Source: a virus
Taxonomy: Duplodnaviria; Caudoviricetes
Strand: one strand, 5' to 3'
Virus record (IMG/VR): IMGVR_UViG_3300033463_000085
Span: 1 to 64,000 of that record
DNA: 64,000 nucleotides
The notes under the pieces were generated by a model. That model had not been told where the DNA came from and did no database searches. It was given only the letters and a program-made list of their open reading frames with translations. Positions 1 to 64,000 of this stretch are shown here, piece after piece. Positions within the stretch are counted from its first letter, which is position 1. Each line of letters opens with the position of its first letter. The position numbers were made by a program, and so were the translations under genes.

Positions 1-28
1 GTTCGTATTCCTTTTTTATGTTTTGCGC

Positions 29-54
29 CCGCCGCTCCGTAAACTTCGCGGCGG
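29..54 (-). other. GC hairpin just downstream of the putative DGR variable region
   Basis: CCGCCGC (29-35) pairs with GCGGCGG (48-54), about 10 bp after the stop codon of the target gene. Confidence 0.45.
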
Positions 55-64
55 ATTGCAAGAT

Positions 65-2215
65 TTACCAGATTACACAGGCGGGAACGCCCGCACACGC
101 GTAGCACGCGTAGTAGTAGTTGTAGAGGTAGCCCGTGGCGTTGACAATCCACGCATCAAACGAGTAGCCCCGATTGGCCGACCGCAAGCGGCAATAGACC
201 GCCGAGCCGTGATTGTTGACCGCGAACTGTCGACGAGCACGCGCAATCCTGCACTTTGTGGCAAGATAGATGTAGTACGCCTCCGTGATTTCGGCGTAGG
301 CCGTGTTGTTCCACCGCCACATCTTTTTAGTGTCAGTGTCGAAGTAGACATTGGCCGCGTTGCCTGTCGCGGGGAATGAGGCGTATGTGCTCTCCACAAT
401 TGTCTTAGACAGGTAGTCCGTATAGCTCCTGTCGTCGTTGTTCACAACCCCAGTGTATGCACCCGTATCGTCGCGCCAAGCGTATACAAATCCGGTGTCT
501 TCGGCTATGTATGCAACTCCCGACGCGCCAGCAACGGGGAAAGAGGTTCTGTCCGCGAAGTTGCTGATTACGCATCCCGCGTCCAGCATCGCCCCATAGC
601 ACATGTCGCGCCAGTAGGGGAAAGTGCCTCTCTCGTTGGCGTTCACATTGCCATACATCTCGTTGCCGGACGGCAGCCAAAATTCGTCAAGTGTAGTATA
701 CACCGTGGATGGATTGTTCGGCCCGTCTGTGTTTGAGTTTGGCCATGTGGGAATCTTAACCTTCTTCACTGCTGCGAGGAGGTCTGGCGAGCAGCCGCGC
801 TTGTAGCCGTAGCGCGTCCAATGCTGCGGCGGCTGAATCTGCCCCGCGTGCTTCTGCGTCCACCATGCGCCGATGTCCGCGTCGGAGTTTAGATACTGGC
901 GATAGGCCGAATCGCGCCAGTTGTTGTGCCCGTAGCGAATCGCATTTTTTACATAATCGCCGCTCGACACATTGAGGGAGGTTCTGAACACAAGGAAATA
1001 TGTTGCATAGACTGTATCGAGCGAATCTCCTGCGGACAGCGATGTCTGCTTGGTCATGTCCGCTTCGAGCGTGTCGATTGTGACCATGCTCCAGTTTGTA
1101 GAGCCAGTCCACGCTCCGGCGGTGTACGACCCCGATTTGCGCTTGTATATGCGCGTGTCCCCTGCGACAGGGTCGGAATAGTAGACTAAATCATTCTCGG
1201 CATAGCTCGTACTCGTGCTGTACGCTGGAATCTTGCCGTCCGTGAGGTTGCCGACCGCGCCATCGAACTTGGAGGAATCCCAATCAGCGCCAACTGTTGT
1301 CGCGGCCTTGCACCTGTACAGCTTGCCGTCGTATGTGTAGAACTTGCCGGAAGCGCAGGCCGTGTCGGTGTCGAAAGCCCTGACCGTGAATCCGTAGTAG
1401 TATATGCCGTCCTGCGCAACAGACTCTGTGGCGATATCCTGATTGCGCTCGTCGAAAGCAATGGACTCCTGCGTGGCCCACTCGCGCATCATCACCGCGC
1501 CGACATGGGTTTCGCCGTCCTCGCCCTCGAATGCGTCGATGTCCACGCATATCATCGGGTTGCTCTGCGCAGTGCCGCCCTCGGTGGTCCACGTGTCGAG
1601 TATCTTCGCGCCTATTAAAGCATCCTTGATGAACGCAATCGACGCCGCGTCAGCCTCTGATGCCGTGTCGCCTTCGTCTATTCGCTCCGCATACTTGTCG
1701 GCGTAGAGGCGCGACACCGCAGTCTGTATGTGCGAGTAGGTTGTGAGGCGGCTGACGCCGTTTGTCCATCCGGCGTCGAGGTATGTCAGCGTTAGATATG
1801 TCACATTGTCCTCGGCATATCCATCGGCTGTCGTAGGCGAGAAATGGTATGGAACGGAGTCCGTTATGTCTACATGGTAGTGCATTCCGGGCGGAACAAC
1901 AAACGCGACTGGCGAGCCGTTGTAGTTTGTTGTTGCGACCAGAGTTCTGATTCCGCCGTCCGCGACCTCGTAGATGCTTACTGTCTGGTTCTCGACCGCC
2001 ACATCGTCCTGCGTAAGCGCAGTGACGACGACGCGGTTGCCCAACTGCACCATCGCCATCTGCTCTTCGAGAGTTGTGATTCGGTACGCTAGGTTTGTGA
2101 CCTGCGAATATGTCGCGGCACGAACCTTGTTGGTTGTTGTGGTCGCCGCATCAAGGCGCGGCGTTGCAAATAGTGCCGTCGCAAGCGCGAGGCATAGTGC
2201 TGTCAGTTTTTTCAT
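65..2215 (-). CDS. Signal-peptide protein with C-terminal DUF6273/CLec-like domain; probable DGR target (adhesin or receptor-binding protein)
   Basis: N-term MKKLTALCLALATALFATPRLDA; NNWRDSAYRQYLNS, EFWLPSGNE, CRLRSAN...GVPACVIW motifs. Confidence 0.75.
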   Translation of the reverse strand: MKKLTALCLALATALFATPRLDAATTTTNKVRAATYSQVTNLAYRITTLEEQMAMVQLGNRVVVTALTQDDVAVENQTVSIYEVADGGIRTLVATTNYNGSPVAFVVPPGMHYHVDITDSVPYHFSPTTADGYAEDNVTYLTLTYLDAGWTNGVSRLTTYSHIQTAVSRLYADKYAERIDEGDTASEADAASIAFIKDALIGAKILDTWTTEGGTAQSNPMICVDIDAFEGEDGETHVGAVMMREWATQESIAFDERNQDIATESVAQDGIYYYGFTVRAFDTDTACASGKFYTYDGKLYRCKAATTVGADWDSSKFDGAVGNLTDGKIPAYSTSTSYAENDLVYYSDPVAGDTRIYKRKSGSYTAGAWTGSTNWSMVTIDTLEADMTKQTSLSAGDSLDTVYATYFLVFRTSLNVSSGDYVKNAIRYGHNNWRDSAYRQYLNSDADIGAWWTQKHAGQIQPPQHWTRYGYKRGCSPDLLAAVKKVKIPTWPNSNTDGPNNPSTVYTTLDEFWLPSGNEMYGNVNANERGTFPYWRDMCYGAMLDAGCVISNFADRTSFPVAGASGVAYIAEDTGFVYAWRDDTGAYTGVVNNDDRSYTDYLSKTIVESTYASFPATGNAANVYFDTDTKKMWRWNNTAYAEITEAYYIYLATKCRIARARRQFAVNNHGSAVYCRLRSANRGYSFDAWIVNATGYLYNYYYACYACAGVPACVIW
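75..200 (-). repeat. Putative DGR variable region (VR)
   Basis: Run of NNC/NNT codons (TAC, TTT, GAT, ATT, GCC, TGC, TGT) between invariant codons, as expected from AAC/AAT template codons; template not in window. Confidence 0.65.
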
Positions 2216-2218
2216 TGT

Positions 2219-3319
2219 TTATTGTTCCTCTGTTGTTGTTATTTTCACAAAATAGATTTCATCATCGCTAACTACGTCAATGAACATATCGGATGGCACT
2301 GTCGGTACATCCTCCTTGAGGGCTAGTGTGCCATTTTTGTCCGGCAAGGTCAGATACGCCGCGCCATTCATAATGCTACCATAGCCGTATCTTGTGAACG
2401 AGCCCGAATTTTTGTCGTAGACATCAATAAATGTCCCGCCCGCCTCGGCGGAGAATTCTATATAGTAGCCATCGCCAAGCGTCGGGAACAATATTGTCTG
2501 CGTTCCGGTGTTGCCGAGCTTTCCGGCGAGCAAGCCTACCATTACGCCGTGCAGGGCGTTAGTCGATGAATCGGTGTAGCTCTTCGCGTTGCTGACGCCG
2601 TTTTTGAGCGCGTTGGCTGTCGGGGCGTACGATGTCGAGGACGATGTGTAGGTGTCGTTCAGCTGGACTATGCCGGATTGCGAAGTGGAGGCAGAGCGCA
2701 CGGTTTTCTTCGTCGCGGTGATTACGCCGTTCGCGTTCTGCGATATTGTGTCTATGAACTGGTATGTGTTGCCGTTCGCCGACGGGCTGCTGACGGCGCT
2801 CTGCGTCGGCTTGTAGCTTGCCAGCTCCATGCGGCGGACGACGCCGTTGTTTGCGGTCGTGCTCCAGTCGAAGTCGACTGTGGAGCCGTTGCGGTGGACT
2901 GCGACGCCGTTGTGGGCGTACGATGTGTAGTCGTCGCCGTTCTTTGTCCGTATGCCGCCGTAAGGCCCTCCAGTCTGTCCGTCCACGGAGCTTGCGACGG
3001 GGAAGACGATTGTGTTCCCCGCTTCGACCTCGTGGAATCCGGCGGTCGCAAGGATGAAGCTGTTGAGCGAGAATGTGTATGCGCTGTTCCACTTGGTGCG
3101 CTCCGCCGCCGTTATGTGAACCGTGGTGTTCCCCGTGTGATTTGTGAGGTCGGAGCCCTTGGCGAAGCCAGCCGCCGTGCGCACCTGCGCGAGCGTGTTG
3201 GTCGGCGGGACATCCCACCATTCCGTGTTCTCCGTGACGGCCGGAGCGGTGAGCGCGAATGCGATAGCCGCCGCCGCGACCGCGATTCCGGCCAGTATCT
3301 TTCCTGTCTTGTGCTTCAT
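2219..3319 (-). CDS. Signal-peptide protein with phage tail-fibre repeat
   Basis: MKHKTGKILAGIAVAAAAIAFALTAPA leader; ASTSQSGIVQLNDTYTSSSTSYAPTANALK resembles the phage tail-fibre repeat; start refined to ATG 3319. Confidence 0.65.
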   Translation of the reverse strand: MKHKTGKILAGIAVAAAAIAFALTAPAVTENTEWWDVPPTNTLAQVRTAAGFAKGSDLTNHTGNTTVHITAAERTKWNSAYTFSLNSFILATAGFHEVEAGNTIVFPVASSVDGQTGGPYGGIRTKNGDDYTSYAHNGVAVHRNGSTVDFDWSTTANNGVVRRMELASYKPTQSAVSSPSANGNTYQFIDTISQNANGVITATKKTVRSASTSQSGIVQLNDTYTSSSTSYAPTANALKNGVSNAKSYTDSSTNALHGVMVGLLAGKLGNTGTQTILFPTLGDGYYIEFSAEAGGTFIDVYDKNSGSFTRYGYGSIMNGAAYLTLPDKNGTLALKEDVPTVPSDMFIDVVSDDEIYFVKITTTEEQ

Positions 3320-3367
3320 GAGCCGTTTTTCCTTTCTGCTTTGCAAGTCGTTTCTTCCTCGGTGCTC

Positions 3368-3919
3368 CTACTGCGCCACCTTGCCGCCGAGGGCCTTCCA
3401 CAGCCTCTTTGTCGCATCCGCGACCTCGCGGGCTGTCGGAGCGTCCGGCATTTCGTCGCCGTCCATCGCGTTTGCGATTGCGTCGATCTCGTCCTGGAGC
3501 TGCTTTGCGCTCCTGAACTGGTCGAGGTTCGCTGGCGTTCCCTCGCCGAGGCCGAGGGGCCATTCGCCGACGGTATGCTTGGTAGAGAAGTGGAGCTTGC
3601 GGACGCTCCCGATGTCGTCAAGAACCATGTCGCATTCGATTTCTCCGCCGCCAGCCGCCTTGAGGGCTTTCAGCATCCGCACGGTGTTTAGATTTAGGGC
3701 GAAAACGAGGTCGTCGCCGTCAACGGAGAAGGCGTCGTCGTCGGCCAGAGGAAACAGGGCGACGGCGACCCCTGCGTAGATTAGCCGGAAGCGGAGGTCT
3801 TGCGTAAGGATTTGAGCGCAGGAAACGAGCCGGACGGCGATGTGCTCGCCGCCGCTCATCCTCCCCGAAGCCCTCGCGGACTTCGTTTCAAGGTCTGGTG
3901 TTATGGTCAGTTCAGCCAT
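3368..3919 (-). CDS. Hypothetical tail/baseplate-associated protein
   Basis: Clean 183-aa ORF with RBS and late motif; C-terminus resembles that of the collagen-like protein. Confidence 0.7.
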   Translation of the reverse strand: MAELTITPDLETKSARASGRMSGGEHIAVRLVSCAQILTQDLRFRLIYAGVAVALFPLADDDAFSVDGDDLVFALNLNTVRMLKALKAAGGGEIECDMVLDDIGSVRKLHFSTKHTVGEWPLGLGEGTPANLDQFRSAKQLQDEIDAIANAMDGDEMPDAPTAREVADATKRLWKALGGKVAQ

Positions 3920-3949
3920 GTCTCTAGCCTTTGCCTCGTCCGTAAACTA

Positions 3950-6653
<2,704 letters not shown>

Positions 6654-6662
6654 TCATTGAAA

Positions 6663-6676
6663 GCCGCCTCCGTCAA
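6663..6676 (-). promoter_or_regulatory. Late-gene motif TTGAC-N5-CGGC
   Basis: TTGACGGAGGCGGC, 22 bp upstream of the collagen fibre start. Confidence 0.7.
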
Positions 6677-6695
6677 CCGCAGGCGGGGTTTGTAT

Positions 6696-9440
6696 TTACT
6701 GTTGGCCTCCGGCGGGTTGTCCGCCGCTGTCGAATCGGCTCCACAATTCCGCCGTCTTTTCCTCTACCTCCGGCCAGTATTCGGAGTTTATGTTGCCGCC
6801 GGAGCTCGTATTCGCTCCAGTCAGCGTCGGGAATTCGTATTCAACAACGAGGAGCAAGCAGGTCTCGCATTTGCTGTTGTAGTACCAGTTGTAGCCGCCT
6901 GACATCTGACGTGCTATCGGCGGAACTTCGCACTCCCATATCTCACGGCCCTCGGTGTTTATGCTCCATATATCCTCGTTGATATAGCTGGGCATCAAGG
7001 CGAGACGCGTGGCGTATCTGTCGTTGTATGCGGCGGCGTATGCGTCGGCCCTCGCCTCTTCCGCCCGTCTTATCGCCGCTTGCCGCGCTTCCCAATTCTC
7101 AATCTGTCTTGCCGCCTCGTATGCTGCGTTGTATGCGTCGTTTGCGGCGGCGTATGCTTCGTCGAAAGCGTCGCCAGCCGCATCCCACGCGTCGGTATAT
7201 TCCTTTTTCTTCGCGGCAATCTCGTCGGCCTTTGCATCGGTTATGGCATCCAACTCATCGCCCATCTCGTCGCTCAACCCGTATCTATTCGTCCAATACT
7301 CATCCCATATTGCATCCGTGACATCATATCTTTCGTTCTCCCTCGTCCTAATGGCCGCGTCCCTGCTTGACCGGATGGAGTTTATCTGCGTGTTTGCAGA
7401 GCTTCGAATGGACGACTTGCTCGCGTTGGCGGCGCTCTGCATGTCTGCGATGCTGGCGCGAACCTCGCGTAGAATTTCCGCTTTTTCGTCCTTGTCCTCC
7501 GTGGCATCAATCCGTATGTTCGCCTCGATGCTGGCACCCTCGATACTTCTGATTAGCTGGAGGTCGACTTCCGCTATCTGCGCGTCTCGCGAAGCCTCAA
7601 CAGCCTCAATCTGTTCTTGGAATTGCTCGGTTATTTCGGCAATATCAGAATCGCATTCTGCAACGGCTGCATTGTACCTCTCGATAAATTCGGAATAGAC
7701 TCTCCTATATTCGTCAAAGTAGCGGTCGTATATCGCGTCAATGGCTTCACATTCACTCTGACAGGCGAGGCCTTTCTTCGTGAAGTTTACGACGCGCCAC
7801 TGCCATTTGTTGCCTTTGAAATAGTGCCGACCGTCAAAATGCTCCAAATCGTCGTATGTTGTTTTAGTCTCGTTCTCCGAAACCTTGATAATGCCTTTTA
7901 CACTCTTGATCTTGCCAACCGTGTATCGTGTGCCTAGACGGACAAAGAATTTCGTGCCGCCTCCGGCAATCGCGTAGTTGTATTGGTATGGCTGCGGATA
8001 ACTCTCTGGGTCGCCATTGCCGTACGCAACCCTCGATGCGTCGGCGTTGCCGTTGCCGAATCCGCCAAGCGTGTGGTGGTGTGCGCCGCAATCAACATTC
8101 ATTCGGTAGTCTTGGTATGTGACATAGCTCTGGACATTCCATGTCGCATAGTATGGCTGCCGCGACATACCGACCTTCCACGAACCCTTGTAGAGCATCA
8201 TGTCGCCGTCGGCGAACAGTCGCTCCAGAACGCGCCACATGTACGGCATGAATATGTGTGCGTTGCGATAGTTCATGAAGTTGTCAATTATATGGCTTTT
8301 TAGGGCGAGGTTCCTGATGTCATGGTCTACGCCAGTGCATTCTTCGTGCCCGTCGCAGTTTATCCTGTATTGACACGATTCCTTTACCGTGTCGTAATAC
8401 GCCTTGTTGTTAAGGTGCATCGTGCCGCGATACAGGAATTCCGCATCGTCCAATGCCTTGTCGTAGTTTTCGGAATTCGCATCCCACGCCCTACTGTATT
8501 CGGCGCTGGCCTCGTTTATGAATTTTTCTGTTGCGGCGTCTATTTCCGCAACGCGCCTGTAGTATCTGTAGTTGTTTTCCGATATGGCCTTGGCACAGGC
8601 GTCCTTTGCCCTCTGTATTCTTTCGCCCTTGTTGTCCTCGTCATCCTCCTCGATTGCCTCTATTTCCGCATCCCGCGCCTCTTCAAGGGCCTCGTTTGCC
8701 GAGTCAAGGCTGTCCTTTAGCTGGTTCTTGGTTGCCGTGTCGCTCGACTGCCTCTGGCGATATTGGTCGTATGACGCGTTATACTGGGCCGAAATCCTGT
8801 CGTTCTCCGCCACATATGCGTCGTAGGCCGAACTTCGCGTTTCGCTATATATGTCCTCCGCCTCCTCGTCCGCTTCGTATCTTGCATCGCCCGCATTGTC
8901 GTCTATGTAGAACTCCTCCCACGATGTGTCGTTCGATTCCTCGGCATATCCTCCTTTCTCAATCGTCTGTGCCGGAAAGGCCATGTCTTTGCGCCAAGGC
9001 AGGAGAAATCCGTCGCCAATGACACCGCTGTTGCTGCCGCTCCCGCTTGCGGATACAATAACGCTGGATTTGGACGAGGAATGGTATATCACCACGCCGT
9101 TTGAGAATATGTTAAATATCCCTAAAACATCCAAGTAGCCCAGAAGCGACTCGACTATCGAATCCCACGCGCCGTTTCCGCAAATCTTCTGTATAGTTTC
9201 GCCATAACGAAGGCGGCCTGTCGTTTCGCTCAAGAAGTCGTCTTTCTGTCGCGGGAAATCGCGCTCTATGACGGCCTCCTCAAGAAACGCCTCGTCCTCG
9301 CCACGGAATATGCGCTTCTGATTGCGCAACGGAAGAATGCTGCCGTCTATTCGTATCTTGCGCAGGGCTTCGGCGGGGACGAAGCGGTATTGCTCCTTCG
9401 AATCCAACATTTCGCAAAGCCTCCCTACGAATTGTACCAA
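6696..9440 (-). CDS. Large hypothetical virion protein with acidic helical repeats
   Basis: 914-aa ORF in tail operon; two long A/E/D/Y/R-rich helical segments. Confidence 0.75.
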   Translation of the reverse strand: MVQFVGRLCEMLDSKEQYRFVPAEALRKIRIDGSILPLRNQKRIFRGEDEAFLEEAVIERDFPRQKDDFLSETTGRLRYGETIQKICGNGAWDSIVESLLGYLDVLGIFNIFSNGVVIYHSSSKSSVIVSASGSGSNSGVIGDGFLLPWRKDMAFPAQTIEKGGYAEESNDTSWEEFYIDDNAGDARYEADEEAEDIYSETRSSAYDAYVAENDRISAQYNASYDQYRQRQSSDTATKNQLKDSLDSANEALEEARDAEIEAIEEDDEDNKGERIQRAKDACAKAISENNYRYYRRVAEIDAATEKFINEASAEYSRAWDANSENYDKALDDAEFLYRGTMHLNNKAYYDTVKESCQYRINCDGHEECTGVDHDIRNLALKSHIIDNFMNYRNAHIFMPYMWRVLERLFADGDMMLYKGSWKVGMSRQPYYATWNVQSYVTYQDYRMNVDCGAHHHTLGGFGNGNADASRVAYGNGDPESYPQPYQYNYAIAGGGTKFFVRLGTRYTVGKIKSVKGIIKVSENETKTTYDDLEHFDGRHYFKGNKWQWRVVNFTKKGLACQSECEAIDAIYDRYFDEYRRVYSEFIERYNAAVAECDSDIAEITEQFQEQIEAVEASRDAQIAEVDLQLIRSIEGASIEANIRIDATEDKDEKAEILREVRASIADMQSAANASKSSIRSSANTQINSIRSSRDAAIRTRENERYDVTDAIWDEYWTNRYGLSDEMGDELDAITDAKADEIAAKKKEYTDAWDAAGDAFDEAYAAANDAYNAAYEAARQIENWEARQAAIRRAEEARADAYAAAYNDRYATRLALMPSYINEDIWSINTEGREIWECEVPPIARQMSGGYNWYYNSKCETCLLLVVEYEFPTLTGANTSSGGNINSEYWPEVEEKTAELWSRFDSGGQPAGGQQ

Positions 9441-10426
9441 GGAACATTCGTCACGCGGAATCGGTTGTCGGCCGTTGGCACATTGTCTGAAAGATTGTAG
9501 ATTGAAATGTAGGTGTTGTCGTCGTCGTTTTCCTCCGCGTCCTCCGCATCAATCACCTCGACCTCGAACTCTTCCTCCTCGTGCGTTATGTGGACCACAA
9601 CCTCCGTGAAGTCCGAAATATCCGTGTCGTCGGCGATGTCGAGAGTTTCCCTGCCGAATATGAAATGCTGCTTCGTTAGATACGGCTTCCATTCCGCATC
9701 CTTTGAATTCACATTGTCGTCGGTCTTGTATGTTATGGAAAGCGTAGAATAGTCGTCCCTCGTAATTGTCTGGCCGGACGTGTACCATTGGAACGCACTC
9801 CTGTTTTTTACGGTATTGCCGTCCCTGTCCTCGCTCTCCGTGATGTATATGGAGCCCACCTGCATAACACCGCCGCTAAATACGGTCTTGACCGCATCGC
9901 CCGTGCTTTTCGTTGTGACTTCGCAGAGGGGCCAAGGGGCCATCCTTATCCTCACAGACCAAGACAGCGCGGCGTGTCCGTCCAATGTCGTCGAACTTGC
10001 GTCCGCAATCTCCGGGTCTGGAATCTTGTACCATTGGTATATTTCGTTTCCTTCATCGTCCGTCGCAGCGTCGTTGGCCGGGATGAAGGCAAGCGTCTGT
10101 TGCGATTTCGTCCCGAAATACGACCGAAGGGACAGGCATCCGTGCGGCATGTAAATCTGCCACTCTCCGGCGTTCGGGTTTGGGTGCTCTGGGTCTGTGT
10201 CGTATGAGAACCACCTTATCGCAAACGGCTTCAACGATTCCTTTGTGACAGTCGTTGCCGCGACCCCTCCGGGAGTGCCGTTTATCCTCGTCCCGTTCGG
10301 CGTGTAGTCGACGGTTATGTTCTTTCCGGCGATTATTCGGCTCGCACGAAGCTCGCGGATGATGTCTCGGGCGAAGTTCGCGGAAAGGCCCTCGCCGACG
10401 ATAGGGGTGTTTGGCGTCCTGCGCAT
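9425..10426 (-). CDS. Hypothetical tail protein
   Basis: 333-aa ORF in tail operon, overlapping next gene. Confidence 0.7.
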   Translation of the reverse strand: MRRTPNTPIVGEGLSANFARDIIRELRASRIIAGKNITVDYTPNGTRINGTPGGVAATTVTKESLKPFAIRWFSYDTDPEHPNPNAGEWQIYMPHGCLSLRSYFGTKSQQTLAFIPANDAATDDEGNEIYQWYKIPDPEIADASSTTLDGHAALSWSVRIRMAPWPLCEVTTKSTGDAVKTVFSGGVMQVGSIYITESEDRDGNTVKNRSAFQWYTSGQTITRDDYSTLSITYKTDDNVNSKDAEWKPYLTKQHFIFGRETLDIADDTDISDFTEVVVHITHEEEEFEVEVIDAEDAEENDDDNTYISIYNLSDNVPTADNRFRVTNVPWYNS

Positions 10427-10441
10427 TCCGTCGTCCTCCCG

Positions 10442-11317
10442 TTAGTTCTCGTCGGCATCCATGTAAATCCACGCGTGGGTCTTGTCGTTCGTGAAAACCC
10501 ACTCCTCCTCGCGCTGCCAAGTGCCGTCCGCGTTCTGAACATACCTGTCCTTGGACTTGTACCAGCCCTGCGTGCTTGTCGTGTTGTAGCCCTGTATCTG
10601 GAAGCCGAAGCCGTCGTCCCACTTGCCGATGTTAGTGGAATAACGAAGCGTCCCCGAAAGCTCGTGCGTCGTGTCGTTCTGCGAGAGGCCCGGAGGCTCC
10701 TTGAGGTAGAGCGATATCTTCGACACGACGGGGAGGTAGACATTGTATGTCTCGATTCCGGCGATTACGGCCTTGCAGTATTTTATGGCGGTCGCATCCG
10801 TAATCTCCGTGTAGGGGGCGTATGGCGACGAGGCGCTGCCGGATTCGTCGAGATAGACGAACTTGTCGCTGTCCCTGTCGTCGCCCCATATCACACGCGC
10901 ACCAGCCGCCGTCTCGTTCCATCGCTGGATGTATTGGAGGCTTCCGGCGTTCCTTCGGAAGAGCGGATGCGACATGAGGCTCTTCTGAACCTCCTGCATG
11001 TCGATGTTGTAGGTGATGTGGTATGGCTGGCTTGTCGATTGGGCGTAGACTAGGTTTGCGCGGAGGACGCCGACATCGCCTCCCTCGCGCTGGCAAGCGA
11101 GCGTCTTTATCCTGTAGCCGAAGAAGGTGTCGCCCTTTGATGCGTTCACGAGAAGGCCCGCGTCGTCGCCCGCGCCCTTCGACCGTATTATGTTCTCGAG
11201 GACATTGTAGCGACCGACAATCTCGACTTCTAGCGTCGTGTTGTCGCTCTTGGTTATCGTCCGCACCTCTGTAGGCGCGGAGCCGTGAGCAATCTCACCT
11301 ATGTAGTTGGTAGCCAT
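10442..11317 (-). CDS. Hypothetical distal tail protein
   Basis: 291-aa ORF directly after tape measure, with RBS. Confidence 0.7.
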   Translation of the reverse strand: MATNYIGEIAHGSAPTEVRTITKSDNTTLEVEIVGRYNVLENIIRSKGAGDDAGLLVNASKGDTFFGYRIKTLACQREGGDVGVLRANLVYAQSTSQPYHITYNIDMQEVQKSLMSHPLFRRNAGSLQYIQRWNETAAGARVIWGDDRDSDKFVYLDESGSASSPYAPYTEITDATAIKYCKAVIAGIETYNVYLPVVSKISLYLKEPPGLSQNDTTHELSGTLRYSTNIGKWDDGFGFQIQGYNTTSTQGWYKSKDRYVQNADGTWQREEEWVFTNDKTHAWIYMDADEN

Positions 11318-11362
11318 GCCTTTCGTGTCCTCCGTTTGTGCGCCGCCGTCGGCGCGTTCCCG

Positions 11363-13978
11363 CTACATCCCCCACCTCGCCGAGCCGGGTGTTTCGAGCC
11401 TTCTGCCCTGTCGGTTGTTTACTAGCGTTCTGACGAGCGGGGTCAATTCGGTAATCTTGTCAGCAGTAATCCTCGTGTTCTTCGCCGTGGCCTGTCCCGC
11501 GCCAACATCTCCTCCGAGGCCCATAGCGGTGAGGCGGTTTCCGCCACCGCGCATCTGCGACATCATTTCGGCGCGTCTGTCGTCGCCCTGCATTTCGGCG
11601 CGGAACATCCGCTCCTCTGCGGCGCGTAGGTTCCCACGGTCGCGGACGATAAGGCCCTCAAGGCGCGAACGCTCGCGCTTGAAATCGTCGGACAGTTCGT
11701 TTTCGTGGACATCTTTCAAGTCGCCGACCTGCTCGGTGAAGGGGCGCGTAGAGTTTATCCGCGCTAGCTCCTTCTCTTCCGCCTCCTTTAGAAGCGCAAG
11801 GTCTGAACTAAGGTCGCCCTCGGCGACTGTTATGCTGTCGCTGGCGTGCTTCCTCGCCATGCTCGCGCCGCCCCTCGCCTCCAGACGGCCCCACATCTGT
11901 TCACGGGCGGCCCTCTCCTCCTCCCATTCCCTGTCCTCGAGCTGCCATTTGCGGTCGCGGTCTTGGGCGGCAATCTCACGCTCCTTCATGGTCTTGGCGG
12001 CCTCCTCCTCTGCCTTTGCGGCTTCGAGTTGCGCGTTCGCGGCCTCTATCTGCTTGTCGTAAATCGCGCCCTTGCCTCCAAGGCCCTCGTTCTGGCTTTT
12101 CAGGTCGGCAATCTCCTGCGAGCGGGACGAACTCTGCTCACGCGCCTCCCTTGCCTTCGCCTCAAGCTCCTTGGCGATTTCGTCTGCCGTCTTGCCCTCC
12201 AGCTTCTGCCCGAAAGCCTCGGCAAACCAGTTCTTCGTCCGTTCGCCCCACGCGGTGGCGTCCACACCCTCGTCGCCCTGCTGGCGCATCTCGTGCGCCA
12301 TCTCCAAGGCTTGCGCACGCTTCCTTTCGGCGGCTTCGTTGGCCTTTTCAAGCTCGGCAATCCTGTCGTTGTTGTTCTTTATCGTGCGCTCGTTGTCCTC
12401 CTTGGCCCTATTGGCCTCGGTGACGGCGACATCGCGCGTCCTCTGCGCCTGTTCGAGCCTGTATTTGCGCTCGATGGCCGTGCGCTCCGCGTCAGACAGG
12501 GCGGCCGCCTCCTCAAGGGACTTGTTGCGTTCGAGCTGCGCGTTCGCTATGTCGCGCTCCGCGTCGGCTATCGCCCTCGCGTTGGCTATCTGCGTAGACT
12601 GCAAATCCACGCCGCGCTGGCGTATGCGGTTCTGGTTCTCAAGGCGCTTGTTGATGTTGGCAAGGCCCTCGGCCACGGATTCGGCGTTGCTTCGCGCAAC
12701 CTTCTCCATGCTCTCCTGCATCATCTTGCTCAACTTTGAGAAGATGGCGACCGCCCCTGCTATCGCCGCGCCGACGAGCGCGAACATTCCGGGGAACTTA
12801 GTGATGAGGGAGCCAACTCCCTTGATGCTTTTCGCCCATCCCATTATTGTGGACGAAACGCGCTGTGCCTCCGGCGCGATGCTGCCTATCGCATCGGCGA
12901 CCTGTTCGGCCGCGCCCGCGATGTCGCCCTTGGGCTTTATGTTCTTTATGGCCTCTCCGGCCTTGAGGAGGTTCGGGAGGAGCTTGCGCGATGTCACGCT
13001 GTCGAGGCCCTGCGCCTCCTTCGTCGCGGCCTTGAAGTGCTTTGCCATGTCGGCGAGCGCCTTGGTGTCTATGGCGTTGCCGCTTGCCAGTATCTTCTGA
13101 ATCTCCTTGAGCTCGTCGATGAAGGCTTGGCTTTCGGGCAGCGCGTCCTCGGCCTCCTTCGCCATCGTCGCAATCGCGTCGGCGAACTCCTGCGCCTGTT
13201 CGTCTATGTCGAGCTTCTGGCGGAGCTTGTCGAGCCCGTCGCCGCTTCCTGGCTTTATGTTCGTGTAGACAGCGCCGACCTTTTCAAGCGCATCGGAAGC
13301 GCCCTTGCTCGTCGCCGCCGTCGCCGCCAGGGCCGCGTCGAGCTTCTTCACGGTGTTGGATGCGCCCTCGCTCCCGTTCAGCAGCTTTTCAATTGTCGCG
13401 GCGAGGCCGGAAAGCTCGTCCTCTGAAACACCTCCGGCCCTTACGCTGTCCTCGATTGCGGCGAGCCTCTGCGCTCCGGCCTTCGCGCCGACGGTCCCCA
13501 TTCCGCCGAGGCGTTCGCGCATCTTCGCGCTCTGGTCGAGGAACTTCGCCTTGCTCGCCTCCGCCGCCGCCTCCGCTGCGGCCTTGGCCGCCTCGCGCTG
13601 CGCCTGTGCCTCCGCCCGCTCCGCCGCCGAAAGGGCCGTAAGTATGTTCGTGAACTTCTGCGAGTTCGCCGCTGCAATCCTCACCGCGCCGGAATACTGG
13701 CCTATTACGTCCGTCGTGCCGTTCGCGGACTTCGTTATCCGTATGAGCTGGTTGGCGAGTGTTTCGGCCTCCTTCGCGCCTATCTGGCCCGACACCACGC
13801 CGCTCCTTATGGCCTCCACCTGCTTGGAGAACGCCTTGGCCGCGTCCGTTCCGATTGACTGCGCCTTGCGGAGAACGAGGTCGAGCGTCCGCGTCACCTT
13901 GTCGGTGGCGGTCTTTATGCTCGCCGCGTCGGCCTTCGCGCCGACCTTTATAGTCACATTGCTCGATTCATCGGCCAT
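11363..13978 (-). CDS. Tail tape measure protein
   Basis: 871-aa Ala/Glu/Lys-rich helical protein after chaperone and tube genes. Confidence 0.8.
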   Translation of the reverse strand: MADESSNVTIKVGAKADAASIKTATDKVTRTLDLVLRKAQSIGTDAAKAFSKQVEAIRSGVVSGQIGAKEAETLANQLIRITKSANGTTDVIGQYSGAVRIAAANSQKFTNILTALSAAERAEAQAQREAAKAAAEAAAEASKAKFLDQSAKMRERLGGMGTVGAKAGAQRLAAIEDSVRAGGVSEDELSGLAATIEKLLNGSEGASNTVKKLDAALAATAATSKGASDALEKVGAVYTNIKPGSGDGLDKLRQKLDIDEQAQEFADAIATMAKEAEDALPESQAFIDELKEIQKILASGNAIDTKALADMAKHFKAATKEAQGLDSVTSRKLLPNLLKAGEAIKNIKPKGDIAGAAEQVADAIGSIAPEAQRVSSTIMGWAKSIKGVGSLITKFPGMFALVGAAIAGAVAIFSKLSKMMQESMEKVARSNAESVAEGLANINKRLENQNRIRQRGVDLQSTQIANARAIADAERDIANAQLERNKSLEEAAALSDAERTAIERKYRLEQAQRTRDVAVTEANRAKEDNERTIKNNNDRIAELEKANEAAERKRAQALEMAHEMRQQGDEGVDATAWGERTKNWFAEAFGQKLEGKTADEIAKELEAKAREAREQSSSRSQEIADLKSQNEGLGGKGAIYDKQIEAANAQLEAAKAEEEAAKTMKEREIAAQDRDRKWQLEDREWEEERAAREQMWGRLEARGGASMARKHASDSITVAEGDLSSDLALLKEAEEKELARINSTRPFTEQVGDLKDVHENELSDDFKRERSRLEGLIVRDRGNLRAAEERMFRAEMQGDDRRAEMMSQMRGGGNRLTAMGLGGDVGAGQATAKNTRITADKITELTPLVRTLVNNRQGRRLETPGSARWGM

Positions 13979-13992
13979 TGGTCGCGCACTCC

Positions 13993-14583
13993 CTACTTGG
14001 CTTCCGCCTCCTGAATCGCGTTTATCTCGCGTATCATAATCCGCTCGTAGTAGTCAGGCCCGCCGTTCTCGCCGCCGTGCCTCTGCCTTGCGACGGAAAC
14101 GAGCGCGAGAGCCGTTGCGACGGGCGTTGCCATTGCGTCCGCGACGCTCCATCCGTATTCGCCGCAAAGCGCCTCCACTATCTCAAGCGGCCAGCCGAAT
14201 CCGCGAGGGGCGGAATACGCGCATCCGCCGTCCTTCTTCGCGGCCACGAATGTCTTGAAAGCGGCGACGATGTGCCCGTTCACCGCCTTTGAAATCCGCG
14301 CCACGCACTTCGCCTTGCCGCGAACCCATCGGCCCGCCTCCCTAGCGGAGCGCTCCATGTCGCGCATTGCGGACGCGACCTCCGGCGGACGCTTCGACAA
14401 CAGCCACGCCGCGATGAGCGAGTGGGAATCGTCGAGGTTCGCGCCGAGGTCGCACCCCCAGGCCTCGAGGGCAGCCGCGTGGGCGAGCGTGAAAGGTTGC
14501 AGACGCAGGGCGGAGAACCGCCCCGTCCTGCATACCTCCGTCCCGCCTGGGAACAGGGCGAGTATGGTTTCGACCGGAAGCAA
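13993..14583 (-). CDS. Putative tail assembly chaperone
   Basis: Position between tube and tape measure; start uncertain. Confidence 0.5.
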   Translation of the reverse strand: MLPVETILALFPGGTEVCRTGRFSALRLQPFTLAHAAALEAWGCDLGANLDDSHSLIAAWLLSKRPPEVASAMRDMERSAREAGRWVRGKAKCVARISKAVNGHIVAAFKTFVAAKKDGGCAYSAPRGFGWPLEIVEALCGEYGWSVADAMATPVATALALVSVARQRHGGENGGPDYYERIMIREINAIQEAEAK

Positions 14584-14598
14584 CCCAGACGCTCCAAA

Positions 14599-15003
14599 TT
14601 AGTGCGAAGAGGCGGGGATGTCCGGGTACTGCTTGATGGTGCAGGAAACCTTGGCGGCATCCTCGTTGGACCAAGTGCCCTCGAATGTCTCGACGCGCAT
14701 GGAGCCAGTCGTGTTGACCGGAACGCTGATGCCGGAGAAGGTTGCGACATCGCCTTTCTTGACGCTCTGGATTGCGCTCTTGGACGCCTTGGCGACAAGG
14801 CCCTCGACGGAAAGCACGTCGAATGTCTCGGGTATCACGAGCGAGATGATTGTTCCCGCAGGGCCGCGATACTCCTTGACCTCGCCGTCCTTCGATATCC
14901 TCACAAGAGTGGGGTATATCGCCACCCCCGCGACCGTGATGGTCTGCTTGGGGTTTTCGCTGATTCCGTAGAGCAGTTGCTCGCCGTGCTGTATGACTGC
15001 CAT
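14599..15003 (-). CDS. Putative major tail tube protein
   Basis: 134-aa beta-rich ORF with strong RBS in canonical position. Confidence 0.55.
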   Translation of the reverse strand: MAVIQHGEQLLYGISENPKQTITVAGVAIYPTLVRISKDGEVKEYRGPAGTIISLVIPETFDVLSVEGLVAKASKSAIQSVKKGDVATFSGISVPVNTTGSMRVETFEGTWSNEDAAKVSCTIKQYPDIPASSH

Positions 15004-15015
15004 GTTGTGCTTCCT

Positions 15016-15510
15016 TTAGTTTTGGTTGTTCTGGGTTGCCTCTCCGGTCGATTCCGCAGAGGGGTTGAAATAGCCGTCCTCGTAGCCTAGCTCGGTCTGC
15101 ACCCTGTAGTTTGAGCGGAGGATGTTCGCGTCCTCCACATCGTCGCGTCCGGCGTCCTTGAACACCATCTGGCCGACGAGGAAGGGGAAGCGGTGATAGT
15201 GGAGGATTTGCGCAATGCGCTCGGAAACGCCCTGCGCTGTCAGCGTGTCGGGGTCGTCGCGGTTTAGCGATGGATGCTCGTAGCACGAAATCTGTATGTC
15301 GATGTTCACCTGCAATACGGCCGACTGGGCGAGGTTGTTCATTCCGGTTATGGAAATGAGGGCGAGGACGCCGAGGCTTCCGACCGCCTGTTCGACCTCA
15401 AAGCCGACATTGGCCTTGTCCTCCACGACGACGGAAACTTGCCCGTGGTCGCGCAGGTATTCGTCCTCGCGGATGAATTCGGCTATTCCTTCGGCTATGT
15501 CTCGAAGCAT
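15016..15510 (-). CDS. Putative tail terminator/completion protein
   Basis: Position before tube gene; start refined to ATG 15510 after AAGGAG. Confidence 0.5.
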   Translation of the reverse strand: MLRDIAEGIAEFIREDEYLRDHGQVSVVVEDKANVGFEVEQAVGSLGVLALISITGMNNLAQSAVLQVNIDIQISCYEHPSLNRDDPDTLTAQGVSERIAQILHYHRFPFLVGQMVFKDAGRDDVEDANILRSNYRVQTELGYEDGYFNPSAESTGEATQNNQN

Positions 15511-15532
15511 TGCTTGCGCTCTCCTTACCTGT

Positions 15533-15546
15533 GCCGATTCGGTCAA
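15533..15546 (-). promoter_or_regulatory. Late-gene motif TTGAC-N5-CGGC
   Basis: TTGACCGAATCGGC, 23 bp upstream of ATG 15510. Confidence 0.65.
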
Positions 15547-15562
15547 CCGACGCTGTTTCTCC

Positions 15563-15592
15563 TTGCTTCGCGGCGGGGTGATTTGTTATAAT
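15563..15592 (+). promoter_or_regulatory. Sigma70-type promoter of the moron gene
   Basis: TTGCTT-18bp-TATAAT with TG extension. Confidence 0.6.
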
Positions 15593-15623
15593 ATCGCGTC
15601 CGAACATGGGAAAGGAAACAAAC

Positions 15624-16334
15624 ATGAAACGGACACTATTTGCCGTCGCCGTGGCCGCCGCGTCGATTGCGGCGCTTGCCGGGACAACCCCCAATAGGCT
15701 CGGCGATTCCGCCTCAAGGCGCAAGACCCACGCAGCGCAGTCGGCCAAGGCGCTTGACGACAAGCGCGACAGGAAGGCTGTCGCGGAGGCGGCTAAAACT
15801 AACCCCGGAAGGACGCTCGGCATAAAGGACTTCTGCGGCAGGAAGTTCGGCGAAAAGGGCGACGGGCGCGATGTTGTCGTCGAACAGGCGGACAGGCCGT
15901 ATTTCGGCGGCTACACGAAACTGCGGCTAAAATACTCGCCGTCGGCTGGGCTCTATTCCATAACGGCCATAAACGACGACTCCTTCGCCATCGGCGACAA
16001 GGACAATGAGCTAGAGCGAATAATGAGAATCGTCGAGAATCACTTTAAGATTCGCTTCTCCGGCGGCATAGTCCGTCGCAACAACAGGGAATACGGGCAG
16101 GAGTTCGGCGTCAGCGCGGTTGGCAACAGCGTCACGGGCGGGATTTCCGGCTACAGGCCGTCGTCGAGAAGCGTTGTGACGAAGCCAGCGACGCGATGGA
16201 CGAGCGTTGTTTCCGAGGAGTTCAAGGATGTGCGCATCTCGATACGCGCCGTTGCGGACAGGGAGAAAGACAAGACATTCGTTGAGTTCACGGTCGAGCT
16301 GAAACCGCCGAGCGCGGCCAGCAAGGCGAAGTAG
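15624..16334 (+). CDS. Secreted moron protein (counter-oriented insert in tail operon)
   Basis: MKRTLFAVAVAAASIAALAG signal peptide, AAAGGA RBS, own promoter. Confidence 0.75.
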   Translation: MKRTLFAVAVAAASIAALAGTTPNRLGDSASRRKTHAAQSAKALDDKRDRKAVAEAAKTNPGRTLGIKDFCGRKFGEKGDGRDVVVEQADRPYFGGYTKLRLKYSPSAGLYSITAINDDSFAIGDKDNELERIMRIVENHFKIRFSGGIVRRNNREYGQEFGVSAVGNSVTGGISGYRPSSRSVVTKPATRWTSVVSEEFKDVRISIRAVADREKDKTFVEFTVELKPPSAASKAK

Positions 16335-16336
16335 CG

Positions 16337-17017
16337 TCACTTTGAGTTCATCAGCTCGTCGAGCATCGCGTCCATGAACTGCTCCGTCGTGTCGCGCGTC
16401 CATGTCTTTATGTTCGCGTCGCTCGGCAGCAACCCCCTGTCCTGCGGGAGCGTCGTGCTTTTAACGAGCGCATAGAGGGGGCGGAACTCCGTCTTTTTGC
16501 GCTTGCCCCTGCCTTTGGAAACATCCTCGGCCAGGATGTTCGTCCCCTTGGGCCGGAATATCTCGTGCCCCTCGCCCCGTAAGTCCGCGACGCGCTTCGC
16601 GTATGCGACCTTGTGCAGCGGGATTGTGAGGGCCTTTGCCTTTCTCGGCTTTATGGTTATCGCGCCGAACGCCCTGCGGAGGCCGGGAGTGTTGCCGATC
16701 ACGACAGAAACGCCGTCCTCGGATATGTCCCTAACCTCCGTGAACGGCTGCTTTCCGTCCGGCGCGTCGAACTTCGAGCCGCCGCGAAGCTGCCCTCGCG
16801 CGGGGGCGAATTCGAGGAATTTTGTGTGCTTCGCGCCGAGCCTGTCGGCGACCTTGTGGCGCGTGACGGACGCCCTTGCGATGTGGTCGGCCGTGCGCTC
16901 GCGGACATTTATGCCTATCTCGCGGTTCAGCCGGAGCATTGATGAGCGGGAAAGGAGTGCGCCAAGTTCGCTCCTGACGCGCTCCACGCCCTCCGCAGCT
17001 ATCTCCATGTCGTACAT
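16337..17017 (-). CDS. Mu gpG-like virion morphogenesis protein
   Basis: GAITIKPRKAKALTIPL motif; start uncertain (17017 or 17008). Confidence 0.6.
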   Translation of the reverse strand: MYDMEIAAEGVERVRSELGALLSRSSMLRLNREIGINVRERTADHIARASVTRHKVADRLGAKHTKFLEFAPARGQLRGGSKFDAPDGKQPFTEVRDISEDGVSVVIGNTPGLRRAFGAITIKPRKAKALTIPLHKVAYAKRVADLRGEGHEIFRPKGTNILAEDVSKGRGKRKKTEFRPLYALVKSTTLPQDRGLLPSDANIKTWTRDTTEQFMDAMLDELMNSK

Positions 17018-17027
17018 TACGGAGATA

Positions 17028-17041
17028 GCCGCCTCCGTCAA
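17028..17041 (-). promoter_or_regulatory. Late-gene motif TTGAC-N5-CGGC
   Basis: TTGACGGAGGCGGC, identical to the copy at 6663. Confidence 0.7.
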
Positions 17042-17042
17042 G

Positions 17043-18431
17043 TCACGCCGCCCTGCGCCTCGCCTTGGCCTTTTCCTTGGCCTCCATCTTGCCGACGCTC
17101 GCCTTTATGTCCGATGCTATCGAGCGGACGAGGGCGTGAATCTGCCTCGGCGCATTCTTGTTGTCCTTCTTGCGTGCTTGCACGACCCTCATTGATTCCG
17201 GGTCTATTTCCACATCGTATACTGGCTTGCCGTCCTGCCGGAGCGACAGAAGGAGGGCGCGGCCCTCCTTCACGCTCTGGCCATAGTCGCCGATGCAGTT
17301 GTGCATGGCGTTTCCCTCGGCGATTAGGTCGCGCTTGTCGCGGAGGACTGCGACCGCGTAGCCGCCGTAGAGCTTGCCGACGACGGATTCGTCCACATAT
17401 CCGCATATCATCTTCCAATGGGCGAGTCTGCGCCGCGCCTCGCGCCTCTCCTCGGCAAGGCGGCGCTTCTTCTCCTTCTCCTGCGCAATCCGCTCGCGCT
17501 CAAGGAGCGCCCTGTGCGCGTCGTCCACCTTGTCGTATTTCCGCGTCCAGTCGGTCGGGAACATGTAGCCGTATGTGCCGATGTCAATGTCGAGCCTCGC
17601 CAGCATAGAGCAATAGCGGTTGTAGGCGTATGAATCTATGCCGTTCTTGCGCATATAGCGGAACAGGCTCTTGCGGTCAACGCTCTTGGGAATGTCGTTG
17701 AGCCTTGTCGTCTCGCCTAGGAACGACAGGTATGCGGACGCCTCCGCGAGCGATTCTCCGCTCCTGTATGCCCGCTCGATTGCGCCGACGCCATATCGCG
17801 CACCTCCCCAATAGCCGCCCGCCGAAACGCGTATGTCGGCGATGTGGCTTCTGAAGAACCGCTTGAAATCGGCATCCTTCGACAGCCGCCGGACGAACGA
17901 CGGTCTTATGAGCTGCCACATTCCGGCCTTGGCCAGGAATTCGACGGCGTGGTCTATGTTCCAGCATTCGATATACTGCATGAAGTGCATCTTGTAGCCG
18001 CTGTCCGTGCTGTAGCCGCACTTCGCGTAGCGCGTCCCCTCGAAACCGTTGAGGTATTCGCCGTGGAGGTCTATGCAATGCCGGAATGTCGCATCGTCGT
18101 CGCCCCACGCGCCGATGTAGGCGTCCACATCCTGCCACACGGCCTGGTGCCTTCTGCCGAACGGCTCGTTGGCCCAATTCACGCATAGCGCGTTCGTGAA
18201 GTTGTTTCGGATTATGTCGCGCAGTCTGCAACGCTTCTCTGCGGAATAGTAGGCGGCGACCTTCTTTATGGCAAGCTCGCCAGTCCGCATCGAGCGCGTC
18301 TTGACCGCGTATGTGTCAATCCGGCACTCGCCGCCCTTGAGCGCTACGACATAGTTGTAGATGCGCGTCCCGTTGTGCGCGTCCTTTCGGCGAGACGCCT
18401 CGGACTTCCTTATGAGCGCAATGGCCCCCAT
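17043..18431 (-). CDS. PcfJ-like domain protein
   Basis: C-term DLIAEGNAMHNCIGDY...VVQARKKDN motif. Confidence 0.85.
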   Translation of the reverse strand: MGAIALIRKSEASRRKDAHNGTRIYNYVVALKGGECRIDTYAVKTRSMRTGELAIKKVAAYYSAEKRCRLRDIIRNNFTNALCVNWANEPFGRRHQAVWQDVDAYIGAWGDDDATFRHCIDLHGEYLNGFEGTRYAKCGYSTDSGYKMHFMQYIECWNIDHAVEFLAKAGMWQLIRPSFVRRLSKDADFKRFFRSHIADIRVSAGGYWGGARYGVGAIERAYRSGESLAEASAYLSFLGETTRLNDIPKSVDRKSLFRYMRKNGIDSYAYNRYCSMLARLDIDIGTYGYMFPTDWTRKYDKVDDAHRALLERERIAQEKEKKRRLAEERREARRRLAHWKMICGYVDESVVGKLYGGYAVAVLRDKRDLIAEGNAMHNCIGDYGQSVKEGRALLLSLRQDGKPVYDVEIDPESMRVVQARKKDNKNAPRQIHALVRSIASDIKASVGKMEAKEKAKARRRAA

Positions 18432-18446
18432 GTCGCCACTCCTCCG

Positions 18447-19112
18447 CTAGAACAGGCTCAACTGCTCCGCCTTGAACTTCACCTTGGCCTTGCTATCCTT
18501 GGCGGCCTTTTTCTCCGCCTCCTTCTTGGCGCGTTCCTCGGCCTTGCGCTTCTTGGCGGCTTCGCGCTCGGCTTTCGCCTTTGCTTTCTCCGCCTCCTTC
18601 GCCTTGCGCTCCGCATCCCTGGCCTTGCGTTCCCTCTCCTGCGCCTCCTCCTCGGCAATCAGCCTGTCGATTTCCTCGTCGCTCTTGCCGGAATGCCACG
18701 AATGCTTCTTGAGCCAGCGGGTGCGCCGCACATCGGCGGCAATCTGCTCTGGCGTGAGGCCTTGCCACTTGGCGACGCGCTCGGCGTGGGCCTTGCGTTT
18801 CTGCTCGGCCTTTTCCTTGCGTTTCTCGGCTTCGGACTTAAGCCTCTCCTCCTCGGCCCTTATCTCTTCGTCCGTCTTGTAGGTGTCGCCCTCGTTGCAT
18901 ACGGAGAAGTAGTGCATCATCTCGTCGTAGGCCCATTGGTTCTCGGTGACGGCGGCGTTTATCTTCTGCGCCTTGCTCACCATCCAATCGAACGCGCCCT
19001 TGATTGTCAGCTTCTTCTCCTTGACACGCGCACGGATTTCCGGCGTCGCGTGGGCCTCGTAGTATTCCTTCAATACCTTCTTGTAGAACTCCTCAAGCGA
19101 ATATGCGTTCAT
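18447..19112 (-). CDS. PcfK-like (AcrIIA9-family-like) protein
   Basis: KLTIKGAFDWMVSKAQK...YDEMMHYF next to PcfJ; ends EQLSLF; start refined to ATG 19112. Confidence 0.65.
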   Translation of the reverse strand: MNAYSLEEFYKKVLKEYYEAHATPEIRARVKEKKLTIKGAFDWMVSKAQKINAAVTENQWAYDEMMHYFSVCNEGDTYKTDEEIRAEEERLKSEAEKRKEKAEQKRKAHAERVAKWQGLTPEQIAADVRRTRWLKKHSWHSGKSDEEIDRLIAEEEAQERERKARDAERKAKEAEKAKAKAEREAAKKRKAEERAKKEAEKKAAKDSKAKVKFKAEQLSLF

Positions 19113-19804
19113 TTCCTCTTGACCTCCTTCTTTGGCTTCTTGGTTTCGTAGATTCCGACAGAAGATTCGACCTCGACGCGCACGACCTTTCCGGGTTCGA
19201 CGCTCCGCCCTCTGCACTCCTTGGCGATGAAGCACTCCGCATCCTCCTTCGTGTCGAAGCGGTCGGCCGTCTCTACATCGCCCCAGCATTCGTCTATGGC
19301 CCCGTTGTGGTAGCCGTCGAGCGTCCGCCAGTATAGATTGGTCGCCCTTGCGCTCTGGATTGCATAGAACGACACGCACCGCGAATCCTTCCATATCGCC
19401 TCCTCCGGCGCTGGAGGGATTGGCTGCCTCCAGTAGACGGCGTTTGCGACATCCGCAAGCCGCTCGAGCCGCGCTTCCTCCTCCTGCAAGTCGGCGAGGA
19501 GCTTGTCGGGTTCTGGAACGCCGTCCAGCCCGTGCGCCGCCGCGTCGAGATACATCCGCATCTGCTCGGCAACGCTGTAGTTGTCGTAGGCGTCGCGAAG
19601 CTCTATGCAAGCGATCTGGTCGGCCTGTTGCTTCGTTTCCGGCCTCTTGCCGCGAAGGTCGATATGCACTATTTTTTCATGGTCGATTCCGGTATGGAAC
19701 AAGCCTTCGTATATGATGCCGTCCCGCTCTACGCTCTTGGTGAGGGTCAATCCCTCGGCTTCTAGCGCGTCGAGCATTCTCTTCGATAGTCCGATTCGCT
19801 TCAT
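19109..19804 (-). CDS. Hypothetical protein
   Basis: Start MKRIGLS at 19804 with GGAGGA RBS; 4-bp overlaps with neighbours. Confidence 0.7.
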   Translation of the reverse strand: MKRIGLSKRMLDALEAEGLTLTKSVERDGIIYEGLFHTGIDHEKIVHIDLRGKRPETKQQADQIACIELRDAYDNYSVAEQMRMYLDAAAHGLDGVPEPDKLLADLQEEEARLERLADVANAVYWRQPIPPAPEEAIWKDSRCVSFYAIQSARATNLYWRTLDGYHNGAIDECWGDVETADRFDTKEDAECFIAKECRGRSVEPGKVVRVEVESSVGIYETKKPKKEVKRK

Positions 19805-20391
19805 TCCTCCGCTCCTTCCTGTTTGTCGTTGTTCAGCTGCTCCCAAGCCATCGCAAGGCCGACGAGCCAAAGGTAGACGCGAAGGGCGATGCTCCGTCCC
19901 GCTCCGGCAATCCACTCCCAGTAGTCGCCGTCGTGTCCGGCGAGCTTTTCCGCCGCGCCGTCGCTTATGCGCTCCATTCCCCATCGCTCGTCGAAGTCGT
20001 GCATCACCTCATCGAGGTCGTCGTCGCTGATGTCGGGGGCGAAGTGCCTTATATCGGCAATGGCCTCGTCGCGGTCGTATTCGTAGCGGTCGCTCGCGGC
20101 CTTGACCTTTTCGAGGAAGTACCGCTCGTTTACGCAATGCCAGCGGCTTGCGACGGCCTTGGCCGTGTCATCGAGCGTGGCGGGCCATGTCGGATAGGCC
20201 ACGGCTTCGCCTAGGTCGCCCGTTATGTATATCGCCCCGCCCTCTCGGTCGAACACGAAGCGGATTGCGTATTCGCGCGTTCCTGGCCTGCGCCAGTCCA
20301 CGACCTCAATTCCGATGTCCGATGCCTGGCGCTGCGCCTTGTGTTCATTGAAATGCTCGAACGCATGGTCTATCTTCTCGTTTCTCGTCAC
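19801..20391 (-). CDS. Conserved-looking phage hypothetical protein
   Basis: GTG start with GGAGGA RBS; YITGDLGEA...YFLEKV core. Confidence 0.7.
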   Translation of the reverse strand: MTRNEKIDHAFEHFNEHKAQRQASDIGIEVVDWRRPGTREYAIRFVFDREGGAIYITGDLGEAVAYPTWPATLDDTAKAVASRWHCVNERYFLEKVKAASDRYEYDRDEAIADIRHFAPDISDDDLDEVMHDFDERWGMERISDGAAEKLAGHDGDYWEWIAGAGRSIALRVYLWLVGLAMAWEQLNNDKQEGAEE

Positions 20392-20393
20392 GG

Positions 20394-20558
20394 CTAATCC
20401 TCCTTTCCGTAATATTCCTTGAGGTAGCATCGTTCGCACAGCGTCCTGTAGTCGTCCACATCGCTTGTAGACATTGGCGCTCCGCAATATGCGCAGCTAG
20501 CCGCGTGGTCGCTATGGTTTTCTTGGCAATCGTCAGCCGTTTCGTCCTCGCCTCTCAT
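20394..20558 (-). CDS. Small Cys-rich (zinc-finger-like) protein
   Basis: CAYCG...LCERC in a coupled operon. Confidence 0.5.
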   Translation of the reverse strand: MRGEDETADDCQENHSDHAASCAYCGAPMSTSDVDDYRTLCERCYLKEYYGKED

Positions 20559-20872
20559 ACCTTCACCACCTCTCCCTTGTAGCCGTGTCCGTCGGAAAAG
20601 AAAGCCCACGCCGTCTTGCCGTCCTTGGAGTAGTGGACCTCGCTGTGCTTCGGGTCGCCCGGACAGTCCGCGTATCCGCGCCTGTCGGCAAGCGCGGCCT
20701 CGCCACCGTCGCCGTCTGGAACTGTCGTAGTCCATTCGCTGCGTATGGTTTCCTCCAGCATCTTCACCGCGACCTCTTCCGAGGCGTATGGCCGCACGCT
20801 CATTGTTAAAGTGCGGCCCCACGGCTCGTCTGGGTAGTAGTAGCACACCTGCACAATCCAACGCCCGCTCAT
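20555..20872 (-). CDS. Hypothetical protein
   Basis: MSGRWIV start overlapping upstream stop. Confidence 0.6.
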   Translation of the reverse strand: MSGRWIVQVCYYYPDEPWGRTLTMSVRPYASEEVAVKMLEETIRSEWTTTVPDGDGGEAALADRRGYADCPGDPKHSEVHYSKDGKTAWAFFSDGHGYKGEVVKV

Positions 20873-21408
20873 GCCGCGCCTCCTTCCTTGACCGCGCCCA
20901 TCCCGCAGAGGATTGCGGCGAGCGCGTCGCACCGCTCCTTCGTAAGCCCGAATGTCTCGCCGTCGCCGTCGTGGGCCGCAAACACTATGTCGCCGACTAT
21001 CGGCTCGCCCGTGGTGGCGAGGCAAAGGGCTGTGGCGATGTTGTTCACAACCAGCACATCCTCGTCCTTGAGAAATCCGTTCTCGTCGACATAGCAATCC
21101 ACATCGCCGAAGCCGTCAGGCATGTCTACGCACGCTCGTTCGATGTAGCCGCCGACGGCCCTCTGCAACTGCTTGAGGCTGTTCGTCCTGTCGAACTCCT
21201 CGATTGAAAGGACGCTTCCGAGCGCGGCGACCTTGACTATGTAGGTCGTCTGCTTCGCGAGCGCTTCGCGTGCCGCCATTCGGGCGAGGATTACTCCGCC
21301 GTTGCAATCGTCGCAACACACGCCCTTGTCCCGGAGCGGGGCTGGGTTGTTGCCCCAGCCCTCGAACATTCTGCCGCACAGGCAGCATTCGTGCTTTTCG
21401 TTAGCCAT
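20869..21408 (-). CDS. DUF3846-like protein with N-terminal zinc finger
   Basis: LQRAVGGYIE...VDENG...N..AT...IVGDIVF; CCLC...CCDDC. Confidence 0.7.
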   Translation of the reverse strand: MANEKHECCLCGRMFEGWGNNPAPLRDKGVCCDDCNGGVILARMAAREALAKQTTYIVKVAALGSVLSIEEFDRTNSLKQLQRAVGGYIERACVDMPDGFGDVDCYVDENGFLKDEDVLVVNNIATALCLATTGEPIVGDIVFAAHDGDGETFGLTKERCDALAAILCGMGAVKEGGAA

Positions 21409-21420
21409 CTCCGCGCCTCC

Positions 21421-21978
21421 TTAGTATTCCTCTTCGTCGAGCGTCACCCATTGCTCGCGCTTGTTGAAAATCGTGTGCTTCCCGTCCTTGTCGAATGTGA
21501 GCGTGAAGCCCATTTCCCACACGGCCCGCGAAGCCCCGAAAAGCACGTGCAGCAATGTCGTAGCCTCCATGAGGGCGTCGGCATTGGCCTTTGATTCGTC
21601 AACGCGCTGTAGTTGCGCTGTGCCGCCCATGTCGCCCGAGTAGCAATAGTGGGTCGGGTTCTCCTTCCATGCGGCGGAAGCTCGGTATGTCACATCCGTT
21701 TCGAGTTTGCGTCCGCACATCTCTGCGAATCTGTTGAGTTCCGCGAGCCATATGTCGCACTGCTTCTCAAGGTCATTGAAGAAGTGCGGCGGGACGAGCG
21801 CGGCCTGCTGGCGGTGGCGGAACTGGTGGTTGTTCTGCTCGCACCAGTCCATGCAATCGCCGTCGTCGGCTGGGCCGTATAGTGGAGCGGACTCGTATTT
21901 GTCGTCCCATCCCTTTGGCGCTCCGTCACGCGGATATACCATGTGGCCGCTTTTGGCCTTTACTATGTCAACCTTCAT
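21421..21978 (-). CDS. Hypothetical protein, first gene of early cassette
   Basis: ATG after AAAAGGAGAACACGA. Confidence 0.7.
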   Translation of the reverse strand: MKVDIVKAKSGHMVYPRDGAPKGWDDKYESAPLYGPADDGDCMDWCEQNNHQFRHRQQAALVPPHFFNDLEKQCDIWLAELNRFAEMCGRKLETDVTYRASAAWKENPTHYCYSGDMGGTAQLQRVDESKANADALMEATTLLHVLFGASRAVWEMGFTLTFDKDGKHTIFNKREQWVTLDEEEY

Positions 21979-21982
21979 AGTT

Positions 21983-22099
21983 CGTGTTCTCCTTTTCGTT
22001 TGTGCCTTTTCGTTTGTATGGCGTGGGGGCGACTGTCCCCTCACCACGCGCATATCTTAGCAAATCACAACACCACCCGCAAGGGGGAATCTTAAGATT
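21983..22099 (-). promoter_or_regulatory. Early promoter cassette B
   Basis: TTGCGG-17bp-TAAGAT, operator-like inverted repeat 22020-22045, palindrome AATCTTAAGATT 22088-22099, GGAGAACACG RBS. Confidence 0.75.
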
Positions 22100-22218
22100 T
22101 CTTAAAATAGTTATCTCGCACTATTGCGCGATATAATGCTAATTGCGACGGAATAACGAAAAATGCGAAAACAGGCCGGAAAATAATTCTTCCCGCGTGT
22201 TCGAACTCTCGGCGCGAA

Positions 22219-23622
22219 CTACGCCTTGAGCGAGCGTATGTAGTCCACGAGCCGGGTGCGCTCCGCTGCCGAAAGTCCGTCCACAATGCGCCGCGCCTCC
22301 TTGAATCCGGCGGAACAAGGCGGCTCTTTGGCCGACAGGCCGGAGCCAGAGGGCGGACGCGCTTCAAGTATCGCGCTGTCCGGCGGTTGTTCTGCGGCAA
22401 TGTCTATCACATCGGGGAGCGCGTCGGCCAGCTGCTGCCTGTGCGCCTCCGCGTCGCCGTGGAAATAGTGCGATGTCATCATCGGGCTGGCATGGCCGAC
22501 TATGCTCTGCACATAGGCGAGGGGCATTCCTCCGTTGCCGCACAGGCTAACGAATGTGTGCCGGAGCGAATGGAAGCCTACGACGGTCACCTTGCGCGAA
22601 TAGCCGTCCACGGTCGCTGTCGTGGCAATCCCGGCCTTTTCGAACAAGTCTTGTATATTGGAAACGAGCGAGGAGTTGTCGCGTTCGTATTGCTCCGCCG
22701 TGACCGGAAGCACATACGGCGACCCCTCCGTGCGCGGCGCGTCCTTGAGGACGGCCTGGAGCGACGGATGGAGGCTCATCGTCACGAGCGTTCCGGCCTT
22801 GGCCGTCTTGCGCGGGAGGACATGGATTAGACCGCGCCCAAGGTCTATCGAATCCCATTTGAGGAGGGCGCAGTCGCCGAGCCGGAGGCCTGTGTAGATT
22901 CCGAGCGCGAACAGGATGCGCATTTCGCCCTCAAGCAACGCGCACACCTTCGCAAGCTCCTCGACGGACAGCGCACGCCGTCCCCTCTGCCGCTTGTCGC
23001 CGCGCCGTTCGAACTCGGCCCAAGCGTCGTCCTTGGCGCGTATCTCGCGGGCGAGCTTCTTCCACATCAGCCGCATGAGCGCCAGATATTTGTTGTGGGT
23101 GTTCGCCGAGAACTTCTCGCCGATGCCGTGAAGGAACTTCGCCGCCGTCTCTCTATTCAACTGCCGAAGCTCGCCGACATCCGGCGCGTTGGCCTTTAGC
23201 CATTCGACGAGCCGACCGAACTGGCTCTCGTACATATCCATCGTCGCCGATGATGTGCGTCCCATCCGCTCGCGGAACAGGGCGAACGCGTCCTTGAACG
23301 AGAGGGCTGGCTTCTCGTCCTCGTATCGCTGGATTTCCGCCTTTACCCCGCCGAGCCGGACGATTGCGTTCTGTAGACTTGCGGCCTCGTCGCGGAGGAC
23401 ATAGTGGCGCATCTCCTTGGCAAGCCTCTCCTCCGCCTGTCGCTTGTTCGAGGTCTTGAGGGATTTTGTGTGAATCTTTCCGGCGACAATCCATCGCCCA
23501 AAGTAGGTGTTGCCCCGCTTTACCAAGGAACCCTTGCCCTTTGCCCGCTGCTTCTGCGGCGATTTGTCCCCGCGTTCCTTCGAGGGTGCGGGGCGTGAAG
23601 TCGTGTTTTCGCTCTTGCGCAT
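22219..23622 (-). CDS. int: Tyrosine integrase
   Basis: TGLRLGD, FHSLRHTF, VGH...MTSHY catalytic R-H-x-x-R-H-Y residues; start may be 23643. Confidence 0.95.
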   Translation of the reverse strand: MRKSENTTSRPAPSKERGDKSPQKQRAKGKGSLVKRGNTYFGRWIVAGKIHTKSLKTSNKRQAEERLAKEMRHYVLRDEAASLQNAIVRLGGVKAEIQRYEDEKPALSFKDAFALFRERMGRTSSATMDMYESQFGRLVEWLKANAPDVGELRQLNRETAAKFLHGIGEKFSANTHNKYLALMRLMWKKLAREIRAKDDAWAEFERRGDKRQRGRRALSVEELAKVCALLEGEMRILFALGIYTGLRLGDCALLKWDSIDLGRGLIHVLPRKTAKAGTLVTMSLHPSLQAVLKDAPRTEGSPYVLPVTAEQYERDNSSLVSNIQDLFEKAGIATTATVDGYSRKVTVVGFHSLRHTFVSLCGNGGMPLAYVQSIVGHASPMMTSHYFHGDAEAHRQQLADALPDVIDIAAEQPPDSAILEARPPSGSGLSAKEPPCSAGFKEARRIVDGLSAAERTRLVDYIRSLKA

Positions 23623-23674
23623 TGTGGCGCAATATGATACCATATATTCCGCATTAGGTAAAGGGCGAAAACTG

Positions 23675-23697
23675 AAACCATAACCAAACCATAACCA
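23675..23697. repeat. Integrase arm-type site, left copy
   Basis: AAACCATAACCAAACCATAACCA, perfect direct repeat of 23893-23915. Confidence 0.8.
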
Positions 23698-23733
23698 GCC
23701 ATGATGGAAAACCGCGCATATTCGGGCTTCTCG

Positions 23734-23782
23734 GCAGATTCTGATTCTGCTTGTTGGGGTTCGAGTCCCTGCGAGGCAACCA
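23734..23782 (+). other. attP core: 3' half of tRNA-Gln(CTG)
   Basis: Anticodon arm GCAGA-TTCTGAT-TCTGC, T arm GGGG-TTCGAGT-CCCT, 3' CCA; D arm and 5' acceptor strand absent. Confidence 0.85.
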
Positions 23783-23807
23783 TTGAGAATCCAAATAAAA
23801 TCGCCGT

Positions 23808-23838
23808 AAAGCCCTTGAAACGGGGCTTTTTCTTTTTC
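23808..23838 (+). terminator. Rho-independent terminator after the tRNA fragment
   Basis: AAAGCCC...GGGCTTT stem followed by T tract. Confidence 0.7.
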
Positions 23839-23892
23839 GCCCGATTTGTGCCTTTCGCTTTGTCACGCTTTGTCCCGTCGCCTCCTACGCAA

Positions 23893-23915
23893 AAACCATA
23901 ACCAAACCATAACCA
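23893..23915. repeat. Integrase arm-type site, right copy
   Basis: Identical 23-mer to 23675-23697. Confidence 0.8.
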
Positions 23916-23925
23916 TCCGGCGGCA

Positions 23926-23957
23926 TAAAAATCCCCGTGGGCGCTGGCCTCACGGGG
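23926..23957 (-). terminator. Terminator ending the glycosyltransferase operon
   Basis: CCCCGTG/CACGGGG stem followed by ATTTTTAT on minus strand. Confidence 0.65.
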
Positions 23958-24022
23958 TCGGGGGTGGGCGGAGAACACGACTTCTTTACCCTGCCCCCTA
24001 AATCGAATGTGCGGACATTATA

Positions 24023-25243
24023 TCATAACTGCCGCTTCTCCGTCGGCGCGATTCCGAGTATTTCTTCTATCACGGCGACATTTTTCTGCAATCGGGCGTC
24101 GTTCGGCGCGACCTTGAGCGCGTTTCTTGCCGCCTCAAGCGACCCGGAGCGGTCGCCCGTATTCCACTTGGCGAGCGAAAGCAAGTCCCAAGGCTTGTAG
24201 CCCCAGCACCAGTCCTTCGTAAGGTATGTGTAGCACCGCTGACGCACCGACAGGGCGCGTTGAGCGGCGTTCAGGCATACGCTCCACCAAAGGGCCGCGT
24301 CGGCCTTGTCGCCGCCGCTGGCGCGGTCGTGGGCCATCTGCGCAAGCTCCATCGCGGCCTCGCGCTGTTCGGGGGCCTCGGCCATCGCCTTGTAGTACCA
24401 ATCCACGGCCTCCGTTGGCTTGCCAGTCTCGCACAGGCACTTCGCTATGAGGCGCATGGACGCGGCCCTCTCCGGCCTCCACACGGCCCTCGGCATCGAC
24501 AAGTGCCGCTTTAGGGCCGCCAACGCCTCGCCGTAGCGTCCGTTGAACACATATTCGCGCCCAAGATAGTGCGCGTTGCGGTCGTCGTCGGGGCATTCGC
24601 GGACGGAAAGTTCAAGGAGCCGCAAATACGATTCCCTGCTCTTGCCGGGGTCTGAATGGTGTTCGAGCCTCATGCCGGGTATGGCGACCTCCACGCGCTC
24701 CGCGCCGCCGTAGTCCAGGACTTCGTGGACGGGGTGCGTCCATCGGCACAGGCCGTGGGCGTGAACCTTCTTGTAGGTGAACTTCGAGCCGTCCGTTCCG
24801 TCGGCGTTGAAGTTCCACACATACTCGTATGTCCCCGTCGTCGGCTTGCGGCCCTTTGCGACCGCATCGGCCCATGCGGCCTCCAGTTTCGCCCTCCAGC
24901 CGGGACAAAGAACCTCGTCGAGGTCTGTGCAGACGCATATGTCCGTGTCCGGCGGGATGAGGCGCATCGAATCGTTCCTCGCCCAATCGAAGCGCCACGG
25001 CTTCGGGAAGCGTGTGGGGTTCGCCATGTGGTCTAGTAGGGCGCGGCTGTATTCGTCCGGCGTTTTCCAATTGGCGTATGTCGTCGTATCGACGAACGCG
25101 CCGCATTCGCGGAGGAGGGCCACCGTTCCGTCGGTCGAGCCCGTGTCGAGGACTACTATGTCGTCCGCCTCCTTCATGGAATCCACCCAGCGGCGGACAA
25201 ACTTCTCCTCGTTGAAGGAGATTGCATAGACGGTGATTTTCAT
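24023..25243 (-). CDS. Glycosyltransferase family 2 with C-terminal TPR repeats
   Basis: VYAISFNEEK...VVLDTGSTDGT, DLDE, HEVL, H..DPGKSR..Y..LL..S..E.PDD.RN..YLGRE. Confidence 0.88.
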   Translation of the reverse strand: MKITVYAISFNEEKFVRRWVDSMKEADDIVVLDTGSTDGTVALLRECGAFVDTTTYANWKTPDEYSRALLDHMANPTRFPKPWRFDWARNDSMRLIPPDTDICVCTDLDEVLCPGWRAKLEAAWADAVAKGRKPTTGTYEYVWNFNADGTDGSKFTYKKVHAHGLCRWTHPVHEVLDYGGAERVEVAIPGMRLEHHSDPGKSRESYLRLLELSVRECPDDDRNAHYLGREYVFNGRYGEALAALKRHLSMPRAVWRPERAASMRLIAKCLCETGKPTEAVDWYYKAMAEAPEQREAAMELAQMAHDRASGGDKADAALWWSVCLNAAQRALSVRQRCYTYLTKDWCWGYKPWDLLSLAKWNTGDRSGSLEAARNALKVAPNDARLQKNVAVIEEILGIAPTEKRQL

Positions 25244-25268
25244 TGGTCGTGTTCCCATTCAGCAGACA

Positions 25269-25282
25269 GCCAAACCCGTCAA
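25269..25282 (-). promoter_or_regulatory. Late-gene motif variant TTGAC-N5-TGGC
   Basis: TTGACGGGTTTGGC, 26 bp upstream of GT2 start. Confidence 0.5.
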
Positions 25283-25821
25283 TCTTCGACCTCAACCATG
25301 TCGGCGAGCATCTTCTGGGTGTTGGCGTATGCCTTGTCGAGAAGCCCCGGACGGAGGATGTCGGCGTTGAAGTGTCCGCCGCGACCCTTGCCGCTCACGA
25401 CGGAATCGACGATGTGCTCGATTACGTCTATGAGGTTGATGTCCTCCGGCGGCGCATCCTCGATGTGGTGGCGCTCGTAGCGCGTGTGGTAGTGCGCGGC
25501 CCAATCGCTCAACCGCCAGTCTGACTCGCGGATTTCGCCCTTCTGCTTTGCGGAGAAGTGGTTGTAGTATTCGTCGAAGAATTCCATCTTCGTCCAGTCG
25601 TGCTTCGCGCCGCGCTGGCGTATGATTTCCGCCATGCGCTCCATGCCGCGCCGGACATCGCGCCTGTGGGCGACGACGGCCTCGCGCAGCTCCTCCTTGC
25701 CGACGGCGTGGGTCGCGGTCGAGGCGGACGCGGACGGCGTGGGGTGGATGACCATGCGCTTGCGCTCGTCTGATGTCATTGCGAGCGCGTTGGCGACGAT
25801 GGGATTTGTCGATGTCAGCAT
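25279..25821 (-). CDS. DUF5662/HD-superfamily protein with NPIV leader
   Basis: KHDWTK...HY...RHHIE...IDVIEHIVD motifs. Confidence 0.65.
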   Translation of the reverse strand: MLTSTNPIVANALAMTSDERKRMVIHPTPSASASTATHAVGKEELREAVVAHRRDVRRGMERMAEIIRQRGAKHDWTKMEFFDEYYNHFSAKQKGEIRESDWRLSDWAAHYHTRYERHHIEDAPPEDINLIDVIEHIVDSVVSGKGRGGHFNADILRPGLLDKAYANTQKMLADMVEVED

Positions 25822-25961
25822 TTGTCGCTTTCCTTTCCTTGTGGCGGCGGCGCGTCGTGCGCGGCCTTAGGCAGTCCCGAGAGCGGGACGCAAACATGGT
25901 TCTTGAGCCAGGCGGCGGCCTCCGCGTGGGTGGGACATTCCCTGTCCGCGCATTTCGTCAT
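25815..25961 (-). CDS. Small hypothetical protein
   Basis: 48-aa ORF filling the gap with overlapping start/stop. Confidence 0.4.
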   Translation of the reverse strand: MTKCADRECPTHAEAAAWLKNHVCVPLSGLPKAAHDAPPPQGKESDKC

Positions 25962-26731
25962 GGCATCCTCTCCCAGCGCGAGCGGACGGAATACCGCTCG
26001 TCCATCCACCTGCGGAATCCGGCCACGGCGAATGCGTTGTCGTTTATCGAGAATCCGGCGAACTTGTCGGCGCGGCCTTGCTGCATGAGGTCGAGCGTGT
26101 TGCGCGGGAACTTCCTGTCCATTCGCCACACGAGCTTGCGTTTGCCGCAGTTGCGGAGGAGCCATGCGTTGGCGAACAGCGAGTGGAAGTTTGCGCCCAC
26201 ATCGCCGTCCTTGAGGGTGAGGGCGTAGTCCGAAAGCTCCTGCACGATACGCCAGTCGTCGGCGTGGAAGAATGTGTTGAAGTGCTGCGAGAAGTCCATC
26301 GCGGGCATCCCGTGCTCAAGGAGCGCTTCGCGGGCTAGATACAGCGACACATCGAAATTGTTCCCCCCCTCCGCCATCTGCTCGCGGGCGAGGAGCATCG
26401 CGTTCTTCCAATACTGCGGGGCCGTGTCGAAGTCTCTCGGACGGGTGAGGAAATGGTCGTCGGCGGAGAACAGGAATTCACCCTCCACCAATCCGGCCTT
26501 GCAAGCCGCTATAACCTTCGCGCCGAGGTTGCGAGTCTTGCGTTTGCATGGGTCTGGCATCTTGAGGACTTCGCCGGAAAACCAGTCGGGCGCGTAGCCG
26601 ACGACGACGGGCTCGACATTCACCTCGCCGTCCGAGCCGCGAGCGTATCTCTCAAGGGAGCGGAGCGACCAGCGGAACTCGATGTTTCCGTTGGTGGAGC
26701 CCTCCCCCATGACATAGAGAATCTTCATCAT
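25958..26731 (-). CDS. Stealth-like (CR2) sugar-phosphotransferase/glycosyltransferase
   Basis: EFRWSLRSLERY...VVVGYAPDWF, FLFSADDHF; true start MMKILYV at 26731. Confidence 0.6.
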   Translation of the reverse strand: MMKILYVMGEGSTNGNIEFRWSLRSLERYARGSDGEVNVEPVVVGYAPDWFSGEVLKMPDPCKRKTRNLGAKVIAACKAGLVEGEFLFSADDHFLTRPRDFDTAPQYWKNAMLLAREQMAEGGNNFDVSLYLAREALLEHGMPAMDFSQHFNTFFHADDWRIVQELSDYALTLKDGDVGANFHSLFANAWLLRNCGKRKLVWRMDRKFPRNTLDLMQQGRADKFAGFSINDNAFAVAGFRRWMDERYSVRSRWERMP

Positions 26732-27450
26732 ATCGCGGCCTCCCTGTAGCATTCGCGCAGCATCCCCATTCGGGCGTATCTGCGCTGCTGGCCCACCGCG
26801 CTCGTTATGCCGCCGAGGTCGGCCTGTTCCGCGCAGCATGGGAACGAACAATACATCTTGAGGGACGGGTCGCGGCGGTTCATGTAGTAGAAATACTGGT
26901 CGGAAAGGCACATCTTGCCCTCGCCTCTCGCCGCCGCCTCCTGGAAGTAAAGCCACGCCTCCATGCCTTTTCGGGAGAGCGCCCAGCAAGCCGTTGAGCG
27001 CAAGTCCGTAAACCTCTTCCAGTAGCCGTTCACGAGCGGGGCCTTCATGAGCGCGTCGCATTCCTCGTCCGTCGCCTTGCCGCGAACGACCCAATCGAGC
27101 ATGGCGATGTCGTAGTCGTCCGGCAGAGCCTCCACAATCCTTCCGAGCAGGGTCTTGTCCTTGAGGAAGCGGGCGTCGTCCTCCAGTATCAGGACGCTCC
27201 TCTTGCCAAGCTCGTATGCCGTGCGGACGATTCTGTTGTGGTTCAAGGTGCAGTCCATCCAGCCGCCCTTGCACATCCGCGTGTGGCGGACATTGGCTTC
27301 GATGACGCGGACGTATGGGTTTTCGCATCCCCAGAAAGGGACGAACGAGAAGCCGACGCGCATCGTCTCGCGCTCAAGCATCTCGGCGTTCTGCGGCTTC
27401 TTCGAGAAAAGAACGGCCGCCTTCATGTCGAACCTGTCCCAGCAGTTCAT
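26728..27450 (-). CDS. Glycosyltransferase family 25
   Basis: CTLNHNRIV...SVLILEDDARF, STACWALSRKG, SDQY, CAEQ. Confidence 0.75.
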   Translation of the reverse strand: MNCWDRFDMKAAVLFSKKPQNAEMLERETMRVGFSFVPFWGCENPYVRVIEANVRHTRMCKGGWMDCTLNHNRIVRTAYELGKRSVLILEDDARFLKDKTLLGRIVEALPDDYDIAMLDWVVRGKATDEECDALMKAPLVNGYWKRFTDLRSTACWALSRKGMEAWLYFQEAAARGEGKMCLSDQYFYYMNRRDPSLKMYCSFPCCAEQADLGGITSAVGQQRRYARMGMLRECYREAAI

Positions 27451-27494
27451 TTGTCGTGTTCTCCTGTGTTTTCCATTTGTTTTCCCGCCTTGAA

Positions 27495-27559
27495 AACCGA
27501 CGCCCCAACCCCGTGTGGGGAAGGGGCGCAGTTTTGTCTATCCCGCTTGCGGGTCGGGA
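27495..27559 (-). terminator. Hairpins after the major capsid gene
   Basis: ATCCCG/CGGGAT and GCCCC/GGGGC stems followed by GGTTTT; second loop holds an operator-like TTCCCCACAC. Confidence 0.5.
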
Positions 27560-28606
27560 TTAGGCCTCGCCCGACGAGGACGAGCTGGACGAGCTGGAGC
27601 TGTCGGTCGCCGGGGTCTTGGCCGAGACGAGACGGACGATCTTGGTCGGCTGAATGAGCTTCGCGCCGAACAGGCTCTCGCAGGTCGCCACGGTGTCGCC
27701 CGTGCGCCAGTCGCCGCCGCGACGCCACTGGAGGACGAGGCCGGAGGCCGGGTCGCTCGAAGTGCCGAGGTCGCGGTAGAGCTCGGGGTCGACAATCTCG
27801 ATGGTGCGGGAGCCGACGGCGATGGCCGTCTCGGGGATGATTGCGCCGAGAAGGTTCGTGTCGTTCAGCTCGTCCATCTCGATGACGGCCTTGTAGCCGA
27901 GGAGGGCCGGAATCGTGCCGTTCTGCACGGCCTCCGGGCTGCCGTAGGAGTGCGCCTCGAGGTCGGCGAGGAGTTCCGCGTACTTCTCGGGACGGAGCGC
28001 GAGGACGCAGCGGCGGATTGCGAGGTCGTTGTTCACGGCCGCAACGCGAATCTTCGCCGCGAGCTTCTTCGTCAGCTCGCCGTTGCCAAGGACGAACTCG
28101 TTGGCGGCGGAGAACTTGAGCGTGCTCTTGGTCTCGATTTCCTCGCCGTCCTCGTTCACGAAGGTGGTCGTGTCGGTGCCGCTCGTCGGGATGTTCTCCT
28201 TGGTGATGAGGCCGCCGACGATGTTGGCGATGCGGCGACCGACAGCCTCCGAGGAGGAGTTGGCCGTCTTGAGGAGCAGGGCCTTGTTCGTGCCGGACGG
28301 AAGCATGGTGGCCTTCGCCTCGGAGAACTTGAACGAGTGCTTGATGTGCTTGTTGCAGCCCATCGAGACGAACTTCACCTCGCCGTCGTAGTGACCGTAG
28401 TTGTTCGTTTCGCGGTCGTAATCCTTCGCCTCACCGTTGATGATGTAGGGGATGAGGATGGAGCCGCCAGCGGTCATGGTGTCGGGCGAGAAGTCCGTGG
28501 TGAACTGCGAAATCTTCACGATGTCCTTGCGGAGCATCATGATTGTCTGGTTTGCGACGTAGCGCAGACCGGGCGATGCGATTGAACCGAGGTCGGGTTT
28601 ACCCAT
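27560..28606 (-). CDS. Major capsid protein with C-terminal poly-Ser tail
   Basis: 348 aa directly after protease/scaffold; strongly biased codons; ends in ten Ser then GEA. Confidence 0.85.
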   Translation of the reverse strand: MGKPDLGSIASPGLRYVANQTIMMLRKDIVKISQFTTDFSPDTMTAGGSILIPYIINGEAKDYDRETNNYGHYDGEVKFVSMGCNKHIKHSFKFSEAKATMLPSGTNKALLLKTANSSSEAVGRRIANIVGGLITKENIPTSGTDTTTFVNEDGEEIETKSTLKFSAANEFVLGNGELTKKLAAKIRVAAVNNDLAIRRCVLALRPEKYAELLADLEAHSYGSPEAVQNGTIPALLGYKAVIEMDELNDTNLLGAIIPETAIAVGSRTIEIVDPELYRDLGTSSDPASGLVLQWRRGGDWRTGDTVATCESLFGAKLIQPTKIVRLVSAKTPATDSSSSSSSSSSGEA

Positions 28607-28661
28607 TTTCGTGTACCTTTCTTAGATTGGTTGGTTTTGGTTGTCCTGGCCGATGGGCGGA

Positions 28662-29972
28662 TTACTTGTCCGCCATTTCCTCAAGGGCCTTGATTTCCTT
28701 TTCGGGGTCGCCTCCGCAAGACGCGAGCGCATCCTTCATGTTGATGACGGTGGGCTTCTTGGCGGCGGCGTTCTCGACGCGGGTGTGCGTCTTGACGGGC
28801 TCACCCGGCTTCTTCGGGGTCTGCGCGTTGGCGACGGCCTTCTTCGCGACGAGGCGGAAGTTGGCGACGGTCTTCTGCGCGGCCTCGGGGTTGGCCTTGA
28901 ACTCCTCCTTGAGGGTTTCCTTGGCCTCTTCCGGGATGACATCCTCGTTCTGCGTGACGAAGGTGTTTGCCTCGTTGTCGAGCTTTTCGGCCTTGAGGGT
29001 TTCCAGCTCGTCGGCCTTGCCCTGGAGGTCAGCGTTTGCGGTCTGGAGGTCGCCGCAGTTCTGGACGAGCCTGTTCACGGCCTCGACAGTCTCTTCGGGA
29101 GTGCTCTTCGTGTCGATGCCAAGCGCGTTCTGCACCTGTTCGACAACGCCACACTTCGCGACGAGGGCATCGAAAGCCTGCTCAACATCTTCATCCTTCG
29201 CGTCGGCGGGGAGTCCGAGTTTTGCACGAATATCCATGTCGTGTGTTTCCTTTTTTGGTTTGTGGGTTGTGATTTCCGGCTCCTGTTTCGGAGTCGGCGT
29301 TGCTGCCGTGCCTTTGTTCTCTTCGGCGTTCGCGGTTGCGCTTGGCACCTTTGCCGTCACGCCATCCGCGTTTGCGGCGGTGGCTCCCGGCTGTGTCTTA
29401 TTTCCCGCTTGGCTGTTGAGCATCGGAGCGACAGGTAAATTGGGGCGGTTCGTGAGGCCGACGGAAACCAGCTCCTCTGGGCGGTTGTCGTCGTCGAGCG
29501 TCCACGCGGCTGAAACGAATCTGTAGACCTTGCCGTTGATTGTTTCCGCGCCGAGGGAGGTCGGCTCTATTTCTGCCATGAGGCCCTTGGCCTCGTCCTT
29601 GAATAGGCGGGCGACCCATGCCATCGCCCTCGTGTCCGTGGAAAGCTCGGAGGAGTGGTCTGCGTCCACGAGGACTTTCCTGTTGGGGTCGAATTTGGCG
29701 ATGAGCGCGTCTATGGCTTTCTCGTCCACCTTCTGGACGACCTCGCGGCGTCCGTCGCGGGCCGTCGGGTCCTCGACCTCCTCCTCAACCGTCTGGCCGT
29801 CCACGACCTTGGATATGACGCGCTTGCCGTCCTGTGCGGTTTCGTCCTCGACCCATTGCGGATATTCGCCGACGGGGGCGAGCTGTATGACGAGGGGCTT
29901 GCCTACCTCTGCGCTCTTCTCCGCAGGTAGGTCGAATGCGACCGCGTTTGTTATGACCTTCTTCGTCGTCAT
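28662..29972 (-). CDS. Mu gpI-like prohead protease/scaffold
   Basis: IQLAPVGE, VDADH, YRFVSAAW, SVGLTNRPNL then low-complexity scaffold region. Confidence 0.88.
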   Translation of the reverse strand: MTTKKVITNAVAFDLPAEKSAEVGKPLVIQLAPVGEYPQWVEDETAQDGKRVISKVVDGQTVEEEVEDPTARDGRREVVQKVDEKAIDALIAKFDPNRKVLVDADHSSELSTDTRAMAWVARLFKDEAKGLMAEIEPTSLGAETINGKVYRFVSAAWTLDDDNRPEELVSVGLTNRPNLPVAPMLNSQAGNKTQPGATAANADGVTAKVPSATANAEENKGTAATPTPKQEPEITTHKPKKETHDMDIRAKLGLPADAKDEDVEQAFDALVAKCGVVEQVQNALGIDTKSTPEETVEAVNRLVQNCGDLQTANADLQGKADELETLKAEKLDNEANTFVTQNEDVIPEEAKETLKEEFKANPEAAQKTVANFRLVAKKAVANAQTPKKPGEPVKTHTRVENAAAKKPTVINMKDALASCGGDPEKEIKALEEMADK

Positions 29973-29999
29973 GGTTGGTGTGTGCCTTTGCTATATGTT

Positions 30000-30013
30000 G
30001 CCGAAGCCGTCAA
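30000..30013 (-). promoter_or_regulatory. Late-gene motif TTGAC-N5-CGGC
   Basis: TTGACGGCTTCGGC, 28 bp upstream of protease start. Confidence 0.7.
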
Positions 30014-30076
30014 CCTATCTCGCTCTTCATTTTCGCGGGGTCACGAAAATGGGCCGGAGCGGAACTGCTAGGGGCG

Positions 30077-30125
30077 AAAAAGAAACCGCCCGCAAGGAGG
30101 TTGGCTTTTCCCTTGCGGACGGCGG
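30077..30125 (-). terminator. Rho-independent terminator after polyprotein gene
   Basis: CCGCCGTCCGCAAGG...CCTTGCGGGCGG then TTTCTTTTT. Confidence 0.75.
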
Positions 30126-30148
30126 GTGCGAAGATTTCGCGTTCGTCG

Positions 30149-31891
30149 CTACAGCGCGGACATCCAAGCGATTGCGTTCTTGAGTCCGGCCACGGCCTTT
30201 TCAAATTCAGCGAGAAAAGGTTTCGCCTTGGCAATGACTTCCTTTGGAGTTTCCCCCTCAATTCTTGGTCCAAAACTGACATTAAGACCGGAATACAGAC
30301 CGTCTCCGAATGTATAGGCGGTCACATTGCCGAACTGCTTTTTGGTCATCGCGTTCGTGACGACTGCGTTCGCAACCTTGAATTCGCCGCGCTGCGTGTG
30401 GGCGCGTGGCGTCATCGTGAAGCCCGTCTTGCCTCTGCCGTAATCCACGAAGGCGAAAATGTAGTCCGGCTCGAACTTTGCCTTGAGCTGGTCGAGCGCG
30501 GGACGCGCCTTGCGGTCGGCGAGGATTGTGATTTTGCCGTTGCCACGCTCGATGAGGCTGGTCACGCCATCCGTGTAGCCCTCAAGCGAGCCTTGAGGGA
30601 ACTTCGTCTGGATGTTGGACTTGATGTAGCGAATCAACGGCTCGTTGGCGTTCTTGGCGACCGTGGCGTTCAGGGCCTTTTGGACGATTGGGTTTGTGCT
30701 TTTCATTTCGTAGTTCCTTGTTGAGTTTTTCGCTTTGGACGTGTCGTTTGCGGTGGAGGCGTTGGCATTTGCGGCCCGAAGGTGTCGTATGTCCATAACC
30801 CATGTACCGCCCTTGTCGAATCTTACTCTCGCCCGCTGGGGTTCTTTTGGATCATCCTCGAGCCATTCAATCGTCCCCGTCCCCATCGAGCCAAACTTTG
30901 AGGGTATTTCAACAACCCTCTGCCCCTCTTTGAACTTGGCGTTGGCGACAGCCTTGCGGATGCCCTTGGCCCACGATTCAGATACATTCGGGTCGATTCC
31001 GGCGCGTTCAAGAGTGCGGCGTGCGACGACCTTGCACGATATGCCTTCCTCGTCCTTGATTTCCTTGAACACCTCCTGCGCGTCCTCGCGGTATTCATTT
31101 CCGGCGAGGATGCAAGCGCCGGACATCGAGGGCGTGACAACGAACCATTGATACTTGTTCTTGTAGTTGAAATTCGCGGCCACGGCGTTAGGCATTACCA
31201 CGCGAAGAACCGCGCCCAACTGCTCTAGCTTCGCGCCGAGGCGCTTGGCAACAGTCGCCACATCGTGCTTTGCCTTTTCGTGGGCTGCGTCCGCATCCAT
31301 GTCTGATAGGTTGCGCTTGCACACCTTCCAGGCGGCAGCTTTCTTCTTGAGGGCTTCGACGAGGGCCGGGTCGGGCTTCTCGGCCGTGACGATTACATGG
31401 AAGTCGTCAATCCACTTGTCGTTTGCCGTGGCAGCGCTCCGGGCAAGCGGGTCCGCCACCTTAGCCTGCGCATTGCCAATGAGGTCTACGATGCACCCCG
31501 AGCCGAAGCGGCGATGGGCCTCCTTCTCGGCGGCCTTGTAGTTTGGGGCTTCAATCACTACGGAGCGGCCCGATTTTGTCGTCACGGCGAACTTGGCGTT
31601 CACATAGGGGTTGCCCTTGACGGTGAACAGAACGCCGTCGGCTCGCACATCTGCGACTTCTAGCTTGTCGCGGGGGAATCCCGGCTCTGCCATTATGGCG
31701 TCTGGCAAGCGGCCCTTGACGCCTTTCTTGTCGCGGAACTCGACCCACACGAACCACGCGTCCACCTTGGCGGACAGCTTGGGGCACTTGCGGTTGATTT
31801 CCCCGACGAGGACAGACGGCCTCCTGTTGGGGTCGTAGGTTTTCGTCGTGGCGTTCAGCGCCTTCTGCACTATCGGATTTTTGCTTGTCAT
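30149..31891 (-). CDS. Multidomain polyprotein-like protein, putative internal head cargo
   Basis: 580 aa; NPIVQKALNAT twice; short domains separated by AN/NA linkers; internal RBS+ATG at 30706. Confidence 0.75.
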   Translation of the reverse strand: MTSKNPIVQKALNATTKTYDPNRRPSVLVGEINRKCPKLSAKVDAWFVWVEFRDKKGVKGRLPDAIMAEPGFPRDKLEVADVRADGVLFTVKGNPYVNAKFAVTTKSGRSVVIEAPNYKAAEKEAHRRFGSGCIVDLIGNAQAKVADPLARSAATANDKWIDDFHVIVTAEKPDPALVEALKKKAAAWKVCKRNLSDMDADAAHEKAKHDVATVAKRLGAKLEQLGAVLRVVMPNAVAANFNYKNKYQWFVVTPSMSGACILAGNEYREDAQEVFKEIKDEEGISCKVVARRTLERAGIDPNVSESWAKGIRKAVANAKFKEGQRVVEIPSKFGSMGTGTIEWLEDDPKEPQRARVRFDKGGTWVMDIRHLRAANANASTANDTSKAKNSTRNYEMKSTNPIVQKALNATVAKNANEPLIRYIKSNIQTKFPQGSLEGYTDGVTSLIERGNGKITILADRKARPALDQLKAKFEPDYIFAFVDYGRGKTGFTMTPRAHTQRGEFKVANAVVTNAMTKKQFGNVTAYTFGDGLYSGLNVSFGPRIEGETPKEVIAKAKPFLAEFEKAVAGLKNAIAWMSAL

Positions 31892-31926
31892 AAGTGCTTG
31901 CCTTTCATTTTCTTTAAGTTAGCCCC

Positions 31927-31955
31927 TTGCGGGTGCGGGTTTGATTTGCTAAACT
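31927..31955 (+). promoter_or_regulatory. Sigma70-type promoter pointing antisense toward portal 3' end
   Basis: TTGCGG-17bp-TAAACT in the same CCCCTTGCGGG...GATTTGCTAA context as early cassettes. Confidence 0.6.
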
Positions 31956-32025
31956 ATGCACCGACCGAGGAAGAGTCGATGCACCGTCTAGGGCGTAAGC
32001 TGGGGCTCCGCAAGGGGATTGATAG
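31956..32025 (+). ncRNA. Candidate small structured RNA
   Basis: TGCACCGAC/GTCGATGCA hairpin, GC-GTAA-GC and CTCC-GCAA-GGGG GNRA hairpins downstream of promoter. Confidence 0.35.
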
Positions 32026-32029
32026 CACA

Positions 32030-34351
32030 TCACTCGCTCCTCGGTTGGCCTTTTATGATGTAGGCGGACACGATTTTCAGCGTCTTGCTTTTCGTGTCGG
32101 GAACCGCCTCCTGGACGGAAAGGTGTCCGTTGATGCGCTTGCGGATTTCAATTACGGGCGACGGCTTGTTGTCGCCGCCCTTGTATTCCTTCGAGAACAC
32201 CTGCTTGCCGTTCGCGTCCTTTAGGATGTTCACGCTGTCGAAGTGGTGCATGACATATCCGAGCCGCCCGAGGTGGCTTGCGTCCGCCATCGTCGTGTCG
32301 GCCTCGCCGTTTTCGCCGTGCCGCTTGTCGATGTGGCGGACATGGTTGCCCTGAAGCTCAATCTTCCATCCGGCGACATCTACTCCGAGCTTGTCCTTGA
32401 CCTCCTTGGCGAGCGCTTGCGGGGCCTTGCATATCTCGATGCTGGACTTGTTGCGCGTTTCGTCGTCGGCCTTCTGCATCCTCTCCACGAAATCCACGAC
32501 ATTCTTGTTCGTCGAAGCCTTGTATTCCGCGATGCTGTGCTGCTCCTCCGGCGAGTGCCCGTCCTTGTCGGCGGTCTTGCTGACCCCGTGGGTTTCGCAA
32601 TGCGTGCATCCGCCGTCTTTGCGCGTCTCGTAGCCGCACACCTTGCAGGGCGGATTGTGGCCGTTCGCCACGACGGCATTGGGAGCGGGCGCTGCGCCCG
32701 TGGGCTGCTTTGCAATCTGCTCGCCGAAAGCCTCGTTCATCTGCTCGGCGATGACCTCCGCCATAGCGGGGTCGTCTGGAATGAGGGAATCAAGCTCAAG
32801 GCGGAGCTTAGTTGCGGCCTCGGCCCGCTCCTCCTCCGGCATGGCGAGGATGGCGTTCAGCCTGTCGGCCACGGCCTTGAAGTCGTCCTGCAACGACGCG
32901 GCAAGTTCGCTCGCCGCGCCAGACGCGCCAGAAACGCCCTCTGCGGCGTTTGAGGCCACGGGGGGTATGGTTGCCCCTCCGGCGGCCTCCGGCGCTTTCT
33001 GCGTTGGCGTAGGCGGCGTTTTCGAGGGGTCGGGGACGACGATGCCGCGTCCGGGATTGCCGTTCAGCCCGAAACCGCCCCCGTCCGGCTCCTTTTTCTT
33101 GCGAATCGTGAAGCCGGAGAGCTGCGACAATTCGTTTTCGTCCATCTCGTATCCGGCGTTCGAGAACTTGCCCGCAAGCTCCGCCACCTCGTCGGGCGTG
33201 AGCTTCGCGGATGTGTCGAGCTGGAATTCCGCGAGGACTGGCTTGCCCTTGAAGTCCTTGCAGTCCTTGATGAGCTGTTCGCAAAGCTGCTTGTGGAACA
33301 CATTTGACAGGAGGCGGGTGTCGGCGCGGACAATCTGCTTCCACACCTCCATCTGCGCGTTTCCGGCGAGCGTTCCGCTTCCCGATTCCGCAAGGGATGT
33401 GAGCGTTCCGCCAGTCGAAAGAAGCACAAACAGCTTCATCTGATGCTCGATGAATTCCGTAAACGGATTCGTGCCGCGTGATTCGGAGGCATAATCCACC
33501 TCCGAGCCGAATGGAATAACGCCGGAGCGGCCCTCAAACACATTCTCCGCAGCCTGTAGGTAGTCTTTGACCTCTTTTTCAGATGTCAGCTCCGGCATGG
33601 TGATTATGACGGGCGGGAGGCCGTATGTTTCAAGGAAACGGCTCCAGTCGCGCTCGCCGACGGACGCGCGGAGGAATATCATGAGGGCGGGCCAGTCAAT
33701 CTGCCTCTTGCGTGCGACGACAATCGTATCGTCCGGCGGAAGGACGGTCATCTTCCCGTCCGATGCGGACGGCTCGGCGTAGGAGGATGCGTCAGGGTTC
33801 CACAGCCATTTGCGCTCGCTCCTGTCGTAGCACAGGTTCCAATGGTCGAGGCATTCGAGATGGTTTGGCATTCCGTCCGTGCCGAAGTAGGTGTTGAGGA
33901 CGGAGAATCCACGGAACGCGGAAAGCGCGAGGTGCTCGAACGCCTCGGGGAGGTTGTCGATTTTGGCTACGGCCTCTTCGAGGAATTCTATCTGCTCCTT
34001 GACGAGCCCCTTGTCGGCGTTCCTGTTCAGCCGTTCGTTGGAGCGGACTATGCGCCAGTCGAGTTCGGCGATTGCGGAGCATCGGCGCGTGACGCAGGTA
34101 AGGAATGTGGCGTCGCAGTTCTCGATTTCGTTGTAGAGGAACTGGAGCTGCGAGAAGTTTCCGCGCCGCGCCCAATCGTAGATTGTCTGCGCCCGCTTGG
34201 CGTCAATCTGCCACAGCGGGTTCATCGCCTCGAGCATGAGCGACTGTTCCGTCTTTTGCAGACGGCCCGCTATCTTTGCGGCGAACGAGCGCAAGAATCC
34301 CGGCGTCTGCGGATTCTGTGGCGCGGACGATGGTTTCTGTTGTTCTGTCAT
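32030..34351 (-). CDS. DUF935 (Mu gp29-like) portal fused to zinc ribbon and C-terminal PBECR3-like nuclease
   Basis: DWSRFLETYGLPPV, SGSGTLAGNAQ portal motifs; CKVC...CTHC; RHIDKRHGENGEAD...KRING...EAVPD...IVSAYI. Confidence 0.85.
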   Translation of the reverse strand: MTEQQKPSSAPQNPQTPGFLRSFAAKIAGRLQKTEQSLMLEAMNPLWQIDAKRAQTIYDWARRGNFSQLQFLYNEIENCDATFLTCVTRRCSAIAELDWRIVRSNERLNRNADKGLVKEQIEFLEEAVAKIDNLPEAFEHLALSAFRGFSVLNTYFGTDGMPNHLECLDHWNLCYDRSERKWLWNPDASSYAEPSASDGKMTVLPPDDTIVVARKRQIDWPALMIFLRASVGERDWSRFLETYGLPPVIITMPELTSEKEVKDYLQAAENVFEGRSGVIPFGSEVDYASESRGTNPFTEFIEHQMKLFVLLSTGGTLTSLAESGSGTLAGNAQMEVWKQIVRADTRLLSNVFHKQLCEQLIKDCKDFKGKPVLAEFQLDTSAKLTPDEVAELAGKFSNAGYEMDENELSQLSGFTIRKKKEPDGGGFGLNGNPGRGIVVPDPSKTPPTPTQKAPEAAGGATIPPVASNAAEGVSGASGAASELAASLQDDFKAVADRLNAILAMPEEERAEAATKLRLELDSLIPDDPAMAEVIAEQMNEAFGEQIAKQPTGAAPAPNAVVANGHNPPCKVCGYETRKDGGCTHCETHGVSKTADKDGHSPEEQHSIAEYKASTNKNVVDFVERMQKADDETRNKSSIEICKAPQALAKEVKDKLGVDVAGWKIELQGNHVRHIDKRHGENGEADTTMADASHLGRLGYVMHHFDSVNILKDANGKQVFSKEYKGGDNKPSPVIEIRKRINGHLSVQEAVPDTKSKTLKIVSAYIIKGQPRSE

Positions 34352-34390
34352 ATGTTCGGGGCTATGCGCATTGTGTGCTTCCTAATAAAT

Positions 34391-34404
34391 GGCGGCTGCG
34401 TCAA
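34391..34404 (-). promoter_or_regulatory. Late-gene motif variant TTGAC-N5-CGCC
   Basis: GGTTGACGCAGCCGCC, 40 bp upstream of portal start. Confidence 0.55.
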
Positions 34405-35690
34405 CCGAACCTCCTCCTAATGCCGACGGGCATCGCGATTATGCGCTTGCGGGCGGACGCCTTGATGTTGTCCTCCTGCGACATGCGGCCCGAGTCTATG
34501 CCGTGGTTGTCCCTGTCGGGAAGCCGCTCCTTCGGGGCTCCGTCCTTGTAGGTGTCGGATTCGTAGTGGGACAGCTCGTTCCAGCAGAAGGGGCAGCGCT
34601 CCGGGTCGCATACGAGCTTGGTGCGCGAGCGCATCCAGTTCACGCCTACCTCCGGCCAGTCGGGGGCCTTGTAGCAGGGCTTGAGGTTCGCGCCGAGGTG
34701 GTTTATGTTCTGATACCATCCGGCGGGGGCCGTGTCGGCGATTATCGGCGTGTCCTTGAGGCCCTTGCGGCAAATCATCTCGTAGACGGAATCGTAGTAG
34801 GGGTGGTGAAGGACGCCCTCGTCGAAATAGTAGAGGATGTCGCGGTCGTGGTCGTAGTATGTCCCCGTGAGGACTGTCGGGTCGTTCACGATGCCGAAGT
34901 CGAGGCCGTATCGCTTGTCTCGCCACGACGCTATCTGCTCGTCGGTAATCCGCTCGGCCTTGAGGTTGGCGAATATCTCGCCGCCCGTTCCGGTGGCCTC
35001 GCCGAGGAACACATGGCGGTAAAGCTCGAAGTTGGTCTTGCGCATGTGCTCGATGCGCGTCAGCACCGACGGCGGAAGCCAGCCCATCTCGATTATGTCG
35101 CGGTAGTCGGTGCGGTAGACCTTGCGTCCCGGAAACGGCTTGCACGCCTCGGAGTTTATCCAGTTGGCCGTGGACTTGGGCGGGTTGTAGGTGATTATCG
35201 TCGTGAAGGGGCGGTCGCTTCGCTGCATCGAGATTATGACATTCTCGATTTCGTCCCAGCTTGAGAATTCGTCCGACTCCTCGAACCACACGAGGCCCGT
35301 GTAGCCGAACGCGGGCTTCTTGGACTTGTGCTTGCGAGGGTCGTCGAGGCCGAGGAATGTTATGGTCTGGCCCGTGTCCTTGCGCACGAGGCGGAGCGGG
35401 TCGCCCCGCGTGTCGAACAGGTAGTCGGCGGCGAGGCGGTCTTCGCCGAGGGCGATTTTCAGCTCGTTCAGAACCGACCCCTTGAGGTCGACATGGTGCT
35501 TGCGGAAAACGACGGCGTGGCAGTCCTCGTTTCCGGCTGACGTAGTGCGGCCGCCCGTATATGTCGCCGCGAAGCTGGACTTCGCGCTGTATCGGCCACC
35601 CGGAAACCAAGCCTCCGTCGTCTTGCCCGTCACCATGTCGTTCCACGGCTCGTAGTAGACGGGTGCGATAAGCTGCTCTAGTGGTTTCAT
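34401..35690 (-). CDS. terL: Terminase large subunit (PBSX-like)
   Basis: GGRYSAKSS Walker A variant, WFEE Walker B, TYNPP, YGLDFG, DNHGIDSGR. Confidence 0.95.
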   Translation of the reverse strand: MKPLEQLIAPVYYEPWNDMVTGKTTEAWFPGGRYSAKSSFAATYTGGRTTSAGNEDCHAVVFRKHHVDLKGSVLNELKIALGEDRLAADYLFDTRGDPLRLVRKDTGQTITFLGLDDPRKHKSKKPAFGYTGLVWFEESDEFSSWDEIENVIISMQRSDRPFTTIITYNPPKSTANWINSEACKPFPGRKVYRTDYRDIIEMGWLPPSVLTRIEHMRKTNFELYRHVFLGEATGTGGEIFANLKAERITDEQIASWRDKRYGLDFGIVNDPTVLTGTYYDHDRDILYYFDEGVLHHPYYDSVYEMICRKGLKDTPIIADTAPAGWYQNINHLGANLKPCYKAPDWPEVGVNWMRSRTKLVCDPERCPFCWNELSHYESDTYKDGAPKERLPDRDNHGIDSGRMSQEDNIKASARKRIIAMPVGIRRRFG

Positions 35691-35704
35691 CTGTTCCGAT
35701 GATG

Positions 35705-35718
35705 GCCGTAAGCGTCAA
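35705..35718 (-). promoter_or_regulatory. Late-gene motif TTGAC-N5-CGGC
   Basis: TTGACGCTTACGGC, 15 bp upstream of terL ATG. Confidence 0.7.
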
Positions 35719-35788
35719 AACAACGCGGGTGGCGCGACACCTTTTCACTTGCGCCGAACCACCCGCGCCGCTTGCGCGTTCGAATTTC

Positions 35789-35920
35789 TTACTTCTTGGC
35801 CTTCGCCGCGCCCTTCGTGGCCGCTGGCTTCTTGGCGGCCTTGGCCTTGCCGTTCGTCACGGCCGCCTTGGACGGCTTCTTTACGTTCGTGACGGGCTTC
35901 TTTGCTGCGCACTTCTTCAT
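35789..35920 (-). CDS. Small Lys/Ala-rich histone-like peptide
   Basis: MKKCAAKKPVTNVKKPSKAAVTNGKAKAAKKPAATKGAAKAKK with AAGGAG RBS. Confidence 0.65.
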   Translation of the reverse strand: MKKCAAKKPVTNVKKPSKAAVTNGKAKAAKKPAATKGAAKAKK

Positions 35921-35961
35921 GGCTTGTTCTCCTTGTTTCGGGTTTTGTGGTTGTTGTTTCC

Positions 35962-36630
35962 TTAGTTCCAATCTTCCGACTGGAAATCGTATATGGCCCT
36001 GTGAAGGGCCTCAATCTTCTGCTCGCGGGTCGACTTCTTGGCGAAGAAGCGGTCGTATACTTCCCCTGCGGCGAACGCAAGAAGCTGGATTAGGAGCGCA
36101 AGCATGAATCCGATCATGACGCCGGAATGCTTGCGCTCGACCTGTAGCGCGAGGCGGTCGTTCGCATTCACGAGCCTGTCGGCGACGGCCACCGTGCTTG
36201 CGAGCATATCTTCGACAAGCAAGCCCTCGTTCGGGACGACCTGTTTCACGCGGTCGTCGTAGAGCTCAAGCATGAGGCTGTCCTTGGTGTAGACGATTTC
36301 CGGCATGAAGCCTAGGTTGCGCTGGCACCAGGCCTTTATGAAGCCCGTCGCGTATTTGCGCTCGCCGTCCGCCCCGATGATGAACTGCTCGCCAGTCGTT
36401 CCGTCCTCAAGCTGTCGCGGAGCGACGCGGGCCGTGACGATTTTCACGGTCTTGCCCTCGCCGTTCATCTTCTTGATTAGGTCGCACATCGGCTTTATCG
36501 GCTCGCCGATGTGGTTCAAGCCGCGCCAATGGTCGTAGACGGCAAGCGTCCCGTCGAGGTCGAAGCCGTACCATCCCTTGCCCTGTGCGCCGTGTGTGTC
36601 GGGCGCGTTTCCCTGTTCCTTTTCGCTCAT
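35962..36630 (-). CDS. HAD-superfamily phosphatase with C-terminal hydrophobic helix
   Basis: FDLDGTL, IVTAR, K...LYDDR motifs. Confidence 0.75.
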   Translation of the reverse strand: MSEKEQGNAPDTHGAQGKGWYGFDLDGTLAVYDHWRGLNHIGEPIKPMCDLIKKMNGEGKTVKIVTARVAPRQLEDGTTGEQFIIGADGERKYATGFIKAWCQRNLGFMPEIVYTKDSLMLELYDDRVKQVVPNEGLLVEDMLASTVAVADRLVNANDRLALQVERKHSGVMIGFMLALLIQLLAFAAGEVYDRFFAKKSTREQKIEALHRAIYDFQSEDWN

Positions 36631-36653
36631 TTTGCATTGCCTCCTGTTGTTTT

Positions 36654-37070
36654 TTACGCGGCGGGGATTTCGCCCTCGCCCTCGATGAACACCTCGAGGC
36701 CGTTCCTAAGGGCCTCTAAAAGCTCGCTCTTCGCGCCGACCGACTTCCGCCAGCCTTTCAGAAGATAGATTGCGTCGCAGCTGCGGACGGTCGCAAGTTC
36801 GTAGTCGCGGACGCGGAATGCGAGTGCGCAATCCTTGAAGTTGCGCTTGGCTTCGCCATACCGCTTGTCCGCCATCGGACAAACCTCCTCCCATTCGCGC
36901 AAGGCCGCAAACGACTTGTCGATTTCCGTTTGATTGGCGAACTTTGCGCCAATCACAAACGGATTCTCCACATCGTGGCCCTTTTCCGACAGCGCGACCT
37001 GCGCGTCGAGGAATGCCGTCTCGTTGAATCCGGGCATTCCGTGCATCGGTCCGGCTATGTAGATTCTCAT
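36654..37070 (-). CDS. DUF4406 (nucleoside deoxyribosyltransferase-like) protein
   Basis: MRIYIAGPMHG...ENP...CDAIYLLKGWRKSVGAKSE. Confidence 0.85.
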   Translation of the reverse strand: MRIYIAGPMHGMPGFNETAFLDAQVALSEKGHDVENPFVIGAKFANQTEIDKSFAALREWEEVCPMADKRYGEAKRNFKDCALAFRVRDYELATVRSCDAIYLLKGWRKSVGAKSELLEALRNGLEVFIEGEGEIPAA

Positions 37071-37264
37071 TTGAACCATCCCTCCCTGCGTCCCTTTTTC
37101 ACTCCAGCCTCCCATTTTGACTGCATGCGATTACGCAATGCCCTGGCGGATTTCAATAACGGCGCGTAATCGGAATGGAGGCTGCTCGCCCGCTCGATGT
37201 GCTCTATGGCCGTGTTCATGATGTTGCAGGCTTGCGTCAATTCCCTGTGCCCTTGCAAGTTCAT
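37067..37264 (-). CDS. Small hypothetical protein
   Basis: Coupled ORF. Confidence 0.5.
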   Translation of the reverse strand: MNLQGHRELTQACNIMNTAIEHIERASSLHSDYAPLLKSARALRNRMQSKWEAGVKKGRREGWFK

Positions 37265-37842
37265 ATTTCGTCCTCCTTTTTCTTCGGCGCTTCGGCATTG
37301 CCAGCGGCGACCTCATCGACATGGGACGCAAGCATATCCGCCGTGTGCGTTGCGATAATCTCACGCGGGTATAGCTTGAGCATCGCGTCGTATTCCTTGA
37401 GTTCCCGTTCGCCAAGGCCGAACGCGCCCATGTGGCCGACGATGGCGGCCTGTTCCGCCGGAAGGAGCGTAAGGCCAATCTCGGCGGCGATGATGAGAGC
37501 CGATGCAACGCCGTGTCCGGGATATGCAGGCTGCTTGCGGACTATGACGGTTTCATATCCAAAATTGGCGCGGCTGGGCTGTTCCGCGAAGTCGTAGCAT
37601 TTGCACTTGACGACATCGTGGAGCATCCCCACTATGAATGGAGATTGGCATCGGGGCCAGTTCACTCCCATTGTCTTTGTGAGGGCGAGAAGCCATGTCG
37701 TCACATTTACGGAGTGCTGGGCCAGCCCGCCTTTGATGGCGAGGTGGTGGTCTTTCGACGCGGGGGCGTCGAAGAAGCCGAGCGCACGAAGCTCGTCAGC
37801 GCTGACGGGGATGTGCGATAGATATTCGTCCAGTTTTTCCAT
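37261..37842 (-). CDS. HD-domain phosphohydrolase
   Basis: APAS..HH...GGLAQHS, MLHDVVK, GHG, GHMG, HTADM. Confidence 0.85.
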   Translation of the reverse strand: MEKLDEYLSHIPVSADELRALGFFDAPASKDHHLAIKGGLAQHSVNVTTWLLALTKTMGVNWPRCQSPFIVGMLHDVVKCKCYDFAEQPSRANFGYETVIVRKQPAYPGHGVASALIIAAEIGLTLLPAEQAAIVGHMGAFGLGERELKEYDAMLKLYPREIIATHTADMLASHVDEVAAGNAEAPKKKEDEI

Positions 37843-37869
37843 TGATTGTTTCCTTATGGGCTGTCGATG

Positions 37870-38100
37870 TCAGCAATAGTTCTTCGGTTTATGCCCGACA
37901 AGGAATTGCGGCTTGAATCGAGTGCATTTGCCACGGAATTTCTTGTCTACCGTGAAGCAGTTGCGCTTGAATGCGAGGGCGCAATAATCCGTGCAGTTGT
38001 CGCCGGAAACAACAATCGGCTTCTCGTTCAGCCTCGCAATCTCATCCCGCGTAAGTTCGCGGCCGTCCGGCGCATAAACCTTTCCAGTCCTGGAGTCCAT
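37870..38100 (-). CDS. Small Cys-containing hypothetical protein
   Basis: 76-aa ORF with RBS. Confidence 0.5.
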   Translation of the reverse strand: MDSRTGKVYAPDGRELTRDEIARLNEKPIVVSGDNCTDYCALAFKRNCFTVDKKFRGKCTRFKPQFLVGHKPKNYC

Positions 38101-38114
38101 TCCTCGCCCTCCCT

Positions 38115-38258
38115 TTATCCGCGACGGCGGCGGAAGCCCAGCTTGCGTTCGGCGGCGATGAACTTCGCCGTATGCTGTTCTCCGTTGTGCGGATTGAACT
38201 GCGCTATGTTGTTCTTCCGGCGGGCCATGCCCTGCCGAGTGTTCTTGGGGTATTTCAT
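38115..38258 (-). CDS. Small basic hypothetical protein
   Basis: MKYPKN start after A-rich leader. Confidence 0.4.
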   Translation of the reverse strand: MKYPKNTRQGMARRKNNIAQFNPHNGEQHTAKFIAAERKLGFRRRRG

Positions 38259-38301
38259 TTTGCCTGTTTCCTTTTCGTGTTTTGTTTTTCCTTTTGGTTT
38301 T

Positions 38302-38637
38302 TCATTGCTCCGGCCATCCCAGGGCCGAGCCGACAATCCCGACCGGAAGCCCTACCGGAAACGGTATGAACGCCTCCGCTATCGACAGCCGCTCGTATTT
38401 GTCGGTGAAATTGTTGTATGCGATTACGAAGTCGTCGCCGTCCATGATGAGGTCGGTCGGTCGCGTCGTCAGCGTCGGGTGTCTTGAAATCCACTCGTGG
38501 ACGACGCGCTCCATGTTCGCGACGGCCTCGCTTGCGAGGACGACCAGCTTCTTGTGCCATTCCTTGCGCAGGATTTCCGAGATCGACTCTGCCTCGCGCA
38601 AGTAATCCTCGTCTATGACAAGCCTGCGCTTCATCAT
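38302..38637 (-). CDS. Hypothetical protein
   Basis: Coupled ORF MMKRRLV. Confidence 0.55.
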   Translation of the reverse strand: MMKRRLVIDEDYLREAESISEILRKEWHKKLVVLASEAVANMERVVHEWISRHPTLTTRPTDLIMDGDDFVIAYNNFTDKYERLSIAEAFIPFPVGLPVGIVGSALGWPEQ

Positions 38638-38798
38638 TTCCGGCCTTTCTCGCGGTCGCGGCAGTATTCGCACGGCATGTCGCCGGGCCGTTCGCATCCT
38701 ATGGCGTAGCACCAGTCCATTGTCACGCCGTCGCGCGTCTCTCGGCGGCGGCGCTCGCACGGCTCGTGCTTGGCCTCGTTGCCGTCATTGCCGCCCAT
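38634..38798 (-). CDS. Small Cys-rich protein
   Basis: AGGAGG RBS; C..R...C...GC....PCEYC. Confidence 0.45.
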   Translation of the reverse strand: MGGNDGNEAKHEPCERRRRETRDGVTMDWCYAIGCERPGDMPCEYCRDREKGRK

Positions 38799-39648
38799 AG
38801 TCCGCCTCCTCCTGTTCAGATTCGAGGTCGAATGTCGGCTGGAACACGCCAAGCATATCCTTCGCCTTTTCGTAGAAATCGCGCTTTATTTCAAAGCCGA
38901 AGCCGCGCCGCCCCAATTCTGCGGCTGCTCGGAGAGTAGTGCCGGAGCCAGCGCACGGGTCTATCACGACATCGCCCCTGTCTGTGAAAAGCTCTATAAG
39001 CCGCTTCAACAGCCGGACGGGCTTCTGCGTCGGGTGGATTTTCGGGATGTCCCTGCCGTCCTGCTGCCAGTCGAAGCAGTTGAACACCATCTTGCCGTGG
39101 TTGTTGAACTTTGGGAGCCTGTCTCGGTATAGAATCAATCCGTATTCGCAGTTGCCGACGACCTTCATGTTGGCCTTGAGGACTTGCGCCGAGAACGGCT
39201 TGCGGAACACGAGCGGAATGTAGTGCTTGAAGCCGAAACTCTGCGCAAGCTCGATGTAGCGGTGCATCTCCTCGAACGGCACGAACAGGATGATGCAGGG
39301 CGCGGTCGACTTCCTCTTGCCGCTCGCGCCTATCGCCTCGCCTTTCTCATCCTTGGACTCCTTGCGAAGAAGCCGCTCGCAGAATATCATGAAGTGCGCC
39401 GGGGAGAAGTCGCCGTCGCTTTCGAAGAACATCTTTCCGGCCAGTTCGCTTTCGCCGTTCCTGTTGTCGCCGTCCTTGTACCACGCGGGGTTGCTGGCGT
39501 ATGCGTTCTTGCCGAGGTTGTACGGCACATCCGCAATCACCAGCTGCGCCCGTGGGATGTTGTAGGACTTGAAGTTCTGGAAGTGGTCGTGGAAAAGCTG
39601 CGGCTCGTAGAAGCCGCGCTTCTTCGTGCTGCCGCCTCCCGCCTTCAT
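38785..39648 (-). CDS. DNA N6-A/N4-C methyltransferase (beta class)
   Basis: IADVPYN catalytic motif before HPTQKP and VIDPCAGSGTT. Confidence 0.9.
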   Translation of the reverse strand: MKAGGGSTKKRGFYEPQLFHDHFQNFKSYNIPRAQLVIADVPYNLGKNAYASNPAWYKDGDNRNGESELAGKMFFESDGDFSPAHFMIFCERLLRKESKDEKGEAIGASGKRKSTAPCIILFVPFEEMHRYIELAQSFGFKHYIPLVFRKPFSAQVLKANMKVVGNCEYGLILYRDRLPKFNNHGKMVFNCFDWQQDGRDIPKIHPTQKPVRLLKRLIELFTDRGDVVIDPCAGSGTTLRAAAELGRRGFGFEIKRDFYEKAKDMLGVFQPTFDLESEQEEADYGRQ

Positions 39649-39863
39649 GTCCTGCTCCGCTTGGCGAGGCGGCGGACGATTCCGAACTGCCTCGACACGA
39701 TGTCGTTTGCGGCGGCGTATGGCGACGCCTCGTCGCGGATGTGCCAGTCGCGCTGGCCGCGATATACCAGGTGTCCGTTTTCGTAGATGCGGACTACTAC
39801 GCGGCCCTTGCCCTCCGGCGCGGGCTGGCACCACGCGCGAAGCCACTCGATTAGACCCGTCAT
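39645..39863 (-). CDS. Small hypothetical protein
   Basis: Coupled ORF with RBS. Confidence 0.5.
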   Translation of the reverse strand: MTGLIEWLRAWCQPAPEGKGRVVVRIYENGHLVYRGQRDWHIRDEASPYAAANDIVSRQFGIVRRLAKRSRT

Positions 39864-39888
39864 TCGGTTGTCCTCCTGTGCGGCGGGT

Positions 39889-40038
39889 TCAGTCGAATGC
39901 GGCGCAAGCCAGAATCATGAGCGCGAACACGGCGACGAGGAAAAGGCCCTCGCATATCGCCTGTCCCAGCGTCGTCTTGCGGTTGAGGAAGCGCTGCATC
40001 CGCTCCTCGTCTGTAAGGTTTTCTTCGTTCCTGTGCAT
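39889..40038 (-). CDS. Small membrane protein
   Basis: ATG after GGAGAACACGA; C-terminal hydrophobic helix. Confidence 0.6.
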   Translation of the reverse strand: MHRNEENLTDEERMQRFLNRKTTLGQAICEGLFLVAVFALMILACAAFD

Positions 40039-40041
40039 TGT

Positions 40042-40148
40042 CGTGTTCTCCTTTTGGTTTTGCCTGTGGCGTGGGGAAAGATGTCCCCACACCGTGCCGC
40101 ATATGTTAGCAAACAATGTCGGCGGGCGCAAGGGGACATCTTGAGATT
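40042..40148 (-). promoter_or_regulatory. Early promoter cassette C
   Basis: TTGCGC-17bp-TAACAT, inverted repeat GGTGTGGGGA/TCCCCACGCC 40068-40093, GGAGAACACG RBS. Confidence 0.75.
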
Positions 40149-40159
40149 ATTGCACCTTT

Positions 40160-41239
40160 CTACTTCTCCGTCGTGTCGGGTGTTTCGGCGGTCGGCATAG
40201 AGAAGAGTCCGTTGGCGCACTTGAACGCCCATACGGGGGCGCGGAGGCCGAGGTCGGCGATGATTTCGTGCGCGGGGCGGCTCTCCGATGCGCGTTCGAT
40301 TTCCTCGTGCCTCTCGTCGAGGCAGATGATGTCGATGTCGCGGCGGCCAATGCAGCACGATATGGCGCAATAGACCGTCCCGGCGTTGTGCTGGCGGAGC
40401 TTCTTGAGGGCGATTTCGCGGGCGTAGATGTTGAGCGTCACATCCGCCTTGGACGGGCACTTGCCCCACGGGCATCCGCCGCCGATGCGGCAGTTGCCGC
40501 CGTAGAAGTCGACGGCGAGCTTCCGGCCCGTCGTTCCGCAGTCGGCTATCGAGCCGTGCGTGACATAGCGGCCCGTGCCGTTCACGATGAGCGAGGCGTC
40601 GCCGCACCCGTGCCGGACGAGCCACGAGCGCACCCACTCCTCAATCGGGCGGAGGGCGAGGTCGCTTGCGGAGGGCGGGGTCGGGACGGCCACGATAACC
40701 TTGTCGGCCTTGCCGTCGGTGACGGAAATCTGCGTCTTGATGTCGAGGCCGACCGGGAGCTTGTTGTGGAGCGAGGCTTCGTACAGCTCGCGCCCGAGCA
40801 TCTTGGCGAGGTAGTGGTCGAGCGGCATGTTGCGCGTGTCATCGCCGCCCGTCGCCATGCCCCAGAATATGCCCTGGTCGCCCCAGCCGTCCGCGTCCAC
40901 GCCGATTGCGATGTCGCCCGACTGCCTTGAAATGTGCGAAACCACCTCCAGCTCGTCGCCGCAGATGCAGTTTTCCGCTCCGAAGCGGGACTGGTACGCC
41001 TTGGTGTAGCCGACCATGTTCGCGGCCCTTCGGGCGAAGTTGGCGATTTCCTCCTCCGTGAACTGCGTCCGGGTGGTTATCTCGCCGGATATTGTGCAAA
41101 ACTTCCCCTTGAGCTGGACTTCGAGGGCGACGCGCGAGCGCGGGTCCTTTTCGAGGTGTCTGTCGAGGAGATAGGACGCGATGAAGTCGCAAGTCCTGTC
41201 GGGGTGCCCCAGGGCGCAGTATTCGCTGGTCTGTGTCAT
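40160..41239 (-). CDS. metK: Divergent S-adenosylmethionine synthetase
   Basis: TSE...GHPDR.CD.I, G.GDQG, DIKTQ, G.TGRKL.VDFYGG...GGG..GK.PSKAD. Confidence 0.9.
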   Translation of the reverse strand: MTQTSEYCALGHPDRTCDFIASYLLDRHLEKDPRSRVALEVQLKGKFCTISGEITTRTQFTEEEIANFARRAANMVGYTKAYQSRFGAENCICGDELEVVSHISRQSGDIAIGVDADGWGDQGIFWGMATGGDDTRNMPLDHYLAKMLGRELYEASLHNKLPVGLDIKTQISVTDGKADKVIVAVPTPPSASDLALRPIEEWVRSWLVRHGCGDASLIVNGTGRYVTHGSIADCGTTGRKLAVDFYGGNCRIGGGCPWGKCPSKADVTLNIYAREIALKKLRQHNAGTVYCAISCCIGRRDIDIICLDERHEEIERASESRPAHEIIADLGLRAPVWAFKCANGLFSMPTAETPDTTEK

Positions 41240-41304
41240 GGCTTTTGTGGTTTCCTTTCTCGTTTTTCCTTTGCGGATTTGTTGTTGGTTGTGAAGGGGT
41301 CGGC

Positions 41305-42657
41305 TCACGATTCCTCGTCGCCCTCCGGCTCGGACTCGCCGTCGCCTCCCTCTTCGCCGAACACGCTGTCGAAATCTCTCGGCTCGGTGATTTTCGGGAA
41401 GTTGGCCTTGACATTGTGGAGGTCGCCCTTGTAGAACACGAGGACGTTCTGGTGGGTCTTGACGACCTTGCGCCCCGCGTTGAATGTCCCGGCTGCCCGT
41501 ATGGCCGACCCCCCGACGGGCTCGATGTAGATGATGTCGTTCACAAACTGCAATCCGGCGTCGATGAACGCCTGCTTGGTCGCGCCGATGAAGTTGCGGT
41601 AAGCGCCAGTCTTCTTGTCGCGGACATCGCCGACGACGAACAGGGCGAACCTGTCGTCCTTGAGGGCCGCACAGGCGTTGGCGATGATTCTGCGATACGC
41701 CTCGACGAACTTGTCGTAGGGCATGTTGGAGAGGTCGCCGGGCTTGTCGGAGTAGACTTCGAGATCGGCGTAGGGCGGGCAGGAGAAAACCATGTCGAAC
41801 TTCTCGTCACCGACATGGTTCAGGAGGTTGGTGGAATCGTCGCAAATCCAGCGCACCATGTCCTTGTGGGACGGGGCGAGCTGCTTGTAGTTTTCGTCCA
41901 CCTGCTCCTGCCGGATGTCGAAGCCCGTGTATTTGTGGCCGAGGCGGGCGGACATTACGCCGCGAACGGAGCCGCCGCAGAACGGGTCGAGGACGGTTCC
42001 GCCCTCGATGTTGAACCAAAGGAGCGCTATTTCCGCCAGAACCGGGTCGAACTCCGATGTGGCGGGGGCGGCTGGCGTTCCGCCGTAGATGTTCTTGATG
42101 TCCTGCCCGAGGAGGTTCGGGCCGCGCCCCTTCGTGCTGTCGAGGGCCGAGTTCCACTTGGCCTTGCGGTCGCGCCAGTATCCCTGCCGCGAATCAAGTA
42201 TCGAGAGGGGCGGGACGAGGAAGCGGTCGGACAGGGACTTTGTTTCGACATTGCTGCCCTTGTCGACCTTGAAGTCGGAGGGGTCGAATCCGAGCGATTC
42301 GAAGTCGAAGTCTGGAAGGGCCAGAAGCTCGCTGCCGAGCATCCCCAAGTCCCACTCCGCCTTTTCGGCGACCTTGTTGTCGGCGAGGCGGAATGCGCGA
42401 ATCTGCTCCGGCGTGAGGTCGCTCGCGTAGACGCACGGCAGCTCCTCAAGGCCCAGCTCCTTCGCCGCCTTGAGGCGCGTGTGTCCGCACACGATTACAT
42501 TGTTCTCGTCTATGACGAGCGGCACCTTGAAGCCGAACTGCGAGATGGACTCCTTGACGAAAGGCACGGCCTTGTCGTTCTTGCGGGGGTTCTTATCGTA
42601 GGGGATGATGTCGTCTATTGCGACGTATTTGATTTCTAGCCTGTCGATGTTCTTCAT
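41305..42657 (-). CDS. ParB-like N-terminal domain fused to DNA methyltransferase
   Basis: PY.KNPRKND...FGF.VP....CGHTRLKAA; DPFCGGSVRG; FSCPPY. Confidence 0.88.
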   Translation of the reverse strand: MKNIDRLEIKYVAIDDIIPYDKNPRKNDKAVPFVKESISQFGFKVPLVIDENNVIVCGHTRLKAAKELGLEELPCVYASDLTPEQIRAFRLADNKVAEKAEWDLGMLGSELLALPDFDFESLGFDPSDFKVDKGSNVETKSLSDRFLVPPLSILDSRQGYWRDRKAKWNSALDSTKGRGPNLLGQDIKNIYGGTPAAPATSEFDPVLAEIALLWFNIEGGTVLDPFCGGSVRGVMSARLGHKYTGFDIRQEQVDENYKQLAPSHKDMVRWICDDSTNLLNHVGDEKFDMVFSCPPYADLEVYSDKPGDLSNMPYDKFVEAYRRIIANACAALKDDRFALFVVGDVRDKKTGAYRNFIGATKQAFIDAGLQFVNDIIYIEPVGGSAIRAAGTFNAGRKVVKTHQNVLVFYKGDLHNVKANFPKITEPRDFDSVFGEEGGDGESEPEGDEES

Positions 42658-42686
42658 TTTGCGGTCTTGCCTTTCTTGTGGGTGTG

Positions 42687-43127
42687 TCAGGTGTTGGGGT
42701 TGTTGTTCTCGCGCTGGCGGGCCTCATGCTCCGCCTTTGCCTTTTCGACCTTTTCGAGGGCGATTGTCCCTAGGACGAAGGGCGAGCGCGGCGTCTTGTC
42801 CTCAAATGTCTCGGTCGGCTTCTCGCCGATGGTGTCCCGTACGAACTCGGCGGCGCGGACATTTCCCTTCGCCGCCTTGGCAATTATTCCGGCGAGGATG
42901 CGCGTCTGCACATCCACATTCGCGTTCTCGAAGTCCTTGAGGCAGTCGACATCCTCCTTCATCCGGCCCTTTTTTATGGGCTTAGACAGGATGGAAATTA
43001 AGGATTCGCGCATTGTCTTGCGCAATTTCCTCGTCGCGCCCGACTTGATGCCGCCGTTCCGGCCTTTTTCTCGCGCCTCGCTCGCGGTTCTGATGGTGTG
43101 CGGGACTAGGTTCTGTTCGTTTGCCAT
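42687..43127 (-). CDS. terS: Terminase small subunit-like protein
   Basis: MANEQNLVP...EAREKGRNGGIKSG...GNVRAAEFVRDTIGEKP. Confidence 0.7.
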   Translation of the reverse strand: MANEQNLVPHTIRTASEAREKGRNGGIKSGATRKLRKTMRESLISILSKPIKKGRMKEDVDCLKDFENANVDVQTRILAGIIAKAAKGNVRAAEFVRDTIGEKPTETFEDKTPRSPFVLGTIALEKVEKAKAEHEARQRENNNPNT

Positions 43128-43160
43128 CTAGCGGTTTTCCTTCGTTTTCCTAATTTTATC

Positions 43161-43190
43161 TTGACAAATCGAACGAGGATGGTGTAGAAT
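43161..43190 (+). promoter_or_regulatory. Sigma70 promoter antisense to the putative late regulator
   Basis: TTGACA-18bp-TAGAAT. Confidence 0.6.
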
Positions 43191-43208
43191 GTGCGTCCTC
43201 GCGCGTGG

Positions 43209-43297
43209 GCGCGGGGTAATTTCCATTGCCGCAACCGTCAACCATTGCGGGTGTCCCCACGAAAAGCCCCACACCATATGCGCCGGAAATCCCGCGC
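43209..43297. ncRNA. Candidate multi-stem RNA or DNA structure in intergenic region
   Basis: GCGCGGG/CCCGCGC and ATTTCC/GGAAAT closing stems; inner CCGCAA/TTGCGG and GGTGT/ACACC stems. Confidence 0.35.
43228..43241 (-). promoter_or_regulatory. Late-gene motif TTGAC-N5-CGGC
   Basis: GGTTGACGGTTGCGGC, about 100 bp upstream of terS. Confidence 0.65.
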
Positions 43298-43319
43298 TCT
43301 CGACTGTGCCGGAATCGCA

Positions 43320-43931
43320 TTACAGGTCGAACTCCAGATTGTACGCCTGACGCCTCTTGGCTCCGCCAACGCCCTTGAGCTGCATCTGCCGCATTATGCT
43401 GGCGAAGAACTTGCACTTGCCCTTCATCTGCACGAGGTGCTTCTGCACGGCTTCCTTCGATATCGGCTTCGGGAGGGTGCGGCCAATCGTGGCGTAGTCC
43501 TCGCCGAACAGGAGGTGCTTTAGGATGCAGAGCTGGATGTCGGGCAGGGCGAACAGGGACGATATGACAATCACCATGTTCCGCTCCGTTTCCTCGGTGA
43601 GGGTGGCGGTGACGGCCGCCGACGGCCTGTCGGCCTCCTCGTCGAAGAACACGAAATTGCCGTCGCGGCTGTCTGATTCGCGGCGCGATTCGTCGTCTAG
43701 GTTGTCGCGGACGAACTCGCCCTCCGACTCAATCCCGCCGAGGCGGACATCGGAGCGCCCCTTGTTGGAATCGTCGGCTGGGCCTTGGCACACCTGCCAG
43801 CAGAAGGGGTCGCCCTTGCCGTTCCTGGGGCATGAATGGCAGTCCTTGTGGAACTCGCGCCCCTTGGCGGCTTGCCGGGATTGAGGCGGTATCTCCCGCC
43901 CGTCCCGCCGGATATGTCGTGTGTTCTCCAT
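43320..43931 (-). CDS. Putative late transcription regulator (Cys cluster plus C-terminal HTH/sigma-region-4-like)
   Basis: CHSC...CWQVC; C-term DYATIGRTLPKPISKEAVQKHL; position before terS. Confidence 0.5.
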   Translation of the reverse strand: MENTRHIRRDGREIPPQSRQAAKGREFHKDCHSCPRNGKGDPFCWQVCQGPADDSNKGRSDVRLGGIESEGEFVRDNLDDESRRESDSRDGNFVFFDEEADRPSAAVTATLTEETERNMVIVISSLFALPDIQLCILKHLLFGEDYATIGRTLPKPISKEAVQKHLVQMKGKCKFFASIMRQMQLKGVGGAKRRQAYNLEFDL

Positions 43932-43937
43932 TTTTCG

Positions 43938-43977
43938 GGTGTGGGGACATTATACCACACACCGAGCCGGAAAACAA
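43938..43977 (-). promoter_or_regulatory. Sigma70 promoter with operator at the start site
   Basis: TTGTTT-17bp-TATAAT immediately followed by GTCCCCACACC. Confidence 0.7.
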
Positions 43978-44008
43978 GGGGGTGATTTTCGGTTTTTTGG
44001 ACGGAGCG

Positions 44009-44476
44009 TCAGAGGTCGGGTGCGACCGTAATGACTATGCGGGGCCTGTCGAGGGTGCGGCGCTTCGTTATCAGCGTCGTCGTTATGTGGCTGTCGTCGG
44101 CGAACCACCCGGCCTTGACGAGCGCGTCCTGCGGGGCCTTTATGCGGTTGTCGTTGTCCGCGCCGCAGGGCATGGGCGCGTTAGGGACAAGCTCTCTCCT
44201 GGGCGTCCCCTTCGGGTATGCGTGGTAGAACGCGACATATAGGAACGCTGGCGTCCCGTGCGGGACGACGGACTCCACCGCGCCCTTGAAGGGCCTCGCG
44301 AGGATTTCGACGGCCTTCATGCCGGATGCGACGCGCTTGTTGGTGAAGATGCGGCGCGTTCGGAACGACACCTTCTTCTGCTGCGCTGTCGATAGCGTCG
44401 ACGGGTCGATGGGCAGGGTTATGCGGACGGCTTGGCGCTCGTCCGGCAGGGTTATGCTTTCGCACTTTGATGGCAT
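44009..44476 (-). CDS. rusA: RusA-like Holliday junction resolvase
   Basis: ADNDNRIKAPQDALVKAGWFADDSHI. Confidence 0.85.
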   Translation of the reverse strand: MPSKCESITLPDERQAVRITLPIDPSTLSTAQQKKVSFRTRRIFTNKRVASGMKAVEILARPFKGAVESVVPHGTPAFLYVAFYHAYPKGTPRRELVPNAPMPCGADNDNRIKAPQDALVKAGWFADDSHITTTLITKRRTLDRPRIVITVAPDL

Positions 44477-44492
44477 TGCTTCGTTGTCCTCC

Positions 44493-45065
44493 TTACGATG
44501 TCGGGCCTCCCGTGATGGTGCCGTAAGACGAAAATCCCTCTACGACGACTTGCTTCGAGGGGGGGCTTGTCGTCTCTCCCGCCGCAGAGGCGACATCGAC
44601 CTTCATCACGCGGAAGTATTCGACCGCCCCCTTGAGGTCTATTTCGGAAACCGAGCACAGCTGCATGAACGAAACTATGCTCTGGAGCTGGGCGAGGGTG
44701 AATCGCGGGTTCTCGCGCTCCCTCTGTAGCTCCGCCGCGACGAACTCCCTGTCCTCGCGCTCTATTTCACGCCTCTGCTCGAGCATCCTCTGCTGCACGA
44801 ACGAGTTGCATTCCGCGTGGGCGAGGAAGAACCTCGGCCCGAGGTCGCGGGTGCTGTCCGGCCGTGCGAGCCTGTTGGCCTTCTGGAGGTCGGCGTGGCT
44901 CGCCTCGATGAACGAGCGCACCGTGCTGAACCGCTCCATGACGATGCGTATCTCCGCCGCGAGGCGCTGGTTGTATGCGATGCGGATGTGCTCGACGATT
45001 TCCTCGCGTTTCGGCACGGCGATTTCGACCGTCCTCTCGTTCGCGCTTTCCTGTTCCTGTTCCAT
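44493..45065 (-). CDS. Hypothetical protein
   Basis: ATG after GGAGAACACG. Confidence 0.7.
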   Translation of the reverse strand: MEQEQESANERTVEIAVPKREEIVEHIRIAYNQRLAAEIRIVMERFSTVRSFIEASHADLQKANRLARPDSTRDLGPRFFLAHAECNSFVQQRMLEQRREIEREDREFVAAELQRERENPRFTLAQLQSIVSFMQLCSVSEIDLKGAVEYFRVMKVDVASAAGETTSPPSKQVVVEGFSSYGTITGGPTS

Positions 45066-45107
45066 TCCGTGTTCTCCTTTTCGTTTGTCCCTTCGGGGCT
45101 TGCGCCC

Positions 45108-45458
45108 CTATATTGTGGCGAAGGCCTTGACCTCGCCGACCTCCACGCTTCCGTATTCGTTGCCGAGGAGCCTGTCGGCGTCGTTGTATCTGCCGCGCTT
45201 CCTCGACAGGCCCATCCTCTCCGAATATGTCTTGGAGCATTCGCGCAGGACGGTCGTCCTTCCGGCTGCGTCCGTGTCGAACGTCTCTAGCGGCCTGTCG
45301 CGCTCCACGAGCTGCCATCCGCCTCCCTCGCGGGGGACTATGGCGTGGGTGAACACAAGCGCCTCGCTTACGTTCATCCTCTTGAACAGCGCGACCTGCT
45401 CGGCCATGTCTGTTGCGAGGGCCGTGCTTCCGCGCTTTGCTATCTGGCTGTCTGACAT
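45108..45458 (-). CDS. Hypothetical protein
   Basis: Start refined to MSDSQIAK after GGAG. Confidence 0.6.
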   Translation of the reverse strand: MSDSQIAKRGSTALATDMAEQVALFKRMNVSEALVFTHAIVPREGGGWQLVERDRPLETFDTDAAGRTTVLRECSKTYSERMGLSRKRGRYNDADRLLGNEYGSVEVGEVKAFATI

Positions 45459-45471
45459 TGCAATCTCCGTT

Positions 45472-46239
45472 TCAGTCCCACCTGGACTTTCTGTGCTTCG
45501 CGTCCATCTCGTCGAGGAGGCGCAGCGAGTTAGATATGTCGTTCGCGCCGCACGAATGGACTGCGAGCCCCTTTGCTCCGCCCGGAAGGGCCATGTCGAG
45601 GCGCGTGGTTTCCGCGACGAGCCTCTTGAGGATGTTCTTGCGCGTCCGCATGAAGCATTGGATGAGGATGTCGCGCCGCTTGCGGAGGACATCGACGGAC
45701 TTCAATATGCGGCCCTTGAGGGTTTTGGCGTTGGCCGCCTCCTGCGATTCGGGGTCGGCCTTTATGCGCTGGTCGAGCATTTCGGCGCGTGCGCGTCGCC
45801 TCCTGACCTCCTCCATGACGCGCTTTAGGGCGGCGGTGTGGGCGGCGAGCCTCTTCGTCGGGTCTGCGGCCTTCGACGCCTCCGCCACGGCCCTTGCGAA
45901 CCCCTCGTCGGATATCGACGGGTCGAGCAGGGCGGCGTCCAGCTCGTCGTCCCCCACCTTCGGCATGGGGCAGGCTATGGCCTCGGTCAGGTCCGATTCG
46001 AAGCTGGCGAGGGAGCGCAGGATTTCGACGGCCGGATTAACGGCCCTCGCGAGCCGGACGAACTCGGCCTTTGCGCTGCGGACGGCCGAAACCGACGCCT
46101 TTGAGCGGCCAAGCCCCTCGTCGGGAATGCGGGACAGAATCTTGTTCATCCCCTGCATCGCGTCGGCCACGCGGACGAACGCGCCGCGCACCTCGTCCAT
46201 GCACGACGAAAGCTCGTCGAACGAGCGGGGGCGCTTCAT
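45472..46239 (-). CDS. Hypothetical helical protein
   Basis: 255-aa coupled ORF. Confidence 0.65.
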   Translation of the reverse strand: MKRPRSFDELSSCMDEVRGAFVRVADAMQGMNKILSRIPDEGLGRSKASVSAVRSAKAEFVRLARAVNPAVEILRSLASFESDLTEAIACPMPKVGDDELDAALLDPSISDEGFARAVAEASKAADPTKRLAAHTAALKRVMEEVRRRRARAEMLDQRIKADPESQEAANAKTLKGRILKSVDVLRKRRDILIQCFMRTRKNILKRLVAETTRLDMALPGGAKGLAVHSCGANDISNSLRLLDEMDAKHRKSRWD

Positions 46240-46613
46240 GACGCCACCCCCATGTCCAGCTCCGGCTGGACGGGCCTCTCGAACCTGTCCTTTAGGCGGA
46301 GGTACCTGTTGCGGACGTAATCCTCCTTAGCAAGGGGCTTGAACAGGTCGAGGACGAAGCACCTCGTACCTCGCGGGGCCTCCTTCGCGTTCCACAGCGT
46401 GTGTTCGAGGAGGGGAAGCACCTTCTCCTCGATTACGTCGGCGTAGCACGCCGACTTGTCCATGCCCGTAAGCTCGCGGACGGCGGACAGGGCCTTGTGG
46501 AGCCTCGCCCTCGCGGAGCAGGTGAGCCGGAGGTTGAACCGCGCCGGACGCGTCGCAGACCCCGTGTTGGTGGGGGCCTCCGCATCCGTGTATTTGTGCT
46601 TGCAATGTCCCAT
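46236..46613 (-). CDS. Hypothetical DNA-binding-like protein
   Basis: ATG after GGAGAACACG; FNLRLTCSARARL segment. Confidence 0.6.
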   Translation of the reverse strand: MGHCKHKYTDAEAPTNTGSATRPARFNLRLTCSARARLHKALSAVRELTGMDKSACYADVIEEKVLPLLEHTLWNAKEAPRGTRCFVLDLFKPLAKEDYVRNRYLRLKDRFERPVQPELDMGVAS

Positions 46614-46643
46614 TTCGTCGTGTTCTCCGTTTTCGCGCCACCG

Positions 46644-46967
46644 TCAGGCGACGGCTCCTGCGCGTCTGTTCCTGTTTATGAATGCGTTTAGGCTCTCCTC
46701 GGTGACGCCGTGGTGGTTGGTGCCGCCGTAGGTCACGCCGACGAGCTTTCCCTTCCGGCGGAGGTAGCGCACCATGTCCTTCGAGCATCCGAGGCGCTTC
46801 GCCGCCTCCGCGTAGACCACGCACACGGCTGGGGCTGGGCTGTCGTCCTTTGTCTTGCCGTCCTTGAAGCCGCGCACCATCTCCATGAATCCGCGCCGCG
46901 TCTCTTCCGTCATGGTCTGGTCGATCTCCACGACGCTACCGATGACATCAATAGTCTTTTCGAGCAT
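46644..46967 (-). CDS. HTH excisionase-like protein
   Basis: AEAAKRLGCSKDMVRYLRRKGKL; start MLEKT after GGAGGG. Confidence 0.7.
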   Translation of the reverse strand: MLEKTIDVIGSVVEIDQTMTEETRRGFMEMVRGFKDGKTKDDSPAPAVCVVYAEAAKRLGCSKDMVRYLRRKGKLVGVTYGGTNHHGVTEESLNAFINRNRRAGAVA

Positions 46968-46981
46968 TTCCCGTCCCTCCG

Positions 46982-47374
46982 TCAGAATGGCATGTCGTCG
47001 ATGTCGCCGCATTCGGCGATTTCGTCCGGCTCGGCGGGCGGCGGCACGGCGGCGGCCCTCGCTGCCCGCTCCTTGACCTCCAGCTTCACGGCGCGGAGCG
47101 ACGCGAACCACTGTCCCGCCTTGTTTCTGTTTTCGTTCGCGTCCACATAGAACGAAACCTCCACCTTGTCGCCGGGATTCACGCCGTCAAGGTCTTTCGT
47201 CCTGTCCTTCGAGCCGTCGCCACGGCCCTTCGTGAACTCGAACATCGCGTAGTTCGGGTATTGTGCGTTCTCGGATTGCGTCTTGCACACGAGGGTGCGC
47301 TTTGCGAATCCCGAGGCGAAGGTCTGCGTCTGTCCGACGAAGTGGACCTCGCCCGCGTATTTGTATGGTTCCAT
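46982..47374 (-). CDS. DUF3127-type single-stranded DNA-binding protein
   Basis: F.KRTLV...QYPN...FEF...GDKVEVSF...WF.SL; acidic DDMPF tail. Confidence 0.8.
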   Translation of the reverse strand: MEPYKYAGEVHFVGQTQTFASGFAKRTLVCKTQSENAQYPNYAMFEFTKGRGDGSKDRTKDLDGVNPGDKVEVSFYVDANENRNKAGQWFASLRAVKLEVKERAARAAAVPPPAEPDEIAECGDIDDMPF

Positions 47375-47433
47375 GTCTTGTGCTTCCTTTGCTTTTTGTC
47401 GTTCTGGCGGTTTTCCGCCTTTTGAAAATCCTG

Positions 47434-48183
47434 TCATTGCCTCCGCGCCGCCGTGGAGGCCCCATTCTGTGCCTCTGGCGCGTTCGCCGCCCCCGGACGG
47501 ATGGTTGAGGGGGTACGGGCTTCGACGCGCTCCTGGGCGGCCCTACGCGCGTCCATGTCGGCGATGAACCTCGTCGTCCGGTCTACGACCTTCCTGTTGG
47601 CCTTTACGGCCCTGTTCGAGCCGCCGGAGAACTCGACCGACTTGCACATCTCCGTTATCCGGTCTATTATGCGGATTCCGTACCTGTCCTTGATTTCGGA
47701 CTTCTTGAGGTTCGTCGTGAAGTGCGTTCGCTCCTCGCTCGCCATCCGTCGCTCGATTATGTAGGCCAATATGTCGAATTTCACTCCGTAGTTGTTGAAA
47801 ACAGGCTCCGCGCCGATGTCGTCAAGCAGCACCTCCCTGTTTGCGAGGTCGTCCATCATCTCGCGGATGTCGCTTTCGGAGCGCCCGAGGATGTCGTGCA
47901 TCGAGAAAACGGCGACCTCGCCGCCGTCGAAGGTGCGCAGCGTTCGGAAGAACATGGTCTTGCCCGTCCCGACGGAGCCGTGGATGAACAGTCCGTACCC
48001 GGCCATGTAGAGGCGTAGGGCCTCAAGGGACGCGGAATTGAACCGATAGCCCCTGCGCACCATGTTCTCGGCCTTGGCCTTGAGCATTTCGGGGCGGATT
48101 TCGGCCTCTCGCTCCTCGCATGAGGGCTGGGCGAGCGACCTAAGTATGCCTTCAAAGGCGGATTTGGTAATTTTCGTCATCAA
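47434..48183 (-). CDS. DnaC/IstB-like ATPase (helicase loader)
   Basis: HGSVGTGKT, LLDDIGAE, HFTTNL, RIIDRI.EM. Confidence 0.88.
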   Translation of the reverse strand: MMTKITKSAFEGILRSLAQPSCEEREAEIRPEMLKAKAENMVRRGYRFNSASLEALRLYMAGYGLFIHGSVGTGKTMFFRTLRTFDGGEVAVFSMHDILGRSESDIREMMDDLANREVLLDDIGAEPVFNNYGVKFDILAYIIERRMASEERTHFTTNLKKSEIKDRYGIRIIDRITEMCKSVEFSGGSNRAVKANRKVVDRTTRFIADMDARRAAQERVEARTPSTIRPGAANAPEAQNGASTAARRQ

Positions 48184-48937
48184 TCTTGACTCCTATCGTT
48201 TCCTTTTTGCGCTTTTCCTCCGCATCCCTCTCGCGGCGGCGCTTCTCGTCGCGCCAAGCGAACGCGAGCTTGGCCCGCCATCCGTTGGCGACTATCTTCT
48301 GCCCGCGCGTGTCGCGCCATTGGCTCGTTTGCATGATGGCGTACCATTCGCGGGCGAATTCCTCCGGTATGACCTCGCCTCCGGCCCTGTGGACGCCATC
48401 TGCGGCCACCTTCAGAACTAGGTCGAGCGTCGGGTGGTTTCCGTCGGCGGGCGGATTTGCCGCCACACCGTCCTGTGTCCGCTGGATTCCGTTGTTTCCG
48501 CCGGATTCCGTGGATTCCGTGGATTCCACCGGAATCCGCGTGACATCGGCCTCAACGCGCGCACGCGCGACGCGCGCGTTATTGTTAATAATATTATTAT
48601 TTTGTTTATAAGAGAGTGAGTGCGTAATAGGGGGGTGAAGGGGGGAAGGCTCCTTCGCGCTCTCTTGTCCGTCCGTTTCCTTGTTGTCCGGCGGATTCCG
48701 CGTGACATTTGCGCGGCTTCTGCGCTTGCGCTCCCTGTCGAGCTTCCTCCTGTGCTCCTCCTTTTCGTCCATCCAGCTTGAAGCGTTGCCTATCATCTGG
48801 GCCATCAGATTCTCGTCCTCTGTCGCGTCCGGCACCTTCTGCCGACCGAGCATCCGGCAAACCCTGCCTACCTTGGCCGTGTCCTCGCAGGTCTTGAGGA
48901 AGTTCCACAGCATCTCCGGTTTTATCATTTGGGGCAA
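48152..48937 (-). CDS. Replication initiator (replisome organiser)
   Basis: Upstream of DnaC-like gene; RERKRRSR linker; internal iterons; C-term W...W.A...W domain. Confidence 0.7.
   Translation of the reverse strand: MPQMIKPEMLWNFLKTCEDTAKVGRVCRMLGRQKVPDATEDENLMAQMIGNASSWMDEKEEHRRKLDRERKRRSRANVTRNPPDNKETDGQESAKEPSPLHPPITHSLSYKQNNNIINNNARVARARVEADVTRIPVESTESTESGGNNGIQRTQDGVAANPPADGNHPTLDLVLKVAADGVHRAGGEVIPEEFAREWYAIMQTSQWRDTRGQKIVANGWRAKLAFAWRDEKRRRERDAEEKRKKETIGVKIDDENYQIRL
48484..48708. other. Putative replication origin (iterons plus AT-rich tract)
   Basis: GGATTCC at 48484, 48503, 48512, 48521, 48693; GGAWTCCGCGTGACAT twice; AT tract about 48579-48611. Confidence 0.65.
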
Positions 48938-49001
48938 TCCTTCGTTGAACGGCGGGGCGGCCTTGCGACCGCCGCCGTCATATTGGCCGATTCCGTAAAC
49001 T

Positions 49002-50069
49002 TCACCCGGCGACGCCCTCCTCGGGAATCTCCTTGTGCTCCACGACCTCGTATGTGACGCCGTTCGCCGCCATCGCCTCGCGAATCTTCGTGAGGGCCGA
49101 GAACGTCCCCTGCACCTTGATGAAGAACCAGTAGGATTTCTCCCTTTGCTTCTGCGGGGCGGCCTGTTCGGGTGCTGTGGCGGGCGCGGCGGCCCCAGCG
49201 GTCTGCGCCGCCTGTTCCTCCGCCTCCACGGGCGCGGGTTGCTGCACCGCGCCGTCGCGGCGCTTCGCGGCGAGGTCGGCCTTGGCTCGTTCCATCGCCT
49301 CCGCCCTCTTGCGCTCCTCCTCCGCCCTCGCTTCCTCGGCCTCGCGGCGCTTGCGCTCCTCCTCGGCCTTCATGCGTTCGGCGGCGGCCCTCTGCTCCTT
49401 GAACCTCTTGACCTCCGCCGCCGCATCCGCCATGTCGAATCGGCGGCACAGGGCGAATTTCGCGGCCGTGCGCACCTCCGCGTCCTCGTCCGCGTATATC
49501 TCCGCAAGGGAGGCGAGCGCGGCCTTGCAGCGCTGAATCTCGGCGTTCATCTGCATGGCCGCCTTTGTTTCGCTGACGCTCTTGTTGAGCCAGTTTCCGG
49601 CGGTCTTGGGGTCTGTCTGCGCGGCGAAGAATTCCCGCCAATGCGAGGTCTTGCGCTCCGGTGCCTCCATGTCGTCGCCGAACGCCTCCGCGAGGCGGTT
49701 GGCGAACTGCGCCGTCAGGGTCTTTCGCTTCTCGTCCACGCGCCTCTTCTCGAACTCGGCGAGCTGCGAGTCGATGCCCTTCGCCGTGCTCTTGCCAAGC
49801 TCCTCAAGTTCCTTGGCCTTGGCCTCGAATGATTCCATCGGGGCGAGCCACCGCGCCTTGGTGTCGATTCGCGCCCTCGAAATGGCGGCGACGACCTTGT
49901 TTATCTCGGCTCGGTCGTCCTTTGCCCTCTTTATCGCGTCCTCGGTGACGACGAGCCCCTTGAACTTCTCAAGGTACGACTCCATCGCCGCCTTCAACTC
50001 CGGGTAGTTGAATTCTATCGCGGCAGGGAGCGATTCGATGTCTGTCGTGATTCTAAGCTGCAAATCCAT
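49002..50069 (-). CDS. DUF1351-like protein
   Basis: IEFNYPELKA...YLEKFKGLVVT...AK.DRA.INK; typical neighbour of recombination genes. Confidence 0.75.
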   Translation of the reverse strand: MDLQLRITTDIESLPAAIEFNYPELKAAMESYLEKFKGLVVTEDAIKRAKDDRAEINKVVAAISRARIDTKARWLAPMESFEAKAKELEELGKSTAKGIDSQLAEFEKRRVDEKRKTLTAQFANRLAEAFGDDMEAPERKTSHWREFFAAQTDPKTAGNWLNKSVSETKAAMQMNAEIQRCKAALASLAEIYADEDAEVRTAAKFALCRRFDMADAAAEVKRFKEQRAAAERMKAEEERKRREAEEARAEEERKRAEAMERAKADLAAKRRDGAVQQPAPVEAEEQAAQTAGAAAPATAPEQAAPQKQREKSYWFFIKVQGTFSALTKIREAMAANGVTYEVVEHKEIPEEGVAG

Positions 50070-50149
50070 GTCGTGTTCTCCTTTTCGCGCTGGAGCGGGG
50101 CGGAACGGAAGCGTCGCGTCCTCCGTCCGCCCCGGCCCCGTCGCATGGT

Positions 50150-51103
50150 TTAGAGGGGCAGCCGTTCCGCGACGACCGCCGCCGCAGGGGCCTCCTTCGC
50201 CGGAACTGGCTCCGGCTGCCTATCGCCTCCCGCGTTCACGCCGAGGGCGGCGCGGAGCTTGTCGTTTCCGGCCTGGGGCTGCGCTTGCGGCTGGACGACC
50301 TCGCCGTCTATCGTCTCGCCCTTGAAGTAGTCCTCCTTCGTCCCCATCCCGTCCTTAAGCGAGTTGTAGACGTTGCGGAGGTCGACGACCTGCGCCGGAA
50401 GGATGGCCTCTATCTTGCGCTGGATGCGGCGCTCGATGTCCGCCTTGCCGACATTGAACTGCTTGAAGGCGTCGAGAAGCTTCTTTATGCCCTCCGCCGA
50501 TGTGTCGGCCGTGGCCTTGAGCGTGGAGTTGCACTGCTCCACCGCCATGTCCACGATGTCGCCAGGGACTCCGGCGAGGATGCACGCCCGCTTGCGGCGG
50601 GCCGCCTCGTTCGCACACTTCTCGTAGACATCGCGGGGGTCCGTGAGCAGATAGTCGCCGCCCCGCGTGTGGCGGATTTTGCTGACCGTGAAAGTCACGG
50701 TGTTGCGGCTGTTCTTCTCCTTGTCCCATGCGTAGGCCTCGCACTTCACGAAGTCCTCGCCCTGCTCAAGCTCGCGCCACCCCGCGTCGAAGTTGCCCAT
50801 GCACCGCACAAGCACCTCCGCGAGCCGGATGGACGGGCCTGTTATGGGCTCGGTCGCACCCTTGCGCGAATAGGCGTAGACCGCCCTCTGCGCAAGCTCC
50901 TGCCTCATGCACTCGCGCTTTACGTCCTCGCGAACCTGTATGAGGTCGCGGGGGAACATCTTGGCCATCTGTATGGCCGCGACGCTTTCGGCGAGTTCCC
51001 TTGTCTGCGCGACGGCGACCGCCGCGCTGTTGCTCATTATCGAGCCGCCAATCAGGCCGCCGCCGTGCGGTGGCTGCCGTCCTGTCGATACCTCGTTGCT
51101 CAT
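50150..51103 (-). CDS. Putative single-strand annealing/recombination protein
   Basis: Adjacent to YqaJ; AKMFPRD...AVYAY...ITGPSIRLAE...GN. Confidence 0.55.
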   Translation of the reverse strand: MSNEVSTGRQPPHGGGLIGGSIMSNSAAVAVAQTRELAESVAAIQMAKMFPRDLIQVREDVKRECMRQELAQRAVYAYSRKGATEPITGPSIRLAEVLVRCMGNFDAGWRELEQGEDFVKCEAYAWDKEKNSRNTVTFTVSKIRHTRGGDYLLTDPRDVYEKCANEAARRKRACILAGVPGDIVDMAVEQCNSTLKATADTSAEGIKKLLDAFKQFNVGKADIERRIQRKIEAILPAQVVDLRNVYNSLKDGMGTKEDYFKGETIDGEVVQPQAQPQAGNDKLRAALGVNAGGDRQPEPVPAKEAPAAAVVAERLPL

Positions 51104-51156
51104 TTTCGTGTTCTCCTTGTTTGTTTTTTTCCTGTTTTTGGCTTACGCCAAATCCC

Positions 51157-52110
51157 CTATGCCGCCTTGGTCGCCTTTGGCTTGAACGGCCTGTCGCCTG
51201 GACTTGTTATCGTGTAGGCCGCAACCTGCTCCGTCGAGGCGTTGAGGGCGAGCGCGAGGCCCTCCCAATCCGTCTTGCACTTGTCGCGGTTGTTCTTCCA
51301 TGTGGCGAGGATGTTGTCCTCGTCGTCCATTAGGGCCTCGGCGTCCTTCATGAACGCGCATATCTCGGTCTTTAGCTTCTCCCCCTGCTCCTTGGCGGCC
51401 TTCTCCGCCGCCTTGGCCTCCTTGAACTGCTCGAGCTTGCGCTTTATGTCGTCGTTCGCGACGATCTTCTTGCCGGGGCTCGAAATCGCGTAGATTATCT
51501 TGTTGTCCTCCTCGCACGACGGGGGCGGCATCTTCCCGCCGACCACATATTCGTCCCACCACGCGGCGAGGCGCGTCTGCATCGCCTTAATCACCTCGTC
51601 GTCGCGCTCCACGCGGTATGTCTCGAAGCGCTTGTGCGTGAGGAACAGGGCGGCGACATCCGCGTGCTTGAGGCGTTCGTCGAGGCCCATGTAGTGCTGA
51701 ACCTGCGTGACGTAGTAGAGCGGAACGCCGTCCGTCCAGTCCACGCTCGTCGTCTTGCATTCGAGAAGCGTGTCCGTTCGAATCTCGCCCATGTGTGAGG
51801 CCACCTTCTGGCCTTCGGGAACCACAAGCCTGTCGAGGTTGCCGAGGAAGCACCCCTTGTGGAGCATCTTGTTGAAGCGCTGGACGACGCGCCCCGTTTC
51901 CTGCGCGTAGCGTCGGGCCACGAAATCCTCAAGCTCCGTGCCTATCCTCATGGCCTCCGTTTCCGGCTTGTCGGGTGCGCGGCCCGTCTTGTCGAGCCAT
52001 ACCGTGAGAGGCGTCGCCCAGGGGCTCATGCCCAGAATGGCGGCAACATCGGAGCCGCCGATGCCCTTGCGGCGCTCGGCGAGCCATTCCTGTCTTTCCT
52101 TAGGTGTCAT
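51157..52110 (-). CDS. YqaJ-like viral recombinase exonuclease
   Basis: WLAERRKGIGGSD..AI.G, G..LE, NLDR, LECKT, Y..QVQHYM. Confidence 0.92.
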   Translation of the reverse strand: MTPKERQEWLAERRKGIGGSDVAAILGMSPWATPLTVWLDKTGRAPDKPETEAMRIGTELEDFVARRYAQETGRVVQRFNKMLHKGCFLGNLDRLVVPEGQKVASHMGEIRTDTLLECKTTSVDWTDGVPLYYVTQVQHYMGLDERLKHADVAALFLTHKRFETYRVERDDEVIKAMQTRLAAWWDEYVVGGKMPPPSCEEDNKIIYAISSPGKKIVANDDIKRKLEQFKEAKAAEKAAKEQGEKLKTEICAFMKDAEALMDDEDNILATWKNNRDKCKTDWEGLALALNASTEQVAAYTITSPGDRPFKPKATKAA

Positions 52111-52146
52111 GTGCGTGTTCTCCTTTTGGTTTTCCGTCAAATGATG

Positions 52147-52407
52147 CTAGGCGCGGGCGTTCCTTCTCCCACGATTGTCCCCACACCTACCGCCAAAAAA
52201 AATGGCGCGTTTGCGCTTCGCGCTTTCGCGTCCAATCGCCCGAGCCGTCCCGGCGATGTCCTTGGCGGCGCGGCGAAGCCCCTTGCGGAGGGCTTCGTTC
52301 GCGTCGATTCCCTTTGCTCGCAGGGCCTTTATCAGGTCTGCGATGTCCTCGTCAACGGTGATTCGGGTTCGCTTGAGCGAAGCCGGAGCGTCGTGATGTT
52401 TTGTCAT
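52147..52407 (-). CDS. Ribbon-helix-helix-like regulator
   Basis: RTRITVDEDIADLI...DANEALRKGL. Confidence 0.55.
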   Translation of the reverse strand: MTKHHDAPASLKRTRITVDEDIADLIKALRAKGIDANEALRKGLRRAAKDIAGTARAIGRESAKRKRAIFFGGRCGDNRGRRNARA

Positions 52408-52673
52408 TTTGTTTTCCTTTTTTCCTTTTTGCTTTTGGTTTCTGGTTTGTCGCCAGATTTTGCGAATGACCAGTCCGCAGCGTCGCCGCCGTCCGGTAGT
52501 CTGCGAGGCGGAACAATCCCGTTCGCCTTCGCCGCCTTCTCAAGCATGTACCGAAGAACCTCGGCCATCGAATTGGCCGAACTTAGGTTCTTCAACTCCT
52601 CGAAAACGCGCCGCTCCTCCTTGTCGAGGAAGAAATCGACCCGTCTTTTGCCTCGTTTTCTCTGCCCTGGCAT
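52404..52673 (-). CDS. Ribbon-helix-helix-like regulator, candidate repressor
   Basis: RRVDFFLDKEERRVFEEL...SMAEVLRYML; start refined to ATG 52673. Confidence 0.6.
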   Translation of the reverse strand: MPGQRKRGKRRVDFFLDKEERRVFEELKNLSSANSMAEVLRYMLEKAAKANGIVPPRRLPDGGDAADWSFAKSGDKPETKSKKEKRKTK

Positions 52674-52739
52674 TTTGTCGTGTCTCCTTTCCCTTTTCTG
52701 TATTTGAACCGCCCGACCCATTGAGGGCCAGCGCGGGAT

Positions 52740-52787
52740 ATTATAGCAAAGGTGTGGGGACAAAGCAAGGGCGAATCTTGAAGATTC
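52740..52787 (-). promoter_or_regulatory. Promoter of RHH operon with operator inside spacer
   Basis: TTGCTT-17bp (containing TGTCCCCACACC)-TATAAT; palindrome GAATCTTGAAGATTC upstream. Confidence 0.75.
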
Positions 52788-52873
52788 TTTCTCTCCGGCG
52801 CACTTTCTTCCGTTCTTGCCCGCTTTGACAGGATTATGGTATAATATGTCCCGACACGACGGAGAACACGGCA

Positions 52874-53935
52874 ATGACTAAGAAGGAGCTTGGGCGGGCT
52901 GTATCGGCTTTCGCGGAGAAAATCGCGGTCGAGCAGCGGGAAATCCAGCGCGGGTCGAAAGACCCGGAATCGAACACGAGCGCAATCATACAGGAGTTCC
53001 TGTCCTCGCTCGGCTACGGCATAGGTCGCGGCGGCGGAATGGAGCGCGAGTTCCGCGTGGCGGCTATGGACGCCGACGACAAGTGCGACTACGCCCTGTG
53101 GGGCGACGGGCGGCGCAACCCGAAGCCGGACATCCTCGTCGAGGTCAAGGCCATAACCAAGAGCCTCGATTCCAAGAAGTACGAGAACCAGCTATACGGC
53201 TACGCCGTGCGCGGCGGCGTGAATTGGGCCATACTGACGAATGGTATGCGGTGGCGAGGATTCAAGCGTCAGAGGCGCGGCGGTGGCGTCGCCCTCGTCC
53301 CCCTGTTCGACATTGAGGTCGGCGACGGGACGACCGACGAGGTGCTGGCCGTGTTCAACGCAATCTCTCGCGAGGGGATGCGCGACAAGATGTCGGCGTA
53401 CGAGAGGCGAGCCGCGATGTTCAAGCCGGAATTCATCGGCGAGCTTATTCTTTGCGACAAACCCGTGAAGTGCCTCGTCGGACTTATGAAGGAGCGCGGC
53501 GTCGATGTCACGCCGGACGAAATGCGGACAATGCTGCGCGAGCGAGTCGTCGGCTGCGCCGTCGCCGTGCCGGATAGGCCGACGCCTCAGACGGAAAGGC
53601 GCAGGGCGAGCCCGGATTCCGCGAACGGGGAATTCCTGCTCAAGGGGCGCGGCATGACCGCGAGGGGCCGGAGGGTTGACGAGGGATTCCTCGTGTTCGC
53701 CGGAACGCCCGTGTGCGACCCCGTGCCGAGCTTCCTGTCTAGCTGCCGTTCGGCTGTTCGCTTGCGCGAGGCCCTTGAGGCCGACGGGACGATTGCCGAC
53801 GGGGCGTTCACGAAGGACTATGTATTCTCGTCCTCGTCCGCCGCCGCGAGCATCGTGATGGGACGCGCCTCGAACGGCCCGAAGGAGTGGAGGAACGCCG
53901 ACGGAATATCGCTCGGCGAGATCGTTTCCGGCTGA
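52874..53935 (+). CDS. HsdR_N-like PD-(D/E)XK nuclease fused to DUF4357/RAMA-like domain
   Basis: II..FL..LGY, CDYAL...ILVEVKA, QL..Y, AILTNG..W; C-term GFLVFAG...FTKDYVFSSSSAAA.IVMGRASNGPKEWRNADG. Confidence 0.8.
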   Translation: MTKKELGRAVSAFAEKIAVEQREIQRGSKDPESNTSAIIQEFLSSLGYGIGRGGGMEREFRVAAMDADDKCDYALWGDGRRNPKPDILVEVKAITKSLDSKKYENQLYGYAVRGGVNWAILTNGMRWRGFKRQRRGGGVALVPLFDIEVGDGTTDEVLAVFNAISREGMRDKMSAYERRAAMFKPEFIGELILCDKPVKCLVGLMKERGVDVTPDEMRTMLRERVVGCAVAVPDRPTPQTERRRASPDSANGEFLLKGRGMTARGRRVDEGFLVFAGTPVCDPVPSFLSSCRSAVRLREALEADGTIADGAFTKDYVFSSSSAAASIVMGRASNGPKEWRNADGISLGEIVSG

Positions 53936-53983
53936 TTCATAATCCGCAGAACCCCCGCATTTACGGCCATTATCGGGCCAACG

Positions 53984-54010
53984 ACCCCTCCGCTCCTGGA
54001 GGGGTAAAAA
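53984..54010. terminator. Hairpin between nuclease gene and early cassette A
   Basis: ACCCCTCC/GGAGGGGT 8-bp stem. Confidence 0.5.
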
Positions 54011-54013
54011 ATT

Positions 54014-54138
54014 ATTGAGAATTCTCAAGAAGCCCCCTTGCGGGGCCGTGTTCTTTTTGCTAAGATATGCGGCGGTATGGGGACACCAGCCCCCACACCG
54101 ACCAACAAACGAAAAGGCAAAGAAAAGGAGAACACGAC
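54014..54138 (+). promoter_or_regulatory. Early promoter cassette A
   Basis: TTGAGAATTCTCAA palindrome, TTGCGG-17bp-TAAGAT, GGTATGGGGACA...CCCCACACC, GGAGAACACG RBS. Confidence 0.75.
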
Positions 54139-55116
54139 ATGCTAGGCATACAGGCAAACGACATCTGCTATTCGACGGCGAATGGCGGGCACAACCCGTT
54201 CAACACGGACGGCGTTGCGAGGACTACGCTCGACCCCGAGTTCGCGAGGCAGGCTCTCAACTTCCGCATAGAGAAGCGGCAGAGCTACGACCGCAACGGG
54301 AGGCCGATTCCGAAGAACTACCACCTCGTCAAGGACTCGGACAACTCGTTCATCCCGTCCAACGGCATCGGCGAGCAGTTCGTCCCGATTCAGCACCTCG
54401 ATGTCTACGACTACATTGTGAACAAGGTCATGCCGCAGGTTCCGCAGATGGAGCTGGAGATGGCCGGGACGATTCACGGCGGAGGCGTGGGGCTCATCGC
54501 CGCCAAGTTCGGCGACACCTTCTCAATGAAGGGCGACACCAGCGAAAACAACCTCCGCCTGTTCTTCGCCAACCCGTCCAACGGGACGGGCCGCATGGTT
54601 ATGGGCTTCACGACCGTGCGCGTGGTCTGCCAGAACACGCTCCTTGCGGCGACGAAGGAGGCGAGGGCCGACGGATTCCGCGTGACACACACCAAGAGCG
54701 CTGACACGCTCGCGTTCGAGGCTGTGAAGAGCATCGAGCGACAGGCGGTCGCGGCGCTCGAAATGAAGAGCCGCTGCGAGAGGCTTGCGGAAATCGGCGT
54801 CGATTCCGAAACCCTCGAACGCTGCCTCGACAAGATTTACCCGCTCTACGGAATCCCGCAGGATTCACCCGGCTACGCGAGGATGCTTCACCTCCGCGAG
54901 CGCGTCAAGGAGGAGTTCGAGGCGGGGGCGACGGCGCAGACGATAAAGACCGATTCCGCGTGGAAGCTGCTCAATGCGTTCACATACCCGATTTTCAACC
55001 CCGACAAGCTGCCGCCGAAGAAGGACCGTGCGGAAATCGCCTACAAGGGGATGATAGGGAGCGTCGCGGAAAAGACCGACAAGATTCTTCGCGCCGTCGA
55101 GGCCGTCGCGGCATAA
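54139..55116 (+). CDS. DUF932/DUF945-family protein
   Basis: LFFANPSNGTG....GFTTVRVVCQNTL; W.LLNA.T. Confidence 0.8.
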   Translation: MLGIQANDICYSTANGGHNPFNTDGVARTTLDPEFARQALNFRIEKRQSYDRNGRPIPKNYHLVKDSDNSFIPSNGIGEQFVPIQHLDVYDYIVNKVMPQVPQMELEMAGTIHGGGVGLIAAKFGDTFSMKGDTSENNLRLFFANPSNGTGRMVMGFTTVRVVCQNTLLAATKEARADGFRVTHTKSADTLAFEAVKSIERQAVAALEMKSRCERLAEIGVDSETLERCLDKIYPLYGIPQDSPGYARMLHLRERVKEEFEAGATAQTIKTDSAWKLLNAFTYPIFNPDKLPPKKDRAEIAYKGMIGSVAEKTDKILRAVEAVAA

Positions 55117-55136
55117 TCCGGAAGGGAGGCGGAACG

Positions 55137-55865
55137 ATGGACGACAACCTTCTGAAGCCGACGCCGGACGCCGCCGACTCGGTAATCGCCAAGATAAAAA
55201 AGGCGATACGCCTCGCAAGGGGGACGAGCGAAGCGGGGGAGCGGGAAACCGCCCTCCGCCTCGCCCGCTCGCTCGCCGAGAGGAACGGCCTTGCGTTCGA
55301 GGAGATAGACGAGAGCGCGGAGGAGGCGAAGGCCGTCCACATAAGCGACGACGCGGAGGAGCGCATAGATGGGCCGGAGGTCGGCTTCTCCTTCTCGATA
55401 GTCCACGACCACTTCGGCGTGGTGGCGATGGTGACGACGAGCAGACGCGACAGGGTTCACGGCCACTACTCGTGGTTCGGGCCGAGAATCAACATCGACA
55501 TTGCACGCCATGTGCACCACATCCTCCTCCGTGAATCACGCGCCGCGTTCCGCAGGGCGAGGAAGGCCGCACCCAGAATCAAGCGGCAGGCGTTCATGCA
55601 GGGCTTCTTCGTCGCAATCTACGTCAAGCTGACGGAGCATCCGCTTCGCAACGACCGCGAGGCGTTCGAGGCGGAGAAAAAGGCGGCGGAGAGGAAGTTC
55701 GAGGAGTTCAGGGCGAACAACAAGGTGCGCGAATCGCGCAAGCCAAGGGCCTCCGACGACCACAACGCCATAAGCATGGGCTACCACGACGGGGAGAGGG
55801 TGAACCTCGCCCGCCCGTGCGCGAACGCCGCCGCCGAAAGATGCGCACTTGAGGCCAGAGACTGA
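55137..55865 (+). CDS. DUF2786-containing protein
   Basis: IAKIKKAIRLA...E.E.A...A..L..RNGL; ..F..GF; G...G....L. Confidence 0.75.
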   Translation: MDDNLLKPTPDAADSVIAKIKKAIRLARGTSEAGERETALRLARSLAERNGLAFEEIDESAEEAKAVHISDDAEERIDGPEVGFSFSIVHDHFGVVAMVTTSRRDRVHGHYSWFGPRINIDIARHVHHILLRESRAAFRRARKAAPRIKRQAFMQGFFVAIYVKLTEHPLRNDREAFEAEKKAAERKFEEFRANNKVRESRKPRASDDHNAISMGYHDGERVNLARPCANAAAERCALEARD

Positions 55866-55886
55866 AACCAAAGGAAAGGAACCAAA

Positions 55887-56354
55887 ATGCTGACATACGA
55901 ACACGGAAGCAAGAAAGGCGTCGGCTCGCGCCTGTGCGTGGACATCGAGGATGGCCACGGCGGGCGGAATGGCCGCGTTAGAATAGACATCTACAGGCAG
56001 TCCAACGACGAGGACACGGCTTGCGCCGGAGCCAAGAAGTGGGAGTTCGCGGACGGCAATCCGGCGACGGCCGCGCTGACCGCGCCGCAATGCGCCCACA
56101 TCCTGTCCGTCCTTCGCGGCGAGGCCAAATCCATACTCGGCGGCAAGGGCCTCGTCGTGGCGGAGGACGACCGCACGGCCATAGTCCACATAGATGCCGT
56201 TTCGAAGCCCTACGATTCGTTCCAGCTCCACATCAAGACGCAATGGGCGAACGGCGATAAGTCCGAGGGCCGATTCCTTCTCAATCTCACCGAGGCGCTG
56301 TCGCTCAAGACCGCTCTTGAGAGCGCGATGGGGCGCGTCGCCTTCGGGCGGTGA
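55887..56354 (+). CDS. Hypothetical protein (two similar beta-rich halves)
   Basis: 155-aa ORF with RBS. Confidence 0.65.
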   Translation: MLTYEHGSKKGVGSRLCVDIEDGHGGRNGRVRIDIYRQSNDEDTACAGAKKWEFADGNPATAALTAPQCAHILSVLRGEAKSILGGKGLVVAEDDRTAIVHIDAVSKPYDSFQLHIKTQWANGDKSEGRFLLNLTEALSLKTALESAMGRVAFGR

Positions 56355-56390
56355 CACCACAACACGAAATCCAAAAGGAGAACACGAAAA

Positions 56391-57542
56391 ATGCAAATCG
56401 AAACGATAAAGACGACCTTTGCGAACGCGGTGTCCCGCGTATCGAGGGTCATAAGCGCGTCGTGCGCGAACGACAACGCCGCGTTCGGCTGCGTCCTCAT
56501 TGAGGGCGCGGAGGGCAAGGTGAAGCTAACGGGGACCAACGGCGACATCCTCATTTCGACGGAGATTGCCTGCGAGGTTTCCAGGCCTACGAGCATGGCC
56601 GTCCCCGCCGGACTGCTGAACAAGCTTCTTTCGGCCCTGCCGGAGGGCGTCCTTCAAATCGCCTACGACAGCAAGGCTCTCAAGGTCGAGGTGAAGAGCA
56701 GCGTCGGGCGCACCAAGATCGCTTGCGTCGAGCCGGATAAGTTCCCCAAGGCGGCGGAGGACGACGAGATGACGAGCCTTGCAATCCAGAACGCGGCCCT
56801 CCGCGAAATCCTGCGCAAGACCTCATACGCCGCTTCCACGGACGACACGCGCAAGACCCTCCGCAACACACTGTTCGCGCTCCGCGCCGACGGCCTTACG
56901 GCTGTCGCCACAAACGGGAGGCTCCTCGCCAAGGTGGACTACTCGCGGGACATGGAGGGCTCGCTGGAGGGCGACATCGAAATCCTCGTGCCGCCGACGG
57001 CCTGCTCGCTTCTCGCCGACAAGGCAATCCTCGGCGGCGACGGAGTTGTGCGCATAGAGGTTCCGGCGACCAACCGCGTGTACGCCAAGTTCACATGCGG
57101 CGACACGGTTCTTCGCACGAGGCTGTTCGACGATGTTTTCCCGAGCTACGGAAAGGTCATCCCGGCTGACAGCGGAACGCCCGCGACGATAGACAGGCAG
57201 AGGCTTGTGGACGCGATAGAACGCGCCTCCATCTTCTCTCCTTCCGGCGAAAGCGGATACGTCTCGCTGACATTCGCGCCGGACGGCTCGCTCCGCGTGG
57301 AATCGCAGAAGTCCGAGGCGGGAAACTCCGACGAGACGATGCAGATAGACTACAAGGGCGGCAAGGTGCGGATGCTGGTGGCGAAGCGCTACATAATGCC
57401 GATTCTCAAGGCGATAGACGACGACGAGGTTGCAATCCACATATCGTCGGGCCACAGCCCGCTGATGGTGAAGTGTTCGATTCCCTTCCTCGCCGTGGTT
57501 ATGCCGATGCGCGACGAAAGCACGGTGGGAGGAGCGGCGTGA
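56391..57542 (+). CDS. dnaN: DNA polymerase III beta sliding clamp
   Basis: 383 aa; LTGTNGD, YAASTDDTR..L, VATNGRLL, FPSY.KVIP, AVVMPMR. Confidence 0.92.
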   Translation: MQIETIKTTFANAVSRVSRVISASCANDNAAFGCVLIEGAEGKVKLTGTNGDILISTEIACEVSRPTSMAVPAGLLNKLLSALPEGVLQIAYDSKALKVEVKSSVGRTKIACVEPDKFPKAAEDDEMTSLAIQNAALREILRKTSYAASTDDTRKTLRNTLFALRADGLTAVATNGRLLAKVDYSRDMEGSLEGDIEILVPPTACSLLADKAILGGDGVVRIEVPATNRVYAKFTCGDTVLRTRLFDDVFPSYGKVIPADSGTPATIDRQRLVDAIERASIFSPSGESGYVSLTFAPDGSLRVESQKSEAGNSDETMQIDYKGGKVRMLVAKRYIMPILKAIDDDEVAIHISSGHSPLMVKCSIPFLAVVMPMRDESTVGGAA

Positions 57543-57736
57543 TGGCAAGTGGCGTGGTTGTCGAGCTGCCTTGCAATGCTGCGGAATTGAAGGCGAAGAT
57601 TCGCTGCTTCTGCCGCGAGCATGGATGCTTCGACACGGCTATCGCCGTGCCAGCGAGGCACCTCGGCAAACGCGCCGTGCGCATTTTCAACCCGGAAAAC
57701 AGAAAGGAGAATAAGTCATGCAAGGTGAAACCGTAG
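57542..57736 (+). CDS. Small hypothetical protein
   Basis: ATG overlapping dnaN stop with GGAGGAG RBS. Confidence 0.45.
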   Translation: MASGVVVELPCNAAELKAKIRCFCREHGCFDTAIAVPARHLGKRAVRIFNPENRKENKSCKVKP

Positions 57737-58494
57737 ACGCCATCCAATGGCCGAGGGCCAAATACTGGACTAAACAGTGGAACCCCGTTATCGGCTGCAA
57801 GCCGTGCAGCCCCGCTTGCGAAAACTGCTATGCGGCGGCGTGGGCCAAGAGGTTCGGCCAATCGTTCGAGCCGCACGCGACAAAGCAGAAGCCGCCGCGC
57901 TCCGGCATAGTGTTCTGCGGGAACATGACCGACCTGTTTGGGGAGTGGCGTAGCAGTCCAGAAATGGTGGTGACTGTCAGAACGCCACCCAGAACGCATG
58001 AATCGCAATATCTGTGGCTCACAAAGCGGGTGGTCAATATGGTGCAGTCGCTCAGACACATTCAAGACTGCTTTCAGATCCCTGGATATTGGTATGGCAA
58101 CCACTACTTCGGCTTCACCGCCGAAAGCCAGGAGTGGTACGACAAGCGGCTCGGGCTTCGCTCCGCTTCTGGTTTCCCGTGGCCGGACTGGGCCAATCTG
58201 TGGGTTTCGTGCGAACCTCTGCTCGGCCCGATAGACCTCGGGCTCATGTGGGACGGCGAGCCGATAAAGCCCGTCTACAAATGGGTGGTCGTTGGCTGTG
58301 AATCCGGCCCGAAGCGCCGCCCCTGCAAAATCGAGTGGGTCGAATCCATCGTCGAACAATGCAAGGCCGCGAAAATCCCTGTGTTCGTGAAGCAAATCGA
58401 CATAAACGGTGCGTGCGAGACGGATATAAACAAATTTCCTGCACATCTTAGGATTCGTCAGGTTCCGTGGGCCAGCAAGGGAGGTTTGACATGA
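57718..58494 (+). CDS. DUF5131 (Gp37/Gp68) radical-SAM-like protein
   Basis: WNPVIGC...SPACENCYA, LTKR, SCEPLLGPI, WVVVGCESG, PVFVKQ. Confidence 0.9.
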   Translation: MQGETVDAIQWPRAKYWTKQWNPVIGCKPCSPACENCYAAAWAKRFGQSFEPHATKQKPPRSGIVFCGNMTDLFGEWRSSPEMVVTVRTPPRTHESQYLWLTKRVVNMVQSLRHIQDCFQIPGYWYGNHYFGFTAESQEWYDKRLGLRSASGFPWPDWANLWVSCEPLLGPIDLGLMWDGEPIKPVYKWVVVGCESGPKRRPCKIEWVESIVEQCKAAKIPVFVKQIDINGACETDINKFPAHLRIRQVPWASKGGLT

Positions 58495-58691
58495 GCCGCA
58501 ACTGCCTCATCGGGATGTCGAAGAGCCTGTGCGACAACTGCGTCAAGGTTCCCGACAAGCCGCAAAATGCCCTTACGCGGAGCGCGGCCCCGTATGGCTA
58601 CATCTGCAAAATCGGCGCGTGGCGTCCCGGACGATGCTGCTCAAAGGGCGGCTGCCTGTGCTACAACCGCACGGAAAAGAAAGATATGTGA
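58491..58691 (+). CDS. Small Cys-rich protein
   Basis: GGAGG RBS, coupled. Confidence 0.5.
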   Translation: MSRNCLIGMSKSLCDNCVKVPDKPQNALTRSAAPYGYICKIGAWRPGRCCSKGGCLCYNRTEKKDM

Positions 58692-58733
58692 CTTCGGAAT
58701 AAAACCGGAACAAAAGAAAAGGAGAACGCGACA

Positions 58734-59153
58734 ATGAACTGCAAGGCCAAATGCAAGCGATACACGATTGACGAAATAAGGGCGCGAGAACCAGATCCCG
58801 AAGAATGGGAGCTTCGCAACGACATGGTGAAAAAAGTCACCGTCCAATGTTGCGAATACGGCTTTCTTTCGCTCGGCATCGACTATGTGAGCGGACGGCA
58901 GGGCGTTGGCTACGGACACGCCAACAATTCGAACATTGGGCTGATGATTCACGACTTCGCCGACTTGCTCGGCGTAGGCTATATCAACGGCGATGTTATG
59001 GAGGCCATGAGGAACAAGCCGATACGGGTTATGTTCAAGACCGATTATGGCGGCAGGGTCGTCGATTCGACCTACATCGGCAACTTCATGGAGGACAAGT
59101 TCATAAAGATGTCCGAGCTCGTTCTGCTCGGCTTAGACAAGGAGGAAAAATGA
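58734..59153 (+). CDS. Hypothetical protein
   Basis: GGAGAACGCG RBS. Confidence 0.65.
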   Translation: MNCKAKCKRYTIDEIRAREPDPEEWELRNDMVKKVTVQCCEYGFLSLGIDYVSGRQGVGYGHANNSNIGLMIHDFADLLGVGYINGDVMEAMRNKPIRVMFKTDYGGRVVDSTYIGNFMEDKFIKMSELVLLGLDKEEK

Positions 59154-59887
59154 GCTTGTACAATCTCGTGAACGGGCACAGCGTCGGCTGCTTGCTCGTC
59201 ATGCCGATGCTGGGCCGGAAGCCGGACGAATATCCGAGATTCCGCGATTGCTTCTTCAGAAAGGCCGACGACGGGACGCGCGAAATCCACATATTGACGC
59301 GGGTTGGCTCGCTCAACCAGAACTACGGAATGGGCGAGGAGGCGCTTTACAAGCTCCCCGGCTATATCCGGTTCGAGGATTGCGACGAGGACAGGACATA
59401 CGGGACATACATATTCAAATGCCCCGAGAAGTGGAAGCCCGACTTCGACGCAATCGTAGCCCGCAAGCTGTCCGCGCTCTCCGAGGACTACTTCGCAATG
59501 CAGAGGAGGTTCTGGGACGACGCGGGAGAACGCGCCGTTGCGCAGATAAAGGCCGCGATTGCGAAGTACGAGAACAAGCGCCTCGCGCTCGCCGACATCC
59601 TCGCGGAAATGCGAAACGGCCCGACGCCGAAGCATAGAATCGACACCGAGCTGACGGCGCACTACGCCGACTTGATACAGGAGGCGATAAAGGATGAGGC
59701 CGCCGCGCTGGAGCGAATCGTCCGCGACGCGGTAATAGACTACTCCGAGCAATATGTCAACGCCCCCAACGACGATGTAGAGCGGGAATTGAAGGAACGC
59801 GCCGCGAAAGCGAACGCTTGGCTTGCCGCCCACGGATTCAAGGAGGAGCATGTCGTATGGAGCAAGGAGGAAGCGCCATGTCTGTAA
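59150..59887 (+). CDS. Hypothetical protein
   Basis: MSLYN start after AAGGAGG; RFRDCF...TRVG. Confidence 0.7.
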   Translation: MSLYNLVNGHSVGCLLVMPMLGRKPDEYPRFRDCFFRKADDGTREIHILTRVGSLNQNYGMGEEALYKLPGYIRFEDCDEDRTYGTYIFKCPEKWKPDFDAIVARKLSALSEDYFAMQRRFWDDAGERAVAQIKAAIAKYENKRLALADILAEMRNGPTPKHRIDTELTAHYADLIQEAIKDEAAALERIVRDAVIDYSEQYVNAPNDDVERELKERAAKANAWLAAHGFKEEHVVWSKEEAPCL

Positions 59888-60660
59888 ACGAACACGAGAC
59901 ACACGCGGCTGTCGTGGCGGATATACACAAAATTGCCAAGCGTTTTCACGAAGACTATTTGAGCGACCCTGTGGAGTTCAAAGGGTACGAAAGAATAGCC
60001 AACGAGTTCTCAACGCTCGCCAGCCGTTTCGAGGCGGCGCACAAGCGCGAGGTGGACGCACTCAAGCAGAGACTCGCCGAGCTGAACGCCGAGATCGCCG
60101 CGAAGGACGCGGTGATCATGTGGCTTAACGACGCGCTTGCGGAAGAGCAGGGGCGCAAGATGACAACTGCCGAGAAAAACGCGGCGAAGTTGCCCGACGG
60201 GTGGAAAATGTACGACAAGTACCAAATCCGCCACACCGACGGGACACCGCTGAAAGGCAAGCGATACTTCGTGCTACGCCTCGACTCCGACGACCCGCTT
60301 GAAGCTGCGCGTGTTGCTGCCGCAATGTCCGCATACAAAGGCGAGGCGCAGTCCGGCAACGTTGCCGCGATGCGCAAGGCGTTGGCGCGAGCGACGAGAA
60401 CGCTCTCCGCGTGGCGTCGTGACTTGCCTTGCCGAGCATGGAGCGAAATAGACGAGGCGATAGACAAGTGCAATACCGCCCTCGCCGCGCCGCCGCGCAA
60501 CTGCGACATTCCGGCAAAGGACATGGGCGAGTGGTGCGATAGGTTCTACGATTATGTCCGGCGCAACAACCCTGCTTGCATAAGGCCTTCGCCCCTCTAC
60601 ACATACCACGACGCGATTAAGTGGATGCTCGACGAGGCCAACACGAACAAGGAGGCGTGA
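59878..60660 (+). CDS. Coiled-coil protein with ALAAPPRNCD module
   Basis: Start after AGGAGG; paralogous C-terminal module. Confidence 0.7.
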   Translation: MSVNEHETHAAVVADIHKIAKRFHEDYLSDPVEFKGYERIANEFSTLASRFEAAHKREVDALKQRLAELNAEIAAKDAVIMWLNDALAEEQGRKMTTAEKNAAKLPDGWKMYDKYQIRHTDGTPLKGKRYFVLRLDSDDPLEAARVAAAMSAYKGEAQSGNVAAMRKALARATRTLSAWRRDLPCRAWSEIDEAIDKCNTALAAPPRNCDIPAKDMGEWCDRFYDYVRRNNPACIRPSPLYTYHDAIKWMLDEANTNKEA

Positions 60661-60664
60661 GACT

Positions 60665-61171
60665 ATGAAGATTGAACTTACAGGCGAAATAGCCGAATAC
60701 TACGGAGAGCAGAATCCCGACCTTGCACCGCTCCCGAAGAAGGGCGTTGTGCTGTCGGCTACGGAGGACGAACTACGGGCTGTGCGTTTTCCCAAAATGC
60801 AGGGCGAGTTGGCTCTTGTTCCGTCCGAAGCAGTCTGCAACATGGCGAATAATGCGTTGAGTGCCGCGCTGGAACAGGTCAACAAGGTATATGACATACT
60901 GTCCAGACCATGCGTGTTTTTAGAAGAAGCACGCCAAGGTTGTCGTGAAGCACGTGGAGTTCTCATACCCGCCCTCGCCGCGCCGCCAAGGAACTGTGAC
61001 AGGTTTAACAGCGGCGACCCCGTGAAGGACGCGGACGACGCATACGCCGAATGGCAGAGGTGGTGCGACGCCGCAGATATGCCGCCGTCCTGCAAGGTTG
61101 AATCTTCATTCAGGCAATGGCTCTTCGCAACTGCGAAGCCAAACGCGAAAGGAGCTACCGATGGCAAGTAA
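60665..61171 (+). CDS. Hypothetical protein with ALAAPPRNCD module
   Basis: AGGAGG RBS; paralogous module. Confidence 0.7.
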   Translation: MKIELTGEIAEYYGEQNPDLAPLPKKGVVLSATEDELRAVRFPKMQGELALVPSEAVCNMANNALSAALEQVNKVYDILSRPCVFLEEARQGCREARGVLIPALAAPPRNCDRFNSGDPVKDADDAYAEWQRWCDAADMPPSCKVESSFRQWLFATAKPNAKGATDGK

Positions 61172-61466
61172 AATGCGCGACGCGCTTGTAGCCGTCAAGG
61201 AACTGCTCGACGGCGGCATTATGTTCCATAGCGCAACTCGCAAAGTCCACGAGCAGGTGAACGATGCGCTTTCCGGTCCCCGCCTAAATTGCGAAGTCGG
61301 GACGGTGCAGGAGCAGTCGGAGCGGTTTCGCGACTACTGCGAGGCGCACAAAGACAAATATGCAGAGTGTCTGTACTGCCCGCTTGTCGGCGAGACTGGC
61401 GGACACTGCGAACTGGCTTGGGCGCAAATGCCCTATGAAGAAAGCGAGGCGAAGAAATGCAATTAG
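61161..61466 (+). CDS. Hypothetical protein with ALSGPRLNCE module
   Basis: AAGGAG RBS; diverged module copy. Confidence 0.65.
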   Translation: MASKMRDALVAVKELLDGGIMFHSATRKVHEQVNDALSGPRLNCEVGTVQEQSERFRDYCEAHKDKYAECLYCPLVGETGGHCELAWAQMPYEESEAKKCN

Positions 61467-61846
61467 GTATCAGAGACGGGCATTTGACGGAAGACGTTAT
61501 ACGTCCCGCTTTTAACTATTGCCGCATCCTAATGTTGCCGTTCAACGAACTGGCGTATCACGAAGTTGAACCGACATATCGCAGTAGGCTACATAATAAC
61601 ATAGCATTTTATCTCGACATAGATAGAGAACTGGTTGAGGCGGCTTTTGACAAGGCGAAAAGCGGCTATCGTCATTTTGACGACATCGCAAAAGTTCTTG
61701 ACAGGTTTTGTGACGAGTTGAAACGCTGTGCAGAACTATCAGAGAAGGAACGCCATCCGTCTGTTTTGTCGATAGACGAGTTAAAGAATATTCACATAGA
61801 TGGATTGCCGAGCATGAGAGATTCAGAAAGTGGGGTGACGAAATGA
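61457..61846 (+). CDS. Hypothetical protein, AT-richer than neighbours
   Basis: Coupled ORF. Confidence 0.55.
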   Translation: MQLGIRDGHLTEDVIRPAFNYCRILMLPFNELAYHEVEPTYRSRLHNNIAFYLDIDRELVEAAFDKAKSGYRHFDDIAKVLDRFCDELKRCAELSEKERHPSVLSIDELKNIHIDGLPSMRDSESGVTK

Positions 61847-62076
61847 GAGTTGTAAGATACACGTTCGACGTATGCCTACGCGACGGAATAAACAAGGACG
61901 AATACAGCATGGGCAGTTTGATTGCGAAGTCGATTCTTGACACCGCTGGCGTATGTGGTTGCGAACTATCTCACAAGGCGGATGCCGAGGGGTACAGTTC
62001 CGTCAATGTGAACGACGCTATAAAGTGGCAACGCACTAACAGGCGTTGGCTTGGCGATAAGGGCGGCTCTCTATGA
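61843..62076 (+). CDS. Small hypothetical protein
   Basis: 4-bp overlaps both sides. Confidence 0.55.
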   Translation: MRVVRYTFDVCLRDGINKDEYSMGSLIAKSILDTAGVCGCELSHKADAEGYSSVNVNDAIKWQRTNRRWLGDKGGSL

Positions 62077-62282
62077 CCTTCGCAGAGGCGATAGAACAGA
62101 TGCGCAGGGGCGCGATGGTACGCGAGAAGGGGACTACCCTTTGGACGTGGCGGGGCGCAAGCGGGCGATGCTACTACGGTCTGAGACGCAATCATCCGCT
62201 ACAGTTCAGAGACACGTTCCTGTGCGCCGAAGTGTTCGGCGACGGCGAATGGGAAGTGAAGAATGAAGGAGGCGAATCGTGA
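62073..62282 (+). CDS. Small hypothetical protein (DUF2829-like start MTFAEAIE...G..VR)
   Basis: 4-bp overlaps. Confidence 0.55.
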   Translation: MTFAEAIEQMRRGAMVREKGTTLWTWRGASGRCYYGLRRNHPLQFRDTFLCAEVFGDGEWEVKNEGGES

Positions 62283-62494
62283 AGGTGATAATGGCTGGCG
62301 ACATCATCGAATCCATTGTGCAGAGCGTGATGCAAGCCCTGCCCTACTCCGAGGAGGCCGTATTGCGCGGCATACTGGAGGAGGGGCTGCCGGAGCGCGG
62401 CATAGTCATCGAGGCGACGAAGGAGGAACTATCTGAACAGACCGGCAACCTTCTCTACAGGGATGTGACAGTCACACCGAAAGGAGCAAACTGA
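62279..62494 (+). CDS. Small hypothetical protein, paralogous to N-terminus of 60665 gene
   Basis: GIVIEATKEEL vs GVVLSATEDEL. Confidence 0.6.
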   Translation: MKVIMAGDIIESIVQSVMQALPYSEEAVLRGILEEGLPERGIVIEATKEELSEQTGNLLYRDVTVTPKGAN

Positions 62495-62496
62495 AA

Positions 62497-63177
62497 ATGA
62501 ACGAGTTAGACAGAGCCATACTGCTGGAGACGCGGGCAAGGCGTCTTCGGGTAGCAAAGCAAATCGGCGACATCCTCGGCACGAGATTCCTGCTCGCGGG
62601 CGGTGCGCTCACAAAGGACGACAACCCGAAGGACTTTGACATCTACGGCGTTGACGCCCCGATTCTGATTTCCGCCGTCGAACACAGGGTGCTGTGCCAC
62701 GAGGCTACACGCGGCTACCTCTCCAAGACGGCTAACGCAATCACGGCGAACATCTACGGGCAGACAGTCCAGTTCTGTTCGTACTTCAAGCCCACCCCGC
62801 AGGAAACTGTCGCGGCTTTCGACTTCGCCCACTGCAAGGCGGGCGCGGTGTTCGGCGCGGACGGCTTGTTGCAGGAGGTCGTCGCCACGGACGACTTTTG
62901 GCTCTCGGAGAGCAACGGCACGACGTGGTACACGGGTAGCGAATACCCGCTGTCGTCGCTCATGCGCCTTATGAAGTTCCACAAGCGCGGATTGTTCGAG
63001 GGCGGTACGCACAAGTCCGCCGCAGTTAGAATCCTCTGCGACATCGTGGAGCGCGGCTTCAAGGACTACGAAGACTTCTTCGACCAGTGCTCGTCCATAT
63101 CTGAATCGTTCAAAGACTACAACAGCGTGGACGGTGAAGTCCTTTACGAACTCCTACACAAGAAAGGAGAGGACTGA
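62497..63177 (+). CDS. Nucleotidyltransferase-fold protein
   Basis: LAGGAL......KDFDIY and FDFAHC motifs. Confidence 0.65.
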   Translation: MNELDRAILLETRARRLRVAKQIGDILGTRFLLAGGALTKDDNPKDFDIYGVDAPILISAVEHRVLCHEATRGYLSKTANAITANIYGQTVQFCSYFKPTPQETVAAFDFAHCKAGAVFGADGLLQEVVATDDFWLSESNGTTWYTGSEYPLSSLMRLMKFHKRGLFEGGTHKSAAVRILCDIVERGFKDYEDFFDQCSSISESFKDYNSVDGEVLYELLHKKGED

Positions 63178-63179
63178 AA

Positions 63180-63497
63180 ATGAGGAAGTGCGACATCGAA
63201 AAACTTGACTGGACTACCGCCTACTCGTACAGGCGCGACACCACGCCCCACAACATCGAACTGACCCTGCCGTTCGAGACGATGAAGGCAATCTGCGACA
63301 AGTGGAGCCTCCGCCCCGAACTAGGCGCGGGTGAAGCCTCTTACTCCGCGTTCCGCGACTGGCTCTGCCGCCACCGCAGGACGCGAAGCCTGTTCTACGG
63401 ACACGGGACGGGCTTCGACATCCAATCGCTCGTGGAACTGTTTAACGATGACTTGAAAAACACCGAAAAACTAATGGAAGGAGAAGCAGGGAAATGA
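63180..63497 (+). CDS. Hypothetical protein
   Basis: GGAGG RBS. Confidence 0.6.
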   Translation: MRKCDIEKLDWTTAYSYRRDTTPHNIELTLPFETMKAICDKWSLRPELGAGEASYSAFRDWLCRHRRTRSLFYGHGTGFDIQSLVELFNDDLKNTEKLMEGEAGK

Positions 63498-63793
63498 GAA
63501 GCGACGAATACAGCGAATGGGACGAATACATCGGCCTTGAAGCAATGAAGCACATTGTAGAAAATGCGATAACCGAAATCGCGCAAACTGTAAACGCCAT
63601 ACGCGACAAGCGCACCACGGACATGGAGAGCGCAATAAAGACGCTTCACCGCAACAGCGAATATCTCGATGTGGTGCGGGCCTCTTTATGTGCATTGCGC
63701 AATCAGCTATCGCAATGTACTATGGTCGGAACAAAAATAATGGCCAATGGAGAATCCACAATCAAAGAGGAAACAAGAGAGGAGCAGTCATGA
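63494..63793 (+). CDS. Hypothetical protein
   Basis: Coupled ORF. Confidence 0.55.
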   Translation: MRSDEYSEWDEYIGLEAMKHIVENAITEIAQTVNAIRDKRTTDMESAIKTLHRNSEYLDVVRASLCALRNQLSQCTMVGTKIMANGESTIKEETREEQS

Positions 63794-64000
63794 AGGTGAT
63801 AGACCTAAACATAAACGAATGGCAGGAATGGCTCGAAAAGTTCAAGGCGAGCGATGAATACGAGGTCGGTCGTGCGCCCATTGCGATGCGCATTGAGAAC
63901 ACGCCGTTCACGACAGGCCGCTTCGCCGGAGGGATGACCTACAACGGGACGCGATACACATACTTCGAGCCGAAGGTTCCCGGAGAGCCGCCGAACCCCG
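63790..64000 (+). CDS. Partial CDS running off window end
   Basis: GAGGAG RBS, ATG 63790, open to end. Confidence 0.55.
   Translation, partial: MKVIDLNINEWQEWLEKFKASDEYEVGRAPIAMRIENTPFTTGRFAGGMTYNGTRYTYFEPKVPGEPPNP

Follow-up and report, generated by a model that had tools for sequence, protein, structure and literature searches.

The window analysed here, a 64,000-nucleotide stretch of DNA, belongs to an uncultured phage from a bovine gut metagenome with a circular map of 76.6 kb. The presence of an integrase indicates that the phage is temperate. Its terminase has distant matches in the known-phage collection (≤37% identity), and two scans of genome contigs returned no relative. The genes of interest (Table 1) are closely packed on the late strand, with 48 nt between ORF3 and ORF2 and 3 nt between ORF2 and ORF1. 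The first-pass annotation placed ORF2 and ORF1 at the end of the tail operon. They do lie among late-strand fibre genes, but the position is not strictly terminal, since on the circular map they are followed by Avd, the TR, the RT, lysis-like genes and a Mu gp36-like gene. No sigma-70-like site was found before ORF2 or ORF1, where sigma-70 may not be the promoter type of the host, and neither gene is preceded by a copy of the phage's recurrent upstream motif. The tight packing behind ORF3 and the lack of a promoter-like site fit late, lytic expression, which suits a part of the virion better than an adhesin of the lysogen.

Table 1. Coordinates of the leader-bearing genes and their neighbours in the window.
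Feature	Position	Strand	Description
ORF1	65..2215	minus	716 aa, DGR variable protein
ORF2	2219..3319	minus	366 aa, fibre-repeat protein (Phage_fiber_2) with leader
ORF1 leader	2147..2215	minus	codons 1-23
ORF2 leader	3239..3319	minus	codons 1-27
VR of DGR	70..207	minus	within ORF1 C-terminus
ORF3	3368..3919	minus	183 aa, without leader
Collagen-like tail fibre	3960..6641	minus	893 aa, without leader; the phage's other candidate receptor-binding fibre

The first reading of the sequence had named a DGR target among the two proteins; the DGR is genuine and active, and ORF1 is its target. Sixteen of the 18 mismatches between TR and VR fall at TR adenines, and there are two alleles of the VR, the second of which lies in the end overlap of the assembly. 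The TR itself is outside the window, at about G000 75974-76104, and an RT gene (RVT_1, E 3.9e-7) and an Avd-like gene with a weak match (phrog_3206, E 2.3e-4) lie past the circular junction on the downstream side. In at least four of the cassettes (those of the window, L093, L085 and L087), the RT is followed by a conserved protein of 129 aa that bears a signal.

Behind its leader, ORF1 is composed of a predicted helix, a transthyretin-like beta-sandwich, a beta-rich middle, a putatively C-type-lectin-like DUF6273 domain (Pfam, E 4.1e-7) and the C-terminal VR; DUF6273 has been reported to be CLec-like (PMC10743442). The structural model of ORF1 has a mean pLDDT of 64.7 and is poor in the lectin region (<50); with this model, Foldseek gave weak fibre and transthyretin-like matches and no lectin, and the N-terminal part weakly resembles the fibres of Agrobacterium phages 7-7-1 and Milano. 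The mature part contains 11 cysteines. The model of ORF2 is unusable (mean pLDDT 35.5). The tail-fibre repeat noted in the first pass is borne out by a Pfam match of ORF2 to Phage_fiber_2 (residues 211-249, E 7.5e-7) and by tail-fibre PHROGs, so that fibre-type repeats or domains are found in ORF2 and, through the weak fold matches, in ORF1. In a sequence search of solved structures, ORF1 matched designer-propeller repeats only and ORF2 had no match. Pfam found no S74-type domain here, and an N-terminal tail-attachment domain is absent from both proteins, whose mature parts begin right past the leader.

Both leaders have the basic, hydrophobic, Ala-x-Ala character first ascribed to them. That of ORF1 has two Lys ahead of a continuous apolar stretch of about 14 residues, with Ala at positions -3 and -1, while that of ORF2 has three Lys, a continuous core of about 19 residues and an Ala-Pro-Ala site, with a conserved Trp-Trp motif behind it. 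The best windows of the two cores have mean Kyte-Doolittle values of 2.4-2.7. Each leader thus combines a charged n-region, an h-region, small residues at -3 and -1 and no Pro at +1, as for Sec and signal peptidase I. Lipoprotein, Tat and prepilin signals were considered and rejected, as the motifs are absent: Cys8 of ORF1 is preceded by Leu at -1, there is no lipobox, and neither leader contains an RR motif. The RBSs GAGGAA and GAAAGG, of a type used elsewhere in the phage, lie 9-10 nt 5' of the two ATGs. A mis-called start, with true translation beginning downstream, was also rejected. Judged from the sequence, both leaders must be translated, because homology to relatives begins immediately past each of them and no alternative start intervenes. 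Leader-type starts occur in about five of the roughly 93 heuristically called ORFs of the 76.6-kb phage; the leader rule, a crude heuristic, flags six of the 93, two of which are antisense artefacts, and the fifth genuine case (129 aa) was added by hand.

Whether homologues share the leader depends on which homologues are considered. It is present in every syntenic relative, even where the target family has been swapped, but about 90-94% of the members of the wider family are without it and have other N-termini instead. In the syntenic loci L088, L089 and L094, the DUF6273 target is replaced by an unrelated family that also bears a leader, and all three are true DGR targets; retention of the leader after such a swap suggests that the position demands it. 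Close relatives are identical or nearly so in leader DNA. When the leaders of the second target family are compared across four relatives, 7-24 of 30 codons differ, yet a Met-Lys-Lys start, an apolar core, a small-x-small site and the mature N-terminus are retained. The leaders thus appear to drift in sequence while keeping their character, which is how signal peptides evolve. P0123 and P0124 carry a diverged yet equivalent ORF1-type leader, and the more distant homologue P0127 has a lipoprotein-type leader with a lipobox, which would represent an independent export signal. Nine further phage-like DGR cassettes have targets with leaders, and the phage-like loci with leader-bearing DGR targets number at least ten in all, spread over two unrelated families of target.

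Other, likewise more distant homologues (P0126, P0131, P0137 and the 609-aa fibre of L085) begin instead with N-domains like those of ORF3 or the collagen fibre and have no N-terminal leader, so that the leader seems to occupy the place taken elsewhere by an attachment domain. P0005 and P0006 are natural fusions of an N-domain, an apolar segment and an ORF2-like body, in which the segment lies 180 residues into the protein and is not preceded by an RBS. Such an internal site is impossible for a classical cleaved signal, which counts against the reading favoured below.

The C-terminal tail of ORF2 is of the type that matches a DUF6273-type target, and the tail type of ORF2-like proteins tracks the downstream target family. 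The first type occurs in two independent lineages (the window with the near-identical L093, and L085), and the other goes with the second target family in four loci (L088, L089, L091 and L094). From this we infer that ORF2 probably pairs with ORF1. The two share a reading frame, which we regard as chance because it is kept in only two of five junctions.

ORF3, directly upstream of ORF2, is a conserved 'stub' that consists of the N-domain alone. Its homologues in other phages are the N-termini of fibres and targets that have no leader, and it shares a C-terminal motif with the collagen fibre; searches of Pfam and PHROGs gave no match for ORF3, for the small secreted proteins or for the second target family. 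ORF3 and ORF2 are in one frame, parted by a single TAG, and this same-frame, single-stop arrangement is found in three intergenic versions (TAG, TAG with a 12-nt insert, and TGA) with no further stops.

Signal or lipoprotein leaders are known from cellular DGR variable proteins such as Treponema TvpA and Legionella LdtA. The proteins of this class (Roux et al. 2021, PMC8144416) resemble ORF1 in their C-terminal VR, putatively lectin-like in ORF1, adenine mutagenesis, N-terminal export signal and presumed extracytoplasmic binding. They are encoded, however, on cell chromosomes or islands, whereas ORF1 belongs to a complete, temperate tailed phage, where it lies with the tail-fibre genes and behind a fibre-repeat protein that has a leader as well. 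Phages also carry secreted 'moron' proteins beside their tail-fibre genes, among them Lom and Bor of lambda and Llp of T5. Signal-peptide genes are likewise carried by Porphyromonas phages (Matrishin 2023, PMC10367356). Such proteins have export signals, act on the host envelope and are often encoded at the tail-fibre end of the genome, but they are small, unrelated to fibres and usually served by their own promoter, in contrast to the fibre-like, hypermutated proteins described here, which are tightly coupled to late genes. Bdellovibrio MAT fibres (Caulton et al. 2024, PMC10769870) resemble phage tail fibres, begin with a signal peptide and serve as adhesins at the cell surface. Unlike ORF1 and ORF2 they are cell-encoded, and unlike ORF1 they are not DGR targets. 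Their leader is followed by a conserved domain of 130 aa, and an S74 chaperone-protease is often present.

The nearest phage systems are the targets of BPP-1 (Mtd), the DUF6273 targets or tentaclins (PMC10743442) and that of the Bacteroides Hankyphage (PMC6199706). These share with the present locus the cassette of target, Avd, TR and RT, the DUF6273 or CLec-type domain and the adjoining fibre genes. They are, however, attached to the virion and have no signal peptide (PMC6199706), whereas here a leader replaces the N-terminal attachment domain. The first-pass annotation called the leaders unusual, in agreement with the statement that phage DGR proteins lack signal peptides (Benler 2018, PMC6199706). 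What is new here is a phage DGR target with a secretion-type leader.

The anatomy of the leaders, their rarity in the phage and their conservation in relatives make Sec export of ORF1 and ORF2 likely, as far as sequence can indicate. We suggest that ORF2 as a fibre-like shaft and ORF1 as a putatively lectin-like tip rewritten by the DGR would cross the cytoplasmic membrane via Sec, that signal peptidase I probably removes their leaders, and that the mature proteins, which most likely form a matched pair, would work outside the cytoplasm. Translocation, cleavage and final location are what we infer from these features. Surveys place signal peptides on cellular and not on phage DGR targets (PMC6199706, PMC8144416). 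Because of this association with cells, and because the phage is temperate and has a separate leaderless collagen fibre, we lean weakly towards a host-envelope fate over cytoplasmic tail assembly: the two proteins may stay in the periplasm or at the surface as a phage-supplied, diversifiable binding device. The reading as a whole, in which both N-termini are working Sec signal peptides and the proteins act outside the cytoplasm, preferably at the host envelope, is one that we hold tentatively.

Alternatively, ORF2 and ORF1 might be exported and, once folded in the periplasm, be added to completed particles at lysis or later, docking on ORF3 or the collagen fibre, with the DGR changing host range as in BPP-1. 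The late-operon position, in which no promoter of their own was found, agrees with such a fate, and so do the in-frame ORF3 stub, a conserved N-domain that adjoins them upstream, and the weak likeness of the ORF1 model to the 7-7-1 and Milano fibres. The bodies of both proteins are homologous to fibres and targets that elsewhere are fused to virion-attachment N-domains, an observation that also runs against a host-envelope fate. Disulfides between cysteines of mature ORF1 could form once the protein is outside the cytoplasm, but this carries little weight, since the two invariant cysteines also occur in leaderless homologues. Against incorporation into virions, no account was found in the literature of how a protein from the periplasm might enter a tailed virion, P0127 as a lipoprotein-type homologue would be membrane-bound, and the docking site is conjectural. 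On balance we regard this route as rather unlikely. Its fuller version is unlikely: a temperate gut phage lineage would build the DGR-diversified, outermost part of its host-recognition apparatus outside the cytoplasm, through Sec export, a shaft and tip formed in the periplasm and docking on the ORF3 stub at lysis, which would give a tailed phage a second assembly step, beyond the cytoplasm.

It is quite improbable that the apolar segment is an uncleaved anchor, or part of an ORF3-ORF2 read-through fusion, so that the fibre is tethered in the inner membrane with its N-domain in the cytoplasm and its body outside. P0005 and P0006 are natural fusions of this build, and the frame between ORF3 and ORF2 is kept with one stop in all three intergenic versions. 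The 19-residue core of ORF2 is long enough for an uncleaved anchor, which is also a point against the host-envelope reading. However, ORF2 is preceded by a good RBS of its own and its Ala-x-Ala site is good, the 14-residue core of ORF1 is too short to anchor, no suppressor tRNA is present, and preservation of the frame in two further independent cases would still arise by chance about 1 time in 9. It is about as improbable that the N-termini have no export function in the real host and are, for example, a hydrophobic helix used for trimerisation or docking by a fibre assembled in the cytoplasm, with a convergent resemblance to signal peptides. The internal copy in P0005 and P0006 indicates that the segment need not lie at an N-terminus, but the complete n/h/c anatomy is found again on small neighbouring proteins as well as on two unrelated target families, it is kept while the sequence drifts freely, and a lipobox variant exists in P0127.

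Surveys of DGRs divide cellular from phage targets by the signal peptide, and the phage-like loci assembled here fall on the wrong side of that division. Should the proteins remain on the host, the phage would equip its lysogen with a surface binder that diversifies itself. Should they end up on virions, the assembly of tailed phages would include an extracytoplasmic step that is absent from textbooks. Under either fate, the predicted mature N-termini offer a concrete target for proteomics of virions and of the envelope.

The first-pass annotation had proposed that two tail-fibre-like proteins, ORF1 (the 716-aa DGR target) and ORF2 (a 366-aa fibre-repeat protein), begin with Sec-like leaders, and a rule that asks for a net positive charge in the n-region, then 10 or more uncharged residues in a row containing a 9-residue window of strong hydrophobicity, and finally small residues at -3 and -1, bears this out. 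ORF1 has two lysines, a core of ~14 residues and an expected cleavage after residue 23; the corresponding values for ORF2 are three, ~19 and residue 27. Inspection of both N-termini for a lipobox and a twin-arginine motif found neither in either protein. Ribosome-binding sites of the type seen elsewhere in the phage precede both start codons, and homology to relatives begins directly past each leader with no start codon in between, indicating that the leaders are translated.

Such N-termini are scarce in this phage. Among 93 ORFs called with a codon-position GC heuristic the rule picks six, two of them antisense artefacts inside real genes, leaving ORF1, ORF2, a 242-aa plus-strand gene and a 228-aa lysis-region gene; a fifth leader-bearing ORF, of 129 aa and located after the reverse transcriptase (RT), was masked by an overlapping ORF in the heuristic call. 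The 242-aa gene, which lies on the opposite strand within the tail module and matches no family, looks like a moron.

Coordinates of the features discussed (window positions unless a record or locus is named)
Feature	Position	Strand	Match or remark
ORF1	65-2215	minus	DUF6273 (Pfam)
ORF2	2219-3319	minus	Phage_fiber_2 (Pfam); several tail-fibre PHROGs
ORF3 (183 aa, leaderless)	3368-3919	minus	48 nt upstream of ORF2
Collagen-like fibre gene	3960-6641	minus	many tail-fibre PHROGs
ORF3-ORF2 spacer	3319-3370		one TAG and 16 stop-free codons
C-terminal motif, collagen fibre and ORF3	3960-4060; 3368-3470		~25 residues
242-aa gene	15606-16334	plus	signal-like N-terminus
Integrase gene	22219-23643		beside glycosyltransferase genes
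129-aa gene	G000 (whole record) 74382-74771; L004:10382-10771	minus	outside the window; overlaps RT gene end
End overlap	1-287; G000 76619-76902		96% identical
Signal-like run, metagenome contig	L090:8686-16091		137-kb contig
Distal tail regions, integrated prophage	L091:7014-14946; L092:7038-13286		consecutive leader-bearing proteins

ORF2 and ORF1 are separated by 3 nt, with ORF3 and the collagen-like fibre gene upstream of the pair. The IMG/VR record, of 76,902 bases and rated complete, is covered by the window over bases 1-64000, and its end repeats the first 287 bases at 96% identity, which implies a circular or terminally redundant genome whose unit is ~76.6 kb. All differences in this overlap fall within the DGR variable region (VR), which is probably why IMG/VR classed a complete circular genome as linear. 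The record is that of a temperate tailed phage, encoding terminase, portal, head protease, integrase and glycosyltransferase together with a weak major-head-protein match (E 4.4e-6); its source is a bovine gut metagenome, with partial matches in other gut samples. The integrase gene occupies an unusual place, between the head and tail modules and on the same strand.

The DGR is real and active. An Avd-like gene (a weak match to phrog_3206), the template repeat and the RT gene (RVT_1) are found downstream of ORF1, beyond the junction. A 135-base alignment of template and VR contains 18 mismatches, and template adenines account for 16 of these. The end overlap of the assembly includes two copies of the VR, which differ at nine positions and by a 3-nt indel, so the population was heterogeneous. 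The 129-aa protein has a signal-like N-terminus and no Pfam match; homologues follow the RT in five other loci (L093, L085, L087, L089 and L091, the L091 copy lacking a leader as called), and it seems to be a secreted, so far unnamed member of these DGR cassettes.

How far the leaders are conserved depends on the breadth of the comparison. A tape-measure-to-fibre backbone is common to five syntenic phages (the window, L093, L088, L094 and the more distant L089), and in all five both the ORF2-like protein and the next gene product carry a leader. In L088, L094 and L089 this next gene is not DUF6273 but belongs to an unrelated family with a different C-terminus and no Pfam match, whose members there are true DGR targets. 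Between four loci, 7-24 of 30 leader codons in this second family differ, while the same start, apolar core and small-x-small site are kept ahead of a conserved mature N-terminus; such drift with retained anatomy is how signal peptides evolve. Further leader-bearing, adenine-mutated targets occur in L085, L091, L095 and L096 (all near 60% GC), and L087 (47.5% GC) has an adenine-mutated target with a lipoprotein-type leader. The expectation of conserved leaders thus holds among syntenic phages but fails in the wider families, where about 9 of 160 ORF1-family representatives, 12 of 120 ORF2 relatives and none of 80 retrieved IMG/VR loci pass the rule. By these counts only a minority has a leader. 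The N-termini of leaderless homologues are of other kinds (an ORF3-like domain in P0126, one resembling that of the collagen fibre in P0131, and in P0137 a fibre shaft fused directly where the mature leader-bearing protein starts), so the leader occupies the position held elsewhere by a virion-attachment module.

Leaders also occur on other tails. L091 and L092 represent an integrated prophage whose tail is different, and there leaders occur on several distal tail-region proteins in a row: four in L091, one of which is the DGR target, and three in L092, where the putative target lacks one. Each locus has one further protein with an internal apolar segment. The trait is wider than the window's lineage. 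On the metagenome contig L090, at least eight genes in a row after a tail-fibre gene have signal-like N-termini; one exosortase-like fragment breaks the series, which includes an ORF2 relative, P0008.

ORF3 matches the N-terminus of a leaderless 609-aa fibre of L085 (44% identity over 124 aligned residues, residues 1-120 of each), and that fibre ends in the same ~20-residue tail as ORF2; taken together, ORF3 and ORF2 thus look as if such a fibre had been split in two. The tail type tracks the downstream target, one accompanying DUF6273 (window, L093, L085) and the other the second family (L088, L089, L091, L094); the window and L088 have ORF3 and most of ORF2 in common, with tail and target differing together. 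We take this co-change to point to an interaction of shaft and tip, but the place of recombination alone could also account for it. ORF3 and ORF2 share a frame with a single stop between them in three different intergenic versions; a 12-nt insert leaves the frame intact in L094, and so do the TGA stop and different spacer of L089. Read-through of the stop is possible; a search of the phage genome for a suppressor tRNA found none. P0005 and P0006 are natural fusions, each a single ORF that joins an N-domain, the apolar segment without a preceding ribosome-binding site and an ORF2-like body; they are at odds with a simple cleaved signal and leave room for a reading as an anchor or as read-through. 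A motif at the C-terminus of the collagen fibre recurs at that of ORF3, the two being 45% identical over 33 residues, and a similar one precedes the apolar segment of P0005 and of P0137; its role may lie in docking or trimerisation.

In the ORF1 model (mean pLDDT 64.7) the leader is helical and is followed by a long helix at residues 26-56, a beta-sandwich at 60-145 and a beta-rich middle of fair confidence, with the lectin region and VR poorly modelled; Foldseek matched it weakly to fibres from two Agrobacterium phages, 7-7-1 and Milano, and to transthyretin-like sandwiches. The ORF2 model was unusable.

Phage DGR proteins are stated to be without signal peptides (Benler 2018, PMC6199706), and no target of a phage DGR bearing one came up in our literature searches. 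Bdellovibrio MAT fibres (PMC10769870) are fibre-like adhesins with signal peptides, but are cell-encoded; signal-peptide genes of Porphyromonas phages (PMC10367356) were interpreted as envelope modifiers. Summed over the readings that include it, export of ORF1 and ORF2 by Sec is likely. Their genes lie tightly packed on the late strand, neither a promoter-like site nor the phage's recurrent upstream motif was found before ORF2 or ORF1, the bodies of the two proteins serve elsewhere as parts of fibres, and ORF3 resembles a waiting stub; all of this would suit proteins that become virion parts after export, an outcome we nevertheless regard as rather unlikely. Our favoured, if tentative, reading is that after Sec export ORF1 and ORF2 would act in the host envelope, because a lipoprotein-type leader variant exists, because the phage is temperate and has another fibre, and because cellular DGR targets are known carriers of such signals, most of their clusters having signal peptides (Roux 2021, PMC8144416).

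Follow-up and report, generated by a model that had tools for sequence, protein, structure and literature searches.

A modular polyprotein with Asn-ending linkers and a reiterated tag peptide, encoded among phage head genes and proposed as capsid cargo

Gene context and modular layout of P0001

The window, that is, the whole stretch of 64,000 bp that was analysed, belongs to the 76.9-kb (about 77 kb) genome of an uncultured phage. Its gene order consisted of large terminase, Mu-type portal (with a PBECR3 domain), the modular polyprotein P0001, Mu-I protease/scaffold, and capsid protein. The same head-gene order could be found in the related phage L002, together with a 773-aa mosaic relative of P0001. 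The 580-aa ORF of P0001 lies on the minus strand at 30,149–31,891, with its ATG at 31,891 and its stop codon at 30,149–30,151, and its homologues, which range from 94%-identical to distant, mark it as a real gene. The adjoining protease/scaffold gene was identified by PF10123 (Mu-like_Pro, E 8e-24) and phrog_328 (E 7e-23). The features are as follows.

30149..31891, minus strand: whole ORF P0001, modular polyprotein, 580 aa
31847..31891, minus strand: tag copy 1, aa 1–15, MTSK + NPIVQKALNAT; PSSM 35.6 bits
31601..31846, minus strand: module M1, aa 16–97; poorly modelled, pLDDT 29–55
31475..31597, minus strand: module M2, aa 99–139, beta-beta-alpha-beta; pLDDT 93–96
31421..31474, minus strand: linker aa 140–157, ending in AATAN; pLDDT below 50, breakpoint pile-up
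31196..31420, minus strand: module M3, aa 158–232, beginning DKWIDDF, helical hairpin; AlphaFold model and homology
31172..31195, minus strand: linker aa 233–240, MPNAVAAN; low pLDDT, largest breakpoint pile-up
30962..31171, minus strand: module M4, aa 241–310, GNEY-EDA...GIDPN..W domain; pLDDT 92–97 in the full model
30941..30961, minus strand: linker aa 311–317, ending in KAVAN; breakpoints and junction grammar
30776..30940, minus strand: module M5, aa 318–372, tentatively SH3-like, beginning AKFKEGQ; all-beta in the model
30707..30775, minus strand: spacer aa 373–395, AANANASTAN + DTSKAKNSTRNYE; pLDDT below 50, AAGGAA inside
30644..30706, minus strand: tag copy 2, aa 396–416, MKST + NPIVQKALNAT + VAKNAN, possible internal start ATG 30706; PSSM 37.0 bits
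30377..30643, minus strand: module M6, aa 417–505, alpha/beta; pLDDT 71–91 by 10-residue block, mostly 82–91
30347..30376, minus strand: tag copy 3 (degenerate) and linker, aa 506–515, VANAVVTNAM; PSSM 21.2 bits
30152..30346, minus strand: module M7, aa 516–580; relatives P0026, P0033, P0049
28662..29972, minus strand: downstream neighbour, prohead protease (Mu-I type) with fused scaffold, proposed processing enzyme
32663..32683, minus strand: PNAVVAN junction, portal protein aa 557–563, between the portal core and a zinc-knuckle + PBECR3 extension
25279..25821, minus strand: DUF5662 protein, second tagged protein; tag at residues 1–14 (MLTSTNPIVANALA)
28550..28561, minus strand: YVAN, aa 16–19, near the N-terminus of the major capsid protein; weak candidate site

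An earlier note, made from the sequence of the window, had divided the protein into about seven small domains. The AlphaFold2 model and the homology breakpoints backed seven separate modules of very small size (41–89 aa). Folding as a single unit was not predicted, as the model combined a pTM of 0.30 with confident separate domains. Low pLDDT was seen at aa 140–166, 230–243, 378–397 and 508–513, and the inter-module gaps of the model coincided with the Asn/Ala linkers and with the points where the similarity of relatives stops. M5 is tentatively labelled SH3-like on account of SH3/Tudor-type Pfam matches, weak but recurrent, that relatives show in their paralogous KFKVGD modules, where SH3_12, SH3_15 and Tudor scored near or under the threshold; the sole family match of M5 itself was DUF7258 (E 0.014).

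Pfam, PHROGs, NCBIfam and PADLOC searches with the whole protein and with each module gave nothing significant, and none of 50,697 deposited phage genomes was matched by tblastn. With the full model as query, Foldseek found nothing in PDB or BFVD at E <= 0.001, and VIA-align matched it only to helical hairpins and alpha/beta sandwiches of a generic kind (Z up to 7.5); the matches of M3 (helical hairpins, Z under 7) and M6 (Z up to 7.5) were likewise generic. When M4 was folded by itself (pLDDT 78), no PDB fold matched (best Z 3.5, Foldseek E of 2); its profile drew designer PPR repeats from the PDB sequences with no passing stretch, which was treated as an artefact. The ESM Atlas search returned unnamed small proteins only. 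By these family and fold searches, none of the modules resembled a recognisable effector, anti-defence or structural protein, and no peptidase domain of its own was detected in P0001.

Shuffled modules, Asn-ending linkers and a portable tag

Only 53 relatives of P0001 could be found among 1.84 billion representatives. Each has one to three modules in common with P0001, often reordered, and some modules exist as free proteins of 67–93 aa. Homology breakpoints clustered exactly at the linkers, with a maximum of 24 in one 10-aa bin at the MPNAVAAN linker. The block aa 1–143, covering the M1 region, is common to P0003–P0006 and P0020; M2 is also the first module of small free proteins (P0043–P0053), which retain a five-residue M-x-x-x-N prefix; M4 has the widest distribution of all modules and occurs on its own in many phages; and blocks of M6 are present in P0007, P0008, P0023, P0025 and P0039. 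M7 forms a separate 101-aa gene in the related phage L005 (ORF 2114–2419) with its own N-terminal tag. The comparison proposed in the earlier note, for domain shuffling between constant linkers, thus had a positive outcome: relatives match piecewise, their order varies and the breakpoints fall at the linkers, which strongly supports the view of P0001 as a cassette in which conserved linkers separate shuffled modules.

All linkers listed in the earlier note could be located, namely YVNA (96–99), ATAN (154–157), VAAN (237–240), VANA (315–318), ANANASTAN (374–382), KNAN (413–416) and VANAVVTNA (506–514). The suspected excess of NA and AN over composition was evaluated using 5000 composition-preserving shuffles: 20 such dipeptides were observed against 8.7 ± 2.7 expected (0/5000 shuffles), with 12 against 4.3 for NA alone (1/5000) and 6 against 0.8 for ANA/NAN (2/5000). 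In the linkers 17.8% of the residues were Asn, as against 2.6% in the domains. The enrichment was confined to P0001 (2.3x), the protease/scaffold (2.2x; 14 against 6.3 expected) and the short DUF5662 protein (4 against 1.3 expected).

Across the family, every internal module start is preceded by Asn, usually as V/A-A-x-N. This held for 15/15 distinct DKWIDDF junctions and 19/19 WNYKN junctions, N-A preceded 18/22 internal KFKVGD starts, P3 was mostly Ala and P4 often Val, all counted from related sequences that are not fully independent. N-terminal copies of the KFKVGD module begin M-A-KFKVGD, so that a cut after Asn would yield an N-terminus equal to that of the Met-removed free protein. In P0001 itself, P3 and P4 vary (YVN, TAN) and [AV]xN was not enriched as a strict site beyond the Asn-rich composition of the linkers; the claim is therefore restricted to a P1 Asn with mostly small P3/P4 residues. 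N-glycosylation sequons were rejected as a general explanation, since NAT and NAS are the only ones to fit N-x-S/T and most junctions read NAV, NAK or NAA.

The grammar extends to the neighbouring genes, as the earlier note had suggested from motifs in the scaffold and in the portal linker; the portal PNAVVAN and several sites of the scaffold could be located. The interdomain linker and C-terminal part of the protease/scaffold, where Mu-I processing sites are expected, contain TAAN/A, SATAN/A, TVAN/F and AVAN/A (slash after the Asn). The 57%-identical protease/scaffold of L002 retains SATANA and TVAN, the former within surroundings that vary. The portals of L002, L005 and L026 end at the point of the PNAVVAN junction, which here joins portal and cargo; this junction, like the protease-scaffold linker and the C-terminal part of the scaffold, is a usual place of prohead-protease action. 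In the capsid motif YVAN, A18 and N19 do not vary among three capsid proteins of 38–46% identity, and L026 has FMAN; taken alone, this motif is not above chance. A shared Asn-ending grammar of the linkers is strongly supported.

The peptide NPIVQKALNAT occurs twice in P0001, at aa 5–15 (31847–31879) and aa 400–410 (30662–30694). At the DNA level the copies diverge in codons 1, 2, 3, 4, 5 and 7, and 6/6 changes are synonymous, so the idea of joints acting as DNA-level recombination signals was rejected for the tag. These synonymous differences, the PSSM and the relatives bear out selection at the protein level, and they reveal the peptide as a portable tag. The second copy follows a putative internal ribosome-binding site and start codon (AAGGAA 30719–30714, ATG 30706–30704); the arrangement of AAGG and a ~10-nt A/C-rich spacer is also found before the capsid, protease, P0001 and DUF5662 starts. 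The earlier description of a twice-repeated N-terminal targeting peptide stood as to the two copies and had to be widened, since the tag is reiterated between modules and a third, degenerate copy is present here. In relatives it recurs between modules, up to 2–3 per protein, as well as at N-termini, and P0026 has a full tag at the place corresponding to the degenerate copy. The reiterated element is a ~17-residue helical peptide, S-T-N-P-V-V-x-K-A-L-N-A-x-A-x-N.

Using a PSSM trained on relatives only, with a background maximum of 11.6 bits, four outstanding matches were obtained in the whole 76.9-kb genome: the three in P0001, of which the degenerate core (aa 508–515) ranked fourth of 36,949 positions, and the N-terminus of the DUF5662 protein (30.4 bits). 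The 41%-identical DUF5662 orthologue of L002 also begins with the tag, and five ORFs in the head-gene surroundings of L005 are tagged. Scans of metagenomes and viral contigs for further protease and capsid-protein relatives returned only about six contigs. Two MAG loci with proteases 40–45% identical had no strict tag match. L026 has no gene between portal and protease, and carries an SH3-led ORF between terminase and portal, ending SSNPVVNAAM.

The spacer at aa 373–395 resembles an intergenic stretch that is translated, complete with a ribosome-binding site, and its NSTRN[YC]E stretch accompanies the second cassette (cassette B) after different upstream modules in P0005 and P0006. With tag copy 2 following such a spacer, P0001 is best read as an in-frame fusion of two tagged cassettes.

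Proposed processing in the head and its alternatives

The explanation favoured here, to which we assign an even chance, is that P0001 is a cargo polyprotein of the head module, composed of two tagged cassettes fused in frame and cut by the head protease, with independently folding modules from a stock that is freely reshuffled in this phage lineage. The first cassette would consist of the tag and M1–M5, and the second of RBS-ATG, tag, M6, degenerate tag and M7. The joining elements would be the ~17-residue helical peptide and a short Asn-ending linker, typically (V/A)-A-x-N right before a module, and both would be recognised by the adjacent Mu-I-type protease/scaffold. The peptide would carry P0001 into the assembling procapsid, the protease would cleave after the linker Asn residues, and the modules, freed inside the head, would exit with the DNA at infection. 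It is motif sharing that points to cutting of P0001 by the Mu-I-type protease. No report on the specificity of such proteases was found in the literature searched, and the protease profile had no match among PDB sequences.

Protease-processed internal head proteins are an already known kind, to which P0001 would belong. Capsid targeting of T4 internal proteins was reportedly described by Mullaney and Black in 1996, and the T4 prohead protease gp21 (S77) cuts at (L/I)-x-E. The internal proteins IPI, IPII and IPIII carry an N-terminal capsid targeting sequence and are cleaved by gp21 (PMC3012670, PMC9026906). As in T4, a short peptide is found here at the N-termini of otherwise unrelated small proteins near head genes (P0001, the DUF5662 protein and several relatives), a likeness by analogy and not by homology. 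A head-protease site just behind the tag and exit of the cargo with the DNA are likewise proposed. However, the protease is of Mu-I type (PF10123) and not gp21, the proposed P1 residue is Asn and not Glu, so that processing of the gp21 type is not what the sites suggest, and the tag also stands between modules inside polyproteins, whose proposed cargo units are concatenated and shuffled.

In giant phages (SPN3US and the phiKZ group), ejection and head proteins are processed by the prohead protease at A-x-E (PMC10052503, PMC5694885), and SPN3US gp245 cleaves after A-x-E with Val preferred at P4 (PMC10052503). Their V/A-A-x-E sites and the V/A-A-x-N sites seen here both follow a P4–P1 grammar in which a single fixed residue comes after residues that are small or aliphatic, and many sites per substrate and head-internal substrates also agree with the present proposal. 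What is cut off in giant phages, however, is a propeptide that is then destroyed, and the cuts were measured there by mass spectrometry; in P0001 the products would be folded modules, with Asn as the fixed residue, and their cleavage is inferred.

A fairly unlikely alternative is that P0001 is an uncleaved multidomain virion protein of the polyvalent type. The Asn/Ala stretches would then be flexible spacers, which could stay uncut, and the peptide a reiterated docking motif that binds the scaffold, the portal or the inside of the capsid. P0001 would enter the head, and perhaps leave it, in one piece. Passage through the tail would be easy for small domains strung on flexible linkers. The head-gene context, the beads-on-a-string model and the position of the tag between modules as well as at the N-terminus all agree with such a protein. 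As described in passages of Iyer et al. 2017 (PMC5512222), phage polyvalent proteins, including MuF/portal-effector fusions, have highly variable multidomain architectures, with 2 to 15 domains in one polypeptide; P0001 resembles them in its seven modules, in the shuffled architectures of its relatives and in its place beside portal and terminase genes, and the neighbouring portal has a PBECR3 domain of the sort they describe. P0001 differs from them in that none of the catalogued conflict domains (MuF, ParB-like, methylases, PBECR, ART, peptidases) characteristic of these proteins was detected in it or its modules, and in its joints, a conserved and reiterated peptide/linker system; the word 'linker' has 0 occurrences in the passages of PMC5512222 searched. 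Moreover, the invariable Asn as last residue before a module, the M-x-x-x-N prefix of the free M2 proteins and the same motifs in the protease/scaffold linker and at the portal-cargo junction are left unexplained without cleavage.

Less probable still is a set of late-expressed cytoplasmic proteins that are not packaged and serve host takeover, anti-defence or assembly as chaperones, with the peptide binding a host or phage factor or marking sites of a cytoplasmic protease and the head-module placement reflecting expression timing only. Tagged ORFs of L005 and L002 outside the portal–protease interval (after the capsid gene, beyond the integrase) and M4 relatives in unrelated phages, which have neither tag nor N/A linkers, agree with this. 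Yet the slot before the protease in the window, L002 and L005 is that of packaged MuF/gp7-type proteins in Mu- and SPP1-like phages (PMC5512222), and the motif is common to the protease/scaffold and portal junction; a cytoplasmic role also gives no reason for a common tag on unrelated proteins such as DUF5662. Relative to MuF and SPP1 gp7 minor head proteins, P0001 is a positional analogue only, as the MuF domain (Pfam Phage_Mu_F) had no match in it or in the portal.

An external, Hoc-like decoration or adhesin string, peptide-anchored on the head surface and shuffled for binding environmental or host surfaces, is very improbable: SH3-like modules are numerous in relatives and rapidly shuffled, and in L005 and L004 a tagged SH3-led ORF lies directly 3' of the capsid gene, a common place for decoration genes, but most modules are small alpha or alpha/beta units rather than Ig-like or typical decoration folds, the DUF5662 protein is tagged too, and the motif is common to the internal scaffold and the inner C-terminal extension of the portal.

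Implications of the proposed cargo processing

In encapsulins and microcompartments, a short helical cargo-loading or encapsulation peptide on a flexible linker encloses unrelated cargo in a protein shell, and the encapsulin shell has the HK97 fold. The tag of P0001 has no sequence similarity to these peptides, and the shell component that it might bind would be that of a phage capsid. If cargo processing as proposed is correct, Asn-P1 would represent a new cleavage specificity for the poorly studied Mu-I prohead protease family, and the tag a short, transferable capsid-targeting signal. Double-stranded DNA phages would then be able to make and process a polyprotein so as to deliver many small proteins at once, something seen mainly in RNA viruses and retroviruses. 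For an uncultured phage group, the modules would also supply a ready set of candidates for injected effectors, and the tag-plus-site grammar could help to detect the cargo genes of related genomes and to bring foreign proteins into capsids.

A wider possibility, which we hold to be rather doubtful, is that this phage lineage, whose hosts are probably Verrucomicrobiota/Kiritimatiellia of the gut or rumen, loads its capsids with cargo by a general system composed of the tag, a Mu-I-type protease with an Asn-P1 specificity that is not known to have been described, and injected small effectors. A portable helical tag would in that case load any protein bearing it into the procapsid, and concatenated, freely shuffled mini-proteins that are cut apart would make up a combinatorial arsenal. 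Such effectors would most plausibly be anti-defence or host-takeover factors.

Organization of the polyprotein ORF and its neighbourhood

The polyprotein ORF (P0001) was a single minus-strand frame of 580 aa, with its start ATG at 31891 and its stop at 30149–30151, in a 76.9 kb IMG/VR virus record that was complete per CheckV.

Genes around the polyprotein ORF, in gene order
34401–35690, minus strand: large terminase (first in order)
32030–34351, minus strand: portal, Mu-type, with a C-terminal PBECR3 domain
30149–31891, minus strand: polyprotein ORF (P0001), between portal and protease/scaffold
28662–29972, minus strand: protease/scaffold, Mu-I-type (PF10123, E 8e-24)
27560–28606, minus strand: probable major capsid protein
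After the capsid gene and before the DUF5662 gene, minus strand: sugar-transferase genes
25279–25821, minus strand: DUF5662 protein (Pfam DUF5662 domain)
22219–23643, minus strand: tyrosine integrase, following closely on the head and glycosyltransferase genes

Glycosyltransferase genes lay downstream of the capsid gene in all three loci compared (the window and the relatives' loci L002 and L005), and at least one tail-fibre gene (3960–6641) was located farther downstream of the integrase on the same strand. The capsid protein ended in a run of ten Ser; its relatives in L002 (12317–13396) and L005 (3707–4726) ended in TGETGETG-type repeats. A 456-aa ORF (25958–27328, minus) was Arg/Pro/Gly-rich over its first ~200 codons and matched PHROG only at aa 202–454; its true start is probably near an internal MMKILYV.

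No family match to P0001, whole or module by module, was obtained in Pfam, PHROG, NCBIfam or PADLOC, and tblastn gave none in deposited phage genomes. Exhaustive HMMER searching of 1.84 billion representatives recovered only 53 relatives, and the lineage was rare (about six IMG/VR contigs). The earlier note had described a chain of small domains joined by linkers and had suggested looking in relatives for domain shuffling between constant linkers; both the chain and the shuffling were borne out. The AlphaFold2 model (58-sequence alignment) had a pTM of 0.30, with confident separate domains at aa 99–139, 245–300, 310–375, 420–505 and 516–580, a helical hairpin of moderate confidence at aa 158–232 (module M3), poor quality at aa 15–96, and pLDDT below 50 at aa 140–166, 230–243, 378–397 and 508–513. 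Collinearity was limited to near-identical relatives; one to three modules were held in common per relative, often in a different order, as in P0007, where blocks 407–509, 154–235 and 98–151 of P0001 were found at 191–292, 15–96 and 364–417. Internal BLAST alignment ends clustered at aa 91–100, 141–160, 231–250, 301–320, 371–380, 411–420 and 501–520, coinciding with the Asn/Ala-rich linkers and the low-pLDDT gaps. Several modules also occurred as free proteins of 67–93 aa (P0042, P0046, P0051, P0054, P0059).

Module M4 (aa 241–310; ...GNEY-EDA...GIDPN..W) was also present in unrelated, lower-GC phages devoid of such linkers; the modules are therefore taken from a common stock of small phage proteins. 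This small domain is widespread among phages and matches neither a Pfam family nor a PDB fold. Fold searches gave generic matches only, with Z reaching 7.5 when the whole model was used and 3.5 when M4 was used by itself. Elsewhere (P0063, L014 7965–9092, L016, L018, L021) its pattern was Y-x-x-Y-V-V...SGWEY-EDA...DP.N..W, in single copies or tandem arrays, with at least four copies in the 521-aa P0063.

Asn-rich linkers and the tag peptide

All the linkers named previously were found in P0001, and the expected excess of AN-type motifs over composition could be observed: NA and AN dipeptides numbered 20, against 8.7 ± 2.7 in shuffles (0 of 5000). Asn made up 17.8% of linker residues versus 2.6% of module residues. 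Clear NA/AN enrichment was seen in only three of 17 phage ORFs, namely P0001 (2.3-fold), the protease/scaffold (2.2-fold) and the short DUF5662 protein, which had 4 such dipeptides where 1.3 would be expected.

Junctions were surveyed across the family as distinct sequences upstream of recognisable module starts. Asn immediately preceded DKWIDDF in 15 of 15 and [W/F]-N-Y-K-N in 19 of 19 junctions, while N-A preceded 18 of 22 internal KFKVGD starts. Two residues before the junction Asn, Ala predominated (11/15 and 15/19, the latter with 3 Val); Val was often found three residues before, and a second N-A was frequent five to six residues upstream (N-A-V-A-x-N). Free proteins of module M2 (aa 99–139) retained five residues ahead of the module, the last of them Asn (MTATN-, MEVKN-, MIAQN-, MTISN-). 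At a protein start the putatively SH3-like module read M-A-KFKVGD, so that cleavage behind Asn would yield an N-terminus (A-K-F-K…) identical to that of the free protein once Met is removed, which Ala at P1' allows (PMC10052503). This V/A-A-x-N pattern resembles what has been measured for the prohead protease of SPN3US, which cuts after A-x-E (P3–P1) and prefers Val at P4 (PMC10052503); the junctions here have Asn in place of Glu. Since P3 was less uniform in P0001 itself (YVN, TAN) and [AV]xN was not enriched there beyond Asn-rich linker composition, we claim no more than an Asn at P1 that is preceded by mostly small residues.

The peptide NPIVQKALNAT was reported earlier as a duplicate with six synonymous differences, and this was correct: it occupied aa 5–15 and 400–410, with 6 of 11 codons differing and all six changes synonymous. 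Across 63 family proteins, a loose pattern found 81 tag occurrences (a few spurious), directly behind Met-x-x-x or between modules, at most three per protein, with the consensus [C/R]-x-S-[T/R]-N-[A/P]-[V/I]-V-x-[K/N]-A-[L/M]-N-A-x-A-x-N. By its sequence distribution, the tag is a reiterated, portable element. When every ORF of 100 aa or more in the 76.9-kb genome (36,949 positions) was scanned with a scoring matrix trained on relatives only (P0001–P0006 excluded), four outliers emerged.

Outliers of the tag matrix scan (next best score 11.6)
P0001 aa 398: 37.0 bits
P0001 aa 3: 35.6 bits
DUF5662 protein N-terminus: 30.4 bits
P0001 aa 506: 21.2 bits

The portal junction ranked 12th, the protease N-terminus 13th and a scaffold C-terminal site 17th. 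Before module M7 (aa 516–580), P0001 carried a degenerate copy, VANAVVTNAM, and P0026 a full one. The DUF5662 protein (25279–25821, minus) began with the tag MLTSTNPIVANALA and a low-complexity linker, its Pfam domain starting only at residue 44; the L002 orthologue (18785–19315; 41% identity) likewise began with a tag, MKSTNKVIANAVAAN. The DUF5662 protein is a second candidate cargo. The original observation is confirmed, and three points are added to it: the tag has a third copy in P0001, another protein bears it as well, and the linkers follow a grammar across the family. In L005 (protease 47% identical), five tagged ORFs surrounded the head genes, including a free 101-aa M7 homologue with an N-terminal tag between the polyprotein and protease genes. 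As counter-evidence, two MAG loci with 40–45% identical proteases gave no strict tag match. In L026, the portal directly preceded the protease with no gene between, and an SH3-led ORF ending in SSNPVVNAAM lay between terminase and portal.

Related joints in head proteins and a probable fusion of two cassettes

Similar AN/TN motifs had been noted in the scaffold and the portal linker and were seen in both, at places where processing would be expected. TAAN-A and SATAN-A lay in the variable linker joining the protease and scaffold parts (SATANA was kept in L002; L005 had DAANA), and the scaffold C-terminal part contained a conserved TVAN-F and AVAN-A. The portal motif PNAVVAN-G fell at the exact end point of the L002 (6837–8693), L005 (1–1020) and L026 (6863–8920) portals, which end at an equivalent ...PAANKA[I/V]PN; beyond it, the portal (32030–34351, minus) continued into a Cys-rich zinc-knuckle and PBECR3 (Pfam E 3e-10). 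Because related portals stop at this joint, the extension looks like another module on a similar joint. In the capsid protein, A-N at residues 18–19 was invariant in three proteins 38–46% identical, which alone is not above chance.

The internal start noted before the second tag copy was present, as an in-frame ATG (30706) with AAGGAA 8 nt upstream. AAGG with a roughly 10-nt A/C-rich spacer also preceded the capsid, protease, DUF5662 and P0001 starts. The preceding aa 381–395 (…DTSKAKNSTRNYE) were predicted to be disordered, and their A-rich coding DNA included the RBS-like AAGGAA. The NSTRN[Y/C]E-M-K-S-T-N segment accompanied the downstream cassette in P0005 and P0006, whose upstream modules differed, and analogous junctions (…NKEGNASM-I-K-S-T-N…) occurred in P0034 and P0023. 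On the simplest reading, RBS-ATG-tag-module cassettes are joined in frame, and Met396 may still be usable as an internal start. Met246 of the protease/scaffold ORF (ATG 29237–29235) was in frame with the phage's typical RBS pattern, and its MDIR[A/V]KLGLPA was also kept in L002; it is likely an internal scaffold start and points to a nested scaffold product comparable to Mu I/Z. The starts at 31891, 28606, 29972, 25821, 42657 and 37842 had AAAGG, about 9–11 nt of A/C-rich spacer, and ATG, which may be a ribosome-binding or late-leader signature of the lineage.

Possible function and hosts

The best-supported reading, which we give about an even chance, is that of the earlier note, in which an Asn-directed protease would cut a modular cargo cassette into effectors injected with the DNA. 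In the literature searched, no paper reported the specificity of any Mu-I-type protease. P0001 could instead be an uncleaved multidomain virion protein, which we consider doubtful, or its products could be cytoplasmic late proteins, which seems less probable still; a role as surface decoration is very improbable. As a cleaved, injected cassette, the P0001 system would work like the CTS-bearing internal proteins of T4, as far as its sequence tells, and, with the cleavage we infer, like those ejection proteins of giant phages that are cut at A-x-E. There is overlap, too, with the phage 'polyvalent protein' concept (PMC5512222). By sequence or defining domains, P0001 belongs to none of the three.

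Protease relatives of 40–50% identity (L024–L027) were located in MAGs bearing the labels Verrucomicrobia UBA1731 and Kiritimatiellia (horse faeces), as well as in a Faecalibacterium prausnitzii bin that may be mis-binned. These labels hint at PVC-group hosts of the gut or rumen. In L005, the integrase (7993–9195) also followed the head genes, and tagged small ORFs lay beyond it (9214–9960 and 9988–10395).

Follow-up and report, generated by a model that had tools for sequence, protein, structure and literature searches.

Iyer, Burroughs, Anand, de Souza and Aravind (2017, J Bacteriol, PMC5512222) describe PBECR domains fused to the phage portal as well as to the MuF head protein, and in their account of these fusions the domains are proposed to be packaged and injected. 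The locus described here has the make-up of such polyvalent proteins, a head protein followed by a C-terminal predicted RNase with conserved active-site residues (PMC5512222), and its architecture is not new, since portal fusions are listed by these authors. A preliminary description of the DNA had held that PBECR domains are typically fused to MuF; MuF fusions are indeed known, and the statement was incomplete in that portal fusions had already been named (PMC5512222). Unlike the MuF-PBECR proteins of Iyer et al., the present fusion runs directly from portal through a cysteine knuckle to PBECR3, in a phage without a detectable MuF. Set beside what that paper says of portal and MuF fusions, the locus adds a conserved [VIL]-x-N|[ASG] junction that matches the C-terminus of tailless portals, a Cys knuckle placed between this junction and the effector, and a conserved non-coding motif 3′ of the gene.

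The MuF polymorphic toxins (Jamet et al. 2017, PMC5576092; Zhang et al. 2012, PMC3482391) share with the locus a head-protein trunk and interchangeable C-termini, BECR RNases included. In both cases the phage is temperate, the gene is part of its packaging module and particles are presumed to deliver the product. They differ in their trunk, which is MuF at 1–2 copies per SPP1 capsid (PMC5576092) and here is the portal at 12 copies per virion. Unlike these toxins, the present protein has no MuF domain, and no adjacent gene for an immunity protein was found.

The portal of phage Mu, gp29 (gpH; PDB 9khx), is of the same family (PF06074), and Mu also shares the protease family (PF10123), whereas the rest of the present phage, which encodes an integrase, a YqaJ recombinase and methylases, is not Mu-like. 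In Mu a C-terminal portal segment is removed in head maturation, while the tail here consists of the knuckle and a predicted RNase; to our knowledge no enzyme domain has been reported for the 124-aa segment that Mu gp29 loses. In T4 the internal proteins and Alt are loaded by a capsid-targeting sequence, cut by the gp21 prohead protease and injected with the DNA. What we propose below would resemble the T4 system in procapsid loading, in release by a head protease at a short motif whose P3 is hydrophobic, and in injection with the DNA. In a related phage a free-standing protein (P0130) bears the knuckle and RNase after a short leader at its N-terminus, and this leader ends in the junction motif. 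Unlike T4, the predicted cargo here is fused covalently to the portal rather than bound to the scaffold core, and the predicted P1 residue is Asn, not Glu.

The portal-PBECR3 gene and its neighbours

The window, the whole stretch of 64,000 nucleotides that was analysed, covers positions 1 to 64,000 of a 76.9-kb virus record (IMGVR_UViG_3300033463_000085). An uninterrupted minus-strand ORF at 32030..34351 encodes a protein of 773 aa (85.0 kDa) comprising portal, junction, Cys4 knuckle and PBECR3. The portal proper comprises aa 1–563 (61.8 kDa; 32663..34351, minus strand), and in alignment the tailless relatives stop at N563. Within it, the Portal_Mu profile (PF06074) matches aa 72–411 (33119–34138, minus strand) with 125.1 bits against a cut-off of 23.9 (E 5e-36), covering profile positions 3–333 of 336; the ORF is assigned to phrog_113, portal protein, and resembles the solved Mu-type portals of Mu and JBD30 (9khx, E 8.6e-13; 8rka, E 3.1e-11). 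The remaining 210 aa (23.2 kDa) make up the probable C-terminal cargo of knuckle and PBECR3.

The knuckle, a zinc-ribbon-like sequence motif CxxC-x9-CxxC at aa 569–585 (32597..32647, minus strand), has no Pfam match and is modelled by AlphaFold at low confidence (pLDDT 41–56). Its four Cys are kept in two related proteins (P0002 and P0130), and analogous knuckles occur in three more (P0034, P0115 and P0128). The extended PBECR3 module (aa 599–773; 32033..32557, minus strand) comprises an N-terminal helical extension and a BECR core (aa ~661–768). Against a cut-off of 30 bits the PBECR3 profile (PF18812) matches aa 643–769 with 40.3 bits in the whole protein and 44.4 bits in the tail alone, and a six-frame search of the virus record gave 42.3 bits. 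The reading of the preliminary description, a single 773-aa ORF joining a DUF935 portal, a zinc ribbon and PBECR3, was borne out: the frame is open, both Pfam matches lie above their cut-offs, the CxxC pairs are present as described, and every string quoted was located in the ORF (NAVVANG at aa 558–564, CKVC...CTHC at 569–585, RHIDKRHG at 672–679, AVPD at 749–752 and VSAY at 761–764).

As the record is a metagenome-derived contig, the fusion could in principle have been created in assembly or gene calling, or could be a decayed and inactive remnant; we regard this as extremely improbable. The same 773-aa fusion, in the same open frame, is found at 96% identity in an independently assembled ENA contig seen in two samples, and portals that are 36–40% identical (P0109, P0110, P0135 and P0141) likewise end in PBECR3. 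Since an independent assembly and portals of only 36% identity carry the fusion, it is not an artefact, and no stop or frameshift between the domains was seen in the independent assemblies. The GC3 of the tail (0.82), which is near that of the portal (0.77), and the intact PBECR3 invariant residues likewise speak against an artefact or remnant. The GC3 values also rule out the tail as a recent AT-rich acquisition. Codon differences from the ENA contig number 7 synonymous and 8 non-synonymous in the tail and 78 and 26 in the portal, a higher non-synonymous to synonymous ratio in the tail on small counts. An integrase gene at 22219–23643 marks the phage as temperate. The locus is a genuine Mu-type portal fused to a Cys4 knuckle and PBECR3 in an uncultured temperate tailed phage.

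The effector shares a polypeptide with a virion head protein and lies in a late-gene context, in the order terminase, portal-PBECR3, 580-aa ORF, protease, capsid protein. The large terminase gene (34401..35690, minus strand) is directly upstream. A 580-aa ORF (30149..31891, minus strand) occupies the usual place of MuF; neither Pfam nor PHROG assigns it to a family, [VIL]-x-N-A sites abound in it, the NPIV leader occurs twice, and from these sequence features it could possibly be a processed cargo polyprotein. It was rejected as a hidden MuF, the sole Pfam match at E≤5 being DUF7012, below threshold. In the whole record the two MuF profiles searched, PF04233 and PF06152, were unmatched at E≤1, in agreement with the earlier remark that no separate MuF gene follows the portal. 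Further downstream are a Mu gpI-type prohead protease (28662..29972, minus strand; PF10123, phrog_328), which is the candidate tail-releasing enzyme, and the major head protein (27560..28606, minus strand), the latter identified by a weak PHROG match. Searches for cultured relatives found none, either by a scan of genome contigs with the portal or when 50,697 phage records were queried by tblastn with the tail and with the portal core. The only hint as to the host comes from three portal homologues whose names point to Kiritimatiellae MAGs.

Predicted fold and active site of the tail

The tail keeps the PBECR3 invariants H673, I674, H678, G679, G682, D690, R696, Y699, D705, G742 and V750-P-D752, with S762 at the [ST]-A-Y position, where all aligned rows have Ser or Thr. 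The invariant columns (H-I-x3-H-G, D, R, Y, D, G, V-P-D) were checked across 10 sequences from five different architectures. Both His columns are uniform in 10/10 family members, and H673 and H678 sit in a modelled helix (H-I-D-K-R-H-G).

The AlphaFold model of the tail (pLDDT 81.9, pTM 0.74) was compared with the PDB by structural search (VIA-align), and the best 19 rows are all toxins of the BECR/RelE superfamily. BrnT is the best match (Z 6.2, rmsd 2.6, 75 aligned), followed by a Salmonella toxin-antitoxin toxin (7vd7, Z 5.5) and two CdiA-CT structures (5i4q and 7m5f, Z 5.2), with RelE, YoeB, YafQ and the colicin D tRNase (Z 4.3) also among these rows; the Z-scores are modest, all being below 8. 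Foldseek of the tail model against the PDB gave no significant match, and an ESM Atlas feature search of the tail returned a sub-threshold LPD3 cluster (0.77) alone. With BECR toxins as its nearest neighbours, the model indicates that the tail adopts a BECR-like fold (a helix followed by a 4–5-stranded sheet), contrary to the refuting outcome named in the preliminary description, a predicted structure devoid of a BECR fold.

The conserved catalytic-type residues argue for an active enzyme, and from sequence we predict the tail to be a metal-independent endoRNase. The literature naming PBECR3 is computational, and no biochemical data for any PBECR3 member were found in it; we know of no PBECR domain that has been assayed so far.

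The junction and proposed release of the tail

Portal and tail meet at N558-A-V-V-A-N563|G564 (32660..32680, minus strand), which sequence comparison marks as a module boundary and a predicted protease site. It is the sole [VIL]-x-N-[ASG] site within the portal. Tail-bearing portals that are otherwise 36–96% identical mostly carry [VIL]-x-N at this boundary with A, S or G as the next residue, and tailless relatives keep the same motif at their end. Sites of the form [VIL]-x-N-[ASG] are also more frequent than expected in two neighbouring genes, with 4 against 0.98 expected in the protease and 5 against 1.44 expected in the 580-aa ORF. A strict form, N-x-[VI][VI]-x-N-[AGS], occurs three times in the six-frame translation against 0.18 expected, and all three fall in genes of the late, head-region block. 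The free-standing P0130 (228 aa) has a 16-aa leader ending ...LIAN, followed by GHNPPC..., and aligns with the tail from G564 on at 54% identity, so that the module within it starts at the predicted cut. The 150 representatives include 30 further short solo PBECR3 proteins, and the motif heads none of them (0/30).

In Mu virions gp29 lacks its last 124 aa, a loss ascribed to cleavage by protease I (Grimaud 1996, as cited in PMC11915804). Given this precedent, a gpI-type protease two genes downstream and a conserved junction motif, release of the tail by the gpI-type prohead protease is plausible, and the cut most likely falls behind N563 (V-A-N|G). Since tailless portals keep the motif, it could also be a binding peptide rather than a cleavage site.

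With moderate confidence we favour the reading that the tail is RNase cargo carried on the portal C-terminus, cut off by the gpI-type protease, freed in the head, ejected with the DNA and active on RNA in the host. The portal is a dodecamer whose C-terminal crown faces the capsid interior, so that twelve cargo copies would be built into every procapsid without a separate targeting system. Once cut after N563, the mature portal would end where its tailless relatives do, and the RNase would be free inside the head; at infection the enzyme would exit with the DNA and cut RNA in the newly infected cell, where the published suggestions for a target are host mRNA or tRNA and the RNA parts of defence systems. 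We infer cleavage, packaging as a free protein, ejection, catalytic activity and target, and base packaging and injection of the tail on the role of the portal and on the Mu precedent. The preliminary description had placed twelve nuclease copies at the DNA exit channel; the copy number stands, and their place is corrected, because the crown faces inwards, to the inside of the head at the inner channel mouth. Its further suggestion that they could be ejected first is, like RNase activity and toxicity, a prediction.

It is unlikely, in our estimate, that the tail instead stays uncleaved on the crown, as an RNA- or nucleic-acid-binding appendage or a packaging or ejection plug, or that it serves before assembly as an RNase in the producing cell, shutting off host or early phage mRNA as T4 RegB does. 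The motif shared with tailless relatives need not be a cleavage site, and among the examples given by Iyer et al. (2017, PMC5512222) are a Mu MuF that carries an inactive PBECR, presumed to bind RNA, and RegB, cited as a phage BECR enzyme acting on phage mRNA. A binding-only role, however, is opposed by the conservation of all catalytic-type residues, and a structural role by the swapping of tails among unrelated enzymes, which is typical of effectors. Twelve folded 23-kDa domains would moreover crowd the inner channel mouth if left in place, the C-terminus of the Mu portal is removed in virions according to the work cited in PMC11915804, and P0130, a free-standing protein of the same module, begins exactly at the junction.

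Cassette exchange and the 3′ spacer

The portal relatives differ in what follows the Asn aligned to N563: 30/121 end exactly there, 28/121 run at most 15 aa past it and 27/121 run more than 15 aa past it, about 23 of the last by more than 100 aa. These 27 fall in 12 unrelated sequence groups, PBECR1, PBECR2 and PBECR3 among them. In a comparison with a PBECR2-carrying phage (L002), 90% DNA identity holds as far as codon ~538, is lost over the tail and returns at 31958. The tail and about 70 nt of 3′ flank are exchanged as a cassette, one of several that are interchangeable in this portal clade.

The spacer 3′ of the portal gene (31892..32029, minus strand; 138 nt), of which about 70 nt, to 31959, lie within the swapped cassette, contains no ORF for an immunity protein before the next gene and is 99% identical to L006. 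It holds a conserved non-coding motif, CAGCTTACGCCCTAGAC (31986..32002, minus strand), 27 nt after the portal stop codon. The core of CAGCTTACGCCCTAGAC recurs 27–65 nt after the stop of seven other C-terminal or solo PBECR3 genes, which puts the motif behind PBECR3 cassettes at 8 loci whose neighbouring genes differ. Scanning the collection with a 20-nt motif gave four matches, all apparently due to chance and inside coding regions. Folding z-scores of the spacer are −2.2 and −1.9, and the one substitution that separates it from L006 disrupts a predicted pair. No Rfam family matched the spacer at E≤1, no sigma-70-like promoter was found on either strand, and RNAalifold on 6–8 loci produced no convincing consensus structure on either strand; the reading of the spacer as a structured RNA was rejected.

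Cassette exchange behind a conserved trunk with polymorphic C-termini is a hallmark of polymorphic toxins (PMC5576092, PMC3482391), and the protein might serve in bacterial or phage competition like the MuF toxins, its particles killing or arresting cells without an antidote that would be encoded in the cassette, possibly by the 3′ non-coding element. In favour of this reading, the phage is temperate, and the motif follows PBECR3 cassettes amid different neighbours. We nevertheless judge it quite unlikely, as the protein lacks MuF, the defining domain of the described toxin family, the gap before the next gene is just 138 nt and free of a protein immunity ORF, and the spacer is without consensus RNA structure, promoter or Rfam family. 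The missing immunity gene fits the anti-host effector that we favour, but how the producing cell tolerates at least 12 active RNase copies per particle before assembly is left unexplained by that reading.

We further suggest, tentatively and as a doubtful generalization from sequence patterns, that in this phage group a linker with a terminal Asn, N-x-[VI][VI]-x-N, may be recognised by the Mu-type protease, cut ahead of an A, G or S, and serve as a general signal for loading and releasing cargo. The effector would be loaded either through the portal C-terminus or through a short N-terminal leader with the same motif at its end, as in P0130 and in the NPIV leaders of the 580-aa ORF and an HD protein, and each PBECR3 cassette would bring its own 3′ non-coding element as a possible RNA regulator or antidote.

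Effectors delivered by virions are a poorly explored layer of phage-host conflict. The locus offers a compact 23-kDa construct of knuckle and RNase with a predicted N-terminus at G564, together with naturally occurring portals whose differences lie mostly in the tails and which would suit swap experiments. Should the protease cut at the junction motif, the specificity of a Mu-type head protease would be defined, and a cargo dose of twelve copies per particle would be accounted for.

Portal and PBECR3 in one reading frame

The portal gene (32030-34351, minus strand) encodes a 773-residue protein, portal to residue 563 and tail from 564, whose frame is open throughout. Pfam places Portal_Mu at residues 72-411 (E 5e-36) and PBECR3 at 643-769 (40.3 bits against a cut-off of 30; 44.4 bits when the tail is scanned alone), and the portal part is similar to the solved portals of Mu and JBD30. 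Neither MuF family (PF04233, PF06152) was detectable across the whole 76.9-kb record. The preliminary description of one ORF that joins a portal to PBECR3, with no MuF gene, is thus borne out by the uninterrupted frame and the family searches. That the fusion is an artefact is very unlikely, given that an independently assembled ENA contig, present in two samples, encodes the same 773-residue protein at 96% identity with the same neighbours, that homologues with portals merely 36-40% identical (P0109, P0110, P0135, P0141) also carry PBECR3 at the C-terminus, and that GC3 in the tail (0.82) is near that of the portal (0.77). Between the window phage and this near-identical ENA contig nucleotide identity is 97.5% in the tail and 93.1% in the portal, suggesting that the tail was shared more recently. 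Their codon differences are 78 synonymous and 26 non-synonymous in the portal and 7 and 8 in the tail, small counts by which the tail is perhaps under weaker constraint.

The source record is linear, and CheckV estimates it to be complete. The large terminase gene (34401-35690) is followed, all on the minus strand, by the portal-PBECR3 gene, an ORF of 580 residues matching no known family (30149-31891), a Mu gpI-type prohead protease (28662-29972) and the major head protein (27560-28606). Since an integrase, a YqaJ recombinase, DNA methylases and collagen-like tail fibres are encoded elsewhere in the record, we regard it as a temperate tailed phage that is Mu-like in its head module only. The integrase (22219-23643) and glycosyltransferase-type genes (24023-27328), also on the minus strand, lie between head and tail genes, an unusual position in a late region. 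A 108-residue ORF with a TTG start (31898-32224, plus strand) overlaps the 3' end of the nuclease coding region on the opposite strand; a promoter-like site was looked for and none was found, and in such GC-rich DNA the frame is probably open by chance.

Predicted fold of the tail

We built an alignment of the tail and nine PBECR3 segments, the latter covering five architectures (portal fusions, proteins of 450-1077 residues and an LPD3 protein). H-I-x3-H-G, G, D, R, Y, D, G and V-P-D are invariant in the ten sequences and [ST]-A-Y is conserved; the window protein retains all of these (H673, H678, D690, R696, Y699, D705, G742, VPD750-752, S762). The conserved module exceeds the Pfam model, its helical extension starting near H599. 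With this alignment as input, AlphaFold2 gave pLDDT 81.9 and pTM 0.74; the core scores above 90 and the Cys knuckle 41-56. Foldseek returned no significant match for the modelled tail. In an exhaustive alignment to 48,161 PDB representatives, each of the 19 top-ranked rows was a toxin of the BECR/RelE superfamily. Among them were BrnT (Z 6.2), a Salmonella toxin-antitoxin toxin (5.5) and two CdiA-CT toxins (5.2), along with RelE, YoeB, YafQ and the colicin D tRNase (4.3). The Z scores are modest in every row and the rows are mutually consistent. The outcome that would have spoken against the preliminary description, a predicted structure lacking a BECR fold, was thus not obtained, and we consider the tail a predicted BECR-type RNase.

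An exhaustive HMMER search yielded 1,047 PBECR3-like clusters. Of the best 150 PBECR3 representatives, only a few are portal fusions (P0109, P0135, P0141 and the fragments P0133 and P0134), and in most the domain is internal to polyvalent proteins of 1,000-4,000 residues.

Junction motif and possible release

In tail-bearing portal relatives the tail boundary is nearly always [VIL]-x-N followed by A, S or G, and V561-A-N563-G564 is the sole such site of the window portal. The motif occurs four times in the prohead protease (0.98 expected), five times in the 580-residue ORF (1.44 expected) and not at all in the large terminase; related loci are likewise enriched. The stricter N-x-[VI][VI]-x-N-[AGS] has three sites in the six-frame translation of the 64 kb against 0.18 expected, namely the portal junction, residue ~508 of the 580-residue ORF and, at nt 25806, the N-terminal leader (M-L-T-S-T-N-P-I-V-A-N-A-L-A-M) of the product of 25279-25821 (minus strand), a putative HD-domain protein. 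In about two thirds of tails a short Cys-rich knuckle follows the junction, either CxxC...CxxC, as at residues 569-585 here, or E-C-[RH]-x-x-D-x3-C-x2-H-[GD], found in the same place before unrelated tail domains (P0010, P0040, P0058, P0066, P0088, P0095, P0100, P0103, P0109, P0120, P0122). The closest of the PBECR3-like clusters, P0130, is free-standing (228 residues, 54% identity); its first 16 residues end in L-I-A-N, and from the following G-H-N-P-P-C it is collinear with the window tail from G564, so that the evolutionary module boundary coincides with the predicted cut site.

In Mu virions the portal gp29 lacks its last 124 residues, a loss that the authors of PMC11915804, citing Grimaud 1996, ascribe to cleavage by protease I. 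With this precedent, the sole junction site, the motif enrichment and the P0130 boundary, cleavage after N563 is, on comparative grounds, the best reading. The junction peptide may equally be a binding motif rather than a cut site, and tailless portals do retain the same terminal peptide.

Portals are dodecamers with the C-terminal crown inside the capsid, which would put twelve 23.2-kDa knuckle-RNase units in each procapsid interior. Their earlier placement at the DNA exit channel is only loosely right, as the units would sit at the channel's inner mouth; the further idea that they are ejected first gained no support. If cleaved after N563, they would be loose inside the head and could exit with the DNA by way of portal and tail. 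Packaging and exit with DNA were proposed for PBECR fusions by Iyer et al. 2017 (PMC5512222), and Jamet et al. 2017 (PMC5576092) proposed the same route for MuF toxins.

The 580-residue ORF stands in the MuF position and contains N-P-I-V-Q-K-A-L-N-A-T twice, at its N-terminus and at residue ~397; its five junction-type sites have the form [VIL]-x-N-A. Its counterpart in the related phage locus L002 is a pair of ORFs (368 and 116 residues), and in L004 a bead-like ORF of 773 residues with many N-A-V-x-x-N linkers. The 580-residue ORF may encode a cargo polyprotein that is processed by protease. The same type of leader begins the HD-domain protein, the 580-residue ORF, the 116-residue ORF of L002 (S-S-N-P-I-V-A-N-A-M) and P0130, and may serve for capsid targeting or cleavage.

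Tails and 3' flanks in related phages

We examined 121 portal relatives (the query, P0002 and 119 further listed matches) of the 206 scored by a word-based search. Most are without a tail: 30 have as their last residue the Asn that aligns with N563, usually in the form N-K-A-I-P-N then stop, and 28 extend at most 15 residues past it. A further 27 go past that limit, about 23 of these with over 100 extra residues, and the tails of the 27 form 12 unrelated sequence groups. Pfam assigns PBECR3 to P0002 and P0110, PBECR2 to P0010 (portal 80% identical) and PBECR1 to P0119, with precomputed PBECR1 matches for P0120 and P0124 and weaker ones for P0014, P0040 and P0058; other tails, that of P0011 among them, are without Pfam assignment.

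From 37842 to 32738 (codon ~538) the DNA is 90% identical to the PBECR2 phage locus L002; the match is lost over the tail and the initial ~70 nt of the 138-nt spacer (31892-32029) and restarts at 31958. By sequence, this exchange is a clean cassette replacement, and the cassette includes part of the spacer. Between the window and locus L006 the spacer is 99% identical and the portal 93%. Inside the cassette, 27 nt past the portal stop, lies a conserved non-coding motif, CAGCTTACGCCCTAGAC (31986-32002, minus strand). Its core, A-C-G-Y-C-C with C-G within a few bases, recurs 27-65 nt past the stop of seven further genes in which PBECR3 is C-terminal or stands alone and whose downstream neighbours differ (L008, L009, L016, L017, L018, L036, L038). 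We treat L036 and L038 as independent tests because, among 20 IMG/VR PBECR3 loci, only these have PBECR3 at the C-terminus. The motif is absent 3' of the more distant P0109, P0110 and P0141 portal genes; at two of these a common hairpin has its start within the stop codon (GGATGAGCACTTATAGG ... CCAAGTGGATACTCATCC; L010:5152-5200 and L011:2512-2560), its apical parts differing yet pairing in both. For the spacer and motif, a consensus secondary structure, a promoter and an Rfam family were looked for and none was found.

The tail of P0011, whose portal is 65% identical to that of the window, carries a HAD-phosphatase-like F-D-L-D-G-T-L and no RNase; the swappable cargo therefore goes beyond nucleases. 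The portal-PBECR architecture is already published, being described by Iyer et al. 2017 (PMC5512222); the present locus refines it usefully, through the junction rule, the knuckle and the leader-bearing free-standing form, without amounting to a new kind of system.
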